Shown one piece after another: positions 1 to 33,085 of a stretch of DNA of 33,085 nt. The translations under genes and the position numbers were made by a program. This DNA comes from Bacteroidales bacterium (lineage in GTDB: Bacteria > Bacteroidota > Bacteroidia > Bacteroidales > CG2-30-32-10): assembly GCA_041658145.1 (NCBI GenBank), contig JBBAAT010000001.1, forward strand, positions 1-33,085. The letters run 5' to 3'. The notes below the pieces were generated by a model. The model did not search any database. It had not been told where the DNA came from and worked only from the letters and a program-made list of their open reading frames with translations. The first letter of the stretch is position 1. Every line of letters begins with the position of its first letter.

Positions 1-52
1 AATTTTAGTTGTTCGCTCATAATGTCGAAGTTTTGAGCAAACTTCTTAATTT

Positions 53-87
53 AGAGTGTTAGCTTATATAGGTTAACACTCTTTTTC
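53..87 (+). terminator. candidate rho-independent terminator hairpin
   Basis: Perfect 9-bp stem agagtgtta (53-61) / taacactct (74-82) with a 12-nt loop, running into a T-run at 82-86. The gene it would terminate lies outside the window. Confidence 0.3.
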
Positions 88-255
88 TCAACATTCGTTT
101 GTTTATATCCATGCAACAAAGTCATTACGAATTATGAATTTTTTTTACTTCGCTGTTCTGAATTCGTTTGTTCGATTATTCGCTTGTTTTTTTTCTAAAT
201 TTATGAATAATAAAGGCTAATTTATCAAGAAATTATTTACAAAAACATAATACAA

Positions 256-1926
256 ATGAGAAAAACAATTTATTTATTTTTTATTGGATTTTTATTTTCA
301 GTTCCGGCAATTTCGCAAGATAAATTACCAGACATCCTGAAAGAAGAGCTCAACAGAAATATGGATACCTTAAAAAAAGAAAAGACAGCGCCCTATTATC
401 TGTCATATCGTGTAAATGATGTGAGAACCTATAGCATAGAAACATCATTTGGACAAATTATTAAATCCGGCTGGTCGCATAATCGCCGATTGTGTGCACA
501 AGTTAGAGTAGGTAATGATACCATTGACAATACCCATCCAATAAAAGGAGAAGATTACGGTTGGTTTGACTGGGATAGCGGGATTGATCTTCCCATTGAA
601 AATGTATCAGAAGGAATTAAACAGGTTTTATGGAAAGAAACAGATAAACAATATCGCAAATCTGCCGATTTATATGCAAAGGTTTTAGCTAATATTGCTG
701 TGAAAGTAGAAGACGAAGATAAATCTGCTGATTTTAGTAAAGAAAAGCCGGTGGTTTATAACGAAGCCCCGCTAAATGAAGCAAATCTTGCTTTTGATAT
801 CAAATTATGGGAAGAAAAACTTAAAAACTATTCAGCAATATTTCTTCAAAATAAAGATGTAATTGAAGGTACAGCTAATTTCACTTATATTATTGGAAGA
901 AAATATTTTGTCTCGGACGATGGTAGCAATATTACAGAAAACAGAGTTACCTGCAGGGTAATGGTAAATGGCAAAACTCAGGCTGAGGACGGAATGGATC
1001 TGCCTTTATATAACAGTTACTTCGGTTTATATCCAGGCGATTTGCCATCGAATGAAGTTATTGTGAATGAGACCAAAAAATTAAGTGAAACTCTGACTAA
1101 ATTAAGATCAGCTCCGGTTGTTGATTCATATACGGGACCGGCTTTATTATCTGGTAAGTCTGCAGGGGTTTTCTTTCATGAAATTTTTGGACATCGTATC
1201 GAAGGACAACGAATGAAAGACGAGAGCGATGCTCAAACATTTAAGAAAAAAGTTGGCGAAAAAGTATTAAATGAAAATTTGTCAATAATTTTTGATCCAA
1301 CAATTTCTAAATTTAAAAATTTCTTTTTAAACGGAGCATATAAATATGATGATCAGGGTCAATTAGGTAAAAAATTGACCATAGTTGAAAACGGCATTTT
1401 GAAAAACTTTTTAATGTCAAGAACTCCAATTGAAGGTTTTAGTAATTCGAATGGTCATGGAAGAGCACAGGCGGGTATGCAAGCTGTGAGTCGTCAATCG
1501 AATATGATTGTTGAATCGAATAAACCATTAACAACAGAACAATTGAAACAAGCCCTGATTGATGAAGCTAAAAAGCAAGGGAAAGAATATGGATACTTAT
1601 TTGTTAATACGGTTGGAGGCTTTACAACTACCGGCAGATATATGCCTAATGCATTTAATGTAACCCCTACCGAAGTATATAGAATATATACCGATGGCAG
1701 ACCTGATGAATTGGTCCGTGGAGTTAATTTGGTTGGAACACCTTTATCTATTTTTTCAAATATTGAAGCTGCAGGCGATGATTATGGCCTTTTTACCGGA
1801 ACTTGTGGAGCGGAATCGGGTTCAGTTCCGGTATCTTCTGTTTGCCCAACACTATTTGTGAAACAAATAGAAACTCAACGCAAAGTAAAAAATCAGACTA
1901 AATTACCAATTTTACCAAGACCTTAA
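256..1926 (+). CDS. TldD-type metallopeptidase (TldD/PmbA family), with signal peptide
   Basis: 556-aa ORF with a hydrophobic signal-like N-terminus (IYLFFIGFLFSVPAISQ). HExxxH zinc motif in FFHEIFGHRIEG. Family C-terminal motifs ENGILKNFL and SNGHGRA. Confidence 0.85.
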   Translation: MRKTIYLFFIGFLFSVPAISQDKLPDILKEELNRNMDTLKKEKTAPYYLSYRVNDVRTYSIETSFGQIIKSGWSHNRRLCAQVRVGNDTIDNTHPIKGEDYGWFDWDSGIDLPIENVSEGIKQVLWKETDKQYRKSADLYAKVLANIAVKVEDEDKSADFSKEKPVVYNEAPLNEANLAFDIKLWEEKLKNYSAIFLQNKDVIEGTANFTYIIGRKYFVSDDGSNITENRVTCRVMVNGKTQAEDGMDLPLYNSYFGLYPGDLPSNEVIVNETKKLSETLTKLRSAPVVDSYTGPALLSGKSAGVFFHEIFGHRIEGQRMKDESDAQTFKKKVGEKVLNENLSIIFDPTISKFKNFFLNGAYKYDDQGQLGKKLTIVENGILKNFLMSRTPIEGFSNSNGHGRAQAGMQAVSRQSNMIVESNKPLTTEQLKQALIDEAKKQGKEYGYLFVNTVGGFTTTGRYMPNAFNVTPTEVYRIYTDGRPDELVRGVNLVGTPLSIFSNIEAAGDDYGLFTGTCGAESGSVPVSSVCPTLFVKQIETQRKVKNQTKLPILPRP

Positions 1927-1952
1927 TAATAACCGCAAAAAAAGAAAATTAT

Positions 1953-3773
1953 ATGAACAAGATAAAAACATATTTAATAGTTGTAATATTAATATTTACA
2001 GCAAAATTAAGCATGGCACAAATCAATCCATTTATGGATGCCATGAAACAAGAAATACAAAGAGGGATGGACAGCTTAAAAATTGAAAAAATGCTTTCTC
2101 CTGAATTTATAAGCTACAGCATATCCGATGCAAAAGCATTACAAATAGAGGCAATTTTGGGAGCCATTGTTAAATCAGAAGAACGTCCAATCAGGGTATT
2201 TGAAAGCCGTGTATTTGTCGGCGAAAATGGAATAACCAACGAAAATTATCTCGATGAAAATAATATGTGGTCGTGGAGTCGCTTAAGTAACAAAATTCCC
2301 TTTTCAAATAATAAAAACGATATCCGCAGAGCATTATGGCTTCTTACAGATAATAATTACAAAGATGCAATAACAAACTATGAAGCTAAAATTTCCGCAT
2401 TGAGCCAACAAAGTCTTACAGAAGAAGAAAAACAATTACCTGATTTTTGCACAGTAACAAAATCAGAAACGCTTGTACCTTATCAAAGTTTTCAGCTTAA
2501 TAAATCTCAAATGGAAAGTCTTGCCCGAAATCTTTCTGCGATTTTTAAAAAATATCCTCTTATCCAAACTTCTGATGTAAATATTTTTGCTTACGACGGA
2601 CAAGTATTTTTTGCTAATAGCGAAGGTACTTCAGTCCAATATCCTTTACAAATTACTTCAATTAAAGTGGTTGCAACAACTCAGGCGCTAAGTGGCGAGG
2701 TTTTAAATGACCATGTATTGTGGTTTACTAAAAATATTTCACAATTACCCGATGAAAAAACAATGCTTGCCGAAGTTGAAAAGATGGCAAAGAATTTATC
2801 GGAATTAACTCAAAAAAATGCAGTAAGCGAGCCATATAGCGGACCTATATTATTCGAAGGTCAGGCAGCCGCAGAAGTTTTTGTGCAAAAGTTTTTTACT
2901 AATATTAACGGTTTAATTACTGTAAGGAAACCAGTTTTAGGAAGTGAACAAATTATAAATTTTGCCCCCGACAAGGTTAAAGAAAACACGCTTGAAGCAA
3001 TGATCAATAAAAAAGTCATTTCCAGAGATATTAGTATTGAAGCTCTTCCAACACTTACTGCTTTTCAAAACACAACACTAATTGGCAGTTTTATTACAGA
3101 TGCTGAAGGAGTTAAAGCTCCGGATACATTAGTTTTGGTTGAAAATGGTGTGCTTAAAAATTTACTCTGCACGAGAACGCCTAGCTTAAAAATGAAACAA
3201 ACCAATGGGCACGCCCGTGCCGCATTAAGCAACGGAGGAATAAAAACAGTTACCGGACCAGGTGTTATTAAAATGGTCAATAACAACCCTGCAACTTCTG
3301 TTGACAAGAAAAAACTAAAAGAAATGCTTTTAGCGGCAGCTAAAGAAGAAGATCTGGAATATGCCTATATTATAAGAAAAGTTGTTTCTGATGCTGCAGG
3401 CATTGAAAAAGAAAACAGCTATTATGGTGAATCTAAACCCAAAATCGATCTTACAAAAACAATACAAGTTTATCGGGTTAAAGTATCTGATGGAAGTGAA
3501 GAGTTAGTGAGTTTTGCGGAAGTTCAAGGGCTGAGTACAAAATCATTTAAACGCTTGCTGGCAACCTCGTCGGAAATGCAAGTTTATAATACAATGATAA
3601 AGCCTATAAATATTGATCTTAACAATTGGGAATATAAATTAACAGGCACTTCAGCTAGTTTTATTTTGCCCGAAGGTCTTTTATTTCAGGAATTAGATAT
3701 TGTAAAAGAAAAGCAAGGTGTTGTTAAGAATATCCCAGTTGTTAGCAATCCGCTTAATAATGTGAAACAATAA
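1953..3773 (+). CDS. PmbA/TldE-type partner protein (TldD/PmbA family, no HExxxH), with signal peptide
   Basis: 606-aa ORF starting 26 nt after the TldD-like stop, with a signal-like N-terminus (LIVVILIFTAKLSMAQ). It mirrors its neighbour's motifs (ENGVLKNLL, TNGHARA) but has no HExxxH anywhere, as expected for the non-catalytic partner. Confidence 0.8.
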   Translation: MNKIKTYLIVVILIFTAKLSMAQINPFMDAMKQEIQRGMDSLKIEKMLSPEFISYSISDAKALQIEAILGAIVKSEERPIRVFESRVFVGENGITNENYLDENNMWSWSRLSNKIPFSNNKNDIRRALWLLTDNNYKDAITNYEAKISALSQQSLTEEEKQLPDFCTVTKSETLVPYQSFQLNKSQMESLARNLSAIFKKYPLIQTSDVNIFAYDGQVFFANSEGTSVQYPLQITSIKVVATTQALSGEVLNDHVLWFTKNISQLPDEKTMLAEVEKMAKNLSELTQKNAVSEPYSGPILFEGQAAAEVFVQKFFTNINGLITVRKPVLGSEQIINFAPDKVKENTLEAMINKKVISRDISIEALPTLTAFQNTTLIGSFITDAEGVKAPDTLVLVENGVLKNLLCTRTPSLKMKQTNGHARAALSNGGIKTVTGPGVIKMVNNNPATSVDKKKLKEMLLAAAKEEDLEYAYIIRKVVSDAAGIEKENSYYGESKPKIDLTKTIQVYRVKVSDGSEELVSFAEVQGLSTKSFKRLLATSSEMQVYNTMIKPINIDLNNWEYKLTGTSASFILPEGLLFQELDIVKEKQGVVKNIPVVSNPLNNVKQ

Positions 3774-3793
3774 ATTACTCAAGTCTTGTCCTA

Positions 3794-3971
3794 AAATAAA
3801 TTCAAAAAATATAAATCACGAATCAAAATGACTGAAGATTTTTTCCAGGGATATAAAGGAACAGCGCTTGAGATGCTGAAAAAATTCAATGTCCGCGTGT
3901 GGGGGCAGGCAGTGATAGATACAAAACGCGGAACATTCAAAGGAACCATATTGCCTCGTTCCGAAAACGAC
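3794..3971 (+). repeat. direct repeat copy 1: duplicated upstream region plus first 144 nt of the gatD-like gene
   Basis: Aligns base for base with 5955-6132 (offset 2161 bp). The 144 coding nt carry 4 substitutions. The ~34 nt upstream of the ATG are more diverged. Confidence 0.95.
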
Positions 3972-3989
3972 ATAGCGGACAGACGCTAA
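3828..3989 (+). pseudogene. truncated 5' fragment of the gatD-like gene (48 native codons, then IADRR and stop)
   Basis: The ATG at 3828 reads MTEDFFQGYKGTALEMLKKFNVRVWGQAVIDTKRGTFKGTILPRSEND, identical in protein to residues 1-48 of the ORF at 5989. Homology ends at 3971/3972 and a TAA stop follows at 3987-3989. It is below the 60-aa cutoff of the ORF track. Confidence 0.85.
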
Positions 3990-4127
3990 TAGATTTTAAT
4001 TTTGACACTTCCTGACAATCATTCGTGACTAACAAAAAAATAAAATAGTGGAGTTCAGTGACCACTGAAAAAAACGGGGCGAAACCGAAAAGCCAAACGA
4101 GTAGGGGAAAAATAAAATTTCAGAATC

Positions 4128-4763
4128 ATGTACAAAACTATCTTGTTATTTGCTCTGCTTATTCTTGGCAGTTTTTCTATTTCGCTTCCTGACGAAAAAG
4201 AGGACAAGGTTATTAAAATTGCACTGGATAATCTATCTATTTCTCTTGCAAAAATTCCTGTCGGACAGGAAAATTATTATGGTTTCTCCAACCGTGAAGA
4301 ATTTAAGACAAGCAGCGTTGGAAAACCTTACCGTGTTATAACATTTACCAACGATTTTTACAATGAAGACAAACTCATTGATAAAAATTATATTCTGATA
4401 CAGAATGAATGGCGGGTACCGGTCACAGTCAATGGCGAAAACCGACTACTACTTACTGTAAGCCAACAAGACACAACATTAGAAGTTGTTGATTTAGGAG
4501 GAGCAGTTCTGGCAAAAGAACTCCAGAAAAAAGATGATAATGTGTCATCAGGTAGCCGTTATCTTTTACGCATTTACCCATTGGCACTTGATTTTTTTGT
4601 GAAAGTTACTCCGGGCAGTTCTCTTGCAGATGCAACTTATATTCCTTTAACATCTGCTACAATTGCAATAAATTCATTAAATGAGAAAAGAATATCTAAA
4701 CTTACTCTGCCCGAAGTTCTTCATATAGTAAAGCAACTATTAAAGCAACAATCTAAAAACTAA
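4128..4763 (+). CDS. hypothetical secreted protein (no recognisable family)
   Basis: 211-aa ORF with a signal-like N-terminus (ILLFALLILGSFSIS). Its stop lies 6 nt before the start of the downstream peptidase gene on the same strand. Confidence 0.7.
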   Translation: MYKTILLFALLILGSFSISLPDEKEDKVIKIALDNLSISLAKIPVGQENYYGFSNREEFKTSSVGKPYRVITFTNDFYNEDKLIDKNYILIQNEWRVPVTVNGENRLLLTVSQQDTTLEVVDLGGAVLAKELQKKDDNVSSGSRYLLRIYPLALDFFVKVTPGSSLADATYIPLTSATIAINSLNEKRISKLTLPEVLHIVKQLLKQQSKN

Positions 4764-4769
4764 TATGCA

Positions 4770-5609
4770 ATGAAAAAATTTCTGATTATTTCGATTTTTT
4801 TTATTCTGCTTGTTACTGGCTATATTAAAGCACAGGTGCTTAATGTGCCGCAAGTTATTCAGGAACAAAGTGAATGGTGCTGGGCAGGCGTTACTAAATG
4901 TGTTCTTGATTATTACGGATATCCAAACCAGCAATGCACAATAGCCGAATATGCAAGAACAGTTATAACATGGACCAGCTACGGTTCAGTGAATTGTTGT
5001 GTGGATCCAAATCAAGGATGCAATTATTGGAATTATAATTATGGTTACACAGGAAGTATTCAGGATATTCTTGTTCATTTCGGTAACATTCAAAATTATG
5101 GCATAGGTAATACTCTTACTTTAAACCAAATCAATACTGAAATTGCAGGCGGTCGTCCTTTTATAGTGCGGTGGCAATGGACAAGTGGTGGTGGTCATTT
5201 TGTGGTTGGACATGGGGTAGGCGGTAGCAATGTATATTATATGAATCCGTGGTTTGGTGAAGGGCTGCATATAAGCACTTATAGTTGGTTGGTTAATGAT
5301 GGTAATCACACCTGGACACATACCAATGTTTTGACAACCTCCCCAACTGGGCTTAATGATCTTTTACTTCAAGCGGACATCGTAGAGATTTATCCCAATC
5401 CAACGGGCGGAAAATTTACAATTAATAGTAATAGCAACATAACCTCTATAGAAATTAACAATGTACTTGGAGAAAAAGTTTATTCTAATTCAAAATTCAA
5501 TAAACAAACATCAAACGAGATTGACCTTTCTAACTCTTCCAAAGGAATCTATTTTGTAAAAATTTATGACGGAGAGAAAATTTATAATGAAAAAATTGTG
5601 ATACAGTAA
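4770..5609 (+). CDS. papain-like cysteine peptidase (C39-like/C70 AvrRpt2-like fold) with T9SS C-terminal sorting domain
   Basis: 279-aa ORF with a signal peptide. Gln/Cys motif QEQSEWCWAG and a downstream His in GGGHFVVGHG, with spacing typical of papain-fold C39-like/C70 peptidases. The C-terminus (IYPNPTGGKFTI ... GIYFVKIYDGEKIYNEKIVIQ) matches the T9SS type A sorting-domain pattern. Confidence 0.8.
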   Translation: MKKFLIISIFFILLVTGYIKAQVLNVPQVIQEQSEWCWAGVTKCVLDYYGYPNQQCTIAEYARTVITWTSYGSVNCCVDPNQGCNYWNYNYGYTGSIQDILVHFGNIQNYGIGNTLTLNQINTEIAGGRPFIVRWQWTSGGGHFVVGHGVGGSNVYYMNPWFGEGLHISTYSWLVNDGNHTWTHTNVLTTSPTGLNDLLLQADIVEIYPNPTGGKFTINSNSNITSIEINNVLGEKVYSNSKFNKQTSNEIDLSNSSKGIYFVKIYDGEKIYNEKIVIQ

Positions 5610-5639
5610 TGACATTTTATGGATGACAGAAAACTAAAC

Positions 5640-5700
5640 CAGCCCATAACAGGCGTTTGCTTTCAATGGCGGTCCGCCGCGGTGAAAGTGGCTCATAGGA
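5640..5700 (+). repeat. intergenic repeat family 'aacaggcgtttgc', copy 1
   Basis: ataacaggcgtttgctttcaatggcg...gtggctcatagga parallels 14460-14510. It also matches 30836-30870 in reverse orientation. Confidence 0.7.
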
Positions 5701-5758
5701 CAGAGAAGAAAAGAAAGAAAATATCAGAACTTATTTAACCCGAATTATGCACAAATCA

Positions 5759-5875
5759 GGGCTAAAGCCCATACAACAAGTATCTTCAATAACCCCGACC
5801 TTAGCTTCGGCTACGCTCAGCTACCAAAGGTCGGGGTTATGCAAATGGCCTATTAATAAGGGACTTTAGTCCCCA
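5759..5875. repeat. cluster of intergenic hairpin modules
   Basis: Palindrome gggctaaagccc (5759-5770). Perfect 14-bp stem ataaccccgacctt (5789-5802) / aaggtcggggttat (5827-5840). Palindrome gggactttagtcccc (5861-5875). Confidence 0.7.
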
Positions 5876-5954
5876 AATAAAGTTTATAAACCAAGCAAAG
5901 CGACCTCATAAGCACCTTTGAAAATAGAAAATAAGCGAATAATTAACCAAGTTA

Positions 5955-6132
5955 AAGTAAATTCGAAAAATATAAATCACATACAAAAATGACTGAAGAT
6001 TTTTTCCAGGGATATAAAGGAACAGCGTTAGAGATGCTGAAAAAATTCAATGTCCGCGTGTGGGGGCAGGCCGTGATAGATACAAAACGTGGAACATTCA
6101 AAGGAACCATATTGCCTCGTTCCGAAAACGAC
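5955..6132 (+). repeat. direct repeat copy 2 (heads the intact gatD-like gene)
   Basis: See 3794-3971. This copy continues in frame into the full 461-aa ORF. Confidence 0.95.
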
Positions 6133-7374
6133 GACGACAAACATATCGTGCTGAAAATTTCAACAGGATACAATATCGGCCTCGACACGGAAACCATTAC
6201 CGGCATGGAGGAAACCGGTTATAAAAAAGCTAATTACAAGATTCCCGAAAAAGAATTTCCTTTCACACAGGGATTACCTAAAGTTAAACTGATTGGAACA
6301 GGCGGCACTATTGCATCGCGCCTTGATTACCGCACCGGAGCAGTAATTCCTGCATTCAGCCCGGGCGAACTTTATGGCGCTGTACCTGAACTTGCTGATA
6401 TTTGTAATCTTACCACCGAGAAAGTATTTGCAGTTTTCAGCGAAAATATGGGGCCTGAGCAATATAAAAAATTAGCTATTGCAATTGGAAAAGAAATTGA
6501 AAATGGTATTGACGGAATTATCATTGGCCATGGAACGGATACTCTGCATTATACAGCAGCAGCGCTTACATTCATGGTGCAAAATCCGCCAATCCCTATT
6601 ATTCTTGTCGGCTCGCAGCGTTCATCTGATCGTCCTTCTTCCGATGCCGCATTAAACCTGATGCACGCCGCTACAGCGGCTGGACACGGAGATATTGCAG
6701 AAGTGATGGTTTGTATGTTTGGTCCGACTTCCGATTCTTATGGATTTTTGCACAGAGGAACCAGGGTTAGGAAAATGCACTCCTCATACCGCTCCACATT
6801 CCGCACTATTGGCGATACACCTGTTGCAACGGTTACACGAAAAGGCGTTACTCCTATTAAACAAATTTACAGTCATCGCCGCAAGGACAGGAATGTTACG
6901 ATATTGCCTTACTTCGAAGAAAAAGTAGGAATGATATATTATTACACCAATATGAATCCCGACATGATAGACTCCATGGTGGACAATGGTTACAAAGGGA
7001 TCATCATCATAGGAACCGGATTGGGTCATGTAAACAAACCGCTATATCCCGCAATTGAAAGAGCTACAAAGAAAGGTGTCGCCGTTTATATGACAGTTCA
7101 AACCTTATGGGGCTATGTGCACATGTTTGTATATGACACAGGCCGCGATCTGATGGCAAAAGGAGTTATTCCTATGGAGAATATGATTCCTGAAACAGCC
7201 TATATAAAATTAGGTTGGGCATTAGGACAGACAAGTGATCTGGAAAAAGTAAAAGAATTAATGATGACTCCTATCAATAGCGAAACAACTCCCCGCGAAC
7301 CATATAATGGTTACCTGATTTACCAGGGTGGTGTTCCGGAAGTGGAAGAGTTTATAAGGAAGTTCAGGAAATAA
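5989..7374 (+). CDS. type I L-asparaginase family protein, GatD-like (homolog of Glu-tRNA(Gln) amidotransferase subunit D)
   Basis: 461-aa ORF. Asparaginase motifs GTGGTIASRLDYRTGAV, HGTDTLHYTAAAL and VGSQRSSDRPSSDAALNL. An extra ~90-aa N-terminal domain (VLKISTGYNIGLD) resembles the GatD N-domain rather than AnsA. Confidence 0.85.
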   Translation: MTEDFFQGYKGTALEMLKKFNVRVWGQAVIDTKRGTFKGTILPRSENDDDKHIVLKISTGYNIGLDTETITGMEETGYKKANYKIPEKEFPFTQGLPKVKLIGTGGTIASRLDYRTGAVIPAFSPGELYGAVPELADICNLTTEKVFAVFSENMGPEQYKKLAIAIGKEIENGIDGIIIGHGTDTLHYTAAALTFMVQNPPIPIILVGSQRSSDRPSSDAALNLMHAATAAGHGDIAEVMVCMFGPTSDSYGFLHRGTRVRKMHSSYRSTFRTIGDTPVATVTRKGVTPIKQIYSHRRKDRNVTILPYFEEKVGMIYYYTNMNPDMIDSMVDNGYKGIIIIGTGLGHVNKPLYPAIERATKKGVAVYMTVQTLWGYVHMFVYDTGRDLMAKGVIPMENMIPETAYIKLGWALGQTSDLEKVKELMMTPINSETTPREPYNGYLIYQGGVPEVEEFIRKFRK

Positions 7375-7384
7375 TAATTTCGTC

Positions 7385-7514
7385 TAGTGTTAAGTTAATA
7401 AACAGATGACGCAAAGATTGCTTCGTCGTACCTCCTCGCAATGACGTCATTGCGAAGCCGACGCAGGAGGCTGAAGCAATCTTAATGTGAGAATTTAGGT
7501 TTAACATAACACTA
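7385..7514. repeat. palindromic REP/MITE-like element, family 'cgcaatgacg-tcattgcgaag', copy 1
   Basis: Outer arms tagtgttaagttaa / ttaacataacacta. Long inner palindrome aagattgcttcgtcgtacctcctcgcaatgacg|tcattgcgaagccgacgcaggaggctgaagcaatctt centred at 7445/7446. Confidence 0.85.
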
Positions 7515-7529
7515 TAATTCATTTTTCCA

Positions 7530-7537
7530 TATATTTG
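7530..7537 (+). promoter_or_regulatory. candidate Bacteroidetes-type -7 box (TAnnTTTG)
   Basis: tatatttg lies 16 nt upstream of the ATG at 7553. It overlaps the TTG used as the start in the ORF track, which argues for the downstream ATG. Confidence 0.4.
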
Positions 7538-7552
7538 TATAAAACAAATAAC

Positions 7553-8842
7553 ATGAAACGCATCCTTCCTTTCGCATGTTTTATTTTATTAATTAGCCCT
7601 GTTTATTCGCAGGATACCATCCGCGTTATGCATTACAACCTGTTGTGTTACGGACAAACCTGTTCTTATTCTAACTGTACATCGTCGAATAACGATGAAA
7701 CCGCAAAAAACGGATACCTGAAAACCATTATCAAATACGCTAAACCCGATATTTTTACAGTGAATGAAATTGCCAAAAACGCTGCCAAACACCAACTTCT
7801 GATGAATAATTGCCTGAATGTGGATGGTGTTACGTATTACCAAAAATGCAACTATTCAAATCAGTCCAACTCGGATCTTACAAACGAATTATATTACAAT
7901 TCTGATAAATTAGGCTTTTGTTCACAATACAATATTGGTACAAGTGTAAGGGATATCAATATTTACAAGCTTTATTTCAAGGCAGGAAATCTGAGTACTA
8001 CACACGATACAGCTTTTTTTACCTGCATTGTAACGCACCTGAAAGCAGGCAATACGAGTTCGGACTCTATTGAAAGGGCTACAATTACCAATACCATTAT
8101 GAATTACCTGAATTCAATCGGCGTTAAAGATAATTACATGGCGATGGGAGACTTTAATGTTTATTCGGGCAATGAGAAATGTTTTCAAAACCTTGTTAAT
8201 TATACAAACCCTGATATCAGGTTCTTTGATCCTGTTAATAAAATAGGAAACTGGCATGATGATTCATATTATGCGGATTATCATACACAATCTACGCATA
8301 CTTCATCAACAGGATGCTTTTCCACAGGCGGCATTGACGACAGATTTGATTTTATACTGATCTCCGATTACATAAAAAATGGGACTCAACATTTTCAATA
8401 TATCCCTTCAACATATAAAGCAATCGGACAGGATGGAAATCATTTAAACGATGCTGTAAATTACGGGACTAACAATAGCGCCCCGGACAGTGTAATTGAC
8501 GCACTCTATGGTATGTCCGATCATCTTCCGGTAATCCTTGATCTTCGCGTGAATCAGACAGCCGGTATAAACAACCTTCAAATTCCTGCTTTTACAAATG
8601 TGTATTTTGCAAACCCTGTAAATGATAACATGGATGTGACAGTCGAAGTTCCTGCAAAAACAAAATTGATATTCAATGTCATCAATTTGCTTGGGCAAAT
8701 ATTGTATTCAAAGGAGATTGAAACAACAGGTACGATAGCATATTGCAGTATTTCCACAGAGTCCCTTTATAAAGGTATATATTTCCTGAAAGTTTCGGAC
8801 AGCGGGAATAATAGTATTGTCAGGAAATTTGTTAAGGGGTAG
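7553..8842 (+). CDS. endonuclease/exonuclease/phosphatase (EEP) family protein with T9SS C-terminal sorting domain
   Basis: EEP motifs VMHYNLL, TVNEI, MGDFN and SDHLPV. A signal peptide follows MKRILPFACFILLISPVYSQ. C-terminal sorting-domain pattern (GIYFLKVSD...VRKFVKG). The ORF track starts at a TTG at 7535; the ATG at 7553 is preferred. Confidence 0.85.
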   Translation: MKRILPFACFILLISPVYSQDTIRVMHYNLLCYGQTCSYSNCTSSNNDETAKNGYLKTIIKYAKPDIFTVNEIAKNAAKHQLLMNNCLNVDGVTYYQKCNYSNQSNSDLTNELYYNSDKLGFCSQYNIGTSVRDINIYKLYFKAGNLSTTHDTAFFTCIVTHLKAGNTSSDSIERATITNTIMNYLNSIGVKDNYMAMGDFNVYSGNEKCFQNLVNYTNPDIRFFDPVNKIGNWHDDSYYADYHTQSTHTSSTGCFSTGGIDDRFDFILISDYIKNGTQHFQYIPSTYKAIGQDGNHLNDAVNYGTNNSAPDSVIDALYGMSDHLPVILDLRVNQTAGINNLQIPAFTNVYFANPVNDNMDVTVEVPAKTKLIFNVINLLGQILYSKEIETTGTIAYCSISTESLYKGIYFLKVSDSGNNSIVRKFVKG

Positions 8843-8853
8843 AACTTGATGAG

Positions 8854-9015
8854 TCAAGTATTACCATTTTCGTCAACCTTTTTTTTCCGTTTATATTTTT
8901 TCTTTTTATCCGGCGCTACCTTCGTACGGAAACGACCATCGTAATAACCGTCTTTCTTGCGCTTTTCACGCTCATCGGCTTCGATCATTTTCTTTATTTT
9001 CGATTTTTTTGCCAT
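8854..9015 (-). CDS. small highly basic protein (53 aa), unknown function
   Basis: Hand translation of the minus strand gives MAKKSKIKKMIEADEREKRKKDGYYDGRFRTKVAPDKKKKYKRKKKVDENGNT followed by a stop. It is below the ORF-track cutoff, fills the gap between the EEP gene and a MITE, and has no competing ORF. Confidence 0.45.
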   Translation of the reverse strand: MAKKSKIKKMIEADEREKRKKDGYYDGRFRTKVAPDKKKKYKRKKKVDENGNT

Positions 9016-9022
9016 TATATTA

Positions 9023-9351
9023 TAACTACTCAGCCACTATATTCGCCTTAATAGCCACAGATTTATTCGCATTTATTTCCATTTTTAAGGTGCTCATGAG
9101 TGCTACGCAGTTCACAGATTTTAAACTACCAAAGGTAGTTTTCTTTGTGAACTTAGCGAAGCCCCGCCTGAATGACACCGCCAGAATGACCTTGTCGGGC
9201 TGGCAGTCGGGCAGGGATCTCATGAACACATTGAAAATAAAATAGTCGTGAATAAAATTTATAAAAAAAAATTAATTTTAATCTGTGTAATCCCTGCCTT
9301 GCCGGCAGGCAGGTGTGGCGTTTTATTTTTGCTGCTGACTGATGTAGTTAC
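9023..9351. mobile_element. MITE-like non-autonomous element, family 'taactactcagcc', degenerate copy with nested insert
   Basis: Left end taactactcagccac and degenerate right end gctgactgatgtagttac. It shares internal modules with 15322-15640 (cacagattttaaactaccaaaggtagttttctttgtgaacttagcgaagc ... aatttataaaaaaaa ... ttttaatctgtgtaatc). It carries an extra ~52-bp segment (about 9159-9210) between gcgaagc and gatctca. Confidence 0.8.
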
Positions 9352-9353
9352 AA

Positions 9354-12281
9354 TTACTTTTTGAATAAATTTTTTTCTTTTATTTTTACAATTTTCCCGA
9401 ATTTAGCGATATCCTGCATATTCAGGCGTTTTTCGTCGCCTACAATACAAATAACAATTGGCTTACCTTTGATATTGGTCTTATAAAAATTCAGGATGTC
9501 ATTAAAAGTAAGATTCTTGTAAGTTTCAAGTTTATATTTTGCAGGGTCTTCGTAATATCCTTTCAATTTCCAGCTCACAATTTTTTCGCTCAGCTCCCTG
9601 AAATCGGGCCGGCTTGCAAAAGCTTCCTGTACTAATGAACTGCGAATGGTCTCAATGCGGTCTTCTTTTTCGGGCATATTAGTAACAAGGCTGTCGAACA
9701 CGCTGATTGCCTCAACAGTCTTGTCTGCCTGAGTTCCTATGTATCCAATAAAACTGGAGCGTTTACCGGTTAATAAAGGTATAGAATAAGAAGCTCCTGC
9801 TGAGTATGCCATAGAGCGGTATTCGCGGATTTCCTGGATAACAAGCCCTGAGAATCCACCGCCAAAATAATCATTGAATGCATCAATAGATGCCTCCTTG
9901 TCAATTGAATAATCTTCACCTTTTATATAAAAATATATCTGGCTTTGTACGGCGTCTTTTCGGTTCACAAAGAACACCGTATTTTCATTATATATTTCAT
10001 CATTCAACACCACAGGTGATTCGCTGGCTTTCATGTACTGTGGAAATTTTATGCTGGTCTTAAAAATGTCAAGTATTGTATCAAAATCAAATTTATTGCC
10101 TACGTAATGTATCTGCGCCTCATAGTCCATTCCTTTTTTGAATACTGCCAACAGGCTGTCGGTATTCAGCGCTTTGATTTCTTTCATGTTAAGGCGGTTC
10201 AGGAAAGAAGACCTGTTTTTCTTGCGGACATATTGCAGTAACGCCTTTGAAACACTTGGTGCATCAGCATTCTCAAGTTTGCGTGAAGTTTTTTCCTGAT
10301 CGATGATATTTTTCATCTTGTTCTTTTCAACTACAGGATTAGTTATAAGATCCTGCAACAATTCCAACGCAGGTTTCAGATCATCTTCAATACCGTCGAG
10401 TTCAATGGTCATATAATCATCATCGCAACTAAATGTGTATGTGCAGCCTATTTTTTGGAATGCTGTTTTTATTTCGGTGAGTGTTTTTGTCTTTGTGCCT
10501 GCATAATTCATTAGTTCTGCAGCATAATATAATTGTGGTATTTTATATTTACCCACTCCAAATTGAAATGTAAGAGAATAGATGTCGTTTTCCGGATTGT
10601 TGGTATAATATAAGGTAAGGCCTTTGTTCAGTCCGGATATTTTCACATCTTCGTTGAAGTTCACAAAAACAGCTTTAGGTTCTTTTCCCTGCATCTTTTC
10701 AAACTTTTCTGCAAAGGGAGATTTGGTATCCATCTTTGGTTTTATGGGTTCGTATCCTGGTTTTTCAAGTTTTTCTTTTTTCGGAAACCCCATTTTGGAA
10801 AGCAGGATCAAATAATTCCGGTTATAATATTTTTCAGCCGTTTTTATTACATCGTCTTTGGTGATGTTCTTAACCTTTTGTACATATTCCAGAAATTCAT
10901 CAATATCTCTTTTTTGCGAAAATGCCTGCGCAAGTAAAACGGTTCTTGAATCGAAATTTTCGAGCGACATTTCGAATTCCTTATAAATATCTTTTTTTAC
11001 TGCATCAAGCAGCCAGTCGTCGAATTCACCCTTTCTGAGTTTTGCAAACTGCTCCATGATCAAACTTTCAGCATTTTCAAACGATTGCCCGAGTATTTTT
11101 GGAACAAACAGGAAAACACCGGAACCGTAATCATTGTTCTGTCCAAGAGGAATATATTGTGCGGCCAATAATTTGTTGTCGAGTACAAGTTTGTCTAATA
11201 GTCCTGTCTGTCCTGAATTTGAAAGGATACTGTTACATACGTCAAGCGGGATTTCATCAGTATCTCCATTGGGGACGGTGCGAAATCCAATGATGCCAAG
11301 TTTTATGGGTGTCATCTTTACGTTAACGGCTTCTCTTCCTTTAAAGGGTTCTTCCTTGTATTCCGGGTATTGCGGTACTGTATCCGATTTCCACTTGCTG
11401 AATTTTTCTTTGATCATCGGTAGTATTTCATCGGTATTAAAATCGCCACACATCACAAGCGCCATATTGTTTGCAACATAGTATGTTTTATAAAATTCGT
11501 ACATGGCATTTAATGACGGGTTCTTCAGATGCTCTATCGTACCTATGGTTGACTGTTGTCCATAAGGATGTTTTTTATAAAGATTTTTCAAAAAAGTTTC
11601 AATGAAAGGAAACACAAAATTATCCATCGAACGGTTTTTTTCTTCGTATACCACTTCTAATTCCGATTGGAATGAACGAAACACCGGGTTTATAAAGCGC
11701 CGGCTGTATAGTTCAAGCCATTTTTCTATTTGGTTCGGAGGAAAAGCATTGTGGAAAAATGTCATTTCTTCTGCCGTAAAAGCATTCATGCCTGTACCGC
11801 CAATACTTTTAATCAGTTTGTCGGTTTCTGTAGGAACAGCGTATTCTCCGGCTTTTAACGATTGCTCATTGATTTGTTTCTGGATTTCTTTCCGCTTTAC
11901 CTCATCTGTAGTTTTTCCAAGCGAGTCATAGAGCGCATAGATATTTTCAAGATATGGCTTTTCTTTTTCAAAATCGGTGGTGCCCATTTCTTCTGTGCCT
12001 TTAAAAAGCATGTGTTCCAGGTAATGAGCGATGCCTGTATGATTGGGCGGGTCATTTTTACTTCCTGCTTTAACAACCACACCGCCAAATACAAGAGGTT
12101 TGGAATGATCTTCATTTAATAACACAGTGAGTCCGTTATCTAATATATACCTGGAAACCTTCAGAGTAGTAGTCTGTTTTTGCTGACCTAAAACATTCCC
12201 TGTCAGGATAAATAAAAAGATACCTGCAAGACCAATCGTAATTTTTAGAATTCGGGATATCATAACAAATTGATTTAACAT
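9354..12281 (-). CDS. M16 family (insulinase/pitrilysin-like) zinc peptidase, tandem M16 modules
   Basis: 975-aa ORF with a signal-like N-terminus. Inverted zincin motif HxxEH in GIAHYLEHMLFKG. The length fits an active plus an inactive M16 half. Confidence 0.85.
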   Translation of the reverse strand: MLNQFVMISRILKITIGLAGIFLFILTGNVLGQQKQTTTLKVSRYILDNGLTVLLNEDHSKPLVFGGVVVKAGSKNDPPNHTGIAHYLEHMLFKGTEEMGTTDFEKEKPYLENIYALYDSLGKTTDEVKRKEIQKQINEQSLKAGEYAVPTETDKLIKSIGGTGMNAFTAEEMTFFHNAFPPNQIEKWLELYSRRFINPVFRSFQSELEVVYEEKNRSMDNFVFPFIETFLKNLYKKHPYGQQSTIGTIEHLKNPSLNAMYEFYKTYYVANNMALVMCGDFNTDEILPMIKEKFSKWKSDTVPQYPEYKEEPFKGREAVNVKMTPIKLGIIGFRTVPNGDTDEIPLDVCNSILSNSGQTGLLDKLVLDNKLLAAQYIPLGQNNDYGSGVFLFVPKILGQSFENAESLIMEQFAKLRKGEFDDWLLDAVKKDIYKEFEMSLENFDSRTVLLAQAFSQKRDIDEFLEYVQKVKNITKDDVIKTAEKYYNRNYLILLSKMGFPKKEKLEKPGYEPIKPKMDTKSPFAEKFEKMQGKEPKAVFVNFNEDVKISGLNKGLTLYYTNNPENDIYSLTFQFGVGKYKIPQLYYAAELMNYAGTKTKTLTEIKTAFQKIGCTYTFSCDDDYMTIELDGIEDDLKPALELLQDLITNPVVEKNKMKNIIDQEKTSRKLENADAPSVSKALLQYVRKKNRSSFLNRLNMKEIKALNTDSLLAVFKKGMDYEAQIHYVGNKFDFDTILDIFKTSIKFPQYMKASESPVVLNDEIYNENTVFFVNRKDAVQSQIYFYIKGEDYSIDKEASIDAFNDYFGGGFSGLVIQEIREYRSMAYSAGASYSIPLLTGKRSSFIGYIGTQADKTVEAISVFDSLVTNMPEKEDRIETIRSSLVQEAFASRPDFRELSEKIVSWKLKGYYEDPAKYKLETYKNLTFNDILNFYKTNIKGKPIVICIVGDEKRLNMQDIAKFGKIVKIKEKNLFKK

Positions 12282-12348
12282 ATAAAATGAAACGACTAAA
12301 TTAATAAGTTTATAGATTGAATATTATAATTTTATTAACAGATAATGA

Positions 12349-12384
12349 CAAAAAAGACCATGACTGAATTGTCATGGTCTTTTA
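12349..12384 (-). terminator. rho-independent terminator (bidirectional-looking) downstream of 12402-12743
   Basis: Perfect 10-bp stem agaccatgac (12355-12364) / gtcatggtct (12371-12380) with a 6-nt loop. The A-run at 12350-12355 is a T-run on the minus strand. A T-run at 12380-12383 lies on the plus strand. Confidence 0.65.
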
Positions 12385-12401
12385 TCGATTATAAATATGG
12401 A

Positions 12402-12743
12402 TTATTTTTCACGTTTAAATTCAAACTTTACATCATAGGTCTTACTTGTATTTTCCTTTGAAGGAATAATTTTAAGGTTCATAAGTTTACCTACTATATA
12501 ATCTTTAAGGTTTGCATCACTTTCATTTGTCAGATTCACACAAATTGTTCCGTCGGAATTTACCGTAAAATTCACCAGAACAAACCCTTCAAGTTTTTGC
12601 TGTTTTGCAAAATCGGGATAAGAGATTTCTTTATTAAGTAATTTGTCGATGCTGGTAGTTTTGGGATTTCCTGCATTTGCAGTGTCTAAGCTTGCAATTG
12701 TGAAAATCACTAAGCTTATCAGTATTGTCATTTTTATTTTCAT
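12402..12743 (-). CDS. small secreted protein, possibly TonB C-terminal-domain-like
   Basis: 113-aa ORF with a signal peptide. The segment ISYPDFAKQQKLEGFVLVNFTVNSDGTI resembles the TonB_C pattern (YP..A....EG.V.V.F.V..DG). The product call is tentative. Confidence 0.6.
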   Translation of the reverse strand: MKIKMTILISLVIFTIASLDTANAGNPKTTSIDKLLNKEISYPDFAKQQKLEGFVLVNFTVNSDGTICVNLTNESDANLKDYIVGKLMNLKIIPSKENTSKTYDVKFEFKREK

Positions 12744-12963
12744 GGCTTTTGTTTTTAAGGTTTATACTTTGGTTTCAAATTCAATCATAAGACGCCAATG
12801 AAAATCTAAAAGTTACAGGAGAAATGATTTTTTTCGTAACTTCATTTAAATATTTTTCAGTTTAAACAAAAAATATTATTTTTGAATCATCAAAGCAAGT
12901 TAAACACAATCCCGAAGTTTCGGGATGAAACTTGACAAGTACTAACCTTTAAAATGAAAAAAA

Positions 12964-14268
12964 ATGAAAAAAATTACATTATTATTTTTGCTCATTTTTG
13001 CGATAGCAAAAACTTATGCACAGAATTATCAAATCAGTTTTGCAGGAACAGGAGCAAGTACGACTGTTGACTCTGTACAAGTAGAAAACCTGACACAATG
13101 TACCGACACGATCCTTGGTGGAAGCGATATATTGCACCTTACAGCAACGGTGGTAGGAATAAACGAATTGAACACCAGTGCAGAGAATACTTTGCATATC
13201 TATCCGAACCCAATGACAGGTAATTGTTCAGTGGATTTTGAAGCAACTGCTCAAAGCAAAACGACTATTGGATTATACGACATAACTGGAAAAAGAATTT
13301 TGCAAGTGCAGGAATTATTATTAAAAGGATATCATACATACAGCCTGAGCGGAATTAACAGTGGAATATATTTCATTAAAGTAGAATCGGACAAATTTTT
13401 ATATACTGCAAAAATAATAAGCAGTAATGCAACATTTGGTATAGTTGAAATAAAGCATATTGGAACGACGCCGGGCATAGATAAACAAAGTACAACTTCA
13501 AACCTGCCTACCGGACAGGCAGGTACAGGAAAAATGAAGAGTTTGAAAAGCGATAAATCAGTAATAGATATGCAATATACCACTGGCGACAGATTGAAAC
13601 TGACAGGAAAATCAGGTGTTTACCGTACTGTCTTTATGCTCGTGCCAACCCAAACCCAAACTGTTACTTTTAATTTTGTTGCTTGCACCGATGCCGATAA
13701 CAACAACTATTCTGTAGTACAAATAGGGACACAAGTTTGGATGGCTGAAAACCTAAAAACCACTAAATACCGCAATGGCGATCCTATACCCAACGTTACC
13801 GATTACACGGCATGGAGCAATCTTATATCAGGGGCTTATTGTGATTATGACAATACACCAAGCAATAGTACAATTTATGGTAAACTTTACAACTGGTATA
13901 CCATTGTTGATTCACGTAATTTATGCCCTACCGGCTGGCACGTGCCCACCGATGCCGAGTGGACATCACTGGTAGACTCTTTGGGAGGCGAAAGTGTTGC
14001 CGGCCGCAAACTGAAAGAAATCGATTCAGCACATTGGCAAAGTCCTAATTTAGCGACCAATGAAAGCGGTTTTACAGCCCTTCCGGGCGCCATGCGTAGC
14101 TGGAATGGTACATTCGATTATATTGGCGTCTACGGTTACTGGTGGAGTTCTTCAGAGTACAATACATACGACGCTTGGTACCGCTACATGTACTACTTTT
14201 CTTACGATGTTTTTAAAAACTACAACGATAAGCAAAATGGGTTGTCAGTTCGTTGCTTGAGGGATTAA
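12964..14268 (+). CDS. FISUMP (Fibrobacter succinogenes major paralogous) domain protein with an internal T9SS-sorting-like domain
   Basis: 434-aa ORF with a signal peptide. The C-terminal half carries FISUMP hallmarks (VQIGTQVWMAENL, YGKLYNWYT, CPTGWHVPTDAEW, NESGFTALPGA, YWWSS). Residues ~77-154 (LHIYPNPMTGNCSVDFE...GIYFIKVES...AKIISS) look like a T9SS sorting domain. Confidence 0.85.
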   Translation: MKKITLLFLLIFAIAKTYAQNYQISFAGTGASTTVDSVQVENLTQCTDTILGGSDILHLTATVVGINELNTSAENTLHIYPNPMTGNCSVDFEATAQSKTTIGLYDITGKRILQVQELLLKGYHTYSLSGINSGIYFIKVESDKFLYTAKIISSNATFGIVEIKHIGTTPGIDKQSTTSNLPTGQAGTGKMKSLKSDKSVIDMQYTTGDRLKLTGKSGVYRTVFMLVPTQTQTVTFNFVACTDADNNNYSVVQIGTQVWMAENLKTTKYRNGDPIPNVTDYTAWSNLISGAYCDYDNTPSNSTIYGKLYNWYTIVDSRNLCPTGWHVPTDAEWTSLVDSLGGESVAGRKLKEIDSAHWQSPNLATNESGFTALPGAMRSWNGTFDYIGVYGYWWSSSEYNTYDAWYRYMYYFSYDVFKNYNDKQNGLSVRCLRD

Positions 14269-14459
14269 TTTATTTGACTATTTGATTTACCCCGTAGGAT
14301 AAAAAATATATTGGAACTACAAAAAAAAATTATAGCACTATTCAACGGGGTGAATTTACCGCAAAGTTTACCCTGTTGAGCTTGCTCTTTAGGGCGGTCG
14401 ATTTTTATTTTTAATAAATGGCAAATAATTATGATCTAAAAAATGAGTGAAAGACCAAC

Positions 14460-14510
14460 GAAACGCTAACAGGCGTTTGCTGTCAGTGGCGCGACTGTGG
14501 CTCGTAAGAT
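14460..14510 (+). repeat. intergenic repeat family 'aacaggcgtttgc', copy 2
   Basis: ctaacaggcgtttgctgtcagtggcg...gtggctcgtaagat parallels 5640-5700. Confidence 0.7.
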
Positions 14511-14623
14511 CCCGATACGCAAAATACTATTGGGACAGGCAGGAAAGTAATAAATTTAAACGGCAGTGCTTCATGGAAAATGCAGTAGGTTAATATTGCC
14601 ACCGAAAAGCAACCGCCAAAACG

Positions 14624-15298
14624 TTATTCTTTTTTCCCTTCCACAACAATAACAATCTCCCCCTTCACCACTTTGCTTTTAAAATATTCAAGGATTTCGG
14701 TAAGTGTTCCCCTTTTTGTTTCTTCGTATAACTTAGTAAGTTCGCGGGATACAGAAGCTTTGCGTTCTGCGCCGAAGTGAATGGAAAATTCTTCGAGGGC
14801 TTTTACTAAGCGATGTGGCGATTCGTAAAAGACAAGTGTGTAAGGCATTTCGGCAAGTTCTTTAAGCCTCGTTTGCCTGCCTTTTTTCTGCGGAAGGAAT
14901 CCTTCAAAGTGAAAACAATTGCATGGAAGTCCGCTGACAACAAGAGCTGGAACAAATGCGACGGGACCGGGCAAACATTCTACTTCAATACCTGCTTTGA
15001 GGCATTCGCGTACCAAAAGAAATCCCGGATCGGAAATGCCTGGCGTGCCTGCATCGCTTACGAGAGCAATGTCTTCTCCTCTCAGAATTCTTTCTGTAAT
15101 TAATGGAACTTCGCGATGTTCGTTGTGCAGATGATGAGCCATCATGCGGGTTTTAATTCCGTAATGCTTTAGAAGTTTACTTGTGGTGCGGGTGTCTTCG
15201 GCAAGTATCAGGTTAACTTCTTTTAAAACACGGATAGCCCGGAGGGTAATATCCTCAAGATTTCCAATAGGAGTAGGTACTATGTATAGTTTTGACAT
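14624..15298 (-). CDS. rsmI: 16S rRNA (cytidine1402-2'-O)-methyltransferase
   Basis: 224-aa ORF. Its N-terminus LYIVPTPIGNLEDITLRA, plus EDTR and DAGTPGISDPG, are classic RsmI (tetrapyrrole-methylase fold) motifs. Confidence 0.9.
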   Translation of the reverse strand: MSKLYIVPTPIGNLEDITLRAIRVLKEVNLILAEDTRTTSKLLKHYGIKTRMMAHHLHNEHREVPLITERILRGEDIALVSDAGTPGISDPGFLLVRECLKAGIEVECLPGPVAFVPALVVSGLPCNCFHFEGFLPQKKGRQTRLKELAEMPYTLVFYESPHRLVKALEEFSIHFGAERKASVSRELTKLYEETKRGTLTEILEYFKSKVVKGEIVIVVEGKKE

Positions 15299-15321
15299 TT
15301 TTTTTCAAAAATACAAATTAT

Positions 15322-15640
15322 GTAACTACTCAGCCACTACATTAGCCTTAATAGCCACAGATTTCACAGATTTTAAACTACCAAAGGTAGTTTTCTTTGT
15401 GAACTTAGCGAAGCGATCTCACAAACACATTGAAAATAAAAATTTTGTGAGTAACTTAGCGAAGCGATCTCACGAACACCTTAAAAATAAATAATTTGTG
15501 AGTAACTTAGCGAAGCGATCTCACGAACACCTTAAAAATAAATAATTTGTGAGTAAAATTTATAAAAAAAAATAATTTTAATCTGTGTAATCTGTGGCAT
15601 GTATTTGTTTTTTAACATTTTAAATCGGCTGAGTAGTTAC
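15322..15640. mobile_element. MITE (319 bp) with perfect 14-bp TIRs and 8-bp target-site duplication
   Basis: TIRs gtaactactcagcc (15322-15335) and ggctgagtagttac (15627-15640) are exact reverse complements. They are flanked by identical caaattat at 15314-15321 and 15641-15648. The element has no coding capacity. Confidence 0.9.
15396..15556 (+). repeat. tandem repeat inside the MITE (about 3.2 copies, period 48-51 bp)
   Basis: The unit tgtgagtaacttagcgaagcgatctcacgaacaccttaaaaataaataattt recurs, with its tgtga anchor at 15398, 15446, 15497 and 15548. The last two full units are identical. Confidence 0.9.
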
Positions 15641-15647
15641 CAAATTA

Positions 15648-16925
15648 TTAATTATTCAGCGTTTTCACAAAATCAATCAGCAACCTGAAAAGCTCGTTAT
15701 ACTTAGTAAGAGGCAGGGTTTCGGCTTTGTCGAGAATGTTGTGATACTCGCTGATGCCGCCTAAGGTGTAAATGTAAAATGATTTCACCCCTTTTGTATA
15801 AAACGGATAATGATCACTGATGGCAGCCTCTCCACGCTTTTCTATCGCCTTCAGATATTTCTTTTCATCGTTGATCCCGGTAAGAAGATTGAATTCTTTT
15901 TCAATCACGGCGCCATTTACTACTTTTATACCGTCATCACCTGTTCCTACAAGATCAAGGTTTACAAGAAAGCAAATATTTGAAAGAGGGAACAAAGGAT
16001 GCAGAACATAATATTCAGAGCCGAGTAAACCCGCTTCTTCTCCGGCAAAAGCAATGAATGCGATGGAATAATCAGGAGTATTTTCAGAATAATAATTTGC
16101 CAGATCAAGCATCATAGCTGTTCCGCTCGCATTGTCGTTTGCTCCCGGAAAATAAACATCTGCGCCCATTTGTCCGAGATGATCGTAGTGTGCCGTAAAC
16201 ACTACAAAAGAATCGGGTTTTGTCCTGCCTTCAATATATCCTGCCACATTTACCATTCTGTGGTCAGTTTGGAATTTTTGCTCAATATCAACTTTTATTT
16301 TTCGTGATTGTTTTGGAAGAGAAGAATTTTTGATAGTTATATTCGCTCCAGTCGAGGGAATAAGTGCATCTGCTACATTCCATACTAATTTGGATGAAAT
16401 TGATATTATGCCTTTAGCATGCAATAAATTTTTACGTTCTATAGTATTAAATAAATCAATATTTTTCTGATCTTTTATTCCGGTTTTGTCAAGCAAGATG
16501 AATTTTTTTGAAAAATCAGTACTTAGGAATTTTTTGAAAGCATCTTCATTATTGACTATCTCGCTGTCGAGCCGGACAATCTTATATTTTCCTTTTATGG
16601 TAGCGCTCGAAGCAGAAACAAGGTAATCAACAGCGGGTGTCATTTTATTTTTTCCGATCTGCACAGCTACTTTTCCCGGAAGTGTTCCAATGGAGATTTT
16701 AAACGACTGAAAATAGTCGTTGCTGAAAGATTTCAGACTGTCATTTTTAAATTCGTTGCGGATGAATTCAGCGGCTTTTTGATCGCCGTTATTTACGTAT
16801 CCTCTGCCTTGCATGGAAGCAGAACAGAGCGTATCAATTATTTTTTTTGCATAATTAATATCCTGCGCAAAGATTTGTTCGCAAAAGAATGCGGCCAGCC
16901 ATAATAAGATAATCCGGTATTTCAT
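15648..16925 (-). CDS. M28 family metallopeptidase (aminopeptidase-like)
   Basis: 425-aa ORF with a signal peptide. M28 motifs FTAHYDHLG, GANDNASGTAMMLDLA and FAGEEAGLLGS. Confidence 0.85.
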   Translation of the reverse strand: MKYRIILLWLAAFFCEQIFAQDINYAKKIIDTLCSASMQGRGYVNNGDQKAAEFIRNEFKNDSLKSFSNDYFQSFKISIGTLPGKVAVQIGKNKMTPAVDYLVSASSATIKGKYKIVRLDSEIVNNEDAFKKFLSTDFSKKFILLDKTGIKDQKNIDLFNTIERKNLLHAKGIISISSKLVWNVADALIPSTGANITIKNSSLPKQSRKIKVDIEQKFQTDHRMVNVAGYIEGRTKPDSFVVFTAHYDHLGQMGADVYFPGANDNASGTAMMLDLANYYSENTPDYSIAFIAFAGEEAGLLGSEYYVLHPLFPLSNICFLVNLDLVGTGDDGIKVVNGAVIEKEFNLLTGINDEKKYLKAIEKRGEAAISDHYPFYTKGVKSFYIYTLGGISEYHNILDKAETLPLTKYNELFRLLIDFVKTLNN

Positions 16926-16959
16926 GATGAAAAATATGAGCTATACTAAAAACGGGATA

Positions 16960-17213
16960 AACCTGACTGCCGTCAGGCAGGTTTGTACATTTTTTCAAAC
17001 AGGTAATCAGTAAATCGGTAATCAGTTATCAGTAAGTCGGTAATCAATAATTGGTAAGGGAAATGGAATACGTAAAAAGTTTGCAATAAACGATTACTCA
17101 ATATTGATCACCGAATACCGATTACCAATTTTACCGAATACCAATTTCACCAATTACTTATTTTCACCGATTACCAAAATTAGAAATGTAATCCTGTCTG
17201 CCGCCAGGCAGGA
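16960..17213. repeat. composite palindromic intergenic element (ggtaatc / gattacc arrays bounded by cctg..caggcagg hairpins)
   Basis: Hairpins aacctgactgccgtcaggcaggtt (16960-16983) and tcctgtctgccgccaggcagga (17192-17213) bound the element. Between them are several ggtaatc/cggtaatc repeats, followed by several reverse-oriented gattacc/cgattac repeats. Confidence 0.75.
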
Positions 17214-17234
17214 ATTTATCCTGTGCAAAGTATA

Positions 17235-17900
17235 TTATTGGTAACGCCGTGTTACAAGCTCACAAAGTTCGGCATATACTTCGTTGGTTTCTTCCCAATT
17301 ATACTCTGTTTTTAGAAAACTAATATATTTTTCGGCTTCTTCAAAACTGCTGAATTCATTAAGTTTTAAAACACTTTCATTATATTTCTGCAGATTTCCT
17401 TCAAAAAGTTGGTTAATAAATTTGAACTTTTCATTAATCCCGATTGCAGCTTTCAAATCTTTGATAGGGTTCTTTTTCATTTTGGCAGCAAGGCTTTTGT
17501 CGGATTTGGTATCAGATAAAACCTCATTCAGCATTTTTTTCTCATCCTTGAATTTATCTGCAATGGTAGGATGTGCCGTAAACAGGTCAGGAGAAGGTGG
17601 TATTGCAAAAAACTCATTTCTAATTATTTTTTCTTTCGGCTCAGGTTCTTTAATGACAATTTCTTCTTTTTTAATTTTAGGCGCTTGTTTTTTTTCCGCA
17701 ACCGGTTCTGTCTGGCTCACCTTTGGTTTATTTAACTGTTCAAGGTCTTTATACTTTTCATATAATTCACGGATATTGGAAAGCACAATATCTATTTCGA
17801 TCTGTGGTATCTGACCTGTATGCTGGCAGATAACTTCCGATTGCTCTATAATAATTTCCAGCAATTTAATGATTTCTTCTTTGATAATATTCTTTTCCAT
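17235..17900 (-). CDS. hypothetical protein (Lys/Glu-rich linker, conserved-looking C-terminal domain)
   Basis: 221-aa ORF with no competing frame. Its antisense 176-aa ORF is low-complexity. No motif assigns a family. Confidence 0.7.
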   Translation of the reverse strand: MEKNIIKEEIIKLLEIIIEQSEVICQHTGQIPQIEIDIVLSNIRELYEKYKDLEQLNKPKVSQTEPVAEKKQAPKIKKEEIVIKEPEPKEKIIRNEFFAIPPSPDLFTAHPTIADKFKDEKKMLNEVLSDTKSDKSLAAKMKKNPIKDLKAAIGINEKFKFINQLFEGNLQKYNESVLKLNEFSSFEEAEKYISFLKTEYNWEETNEVYAELCELVTRRYQ

Positions 17901-17945
17901 ACTTTTTATGATCTTAAATTTTACTTGTAAAATCTGTTAATTTTG

Positions 17946-17953
17946 TACCTTTG
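17946..17953 (+). promoter_or_regulatory. candidate -7 box (TAnnTTTG) for tdk
   Basis: tacctttg lies 44 nt upstream of the tdk ATG at 17997, within a 96-bp divergent intergenic region. Confidence 0.35.
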
Positions 17954-17996
17954 AAAAAACGAATAAAGATAAAAAAAATTATAAACAAATAACATA

Positions 17997-18599
17997 ATGT
18001 TTTTAGAAAATTCAATTGACCAGACAAAACGAAGGGGATGGATAGAGGTAATTTGCGGGTCCATGTTCTCGGGCAAGACCGAAGAACTTATTCGAAGGCT
18101 GAAGCGTGCCAAGATCGCCAAACAGAAGGTTGAGATTTTTAAACCCGCAATTGACGTACGCTACGATGAGGAAAAGGTCGTTTCTCATGATCAGAATTAT
18201 ATTATGTCAACACCCGTTCCTTCTTCTTCCAATATTTTATTGCTGGCCAATGATGTAGATGTGGTGGGTATTGACGAAGCGCAATTTTTTGATCAGGAAA
18301 TTGTATCTGTATGCAATCAACTTGCCAGTAATGGTATCCGTGTTATTGTGGCCGGTCTGGATATGGATTACCTTGGGAAACCTTTTGGCCCTGTGCCTGC
18401 TTTGCTTGCCACTGCCGAATATGTTACAAAAGTACATGCTGTATGTATGAATTGTGGAAACCTCGCCCATGTTTCACACAGGACAATAGTTAATGACAAA
18501 CTTGTGGTGCTTGGCGAAAAAGATTCTTACGAACCTTTGTGCAGGGATTGCTACAATGAAAAAATGAATTTACCCAACCTGCATAAAGCAGAATTATAA
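17997..18599 (+). CDS. tdk: thymidine kinase
   Basis: 200-aa ORF with P-loop [14 protein letters not shown], motif [10 protein letters not shown], and the C-terminal zinc-ribbon cysteines (CMNCG...CRDCY) typical of type II TK. Confidence 0.92.
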
Positions 18600-18707
18600 A
18601 TGTTGAATTTTAAATGAACTTACAAATCATATCCCGAAGTTTCGGGACTAAAATATTTTGCCAAAATTGGTTAGAATTTTACTGATAAGACACTGAAAAT
18701 GCAGAAA

Positions 18708-19046
18708 TTAGTATATAAAAACAGTTTTATAAACTGTTTCGCCGGGTTTTAAACGAATAATAGTTGCACCGGTAAGGGTGTCTTTATCAACAAAAACATC
18801 AAAAATTGCCTCAAGCTTATATGTGTGTCTGAACTGCCCGTAAGCGTCAGTAACTCCTTCAATCGTTGTCGTTTTTGGTCCTTTGGTTATTTTAACATTA
18901 GCGCTTGGAACAATAATATTGGTGTCGTTTTGCATCTTCACAGTAATCACTACCGGCATATCTTCGTCCTTATTACACATGGAGAAGATCATAATAAAGG
19001 CTATTATTACAGATGAAAAGATGATGAGTTTAAATATTGCTTTCAT
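18708..19046 (-). CDS. small lipoprotein-like hypothetical protein (possible carboxypeptidase-regulatory-like beta-sandwich)
   Basis: 112-aa ORF with a signal sequence and a Cys (IFSMCNKD). GVTDAYGQF resembles the CarboxypepD_reg pattern. The product call is tentative. Confidence 0.6.
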   Translation of the reverse strand: MKAIFKLIIFSSVIIAFIMIFSMCNKDEDMPVVITVKMQNDTNIIVPSANVKITKGPKTTTIEGVTDAYGQFRHTYKLEAIFDVFVDKDTLTGATIIRLKPGETVYKTVFIY

Positions 19047-19125
19047 TTTCCCGATTTTTTAATAATTTTGTCGTTGAATATGCAAAGTTATAAAAATTAA
19101 TGATACAATACAAAAAATAGTTACT

Positions 19126-19230
19126 ATTTAGGTATAAAGGTATGGGTTATAAAGGTATAGGGGTGGTGAAAGTTATAGGTCTTCTCCCTTATACCTATAC
19201 TTTATACCTCTATTTCCCTATACCTAAATA
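19126..19230. repeat. palindromic intergenic element with perfect 12-bp terminal inverted repeats
   Basis: tatttaggtata (19126-19137) and tatacctaaata (19219-19230) are exact reverse complements. The interior contains ggtataaaggtat / atacctatactttatacc repeats. Confidence 0.8.
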
Positions 19231-19249
19231 ATTACAAAAAATATTTGAT

Positions 19250-19945
19250 ATGAAAAAAACAATCCTGTTATCATTTGTTACTCTTTTTATTTTTGCAATT
19301 GGGTTCTATTCTTTTAGCGGCGCATCTTTTCTGAATTTAAAAAAAACCATGGCTACAGATAGTGTTAAAAAAGTGTGCATCAGTACTGCTTATGGCGATA
19401 TCAAAATAAAGCTGTACAACGAAACCCCTTTGCACAGGGATAATTTTATCAAATTAGCGAAAACTGCTTATTTCGATGGTACCCTGTTTCATCGCGTAAT
19501 AAAGAATTTCATGATACAGGGTGGCGACCCCGATTCAAAAAATGCTGATCCTGCTGCAATATTGGGTAATGGTGGTCCAAGCTATACAATTCCTGCTGAA
19601 ATTCTTACGCCAAAATATTTCCACAAAAAGGGAGCATTAGGCGCTGCAAGGGACAACAATCCTGCAAAAGCATCATCCGGTTCGCAGTTTTATATTGTGC
19701 AGGGGAAAACTTATACGGAACAAGAGCTTACTATTTTTTCTCAGAAAACAAAAAAAACACTGACAAAAGAACAGATTGAAATTTATAAAACAATTGGTGG
19801 CACACCTCATTTGGACGGCGATTATACCGTGTTTGGTGAAGTCTATGAGGGGCTTGATGTTGTTGATAAAATTGCAGCCGAAAAAACCGGAGCCAATGAC
19901 AGACCTGTGAAAGATATGAAAATGACGGTTAAGGTGATTGAATAA
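19250..19945 (+). CDS. cyclophilin-type peptidyl-prolyl cis-trans isomerase, secreted
   Basis: 231-aa ORF with a signal-like N-terminus. Cyclophilin motifs FHRVIKNFMIQGGDP and SQFYIV. Confidence 0.9.
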   Translation: MKKTILLSFVTLFIFAIGFYSFSGASFLNLKKTMATDSVKKVCISTAYGDIKIKLYNETPLHRDNFIKLAKTAYFDGTLFHRVIKNFMIQGGDPDSKNADPAAILGNGGPSYTIPAEILTPKYFHKKGALGAARDNNPAKASSGSQFYIVQGKTYTEQELTIFSQKTKKTLTKEQIEIYKTIGGTPHLDGDYTVFGEVYEGLDVVDKIAAEKTGANDRPVKDMKMTVKVIE

Positions 19946-19948
19946 ATA

Positions 19949-20977
19949 TTGTTTATGCGCGAGAAGATAAAAAACATACATAAAGAAATCGAAAGCTTCT
20001 CTGCAAAAAGCATGGAAGAACTCGAACAATTCAGAATTAAGTATCTTTCGAAAAAGGGTGTTGTTACAGGACTTTTCGACGATTTTAAAAATGTTGCACA
20101 GGAAGAACGTAAAGAAACAGGCAAACTGCTGAACGACCTGAAAAATAACGTGCAGGAAAAAATAAATTTACTGAAACTGAATCTCGAAAACCTGCACGAT
20201 TCGGGTAAAAGTGATACAGACCTCACACTGCCTGCAAATTTTATTGAAACAGGATCCAGACATCCATTGTCTATCATAAGAGCAAAAATAATCGAGATAT
20301 TTTCGCGTATTGGTTTCACGGTTGCCGAAGGTCCGGAAATAGAAGACGACTGGCACAATTTCTCCGCATTGAATTTCCCCGAGGATCATCCTGCCCGCGA
20401 AATGCAAGACACTTTTTTTATTCAGAAAAATCCTGACATTGTGTTGCGGACTCATACTTCTTCAGTACAGGTGAGAGTGATGGAAACAGAAAAACCACCT
20501 ATCAGGAAAATTTTCCCCGGAAGAGTTTACCGAAACGAAGCTATTTCTTCGCGGGCGCATTGCTTTTTCCACCAGGTTGAAGGACTTTATGTGGATAAAG
20601 ATGTTTCTTTTGCCGACCTCCGGCAGCTGTTGATTTATTTTGCCAAAGAAATGTTTGGCAAAGACATCAAAATCAGGCTGAGACCCTCGTACTTCCCATT
20701 TACTGAGCCTTCTGCCGAAATGGATATTTCTTGTTTTCTTTGTGGAGGTAAAGGCTGCTCATTTTGCAAACATACCGGTTGGGTAGAGATTCTTGGTTGC
20801 GGAATGGTTGACCCGCAGGTTCTTGAAAATTGCAAAATCGACAGCGAGGTTTATTCCGGCTATGCCTTTGGAATGGGCATTGAGCGAATCACAAATCTTA
20901 AATACCGCGTGAAAGACATCAGGATGTTTTCTGAAAATGATGTGCGGTTTTTGAAACAGTTCGGATCGGTGATATAA
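19949..20977 (+). CDS. pheS: phenylalanine--tRNA ligase alpha subunit
   Basis: 342-aa ORF with motifs FPEDHPAR, LRTHTS, FPGRVYR, SYFPFTEPS and GMGIERI. It starts 3 nt after the PPIase stop. Confidence 0.92.
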   Translation: MFMREKIKNIHKEIESFSAKSMEELEQFRIKYLSKKGVVTGLFDDFKNVAQEERKETGKLLNDLKNNVQEKINLLKLNLENLHDSGKSDTDLTLPANFIETGSRHPLSIIRAKIIEIFSRIGFTVAEGPEIEDDWHNFSALNFPEDHPAREMQDTFFIQKNPDIVLRTHTSSVQVRVMETEKPPIRKIFPGRVYRNEAISSRAHCFFHQVEGLYVDKDVSFADLRQLLIYFAKEMFGKDIKIRLRPSYFPFTEPSAEMDISCFLCGGKGCSFCKHTGWVEILGCGMVDPQVLENCKIDSEVYSGYAFGMGIERITNLKYRVKDIRMFSENDVRFLKQFGSVI

Positions 20978-21020
20978 GAGTTTTTTTCATAACTCAAACA
21001 TTAATATTATTTTTAACATT

Positions 21021-21060
21021 ATCCGTGTAAATCCGTCTTTTTCCGTTTGATCCGCGTTGC
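21021..21060 (+). repeat. 'atccg' short-repeat element, left of ygeW
   Basis: atccgtgtaaatccgtctttttccgtttgatccgcgttgc. An inverted partner lies at 22287-22327; both end in atccgcgttgc / gcaacgcggat. Confidence 0.7.
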
Positions 21061-21075
21061 CATTTTTGAAAGCAA

Positions 21076-22266
21076 TTATAGCATTATTCTTTCTTTCCCT
21101 TTATTATAAAGCTTTTCAAGAATACCTGCAGCATCTTTATACTTATTATTCAAAATCATTGCTGCTATGATGTACGGTTTAAATCCAGCCTCTTTGTATG
21201 TTTCTATGCGGTATCTTTCAAAAACAGTATCAGCTACTTCGCCTTCTTTGCAGGAAACACCAGTAATATCAGCGGGAAGACAATGCATATATAATGCTTT
21301 CCCTTCTTTTGTTAATTTCATTTTTTCTTCGGTACATTCCCAATTTTTAAATTTTGCATTGTTGGCAAGGCATTCCTGTTCGAGCGTTTTTAAACCTTCC
21401 TTATCGTTTTTTTGTAAAAATTGTGTTCTTCTTTCCATAACTTTGTATGGAGCCCAGCTCTTAGGATACACGATGTCTGCATTTTTAAAGACCTCATCCA
21501 TTGAGTTTACTACTTTAAATTTTCCACCGCTTTCGGCAGCGTTTTTCTTTGCTGCTTCAATTACATCAGGTATCAGGTCATAACCTTCGGGATAAGCTAA
21601 TTCTACTTCCATTCCAAAGCGTGTCATTAGCCCTATAATACCTTGAGGCACGGATAAAGGTTTTCCATAACTCGGTGAGTAAGCCCATGTCATTGCTATC
21701 TTTTTCCCTTTCAGATTTTCCATCGATCCGAAATAATTCTTTAAGTGCAGCAGGTCTGCCATGGATTGTGTAGGATGATCAATATCGCATTGCAGATTCA
21801 CAATACCAGGCCTTACAGGAAGAACACCCTGTTTAAAGCCATCATCAAGGGCTTCGCCAACTTCGAGCATATATGTATGGCCTGCGCCGAGAAACATATC
21901 ATCGCGTATGCCAATAATATCAGTCAAAAACGAGATCATGTTGGCTGTTTCGCGGACTGTTTCGCCATGTGCAATTTGTGATTTGCTTTCATCCAGATCC
22001 TGCACTTCAAGCCCAAGAAGGTTACATGCTGAGGCAAAAGAAAATCGTGTACGCGTAGAATTGTCGCGGAAATTGGATATGGCAAGACCGGAATCGAAAC
22101 ACTTTGCGGAAATATTGTTATCACGCAAATACTTTAGCGCTTCGGCAACAAGCAATGTTTGTACTAATTCAGCCTGTGTTTTATCCCAGGTGAGAAGAAA
22201 ATCTTTTTCGAAAAGACCGGTTCTCAGTTTTTTAATTTCTTCAATAAGGTTCTCATAAGATTTCAT
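21076..22266 (-). CDS. ygeW: knotted carbamoyltransferase YgeW
   Basis: 396-aa ORF. Long stretches match my recollection of E. coli YgeW: KSQIAHGETVRETANMISF, VNLQCDIDHPTQSMADL, KIAMTWAYSPSYGKPLSVPQGIIGLMTRFGM and YMHCLPADI.GVSCKEGEV. The STRTR and HPTQ transcarbamylase motifs are present. Confidence 0.9.
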   Translation of the reverse strand: MKSYENLIEEIKKLRTGLFEKDFLLTWDKTQAELVQTLLVAEALKYLRDNNISAKCFDSGLAISNFRDNSTRTRFSFASACNLLGLEVQDLDESKSQIAHGETVRETANMISFLTDIIGIRDDMFLGAGHTYMLEVGEALDDGFKQGVLPVRPGIVNLQCDIDHPTQSMADLLHLKNYFGSMENLKGKKIAMTWAYSPSYGKPLSVPQGIIGLMTRFGMEVELAYPEGYDLIPDVIEAAKKNAAESGGKFKVVNSMDEVFKNADIVYPKSWAPYKVMERRTQFLQKNDKEGLKTLEQECLANNAKFKNWECTEEKMKLTKEGKALYMHCLPADITGVSCKEGEVADTVFERYRIETYKEAGFKPYIIAAMILNNKYKDAAGILEKLYNKGKERIML

Positions 22267-22286
22267 ATATACTCCTTTTTAAAATA

Positions 22287-22327
22287 GCAACGCGGATAAA
22301 GCGGATTTTAGCGGATATTCGCCGATC
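22287..22327 (-). repeat. 'atccg' short-repeat element, right of ygeW (inverted)
   Basis: gcaacgcggataaagcggattttagcggatattcgccgatc. Its reverse complement parallels 21021-21060. Confidence 0.7.
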
Positions 22328-22350
22328 TTTAATTAGTGTCTGTATATAAA

Positions 22351-22441
22351 GTCGTCATTGCGAATCCCGCATGTGCGGGATGAAGCAATCTAATCATTGT
22401 TTGTCAATAGATTGCTTCGTCGTACCTCCTCGCAATGACGT
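22351..22441. repeat. palindromic REP/MITE-like element, family 'cgcaatgacg-tcattgcgaag', half-swapped variant (copy 2)
   Basis: It contains the same two half-sites as 7385-7514 but in the opposite order: gtcattgcgaa...gaagcaatct, then agattgcttcgtcgtacctcctcgcaatgacg. It has a different inner hairpin, tcccgcatgtgcggga. Confidence 0.8.
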
Positions 22442-22468
22442 ACCGTTTGCGTATCATCAGTTAACAAG

Positions 22469-23656
22469 TCATATCATATAAGCATACGCAGCATAAAAAG
22501 CAGATGCAGCAACGAGATCGCTGATAGGCACTTTTTCGTTTGGCGCATGAGCCAACACTTCATTACCAGGTCCAAAACCAATTAAAGGAATACCGTAATA
22601 ACCATTAATTGTAACACCATTCGTGGAGAAAGTCCATTTGTCGACCAGAGGTTTTTTGTTGAATAATCCTTCAAATGCTTTAACACCGGCAACTACAACA
22701 GGATGATTTTCTTCAATTTTCCATGTAGGATAATATTTTTCCATGCCATATTTTAAACCTGTCCATGCTTCTTCTTCATAATACAAAACTTCAACCTTTG
22801 CATCCATTCCTTTTACGATCTCTTCAATCTCGGCGACAGCAGACTCTTTTGTTTCACCCCATGTCAATCTTCTGTCCAAGTGGAATTGCGCATAATCGGC
22901 AACGGCGCATAAAGAAGGGCTTCCGGATTTTATTTCAGAAATAGTAACGGTTCCCTTTCCCAAAAATTCATCTGATCTTAATCTTTCATTCAGTTTTTCT
23001 ATTTCAAGAGCCGCGCGGGCTGCCATGTATATTGCATTCTTGCCTCTTTCCGGTGCGCTTCCATGACACGAAACTCCACGAAACTTAACGATTATTTCCA
23101 TACGACCTCGATGCCCCCTGTAAATATTGAGGTTTGTAGGTTCTGTACTGATCACAAAATCGGGTTTCAGCTTTTCTTCTTCAACTAAATATTTCCAGCA
23201 CAAGCCATCACAATCCTCCTCCATCACGCTGCCAACAACATATACGGTTATATCACGGTCAAAGCCAAGCTCCTTTAAAATTTTTCCGCTGGTTACAGCA
23301 GCAGCAGGACCGCCTTCCTGGTCAACGGTTCCGCGACCATACACATAACCGTTTTTTACCTCGCCCGAAAAAGGGTCGAAGTTCCAGTTTTCGATATTGC
23401 CTGCATCCACCGTGTCCATGTGTCCGTCAATGGCGAGGATGCGTTTGCCATTACCTATTCTTCCAATCACATTGCCAAGCCCGTCAATTCTTACTTCGTC
23501 AAAGCCAGCTTCTTCCATCTGACGCTTCAACTCAAACTGTACATCTTTCTCATGCATGCTGGTTGATTTGATCTTTACTAATTTCGAAAGATTATTGGCT
23601 GTGTAATCTTTGTACTTTTCAGCCAGTTCGTTTATTTTTTTAAAAATTTCTCCCAT
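22469..23656 (-). CDS. ygeY: YgeY family M20 peptidase/hydrolase (selenium-metabolism-linked hydrolase family)
   Basis: 395-aa ORF. It matches recalled E. coli YgeY blocks EEDCDGLCW, YRGHRGRMEI, GVSCHGSAPERG, DRRLTWGET, DKWTFSTNG, IGFGPG and AHAPNEK. Confidence 0.88.
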   Translation of the reverse strand: MGEIFKKINELAEKYKDYTANNLSKLVKIKSTSMHEKDVQFELKRQMEEAGFDEVRIDGLGNVIGRIGNGKRILAIDGHMDTVDAGNIENWNFDPFSGEVKNGYVYGRGTVDQEGGPAAAVTSGKILKELGFDRDITVYVVGSVMEEDCDGLCWKYLVEEEKLKPDFVISTEPTNLNIYRGHRGRMEIIVKFRGVSCHGSAPERGKNAIYMAARAALEIEKLNERLRSDEFLGKGTVTISEIKSGSPSLCAVADYAQFHLDRRLTWGETKESAVAEIEEIVKGMDAKVEVLYYEEEAWTGLKYGMEKYYPTWKIEENHPVVVAGVKAFEGLFNKKPLVDKWTFSTNGVTINGYYGIPLIGFGPGNEVLAHAPNEKVPISDLVAASAFYAAYAYMI

Positions 23657-23680
23657 GGTATTATGTATTGGATTTTATTA

Positions 23681-23824
23681 AGTGTCTGAACGAAAACTAC
23701 GAATAACCCGATTTTCAATGACTTTTTACCCTTAATCCCTAAAGGGAAATCATTGAAAATCAACACACCCTTTAGGGTTGGGGTAAATGTTGATTTTCAA
23801 AATTGACGTTTTCGTTCAGACACT
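23681..23824. repeat. 144-bp palindromic MITE-like element with perfect 17-bp TIRs, 'ccctaaaggg' core family, copy 1
   Basis: agtgtctgaacgaaaac (23681-23697) and gttttcgttcagacact (23808-23824) are exact reverse complements. The core is acccttaatccctaaaggg ... accctttagggttggggtaaa. Confidence 0.9.
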
Positions 23825-23928
23825 ATTTAGATAATACAAATATATAAAAGATATTTTTTTACCATATTGATTATTTACATATTTTTGTTATGTCTGATTT
23901 TTTTACAAAACCATTATTATAAAGGCAT

Positions 23929-24038
23929 CTCTAAAAACTGAAAATTAGCTTTACCCCTAACCCTAAAGGGAGGCTGATTTTCAGATGTTTCACCCTTTAG
24001 GGACGGGGTAAAAAAACATCTGAAAATTAGTTTTAGAG
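23929..24038. repeat. palindromic element, 'ccctaaaggg' core family, copy 2
   Basis: Ends ctctaaaaa ... ttttagag. The core tacccctaaccctaaaggg ... accctttagggacggggtaaa parallels copy 1. Nested complementary arms ctgattttcagatg / catctgaaaat are present. Confidence 0.8.
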
Positions 24039-24068
24039 GTTACTATAATAACTTAAATTTTAAATAAC

Positions 24069-24836
24069 ATGAACTATGAAATTTTAAAACATGAGATCCA
24101 GAACGGGATAGCTATTGTAACTATAAGCCGTCCTCAAGCCATGAATGCGCTAAACTCAAGGTTTTTTGCAGAAATGAATGAACTGCTTACTGAATTGGAA
24201 AACAGGAAAGACGTACGGATAATGGTTCTTACCGGCGAAGGCAAAGCATTTGCTGCCGGCGCTGATATTGCAGAAATGTCGGATATGAATTCAGAACAAG
24301 GAACGCAATTTTCGAAAACAGGTCAAAATGTCTTCAACAAAATGGGAACTGTTGGATTTCCGATTATAGGCGCTATAAATGGATTTGCTCTGGGTGGCGG
24401 TTGTGAACTTGCTATGGGCTGCGATATACGCATTGCAAGCACTTTCGCAAAATTCGGACAACCGGAGGTAAATCTCGGACTCATTCCAGGTTATTCCGGA
24501 ACACAGCGTTTACCAAGATATATTGGTTTATCCAATGCGCTTTATTTACTTCTGACTGCAGATATGATCAATGCAGAAGAAGCTTTCCGGCTTGGGCTTG
24601 TTCAAAAAGTTGTTGAGCCTGATCAACTGATGACCGAAACAATTGCTATTGCAAATAAAATTGCTTCCAAAGGGCCAAAGGCTATTAAAAAGATAAAGAA
24701 AGTTACCAGAGAAGGAATGCTTACTGATTTCAACAGCGGAAGCGAACTGGAATCCAAAGAATTCGGCTCTTTGTTTGGCAATGAAGGAGCAGAGGGTATG
24801 CGTGCATTCCTTGAAAAAAGAAAACCAAATTGGTAA
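24069..24836 (+). CDS. enoyl-CoA hydratase (crotonase family)
   Basis: 255-aa ORF with crotonase motifs LTGEGKAFAAGADI and NGFALGGGCELAMGCDIRIA. Confidence 0.9.
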   Translation: MNYEILKHEIQNGIAIVTISRPQAMNALNSRFFAEMNELLTELENRKDVRIMVLTGEGKAFAAGADIAEMSDMNSEQGTQFSKTGQNVFNKMGTVGFPIIGAINGFALGGGCELAMGCDIRIASTFAKFGQPEVNLGLIPGYSGTQRLPRYIGLSNALYLLLTADMINAEEAFRLGLVQKVVEPDQLMTETIAIANKIASKGPKAIKKIKKVTREGMLTDFNSGSELESKEFGSLFGNEGAEGMRAFLEKRKPNW

Positions 24837-24972
24837 CATCAGTAAACGTTGGAATTTTTTCTCAACATTCATTGCTAATTAAATAAAAGTTTTACTTTTG
24901 CTAAAACAAATCAACCTTGATTTTATAAAATAAAAAAATAATCTAAATGTTTAACCTTTTAAAAAAATAATC

Positions 24973-26310
24973 ATGAATTATAATGAACGGTTACAAAATG
25001 TAACAATTTTAGGTGCGACAGGAAAAATGGGAAGCGGCATCCTGTTGCTTACGGCCATGGAAATGACCGATTTAAAACTGAAACCTGAGAATAAAGACAA
25101 AGAGTATGTCATTTATGCTATGGCCCGGCGTCAAAAGGCTCTTTCTGACCTTATGATTTATATACAGGAACAAGTAGTAAAAGCTGCTGAGAAAAAAACT
25201 ATTGCGCTGCGCAAGGTATATGCTGATCGCAAAGACCTTATCAGCAACGGCGAAATCATTAACCAATATGTTAAGGATGTGATGAATGTCATTCGCCCTG
25301 TAACAACTATTGAATCGGCTTATGAATCATTCCTTATCTTTGAAGCTATCAGCGAAAATCCTGAACTGAAGATTCAAATGTTGTCGCAAATTGACAAAAA
25401 TAACAAAAACAAACCCTGGTATTTCACTAATACCTCATCAATTCCAATCGGATTCCTTGATAAAGAAATCGGTCTTGACGGAAGAATTTTAGGTACACAT
25501 TTCTACAATCCGCCTGCTGTTCAAAAGTTAGTTGAAGTTATCAAATCGGCAAATACAAAACCTGAACTGTCGGAATTTGCAAGTCAATATATTAAGAATA
25601 TGAAAAAGATTGAAGTTCCTTCTGCTGATTTTGCCGGTTTCGTTGGCAACGGACATTTCATGCGCGATGCATTACACGGCATGAAAGAAGCTATGAATCT
25701 TACAAAGGAAATGTCTTTTCCTGAAGCAGTTTATATTATGAATAAGGTAAGTCAAGATTACCTCATCCGCCCGATGGGCATCTTTCAACTTATTGATTAT
25801 GTCGGCATTGATGTTTGCCAGTTTATTATGAAAGTTATGAGTCCGCAGGTTAAAGACGAAGAAATTCACAGTCCTTTACTCGATCGTTTCATGTCATTAG
25901 GAGTGAAAGGCGGACAGAATTTCGATGGCTCACAAAAAGACGGATTCCTGAAATATGAAAAAGGGAAACCTGCTGGTATTTATGATCCCGAGAAAAAACA
26001 ATATGTCCCGATTGCAGATATTTCATCCAAATGCGATAGCAAACTTGGAAAGAATCCATCATCAATACTGCCATGGAAAACATTAGTCGGAGAAAGCAAT
26101 AAAGATGAATTATTAAAAAAATATTATTCGGAATTAAAATCAATGGATACTTTGGGCGCACGATTAGCAGTATCTTATGCTAAACGTTCTAAAGAAATTG
26201 GGCTTAAACTGGTAAAAGACAAAGTAGCTTTCAACGAAAAAGATGTGAATACAGTTCTTTTAACAGGATTTTTCCATGCTTATGGTCCTATTAACGATTA
26301 TTTAAACTAA
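24973..26310 (+). CDS. 3-hydroxyacyl-CoA dehydrogenase family protein (unusually long, 445 aa)
   Basis: Rossmann motif ILGATGKMGSG and the HADH signature region GTHFYNPPAVQKLVEV. It has insertions and a C-terminal extension relative to the ~280-aa Hbd-type enzymes as I recall them. Confidence 0.8.
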   Translation: MNYNERLQNVTILGATGKMGSGILLLTAMEMTDLKLKPENKDKEYVIYAMARRQKALSDLMIYIQEQVVKAAEKKTIALRKVYADRKDLISNGEIINQYVKDVMNVIRPVTTIESAYESFLIFEAISENPELKIQMLSQIDKNNKNKPWYFTNTSSIPIGFLDKEIGLDGRILGTHFYNPPAVQKLVEVIKSANTKPELSEFASQYIKNMKKIEVPSADFAGFVGNGHFMRDALHGMKEAMNLTKEMSFPEAVYIMNKVSQDYLIRPMGIFQLIDYVGIDVCQFIMKVMSPQVKDEEIHSPLLDRFMSLGVKGGQNFDGSQKDGFLKYEKGKPAGIYDPEKKQYVPIADISSKCDSKLGKNPSSILPWKTLVGESNKDELLKKYYSELKSMDTLGARLAVSYAKRSKEIGLKLVKDKVAFNEKDVNTVLLTGFFHAYGPINDYLN

Positions 26311-26437
26311 TGTTAAGTTAAGAGTGATATGTCGAATAGATTGCTTCGTCGTTCCTCTTCGCAATGACGTCATTGCGAAGCCGACGAAGGAGGGTGAAGC
26401 AATCTTACTGCGTAGAAATAAGTTTAACATAACACTA
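26309..26437. repeat. palindromic REP/MITE-like element, family 'cgcaatgacg-tcattgcgaag', copy 3
   Basis: Outer arms tgttaagttaa / ttaacataacact. The inner palindrome agattgcttcgtcgttcctcttcgcaatgacg|tcattgcgaagccgacgaaggagggtgaagcaatct is collinear with copy 1. The element abuts the HADH stop codon. Confidence 0.85.
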
Positions 26438-26491
26438 ATTTAATTATACCAATTAATGCATTTAAACATTTAACCTTTAATAAATAAAAAT

Positions 26492-27736
26492 ATGAAAAAT
26501 TTAAGAAGAAAAGTATATATGGTAGCCGGATATAATACCATTTCAATGGGAACCGGCAGAAAAGAATTCAGCCCTAAGAAAGAACGCCCGGGACTGGAAG
26601 AATATGTTAAAGAAGCAGGACAGGGTGTATTGAAACAAATAGGAGGAGCAGCAAATGTTGACGAATGTGTCATCGGTAATTTTATTGCTTCGCTTTTTAA
26701 CAGGCAGGGGAACATGGCAGGGTTTTTCCCGTTTATTGATAAAGGACTCACTTTTAAACCCTGCACCCGAGTTGAAGGAGCATGTGGTACCGGAGCCCTG
26801 GCTCTTGCTACCGGTATTAAATCCATTCTGGCTGAGACCGCTGAAGTGGTTCTTGTGCTTGGCGTGGAAGTTCAGAATACCGTTAAAGCTATTTATGGCG
26901 CTGATATCCTTGCAACAGCAGCCTGGGCAAAAGAAAGGAAAGACGGTCATGCTTATTTTTTCCCCGGGAAATTCAGCGACCGTGCAGGCGCTTACTATGA
27001 AAAATTCGGAAAAGAAAAAACACGCAAGGCAATGGCAAAATGGTATGTGAATGCCATTGAAAATGCACGCCTCTGTCCTACAGCACAGGAGTTTCACAAT
27101 ACCACCAAAGATTTGATGGCACAGGGAATGTCGGAACCCAGTCCAAAAGCTTTTGTTGATAATCTTAACTTTTTTGATTGTTCCAAAGTTTCTGACGGAG
27201 CCTCGGGTATTGCTATAGTTTCGGAAGAAGGACTGAAACGTTGCGGTATTTCAAAGAAAGATGCAGTTGAAATTGTTGGATTCGGACAATCGGAATATGA
27301 CATCACCAAACCTCCTGCAGATCTTACAAAGCTTGAAACTACTGCAAACGCTGCAAAGAAAGCTATGGAAATGGCAGGAATTACTAAGGATCAACTTGCA
27401 ACGGTTGAAACTCATGATTGTTTTACTATTGCAGGCATTATGGCTGTTGAAGCAATTGGTTTAGCCGAATACGGCAAAGGAACAGATTATGTTCTCGAAG
27501 GAAAAACTGCACGCGGAGGCGAAGTTCAATTTAATACTACAGGCGGATTAGTTGGATGGGGACATCCTACAGGAGCTACAGGTGTTCATCAGGCTGCAAC
27601 AATTTTAGAACAGTTGACTGGAAAAGCCTGTGATGCACAGATAACCCTAAAACCAGAACGTCCTTATGGATTATCCATCAATATGGGTGGCGATGATAAA
27701 ACGCTGGTTTCAATAGTTTACAAGAAAGCGGAATAA
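26492..27736 (+). CDS. thiolase-like protein (SCPx / type-II thiolase-like acetyl-CoA C-acyltransferase)
   Basis: 414-aa ORF with active-site Cys context VEGACGTGALAL, C-terminal ETHDCF and GGLVGWGHPTGATG, typical of SCP-x-type thiolases. Confidence 0.85.
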   Translation: MKNLRRKVYMVAGYNTISMGTGRKEFSPKKERPGLEEYVKEAGQGVLKQIGGAANVDECVIGNFIASLFNRQGNMAGFFPFIDKGLTFKPCTRVEGACGTGALALATGIKSILAETAEVVLVLGVEVQNTVKAIYGADILATAAWAKERKDGHAYFFPGKFSDRAGAYYEKFGKEKTRKAMAKWYVNAIENARLCPTAQEFHNTTKDLMAQGMSEPSPKAFVDNLNFFDCSKVSDGASGIAIVSEEGLKRCGISKKDAVEIVGFGQSEYDITKPPADLTKLETTANAAKKAMEMAGITKDQLATVETHDCFTIAGIMAVEAIGLAEYGKGTDYVLEGKTARGGEVQFNTTGGLVGWGHPTGATGVHQAATILEQLTGKACDAQITLKPERPYGLSINMGGDDKTLVSIVYKKAE

Positions 27737-27757
27737 TTAATTTCATCATTAAATCAG

Positions 27758-27791
27758 GGTCACACTTAGTTCGTCGAAGTGTGACCTTTTT
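27758..27791 (+). terminator. rho-independent terminator after the thiolase gene
   Basis: Stem ggtcacac (27758-27765) / gtgtgacc (27779-27786) with a 13-nt loop, followed by ttttt (27787-27791). The GTG start proposed by the ORF track (27781) lies inside this stem. Confidence 0.6.
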
Positions 27792-27816
27792 AGTTTTTAA
27801 TATCCCAATATTATCC

Positions 27817-28398
27817 ATGGAACAAGACCGATATTATCATATTTTTAACAGAGGGAATAACAACGATATACTATTTTATGAAGATGAAAATTATGATTAT
27901 TTCATAAAGAAATATCGTTTTTATCTTGATAAATATGTTGATACACTTTGTTTTTGTTTAATGAAAACCCATTTTCATTTTTTAATAAAAATAAAAGATA
28001 CTGAACCAAATATTTCCGAAGTAAACAAAAAATCTATTTTAACACCGTTGGAAAAAGCATTTAAGGATTTTTTTATCTCTTACGCTAAAAGCATAAATAA
28101 AAAGTATCACCGGACTGGAAGTTTGTTTCAGTATAAATTCAAAAGAAAAGAAATTAGGGATGAATTCTATCTAAAAAATATTATTCGATATATCCACTTA
28201 AATCCTGTGGAATCAGGTTATTGCTTCACTCCAGACAAATACTATCAAAGTTCTTATAATACGATTTTGAAAGGAGATAACTCTTGGATTCGCACTGATC
28301 TTGTAATTGATTTTTTCGGAAATCTTGACGACTTCAAGAATTTCCATCAACAATTGGACGAAAACCCAAACCTTCGCCCTGACTTCAAAAGTTTTTAA
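27817..28398 (+). CDS. REP-associated tyrosine transposase (RAYT; IS200/IS605-like Y1 HUH transposase)
   Basis: N-terminal YHIFNRGNN, HUH motif in THFHFLIK and catalytic-Tyr motif RYIHLNPV. The start is moved to the ATG at 27817 (MEQDRYYHIF). It is very AT-rich (12/60 G+C in line 27901-27960, against 32/60 in thiolase line 27541-27600). Confidence 0.85.
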   Translation: MEQDRYYHIFNRGNNNDILFYEDENYDYFIKKYRFYLDKYVDTLCFCLMKTHFHFLIKIKDTEPNISEVNKKSILTPLEKAFKDFFISYAKSINKKYHRTGSLFQYKFKRKEIRDEFYLKNIIRYIHLNPVESGYCFTPDKYYQSSYNTILKGDNSWIRTDLVIDFFGNLDDFKNFHQQLDENPNLRPDFKSF

Positions 28399-28411
28399 AA
28401 CTTTTGAAGTC
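28381..28411. repeat. perfect 14-bp inverted repeat centred on the RAYT stop codon
   Basis: gacttcaaaagttt (28381-28394) / aaacttttgaagtc (28398-28411), separated by 3 nt. The TAA stop is at 28396-28398. No T-run follows. Confidence 0.85.
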
Positions 28412-28442
28412 TTGCTAGCGCAGGCGAATAAAAACTAAGCAA

Positions 28443-29393
28443 ATGAACCGAATCACTCAACTCTTCAACATAAAATACCCCATCATCCAGGCAGGAATGA
28501 TATGGTGCAGCGGATGGAAACTTGCCTCAGCAGTTAGCAATGCCGGCGGACTTGGATTGATTGGTGCCGGATCGATGACACCTGAAATTCTGCGGGAACA
28601 TATAAGAAAATGTAAAGCCGCTACGAATAAAGCTTTCGGAGTAAATATTCCGCTCCTCTTTCCGTACGCTGATGAGTTCATTAAAATTGTTATTGAAGAA
28701 AAAATAAAAGTTGTTTTTACTTCTGCCGGTAATCCTGCAAAGTGGACATCCTTTCTGAAAGACAATGGTATCAAGGTCGTTCACGTTGTTGCCAATGTAA
28801 AATTTGCGAAGAAATGTAAAGAAGCCGGTGTTGATGCCATCGTAGCTGAGGGCTTTGAAGCCGGCGGCCATAACGGAAAAGAAGAAACCACTACAATGGT
28901 TCTGATTCCCATGGTTAGAGAAGTTGTTTCTATTCCATTGATCGCTGCAGGAGGCATAGGTACAGGCAGGGGCATGCTTGCTGCTATGGCACTTGGAGCC
29001 GAAGGAGTTCAAATAGGAAGCCGCTTTGTTGCATCAGAGGAATCTTCTGCTCATCCTAACTTCAAGCAAAAAGTGATCGAAACAAAAGACGGCGACACCA
29101 TGCTCACTTTTAAACGCTTTGTCCCGGTGAGGCTGATCAAAAATAAATTTTTCAATGATGTTGAAAATCTTGAAATGCAGGGCGCTTCTGTTGAACAGTT
29201 GTCTGAACTTCTCGGAAAAGGAAGAGCTTGCAAAGGCATGTTTGAAGGCGATGTGGATGAAGGAGAGCTTGAGATAGGCCAGATATCAGGATTGATAAAA
29301 GAAATAAAACCTGCCGGAAAAATTGTGGAAGAGATCATGAATGAATTTCAGAAAGCAAAAGAAGAGTTATTAACTGATGTTACGCATATTTAA
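28443..29393 (+). CDS. nitronate monooxygenase family FMN oxidoreductase (FabK-like enoyl-ACP reductase II candidate)
   Basis: 316-aa ORF with motifs PIIQAGMIWCSGWKLASAVSNAGGLGLIG, AEGFEAGGH and AAGGIGTGRG, typical of the NMO/FabK family. Confidence 0.85.
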   Translation: MNRITQLFNIKYPIIQAGMIWCSGWKLASAVSNAGGLGLIGAGSMTPEILREHIRKCKAATNKAFGVNIPLLFPYADEFIKIVIEEKIKVVFTSAGNPAKWTSFLKDNGIKVVHVVANVKFAKKCKEAGVDAIVAEGFEAGGHNGKEETTTMVLIPMVREVVSIPLIAAGGIGTGRGMLAAMALGAEGVQIGSRFVASEESSAHPNFKQKVIETKDGDTMLTFKRFVPVRLIKNKFFNDVENLEMQGASVEQLSELLGKGRACKGMFEGDVDEGELEIGQISGLIKEIKPAGKIVEEIMNEFQKAKEELLTDVTHI

Positions 29394-29407
29394 TATTTAT
29401 TTGTTAG

Positions 29408-29522
29408 TGTCACTCAGAGCCGGACATAGCATGGATTTGCGGGTTAGCGTCCGTGTCGAAGAGTGACTATGTGTTGGTCGGGCTTCGACACGTCCCGAAA
29501 TGGGGACGGCTCTGCCTGACCT
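29408..29522. repeat. nested palindromic element between convergent genes
   Basis: Outer stem cagagccg (29415-29422) / cggctctg (29507-29514). Inner perfect 10-bp stem cgtgtcgaag (29452-29461) / cttcgacacg (29483-29492). A further small hairpin is gtcccgaaatggggac. Confidence 0.8.
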
Positions 29523-29588
29523 CTAAATTTAGTAATCATTTGTTTTTATTTGCGTAACATCAGTTATTAAAAATAAATTTCTGAAATA

Positions 29589-30782
29589 TTATTTCAACTC
29601 ATTTACTGCAATCCACGCCATCAGCCCCATTCCTGTGATCATACAACTTTCATCTACATCGAAAGTTGAGGTATGCAGATTCGATACAATTCCTTTTGCT
29701 TCATTGCGCACACCAAGCCGGTAATAACAGGAAGGCACTTTCTGCGAGAAATAGGCGAAATCTTCAGCAGTCATGCGCATATCTAGGTCAACGACATTTT
29801 CATGTCCAAGATAATCAATCGCAAGTCGTTTAACTTCGCTTGTCAGCATATCGTCATTTACAAGGAAAGGATATCCTTTTACAATATTTACATTGCAGTT
29901 GCCTCCCATATTTTGCGCCACCTGCGATGCCACAGAAGAAATAATATCGTGGGCTTTCGCTCTCCATTCCTCATCATAAGCACGCATTGTCCCGTCAATT
30001 TTTACTTCATCCGGAATTACATTCGTTCCGCCTTCGCCTGCAATTCTGCCAAAAGCCAATAAAGAAGGATAATCCGAAGGTTTATTTTTTTCGAACTCTT
30101 TTGACAATTCCAATAAAACGCTTGCTGCAATAGTTATAGGATTCACCACTAATTCAGGAGTCGCAGCATGTCCTCCTTTTCCTGTTACGATAATATATAT
30201 CTCATCGGTAGAAGCCATGTACTTTCCGGGTTTCAGTCCGATTTTCCCTGCATCAAGAGATGGAAGGACGTGTTGCCCGAAAACATGAGCTACTTTAGGG
30301 TTTTCGAGTACCCCCTCGTTTATCATGGCAATTGCGCCGCCCGGGAACTTCTCTTCTGATGGCTGAAAGAAAAGCTTTATCGTTCCTCCAAATTCGTTTT
30401 TGAGTTCGTTCAGAATTTTTGCAGCGCCCAGCAGGCAGGCAATATGTACATCATGACCGCAGGCATGCATAACACCATCAACGCACGACCGGTAATTCTT
30501 TTCATTGTTTTCATGGATTGGAAGAGCATCCATATCCGCCCGCAATGCTATTACCTTTCCTTTCTTTACTCCTTTTATTAAAGCTACAATTCCGGTTTTT
30601 GCAATTCCCTGCCGGAAAGATATATCATATTCGTTTAACTTAGATGCAATATATTCAGAGGTGTTGTATTCCCGAAACCCAAGTTCAGGATAGGCGTGAA
30701 AATGCCGCCTTACAGAAATAATTTCCTGTAAATACAACTGCGACAACGACTTTATTTTTTCTTTAAGTTCAGATAAATTCAT
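29589..30782 (-). CDS. M20D family amidohydrolase (N-acyl-L-amino acid amidohydrolase / hippurate hydrolase-like)
   Basis: 397-aa ORF with motifs ALRADMDALPI, MHACGHDVH and GGHAATP. Confidence 0.85.
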   Translation of the reverse strand: MNLSELKEKIKSLSQLYLQEIISVRRHFHAYPELGFREYNTSEYIASKLNEYDISFRQGIAKTGIVALIKGVKKGKVIALRADMDALPIHENNEKNYRSCVDGVMHACGHDVHIACLLGAAKILNELKNEFGGTIKLFFQPSEEKFPGGAIAMINEGVLENPKVAHVFGQHVLPSLDAGKIGLKPGKYMASTDEIYIIVTGKGGHAATPELVVNPITIAASVLLELSKEFEKNKPSDYPSLLAFGRIAGEGGTNVIPDEVKIDGTMRAYDEEWRAKAHDIISSVASQVAQNMGGNCNVNIVKGYPFLVNDDMLTSEVKRLAIDYLGHENVVDLDMRMTAEDFAYFSQKVPSCYYRLGVRNEAKGIVSNLHTSTFDVDESCMITGMGLMAWIAVNELK

Positions 30783-30835
30783 AAAAATATATTATTAACA
30801 GCTTGCCCCGTTAAATGGGCGGGTTCAAGGTTGCA

Positions 30836-30870
30836 CGTCACCGCCACCTGGAAGCAAACGTCTGTTGGCA
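30836..30870 (-). repeat. intergenic repeat family 'aacaggcgtttgc', copy 3 (reverse orientation)
   Basis: caccgccacctggaagcaaacgtctgttgg resembles the reverse complement of ctaacaggcgtttgctgtcagtggcg (14466-14491). Confidence 0.55.
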
Positions 30871-30896
30871 GTATCCCATATTTTGAAAAATGGTTT

Positions 30897-31814
30897 TTAT
30901 TTATGTTCAAATACCATTTTCGTCTGTGTCAGATATGGTGTCAATCTGTTTTCCGCAAGCGAAATATATTCTGGATTTGTGTCATAACCAATAAAGTTTC
31001 TTTCGGATTTAATTGCTGAAACTGCTGTTGTTCCACTGCCCATAAAGGGGTCAAGTATAATGTCGTTTTTGAATGAGTACAATTGAATTAGTCGAAAAGG
31101 AAGTTCTTCAGGAAATGGTGCAGGATGTCCGATACGCCTTGCACTTTCTGCATTCATTGTCCAAATGGATTTTGTCCATTCCATAAATTGCTCTTTAGTA
31201 ATAGTATTTCCCTTTTCGATTTTTTCTCTTTTATAGTCACCTTTTGAAAACACTAAAATATATTCGTGAACGTCTCTAAGGATAGGATTTGCTGCACTTT
31301 GCCAACTTCCCCAAGCTGTTGAAGGACTTGCGCTTGCTGCTTTATTCCAAATGATTTCGCCTCTCATATTAAAGCCAATAGCAAGCATCATTTTTGAAAT
31401 GTAATCAGACAATGGTATATATGGTTTTCGTCCAAGGTTAGCAACATTAATGCAAGCACGGCCTCCATTAATAAGGACTCTGTATGTTTCTTTAAAAGCA
31501 TTTTTTAATAATTTAAGATATTCACTCAGTGAAAGATCATCGTCATATTCTTTAGTCACATTATAAGGAGGAGAAGTAATCATTAAATGAATAGAGTTGT
31601 CTGGCAACTCTTTCATATTCTCAGCAGAACCAAGAATAAGTGTATTTAAGAGTTTGTCAGGTAATTTATTTTCTGATTTATCCGTAATCTCCTTGCTTTC
31701 GATAGTTGAATACAATTTTGAATTGTAAAACTTAGAACTATCGTGATTGATTCTTCCGTTAGTTCCAAAAGCACTGGTAGTTGTTCCATTCTTTCTAACT
31801 ACTGTTGTTCCCAT
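30897..31814 (-). CDS. beta-class N4/N6 DNA methyltransferase (N6_N4_Mtase family; SPPY motif suggests N4-cytosine or N6-adenine)
   Basis: 305-aa ORF. Catalytic motif IV ITSPPYN precedes the AdoMet motif I DPFMGSGTT, which is the beta-class order. Its start overlaps the upstream ORF by 16 nt. Confidence 0.88.
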   Translation of the reverse strand: MGTTVVRKNGTTTSAFGTNGRINHDSSKFYNSKLYSTIESKEITDKSENKLPDKLLNTLILGSAENMKELPDNSIHLMITSPPYNVTKEYDDDLSLSEYLKLLKNAFKETYRVLINGGRACINVANLGRKPYIPLSDYISKMMLAIGFNMRGEIIWNKAASASPSTAWGSWQSAANPILRDVHEYILVFSKGDYKREKIEKGNTITKEQFMEWTKSIWTMNAESARRIGHPAPFPEELPFRLIQLYSFKNDIILDPFMGSGTTAVSAIKSERNFIGYDTNPEYISLAENRLTPYLTQTKMVFEHK

Positions 31815-32431
31815 AATTCAACCCATCTTTTAAAAGGTTTAAAATCCACTGTTTCTTTCTTCCAATTAATAGGAATTGATAAAGTGTTTTTATGTTGAAG
31901 TAACTCTTGGATCGCTTTACCACTCATTTCAACACCCCTTGGATTAGTTCCTGCCTTTGGCAGTTTTATGTATGCTTCTCTACCTATATTTTCTAACATT
32001 TCAAATTGTGTTTCTTTTGGAATGTAATAAAAACCGCCACCATTATCCCAATTAATTTGTACAAAAATCATGTCGCAAGAGGGTACGTATTTTTCACTAA
32101 ACTCTTTTGATTTTTCAGCATCAACAGTCCAAATAAGTTTTACACCACTTGGATTTTTTCCTGTAATGGTTTTTATTGAAATAGGATTATTATGAACTTC
32201 AACATCCACTTCTGCTTCAGTAATTGGGATTTCTGTCTTAACATTTATTTCACCAAATTTGTAAATAAATAAAGCAACGATAATTTTTTCTCTAACAGAA
32301 CCGACTTCCATACCAACTTTACCTGCTCTTGAGCTTTCCAACTCTGCAAGGTGAAATAATTTGGGGAGTTTGTTTTGAATTTTTGCAACTAATTCTTTAT
32401 CATAAAAAATCTCTTTAATTTTTTCAATCAT
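31799..32431 (-). CDS. putative type II restriction endonuclease (family not assignable by eye)
   Basis: 210-aa ORF immediately upstream of, and overlapping, the methyltransferase gene on the same strand. It has the same low G+C and a candidate acidic/Lys cluster (EAEVDVEV...ISIK). The assignment rests on context. I vaguely recall ThaI-family enzymes being about this size, but I cannot verify that. Confidence 0.6.
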   Translation of the reverse strand: MIEKIKEIFYDKELVAKIQNKLPKLFHLAELESSRAGKVGMEVGSVREKIIVALFIYKFGEINVKTEIPITEAEVDVEVHNNPISIKTITGKNPSGVKLIWTVDAEKSKEFSEKYVPSCDMIFVQINWDNGGGFYYIPKETQFEMLENIGREAYIKLPKAGTNPRGVEMSGKAIQELLQHKNTLSIPINWKKETVDFKPFKRWVELWEQQ

Positions 32432-32475
32432 TTTTTGTCAAACTTTGTTTCTGTTGATTCTATACTTTTTTGTTA

Positions 32476-32483
32476 CAAAGATA
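32476..32483 (-). promoter_or_regulatory. candidate -7 box (TAnnTTTG) for the R-M operon
   Basis: The minus strand reads tatctttg, 45 nt upstream of the ATG at 32431. Confidence 0.3.
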
Positions 32484-32610
32484 AGCTGAATTCAAGTTCG
32501 AAGTGCAACAAATATAAAAATATTTCAATGTCAATAATAATATTTTTTACACCAATCAGTATGTAAATGCGCTATCTTAAAGAATAAAATGTATACTTTG
32601 AACGGGCATA

Positions 32611-32698
32611 ATTTACTCACAATAATTATTTTTTTAAAGGCGTTCGTGAGATCCCTGCCCGACTGTGTCATTCAGGCTGGGCTTCGCTAAGTTGCGTT
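32611..32698 (-). repeat. solo unit of the MITE-internal repeat (reverse orientation) carrying a 29-bp nested insert
   Basis: The reverse complement reads cgcaacttagcgaagc[ccagcctgaatgacacagtcgggcaggg]atctcacgaacgcctttaaaaaaataattattgtgagtaaa. It is collinear with the 15446-15500 unit. The bracketed insert is related to the one in 9023-9351. Confidence 0.75.
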
Positions 32699-32807
32699 TT
32701 ATTAACCCACCGAAATACGAATTTCGTAGTTCGTAAGTTCGTATCTCTTTCGTACTTCGTTGGGATTAGTAAAGAATGTCAACTAATACCTGTTTGCAGT
32801 ATAGAGG

Positions 32808-33085
32808 TTAAAAATCAAGCCCCAGGGAAAAATAAAAAACATTGGGTAAAACAATACCGTCTTCAACACCCCAAGCCCAATCTGCCCTGATAAAATAACC
32901 CAGCAGCTTTGTACGAAGTCCAACCCCATAACCCTCTACAATAGGTTCTCTTTGTGTGTTGATGGTAACGGTTATGGGTCCCTGGTGAATTATCTGTGTG
33001 AACAATGCATTTTTGTCAGAATACGGATTGCTTCCGGTCCATGCAGTCCCGATATCCCCAAAACCCACAATCTGGAAGTTATTAA
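32808..33085 (-). CDS. outer-membrane beta-barrel protein, C-terminal fragment (Omp85/surface-antigen-like); partial, continues beyond the window
   Basis: The frame is open to the window edge. It shows an alternating hydrophobic beta-strand pattern (GVGLRTKLLGYFIRADWAWG) and a terminal aromatic residue (...FYFSLGLDF) typical of OMP barrels. Confidence 0.65.
   Translation of the reverse strand, partial: NNFQIVGFGDIGTAWTGSNPYSDKNALFTQIIHQGPITVTINTQREPIVEGYGVGLRTKLLGYFIRADWAWGVEDGIVLPNVFYFSLGLDF

Follow-up and report, generated by a model that had tools for sequence, protein, structure and literature searches.

Duplicated gatD 5' ends bracket a two-gene insert in a Bacteroidales genome and probably mark additive recombination between close lineages

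The window analyzed here, a 33,085-nt stretch of DNA from an uncultured Bacteroidales bacterium, contains a 180-nt direct repeat with forward-strand copies at 3792 to 3971 and 5953 to 6132, which are 94% identical and 2161 nt apart from start to start. The repeat search revealed no other long repeat of this kind within the 33-kb window. Each copy comprises a 36-nt leader and codons 1 to 48 of gatD (144 coding nt); in the left-hand copy the leader occupies 3792 to 3827 and the codons 3828 to 3971. The right-hand copy is the head of an intact 461-aa gatD (5989 to 7374, forward strand), which encodes subunit D of the Glu-tRNA(Gln) amidotransferase. Its product exceeds the cut-offs of two NCBIfam GatD equivalog models (NF003217, 498.9 bits with a cut-off of 310; TIGR02153, 497.4 bits with a cut-off of 324), possesses the Pfam architecture GatD_N, Asparaginase and Asparaginase_C, and matches the GatD structures 1zq1 (E = 1e-116) and 2d6f (E = 1e-111) in the PDB. 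The left-hand copy opens a 53-aa ORF (3828 to 3989, forward strand) composed of GatD residues 1 to 48, the residues IADRR and a TAA stop codon at 3987 to 3989, and this ORF is recorded as a hypothetical protein by NCBI, JGI and ENA. It is most likely a displaced, non-functional gatD 5' end. The ORF list agrees with the initial annotation, in which the left-hand copy was described as a 48-codon stub leaving homology at 3971/3972 and the right-hand copy as the head of a 461-aa gene.

Homology between the copies is lost abruptly at 3971/3972 on the stub side and at 3791/3792 and 5952/5953 at the left ends, and alignment of the flanks detected no significant similarity beyond the repeat ends. An extension of homology leftward from 3792 and 5953 to the stop codon of the preceding gene, tldD2, was considered and rejected, the local alignment score being equal to the shuffle mean. 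The two copies agree at every one of the last 42 nt of the repeat, and 42 nt is also the longest exact run that they have in common.

The insert between the copies is about 2 kb long and contains two genes. Its first 71 nt (3972 to 4042, forward strand), which begin at the 3971/3972 junction, include a small terminator-like hairpin at 3973 to 3988 identified by the terminator scan, and have no homologue in any locus compared. A search for TANNTTTG also located there a Bacteroidetes-type -7 box, TAATTTTG, at 3997 to 4004 on the forward strand; this weak candidate, a motif that is not enriched in the window, could be the start of the cargo transcript. The 5' leader of the cargo operon is a DUF805 RNA motif (Rfam RF03081; 4043 to 4111, forward strand), matched by the covariance model over its full length at 79.2 bits, above the gathering score of 51.1. 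This RNA is named for its position upstream of DUF805-domain genes. The gene downstream of it here is p211, which has no Pfam or NCBIfam domain, and the same pairing occurs at locus L089, where the motif precedes the p211 orthologue. A search of the accessible literature found nothing on the DUF805 RNA.

The first cargo gene, p211 (211 aa; 4128 to 4763, forward strand), has an N-terminal hydrophobic, signal-like segment and is predicted to encode a secreted protein. A search found 16 homologues, and in all four loci examined (L088 to L091) a p279 homologue comes after the gene. The best PDB match of the p211 AlphaFold model (pLDDT 87) is prostaphopain B, at a weak E value of 0.012, and the fold search was therefore rejected as a basis for assigning function. 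The second cargo gene, p279 (4770 to 5609, forward strand), matches Pfam Peptidase_C39_2, Peptidase_C70 and Por_Secre_tail and NCBIfam TIGR04183, and its product, a papain-like (C39_2/C70-like) peptidase with a T9SS C-terminal sorting domain, is predicted to be a C39-like protease secreted by the T9SS. The right part of the insert is a non-coding spacer of 343 nt (5610 to 5952, forward strand) with several hairpins, among them a perfect 14-bp stem (5789 to 5802 with 5827 to 5840), and a fold z-score of -2.5. Positions 5623 to 5671 of this spacer resemble an intergenic element at 14443 to 14491; the spacer has no Rfam match and no homologue in the other loci compared. The inserted genes had been described as AT-richer than their surroundings, which is correct relative to gatD (GC 0.32 to 0.42 in the inserted genes, 0.41 to 0.48 in gatD) but not relative to the flanking tldD genes (0.31 to 0.39), whose GC content the insert matches, so that there is no compositional anomaly.

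To the left of the repeat lies tldD2 (606 aa; 1953 to 3773, forward strand; Pfam PmbA_TldD_3rd), the second of two TldD/PmbA-family genes. In blastn comparisons its homology to loci L084, L085 and L086 ends at 3773-3774, its stop codon, and other genes lie downstream there; the gene that follows tldD2 orthologues of 87 to 91% identity encodes methylmalonyl-CoA mutase or an M48 peptidase. In most relatives gatE stands directly before gatD with a gap of 9 to 100 nt, and thus the whole upstream region has been rearranged in the present genome. No gatE was found anywhere in the 33-kb window, and it may be located elsewhere in the genome. Since gatD has been severed from its usual position in the gatE operon, its transcription now likely starts inside the insert or passes through it. 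Other arrangements occur among the relatives, with extra genes upstream of gatD in L094 and L068 and no gatE nearby in L021, L023, L042 and L048, and the region upstream of gatD appears from these loci to be prone to rearrangement in the Bacteroidales. Our survey covered 80 gatD loci from GTDB and 18 from JGI, about 100 in all, with very close relatives thinly sampled, and neither the stub nor this cargo was present in any of them. The search proposed in the initial annotation for the same cassette beside other gatD-like genes consequently yielded none, and the empty site that it had envisaged, with a pmbA/tldD gene directly followed by gatD, was absent from every relative compared.

The two copies differ at ten sites, four in the coding part and six in the leader. 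The coding differences, at positions 40, 42, 84 and 102 of the 144 nt, affect three codons (CTT/TTA for Leu, GCA/GCC for Ala and CGC/CGT for Arg); all four are synonymous and the translations are identical. When four random substitutions were simulated in the coding sequence of the repeat, all were synonymous in only 0.2 to 0.4% of cases (P 0.002 to 0.004). The leader differs at 6 of 36 sites, approximately sixfold the coding divergence per site (Fisher p = 0.005, these statistics resting on ten differences and three changed codons). Our own count thus reproduces the offset of 2161 bp, the four silent coding differences and the more diverged leader reported in the initial annotation. Polarized against L105, the closest outgroup, three of the four coding differences arose on the stub side, and these are still silent, which indicates that the stub probably evolved within a working gatD of another lineage and that the event was recent. 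The four differences between the copies are comparable to the three that separate the window from L105 over the same 144 nt. Both copies therefore appear to have diverged inside functional genes of separate lineages under purifying selection, a reading that holds as judged from ten differences.

The gatD of L105 is about 92% identical to that of the window at the nucleotide level, but the divergence is a mosaic that ranges from 1 to 31 differences per 48 codons; strain variants likewise differ by clusters of SNPs, and recombination between close lineages appears to be pervasive here. A recombinase site or an RNA element would make the gatD 5' end unusually conserved in its nucleotides; this possibility was considered and rejected, the first 48 codons having diverged to the same degree as the remainder of the gene in comparisons with the more distant relatives L101, L103 and L004. 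The apparently degenerate N terminus of the L114 gatD product (P0149) was also set aside, the differences falling within the first 100 nt or so of the contig and likely representing end-of-contig errors.

One explanation for the structure, an assembly chimera in which two co-occurring strains were joined across their common gatD 5' sequence, is suggested by the fact that every source is a short-read metagenome assembly and that the assembly of one sample breaks near the junction with a 141-nt overlap (equal to k) at 4032 to 4172, which indicates a branch in the graph; contigs of the close relative L114, and possibly of L105, likewise stop close to the start of gatD. However, the 42-nt longest exact run between the copies is far below the k of 141, and the stub-to-cargo joint must be present in the reads whatever sits further to the left. 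Moreover, both junctions and all of the copy-specific differences reappear in independent assemblies, L001 (ERZ27247322) being 99.9% identical to the window and L087 and L002 (both ERZ27249422) 100% and 99.25% identical, and the strains sharing these junctions differ elsewhere by 12 to 53 SNPs. This recurrence among strains of 99.2 to 99.9% identity argues against both a chimera and sequencing error, making an artefact extremely improbable, and the duplication first noticed in the initial annotation can be taken as real. A real duplication could have arisen within one lineage, either by copying of the segment to a position upstream of a preexisting cargo or by insertion of the cargo with a staggered duplication, after which gene conversion, or selection on the stub as a small ORF or leader, would have kept the copies similar. 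Such an in situ event dispenses with a donor lineage, and it accommodates the intact ATG and leader of the stub and its lack of change across three strain variants. It is nevertheless decidedly unlikely, in line with the initial annotation, which had ranked a simple in situ duplication behind an origin of the 5' ends in two lineages. A decaying dead copy would change without regard to codons, and a neutral stub would be expected to diverge at about the rate of the leader, yet none of about 109 non-synonymous sites has changed against four synonymous differences, and most of the silent changes fall on the stub side. Nor does the isolated 48-residue GatD fragment match any Pfam family or recur as a free-standing ORF among its homologues. 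The two-lineage origin proposed in the initial annotation is supported by the silent-only changes, the diverged leader and the L105 polarization.

Genomic islands, ICEs, IMEs and CIMEs that integrate into gene ends, with targets such as tRNA genes, guaA, rpsI and rpmG, carry a replacement for the end that they displace. The initial annotation had proposed an integrative element of this type that replaces the 5' end of its target, and a site-specific element, either a remnant or mobilized in trans (CIME- or IME-like), would account for the locus if its attP comprised the leader and codons 1 to 48 of gatD; integration would then displace the native 5' end and supply a new one, and the 180-nt repeats would be attL and attR. 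Such elements are classically recognized by direct repeats of a gene end around foreign-looking cargo; the right-hand copy makes gatD whole again, the identical last 42 nt of the repeat could be a core, several relatives show variation upstream of gatD, and the repeats differ slightly, as they do in islands, ICEs, IMEs and CIMEs, where the difference comes from the element-derived part. In contrast to those elements, there is no integrase here: Pfam scans of the larger ORFs found no recombinase, integrase or transposase family in the insert or elsewhere in the 33-kb window, which extends the earlier remark that no recombinase lies between the copies; an enzyme acting in trans could still be encoded elsewhere in the genome. 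Recurrence of the target is also missing, none of the roughly 100 related gatD loci having a stub or a comparable insert. The 53-aa stub as query retrieved nine other short GatD N-terminal proteins with no true stub among those examined; the three on contigs long enough (P0141, P0144 and P0146) are pieces of gatD broken by frameshifts in error-prone assemblies, after which either the remainder of the gene or the end of the contig follows, P0143 was left out, and the others are on contigs shorter than 1.4 kb. The cargo, for its part, occurs elsewhere without a gatD fragment. The RNA leader, p211 and p279 (4040 to 5596) are 85% identical in nucleotide sequence to L089 and L090, where a different gene lies upstream, and the p211-p279 pair is found at 58% amino acid identity in another operon and an unrelated context in L091; no direct repeats flank the cargo in L089 or L091, the two loci checked. 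Searches of the IMG/VR, phage and plasmid databases gave no matches to the cargo, which by its host-like GC content and intergenic repeat element looks to be an ordinary chromosomal module. A site-specific integrative element is therefore unlikely. The more elaborate proposal that the 180-bp gatD segment is the attachment site of an integrase-less Bacteroidota cassette, which is mobilized in trans, rebuilds the 5' end of its target and places gatD under a promoter controlled by the DUF805 RNA, is highly improbable.

We favor, as the probable explanation, that the structure is a recombination scar left when about 2.16 kb of chromosomal DNA from a close Bacteroidales relative was integrated additively. 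The locus displays homology on one side, a non-homologous joint on the other side and partial duplication of the anchor, the copies of which would come from two lineages, judging by their ten differences. A recombination-mediated cassette swap had been the other mechanism offered in the initial annotation, and it fares better than the integrative element, the donor and recipient arrangements themselves being reconstructed. The donor would have had the order own promoter, DUF805 RNA leader, p211, p279, hairpin-rich spacer, gatD leader and gatD, and the recipient the order tldD2, leader and gatD. Donor DNA would have been anchored by a homologous crossover within the gatD 5' region, and its other end, now at 3972, would have been joined illegitimately to codon 48 of gatD (3971). 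This could have occurred by homology-facilitated illegitimate recombination (HFIR) of a linear fragment or, alternatively, by circularization of the fragment through end joining followed by a single crossover. By either route the segment from -36 to +144 would be present twice in direct orientation with the cargo between, the left copy detached from the body of gatD and the right copy heading the intact gene, and the left limit of the repeat at -36 would be the point where the upstream contexts of donor and recipient already differed. The direction of transfer, the two ancestral arrangements and the choice between these routes are inferred. Neither a donor type (cargo, spacer and gatD without a stub) nor a recipient type (tldD2 then gatD) was present among the loci compared, in which the sequences of the closest relatives reach only 73 nt (L105) and 6 nt (L114) upstream of the gatD ATG. 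The additive integration requires that both lineages had already lost the gatE-gatD linkage, an additional earlier event, and it presupposes a route of DNA uptake in the host, such as natural transformation or conjugation. HFIR is reported to be rare in experiments (PMC5361080).

The proposed type of event is already known and reveals no new mechanism. In E. coli, DNA with homology on one side gave mostly single-crossover products that duplicated 109 to 950 bp of the homologous locus, with true HFIR alongside them (PMC3240628). As in such Campbell-type single crossovers and HFIR, the present locus combines one homologous exchange with one illegitimate joint, needs no dedicated recombinase, and has an insert flanked by a partial duplication of the locus, 180 bp here compared with 109 to 950 bp in E. 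coli. Unlike the E. coli experiments, the event in the Bacteroidales genome was a natural one deduced from sequence, in which donor, recipient, uptake and microhomology at the joint were unobserved, and, unlike the known single-crossover and HFIR cases, the anchor was the 5' end of a gene with its leader, so that gatD was rebuilt rather than disrupted. HFIR has also been put forward as the origin of gene fragments displaced within T6SS and Rhs arrays (PMC5361080). A related pattern is found in Rhs, CDI and T6SS effector-immunity arrays: as proposed here, a newly arrived module recombines with a resident gene at a conserved stretch and the old part is pushed aside in truncated form, and the remnants in those arrays originate from other strains and not from duplication (PMC5361080). 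The arrays differ in that variable 3' toxin ends are displaced, immunity genes are kept, and the process is recurrent and has a selective rationale (PMC5361080), whereas in our genome a 5' end was displaced once, beside a housekeeping gene and by cargo unrelated to gatD.

The locus offers a natural example of how accessory genes can enter the space between core genes with no help from a mobile element: a homologous exchange and an illegitimate one leave behind a piece of the anchor gene that can be dated. The stub has so far acquired no non-synonymous change and its coding differences from the second copy are all silent, which would allow the logic of donor and recipient to be read from the sequence itself. 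The case may be useful for teaching and as a search pattern for such scars in metagenomes. For the organism, the separation of gatD from gatE and its present position behind an operon for a predicted secreted protease raise a small question about how gatD is expressed.

The only long direct repeat found by a repeat search of the whole window is a pair of 180-nt segments (3792-3971 and 5953-6132) that lie 2161 nt apart and are 94% identical. Each copy is composed of an A-rich leader of 36 nt followed by gatD codons 1-48. Copy 2 heads the intact gatD (5989-7374, plus strand, 461 aa), which encodes a true GatD according to curated NCBIfam equivalog scores above the cut-offs and PDB matches. Copy 1 continues into five unrelated codons and a TAA stop (3987-3989), forming a stub ORF of 53 aa (3828-3989, plus strand). 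Three codons of the coding portions are changed, at four positions in all (CTT/TTA, GCA/GCC and CGC/CGT), and both portions encode the same peptide, whereas the leaders are more diverged, differing at 6 of 36 positions (Fisher p = 0.005). In simulations, four random substitutions left the peptide unchanged in only 0.2-0.4% of runs. The longest exact run common to the copies is 42 nt, and left of the repeat there is no similarity, the local alignment score equaling the shuffle mean. Repeat search and alignment bear out the initial annotation in its direct repeats, stub, synonymous-only coding differences and more diverged leader. The database also holds short proteins that match the GatD N terminus and resemble additional stubs; where the contig was long enough to inspect they proved to be frameshift fragments, and the rest come from short contigs.

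The same architecture is seen in other MEGAHIT assemblies. A contig of ERZ27247322 (L001) covers the whole structure; over 15.4 kb it shows 12 substitutions and a single 4-nt indel relative to the window. Two contigs of ERZ27249422 share the structure between them: L087 runs from the two TldD/PmbA-family genes, tldD1 and tldD2, through the stub and across the left junction, and L002 carries the cargo together with the right junction and gatD, with 53 mismatches to the window. None of the strain differences falls within either repeat copy or anywhere in gatD. Because the junctions and the copy-to-copy differences recur in other assemblies, and the 42-nt exact match is well below the assembly k of 141, chimerism or sequencing error, either of which the initial annotation named as refuting, is unlikely to be the source of the structure; an assembly chimera is disfavored by these independent assemblies. 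At 4032-4172, beginning 60 nt and ending 200 nt to the right of the stub junction, L087 ends and L002 begins with the same 141 nt, an exact overlap equal to k, which implies that the assembly graph branches there in ERZ27249422 and that a variant co-occurs at that place. Relative to the window, L001 and L002 display tight SNP clusters (4919-5132, 11835-12047, 12365-12827 and 15239-15310) and two indels (5709 and 9293-9313), a pattern characteristic of brief tracts of recombination.

Of the relatives with data, L105 is the closest; its gatD has 96% amino acid and 91.7% nucleotide identity, and it is syntenic downstream. L105 has TTA and GCC, as in copy 2, but CGC, as in copy 1, and this assigns three of the silent changes to the stub copy and one to the gene copy as derived states. 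Had the stub drifted like the leaders, roughly nine changes at nonsynonymous sites would be expected, and none is observed. A dead stub would not confine its changes to silent sites, and hence the stub probably evolved as part of a functional gatD in another lineage, its separation from the gene being recent. The earlier proposal that both 5' ends diverged inside functional genes of different lineages is therefore sound, and we concur that simple duplication of the gatD start in situ is less likely, the substitution pattern speaking against it. The two copies are about as far apart (4/144) as the window and L105 are in these codons (3/144). Across the entire gene (5989-7374 versus L105:7538-8920) divergence is strongly mosaic, ranging between 1 and 31 differences per 48 codons, which suggests repeated interlineage recombination inside gatD itself. 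Together with the strain SNP clusters, this mosaic shows that close lineages of this population evidently recombine often. Compared with more distant relatives, codons 1-48 show no special conservation, and so give no sign of a DNA- or RNA-level site.

The insert starts with a small terminator-like hairpin directly after the left junction (3973-3988, terminator scan), followed by a TAnnTTTG box (3997-4004), the sole plus-strand one between tldD2 (1953-3773, plus strand) and gatD, although weak as evidence. A full-length DUF805 RNA motif (RF03081; 4043-4111) scores 79 bits, above the gathering score of 51. It precedes p211 (4128-4763; 211 aa), which has a hydrophobic signal-like N-terminal segment and matched no known family in Pfam or NCBIfam, and p279 (4770-5609; 279 aa), a papain-like C39_2/C70-type peptidase with a T9SS sorting domain. 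A hairpin-rich spacer of 343 nt, recognized by inverted repeats and folding, extends from p279 to copy 2, and its element at 5623-5671 resembles another intergenic element of the window. The description of the two genes as AT-richer holds against gatD, which alone is GC-richer, but not against the tldD flank, which is similar in GC to the insert (0.32-0.42). The predicted p211 model is confident (pLDDT 87), and its sole structural match is a weak one to prostaphopain B, the staphopain B proenzyme (1x9y_A, E = 0.012, TM 0.28), which hints faintly at a partnership with the protease. In every locus examined p211 is paired with a C39-like T9SS protease gene, and the protein may act as a separately encoded partner resembling a prodomain or inhibitor. 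Neither p211 nor p279 contains a DUF805 domain, and the RNA motif may control a broader gene set than its name implies.

Elsewhere in the window, REP-like intergenic repeats form several families (7374-7514, 26297-26437 and 22406-22441; 15402-15556; 9023-9278 and 15323-15579); one, a hairpin element (…GATTGCTTCGTCGTACCTCCTCGCAATGACG…), follows gatD and recurs at two further sites, and another family has a 51-nt unit in three tandem copies. A 434-aa protein (12964-14268) has its T9SS sorting domain at residues 79-152, away from the C terminus and followed by a Fib_succ_major domain, an unusual order that may be due to a fused or mis-started ORF. At the far end (30897-32431, minus strand), the genes for a ThaI-type restriction endonuclease and an N6/N4 DNA methylase overlap and make up a predicted compact restriction-modification system.

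The RNA leader, p211 and p279 (4040-5596) are 85% identical to a locus (L089/L090) where the upstream neighbor is a different T9SS gene; the RNA is again full-length (L089:1079-1147, 82 bits) before the p211/p279 operon. A 58%-identical gene pair lies within another operon in L091. There are no flanking repeats in L089 or L091, and no cargo relatives were found in IMG/VR, phage or plasmid collections. A second gatD start, an upstream tldD pair and the cargo are each lacking from all of 80 species-representative genomes (79-92% amino acid identity) and 18 JGI contigs, and the search for the cargo beside other gatD-like genes was negative in this set. Instead, gatE lies directly upstream of gatD, usually with a gap of 9-100 nt, in most of approximately 100 Bacteroidales, Lentimicrobiaceae and Marinilabiliales loci (L004-L083, L096-L113). 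Other genes sit between them in L094 and L068, and no gatE is near gatD in L021, L023, L042 or L048. There is no gatE in the 33-kb window, where gatD stands alone. The gatE of L004, like the window's gatD, scores above its NCBIfam equivalog cut-off. Homology of tldD2 orthologs (87-91% identity) ends exactly at the stop codon, after which unrelated genes follow, and the predicted empty site, tldD2 followed directly by gatD, is absent from every relative inspected. Because gatE-gatD is the usual arrangement and tldD2 orthologs have other downstream genes, the whole area upstream of gatD is derived in the window's lineage.

An integrative element, an option of the initial annotation, is a possible but less likely explanation in decayed or trans-mobilized form; the absence of a recombinase, first noted between the copies, extends to the whole 33-kb window, which encodes no integrase, transposase or other recombinase, and the structure does not recur in the 80 genomes and 18 JGI contigs. 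Most likely the structure is a scar left by ordinary recombination and not a novel integrative system. Incoming DNA from a close relative (cargo, spacer, leader and gatD 5' end) would have met the resident tldD2, leader and gatD. One homologous exchange, within the shared 180 nt or deeper into gatD, and one illegitimate joint of the incoming fragment's distal end (3972) to gatD codon 48 (3971) would produce the structure, either by homology-facilitated illegitimate recombination (HFIR) of a linear fragment or by single crossover of a fragment circularized via end-joining. The left repeat limit at -36 would be where the upstream contexts of the two lineages already differed, requiring no additional coincidence. 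Neither donor-type nor recipient-type arrangements were found in relatives, the sequences of the closest of which stop just upstream of gatD. In Escherichia coli, single crossover of circularized fragments dominated and duplicated 109-950 bp of the homologous locus (PMC3240628), compared with 180 nt here, and HFIR has been proposed as the origin of displaced gene remnants at T6SS and Rhs loci (PMC5361080).

The scar is a fresh example of an already known type of event. The side observations possibly outweigh it, chiefly the DUF805 RNA before a non-DUF805 operon and the widespread archaeal-type gatE-gatD pair in Bacteroidales; GatDE was stated to be archaea-only in a 2021 review (PMC8007984).

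Follow-up and report, generated by a model that had tools for sequence, protein, structure and literature searches.

Among the closest described systems is the REPtron of E. coli, built on the TnpA_REP protein (also RAYT, or YafM) with the structure 4ER8 (Messing 2012; Ton-Hoang 2012; described in PMC6006769). In this protein the residues W94, W99, E100 and H101 read the GTAG guide (PMC6006769). TnpA_REP proteins are divided into classes, the signature Y---NP being that of class 2 and Y---Q that of class 1 (Quentin et al. 2018, PMC6006769). REPtrons, including examples in genomes without a dispersed REP family, and TIRYTs have been described by Di Nocera 2013 (PMC3733652).

Two subclasses rich in Bacteroidetes, 2.4 and 2.6, are already catalogued (Quentin 2018, PMC6006769). 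A Bacteroidota member is therefore less unusual than was assumed in a preliminary description of the present locus, which regarded RAYT/REP systems as mostly proteobacterial. Subclass 2.4 (PMC6006769) corresponds to RAYT Group 4 (Bertels et al. 2017, PMC5581495). Its members have a mean length of 194 aa, carry the motifs NH[IFV]H, WQ and YIxNNP, and are found in Bacteroidetes and in scattered phyla, Caldilineae and Chlorobia included (PMC6006769). Their intragenomic copies are about 40% identical and their REPs are of the "long" or "double foot" type (5' GTRG ... CYAC 3') (PMC6006769). The trait stated to be unique to this subclass is an in-frame intragenic REP located between HuH and Y (PMC6006769). 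Subclass 2.1 corresponds to RAYT Group 1; its members have a mean length of 238 aa and C-terminal HTH domains, and no REP-like sequences are reported near the gene (PMC6006769). The TIRYTs (PMC3733652) are grouped here with this subclass.

The locus considered here lies in a window (the whole stretch of DNA analysed, 33,085 nt) that constitutes the entire contig C1 of a 2.87-Mb Bacteroidales MAG (420 contigs, 91% complete). Sequencing runs containing this contig are landfill and groundwater metagenomes. The RAYT-like HUH/Y1 gene occupies positions 27817..28398 of the + strand (193 aa plus stop; ATG start, TAA stop). It is preceded by an SCPx-type thiolase gene (26492..27736, +, from the ORF list) and followed by an NMO/FabK-like FMN oxidoreductase gene (28443..29393, +). 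The gene order ECH-HADH-thiolase-(RAYT)-NMO is conserved and is also found in L004, L005, L079 and G017. The RAYT motifs are YHIFNRGN (residues 7-14), H52-F53-H54 (nt 27970-27978) and YIHLNPV, which starts at Y125 (nt 28189-28209). The ORF, its motifs, its AT-richness and two hairpins beside it are all present as the preliminary description reported them.

The encoded protein and its family

A Pfam scan of the 193-aa protein gave no match, Y1_Tnp and HTH profiles included; among 30 homologs, 22 are matched by Y1_Tnp. The sole NCBIfam match is REP_Tyr_transpos, with 53.8 bits (cut-off 80) and an E-value of 1.9e-14. A PDB search with the single sequence returned noise only, and a search with the profile of the 30 homologs returned one match, E. 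coli TnpA_REP (4ER8, E 1e-6). This profile alignment shows a constant offset of ten residues that aligns Y125 with the catalytic Y115 and Q105 with Q95. The alignment-based AF2 model of the protein has a pLDDT of 91.3. Its best Foldseek match in the PDB is again 4ER8 (E 4e-7, TM 0.67) and all top matches are Y1 transposases, with the TnpA proteins of IS608, ISDra2 and IS200 ranking after 4ER8 at E-values of about 3e-4 or weaker.

The protein presents the HUH/Y1 superfamily features, H52-F53-H54 and a single, presumably catalytic Y125, on the expected fold, and its YIHLNP motif carries the class-2 signature Y---NP. As judged from sequence and model, the product of the ORF, with a nuclease role predicted from homology, is a class-2 HUH/Y1 protein of RAYT (TnpA_REP) type. 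The NCBIfam match and the profile and fold matches to 4ER8 agree on this point, in line with the earlier assignment to the RAYT class rather than to IS200 TnpA. In the profile alignment, the four GTAG-reading residues of the E. coli protein are replaced, in order, by F104, K109, R110 and K111. Recognition must therefore differ from that of E. coli TnpA_REP.

The family is large, with 13,636 cluster representatives at E-values up to 1e-3. The 1,858 close proteins originate mostly from Bacteroidota, Chloroflexota and Ignavibacteriota MAGs, and many bear the JGI label RayT. Among 269 fetched family proteins, NHFH is present in 79%, the second motif is F[QE] and never contains W, and YIHxNP is found in nearly all.

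The composition of the gene differs from that of its surroundings. Its GC content is 28% versus 43% in each neighbour (thiolase and NMO), which places it in the lowest 2.5% of the genome's 1773 ORFs with 150 aa or more. The difference is small at the third codon position (GC3 0.26 versus 0.30 and 0.37 in the neighbours) and much larger at the two others (GC1 0.35 versus about 0.54; GC2 0.23 versus about 0.40). Since the deficit lies in codon positions 1 and 2, the low GC content reflects an amino-acid composition in which K, N, I, F and Y are abundant. A GC content of 27-31% is common to all the RAYT orthologs.

Hairpins, palindromes and repeats around the gene

The left hairpin (27758-27786; 27758..27791 on the + strand with the five T that follow) has a 10-bp stem and a 9-nt loop and is terminator-like. 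Its DNA-fold z-score is -6.2, none of the shuffles folded as well, and a genome search allowing up to two mismatches found no second copy. In G014, which belongs to the same genus as the RAYT-bearing G017, the thiolase gene abuts NMO with no RAYT gene in between. The gap nevertheless holds an orthologous hairpin, with the same loop core and compensatory changes in the stem, which makes the left hairpin part of the thiolase backbone. Other RAYT orthologs show unrelated hairpins of terminator type after the thiolase gene. With its 9-nt loop the left hairpin exceeded the 8-nt limit of a terminator scan and was missed by it; inspection and the ortholog in G014 are what support reading it as a terminator. 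Sequence comparison thus makes it most likely that this hairpin is the terminator of the thiolase gene, and it is not a member of the palindrome family described below. The preliminary description had the gene flanked by two hairpins. Both are real, but only the right one appears cognate to the RAYT gene, the left one being part of the thiolase backbone.

The right hairpin is a 33-nt REP-like palindrome (28380..28412, no strand assigned) with perfect 15-nt arms at 28381-28395 and 28397-28411. When folded (28381-28411) it forms 14 bp with a z-score of -6.8, and here too none of the shuffles folded as well. Its left arm codes for the last five residues of the RAYT protein (DFKSF), the TAA stop codon is located at the apex, and no T-run follows. 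Counterparts recur beside the RAYT orthologs and have the consensus form AGAC-N4-AAGTYT-N(1-3)-ARACTT-N4-GTCT. The motif CTAC ... GTAG sits inside the stem; outside the 33 nt there is no conserved tag, and no external GTAG lies alongside. A literature search with the letters of the palindrome returned only unrelated primers.

A sequence-agnostic scan for long palindromes was applied to 33 family loci. It identified 51 of them within the RAYT gene and its 200-bp flanks (1.63 per kb), against 15 in the other 171 kb of the same loci (0.088 per kb). Of the 33 loci, 25 have one or more palindromes close to the gene, and almost all of these palindromes belong to one family. In the relatives of the window gene, their centres fall some 40 nt ahead of the start codon, within the gene at +195 to +237 nt, or just past the stop codon. 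The family spans Bacteroidota, Chloroflexota and Ignavibacteriota, with copies upstream, downstream and in frame inside the genes. The internal copies encode peptides such as DYKSLQDFCSL or QTSEVFKTSEV and fall in the loop between β3 and αC, where the model of the window protein has low confidence. The window gene has no internal palindrome. BIME-like clusters of alternating palindromes occur at L018 and L026.

In an alignment of 55 copies (that of the window and 54 from other loci, pre-selected as palindromes with at least 12 of 16 pairs), 97% of the cells are paired. Ten of the 16 pairs change on both sides, giving 131 compensatory cells, a level that none of 500 shuffles reached. When the partner is slid by one column, pairing drops to about 52-56%. 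More distant Bacteroidales relatives (34-46% identity) exhibit the same palindrome architecture and positions with other middle sequences, so protein clade and palindrome variant go together. These comparisons support the right palindrome as the putative cognate, REP-like partner of the RAYT protein. Its symmetry would suit a double-stranded binding site of a dimeric protein, or a hairpin in RNA, just as well.

As far as the rest of the window is concerned, the preliminary description was right to call it rich in repeats: more than 10 segments contain 15-mers that occur 10-93 times in the genome. Within 27737-28442, no 15-mer exceeds 3 genome occurrences. A 12/13 identity between positions 27773-27785 of the left hairpin and positions 29455-29467 on the NMO side had been taken as a hint of the substrate of the RAYT protein. 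The identity is real. However, the NMO-side 13-mer has 26 exact copies, every one in the same element of about 200 nt, and the left hairpin is the only one-mismatch site outside this element family; chance would give an estimated 1.5-3.4 such 13-mers genome-wide. The match is therefore at chance level, and the hairpin ortholog of G014 matches the NMO-side 13-mer at only 10 of 13 positions.

The palindrome and the RAYT gene are both low in copy number. In its own genome the palindrome is found once, looser-form searches included (91%-complete MAG in 420 contigs), and does not constitute a dispersed REP family there. A weak 10-bp look-alike was noted in the same genome at C23:16115. Four other genomes, two complete chromosomes among them, contain 2-5 copies of the palindrome core each. 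Five Ferruginibacter genomes contain 6-23 core copies each, distributed over many contigs, with none for the reversed-pattern control; one of the genomes of this genus, G004, has a single close copy of the RAYT gene. The own genome encodes two class-2 RAYT genes that are 45% identical, the second on contig C96, and five other genomes contain one or two close copies each, which corresponds to the low number of diverged copies expected of RAYTs. Going by these counts, the palindrome behaves like a REP of low to moderate copy number in certain lineages, and in others it is a solitary flank. Three further Y1 genes of the genome (on C18, C84 and C63) carry the subclass-1.2 signature DH.H / WQ / YI.NQ.EHHKK.

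The flanks of the two RAYT-like genes were compared with the genome by BLAST and by a 15-mer census, and no abundant repeat family was found in them; those of the C96 gene are non-repetitive except for a private 62-bp direct repeat. The census of repeat families and RAYT paralogs proposed in the preliminary description thus places no abundant family beside either gene. On this sequence evidence, the abundant repeats of the window are not substrates of the RAYT protein, and the gene does not explain them.

Inheritance and erosion of the unit

In at least four genera, orthologs of the RAYT gene occupy the interval between the thiolase and NMO genes and keep the same orientation. Their proteins are 60-92% identical to that of the window: 92% in L078, 79% in G017 and L007, 78% in L079, 71% in L006, 68% in L004 and 60-62% in G013 and G008. 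Between the window gene and four syntenic orthologs, pS reaches 0.67-0.78 and is saturated. The corresponding dN is 0.15-0.29, versus 0.10-0.19 in the neighbour genes, and dN/dS is about 0.09-0.11 where computable. Saturated synonymous sites together with a dN/dS of about 0.1 indicate that the gene has long occupied this locus and evolves under purifying selection. The AT-rich gene, which the preliminary description had presented as inserted between its neighbours, is therefore not a recent arrival, given its synteny in at least four genera, its saturated pS and a GC3 close to that of the neighbours. Recent horizontal transfer was considered as a cause of the low GC content and is ruled out by GC3 and synteny.

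Pairwise identities of the RAYT and NMO proteins are correlated (r = 0.66, for 15 non-independent pairs). In the RAYT tree the clades track host taxonomy, and the deep backbone across phyla lacks resolution. Close relatives are absent from 72,556 plasmids and 50,697 phage records. In four public runs, for which contigs alone were searched, no thiolase-NMO junction without the RAYT gene was found, which is weak evidence.

The state of the palindromes differs between these loci. The bracketing by two palindromes that is typical of a REPtron is observed in L007, L078, L079, L008 and most family loci. In the window a palindrome is present only on the 3' side, and the 5' hairpin is unrelated to it. 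The 5' palindrome is kept in L078 (92% protein identity), L079 (78%) and G017. In this comparison of sequences, the window unit has lost its 5' palindrome, and the presumed thiolase terminator stands there instead. Other loci represent further states: G017, G013 and L079 have both palindromes; L004 and L006, like the window, have only that of the 3' side; G008 has only that of the 5' side together with a stop codon inside the gene; G006 has a collapsed palindrome; G010 has a degenerate solo palindrome without a gene; and G014 is a clean empty site. This series within one bacterial family shows the decay of the unit, from two hairpins to one, then to a broken gene, a solo scar and an empty site. 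The window unit is an eroded state of a known type of system.

We consider it likely that the gene and its palindrome are the core of an old REPtron, acquired once between thiolase and NMO, vertically inherited, and since deprived of its 5' palindrome. The unit would have been gained by the ancestor of several genera of the same Bacteroidales family and then passed on vertically under purifying selection. By analogy with E. coli TnpA_REP and IS608, the protein may recognise the palindrome when it is folded into a hairpin in single-stranded DNA, and cut near it through a 5'-phosphotyrosine at Y125, with a metal held at H52 and H54. Such cleavage activity might have seeded the dispersed and intragenic copies of the palindrome. 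Since this genome has just one such hairpin, little would be left here for the enzyme to mobilise; the gene could be either retained for a host-level role or a slowly eroding passenger.

The empty thiolase-NMO sites of G010 and of G014, a genome of the same genus as the RAYT-bearing G017, could also be read as the trace of a still autonomous, IS-like element (palindrome-gene-palindrome) inserting repeatedly at a preferred site, and the occurrence of the same palindrome in three phyla under a poorly resolved deep backbone is compatible with this. We regard such an element as unlikely, since genomes contain one or two diverged RAYT copies and no near-identical duplicates, synonymous sites are saturated between syntenic orthologs, RAYT divergence follows that of NMO, and plasmids and phages yielded no close copies. 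Moreover, the empty site of G010 retains a degenerate palindrome resembling a deletion scar, and the contigs of the four runs, although weak evidence, gave no junction free of the gene.

Two other interpretations concern the hairpins themselves. The right palindrome lies precisely where the ORF ends, and its stable 14-bp hairpin carries the stop codon in the loop, which would suit a function at the RNA level only (terminator, stabiliser of the mRNA 3' end or translational element) without a DNA partnership with the protein. Stabilisation of upstream mRNA by REPs is known from E. coli (cited in PMC6006769). An RNA-only function is quite improbable: no T-run follows the palindrome, counterparts in relatives are also found upstream, in frame within the coding sequence, and dispersed away from RAYT genes, and what is conserved across phyla, and differs between protein clades, is the sequence itself and not the pairing alone. 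Least credible, to the point of being almost discounted, is the mobilisation by the RAYT protein of an abundant repeat family of its own genome, such as the NMO-side element of about 200 nt. The genome is indeed very repeat-rich and the left hairpin does share the 12/13 match with that element. Against this, the hairpin is attributed to the thiolase terminator and occurs without a RAYT gene in G014, the match is at chance level, the 26 exact core copies adjoin neither RAYT-like gene, and the palindrome flanking orthologous RAYT genes is conserved and quite unlike that element.

Comparison with known systems

The window protein resembles E. coli TnpA_REP, to which it is about 12% identical in the fold alignment, by its HUH and single-Tyr fold, its Y---NP signature, flanking palindromes of its own and one or a few copies per genome. 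In contrast to the E. coli REPs, the family palindrome is a near-perfect, AT-rich 33-mer present in 1-23 copies per genome, not in hundreds. Unlike in E. coli, the palindrome has no external GTAG tag, and the residues that read GTAG there are replaced. With the TnpA proteins of the IS200/IS605 family (IS608, ISDra2) it shares the HUH/Y1 fold and, presumably, the recognition of hairpins at the element ends. However, those elements are characterised by Y--NQ, many near-identical copies, distinct left- and right-end hairpins and often tnpB, a combination not seen in the window. Their TnpA proteins are weaker fold matches (E about 3e-4) and gave no match to the RAYT sequence profile.

Within the TnpA_REP classification, the family resembles subclass 2.4 in length, in taxonomic spread, in the divergence of intragenomic copies and in the in-frame intragenic REP found in relatives of the window gene; the prevailing family motif NHFH also fits NH[IFV]H. 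It departs from it in its motif set, with THFH / FQ / YIHLNP in the window protein and never a W at the second motif in the family, so the subclass signature is absent; the C96 paralog carries YIHNNP. CTAC ... GTAG inside the family stem and the absence of an internal REP from the window gene also differ from subclass 2.4. The motifs are closer to the second signature of subclass 2.1 (probably 2.1.2), NH[YF]H / FQ / Y[IV]HLNP, with T for N before HFH in the window protein, a match of motifs only, against Table 1 of PMC6006769. Unlike members of subclass 2.1.2, the window protein has 193 aa (about 190-200 in the family) and no Pfam HTH domain, and palindromes flank the family genes.

For the window alone the significance is small; the gene is an eroded example of a catalogued system, and the gain at the level of the family is modest. 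What the analysis provides is a very conserved hairpin partner for a widespread RAYT clade, mostly from uncultured Bacteroidota, Chloroflexota and Ignavibacteriota. As a tentative proposal, which we think is rather less probable than its converse, this clade of about 190 aa with NHFH / FQ / YIHxNP might be a short-form branch of subclass 2.1.2 (Group 1) endowed with a cognate 33-nt REP that inserts in frame. If this were true, subclass 2.1.2, catalogued as free of REPs, would have a partner REP and the catalogue of REP associations would have to be revised; the in-frame intragenic REP would no longer be unique to subclass 2.4. The conservation of the palindrome ends and apex in Bacteroidota, Chloroflexota and Ignavibacteriota would also offer biochemistry an unusually conserved protein-hairpin pair. 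The motifs point to subclass 2.1 and the behaviour to subclass 2.4, which suggests that the classification needs a reference-based revision.

Palindrome forms and possible relics in the genome and in relatives

Within the RAYT gene, the region corresponding to the β3/αC loop (window 28012-28030) reads ATTTCCGAAGT. Relatives carry an in-frame palindrome at this place, and the window sequence is similar to CTTCCGAAGT, which forms the left arm in palindromes of the Ferruginibacter type. It may be the relic of a palindrome half-site or may owe its resemblance to chance. Beyond the copy in the window, the sole loosely similar palindrome of the genome lies on another contig (C23:16115-16140); it reads CAGAAGTTTT-AC-AAAACTTCTG, with 10-bp arms, and is devoid of the outer AGAC/GTCT part.

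In relatives, one ortholog with 71% identity has a tandem array of three 23-nt units, each including the 3' palindrome's left arm (L006:660-762); the first of these units codes for the last residues of the protein, and the last belongs to the complete palindrome. The thiolase-NMO 'empty site' of genome G010, where the RAYT gene is absent, holds a lone, degenerate palindrome, CAGACCACAAAAGTTT...GGTGGTCTG, with a T-run behind it (L066:1430-1475); it looks like a REP scar now acting as a terminator. Upstream of the RAYT gene in Ferruginibacter and Saprospiraceae MAGs, palindromes of two subtypes follow one another in alternation at regular intervals, forming BIME-like clusters (L018:2459-2961 and L026:2677-2930).

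Other repeats and an RNA motif in the window

The commonest repeat of the genome is a nested palindrome around GATTGCTTCGTCG...CGCAATGACGTCATTGCG, whose 15-mers occur up to 93 times. It is present in the window at 7388-7482, 22329-22453 and 26317-26438, the last copy being immediately upstream of the thiolase gene. The analysis connected no transposase with this repeat. The element downstream of the NMO gene (29367-29569) is MITE-like and some 200 nt long, with inverted repeats at its ends (ACTGATGTTACGCATAT... and the reverse complement). Its core, GTCGAAGAGTGAC, has 26 exact occurrences genome-wide and the element retrieves 73 BLAST pieces from the genome; contig depth in the source runs shows a 40- to 60-fold spike across it. 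Copies differ by compensatory changes in internal stems, and several include a small CCTGCC...GGCAGG palindrome nested as an insertion. Elsewhere in the window, the Rfam DUF805 RNA motif is detected on the plus strand at 4043-4111 (79 bits, above the gathering score).

Other Y1 genes of the genome

The genome has another class-2 RAYT-like gene at C96:69-638, which shows 45% identity and has the motif YIHNNP. This gene has no palindromes and is flanked on both sides by a private 62-bp direct repeat (93.5% identity). Contig C337 (1-173) overlaps its first 126 nt and then passes into a 23-nt sequence that six other contigs also carry at their ends, suggesting a strain variant with an inserted repeat or IS.

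Three further Y1 genes, encoding proteins of about 155 aa, are found at C18:13106-13438, C84:3690-3980 and C63:6266-6607. A segment of a 22-copy repeat lies 20-70 nt upstream of the C84 gene. All three proteins carry the signature (DH.H, WQ and YI.NQ.EHHKK) of subclass 1.2 in the classification of Quentin 2018 (PMC6006769).
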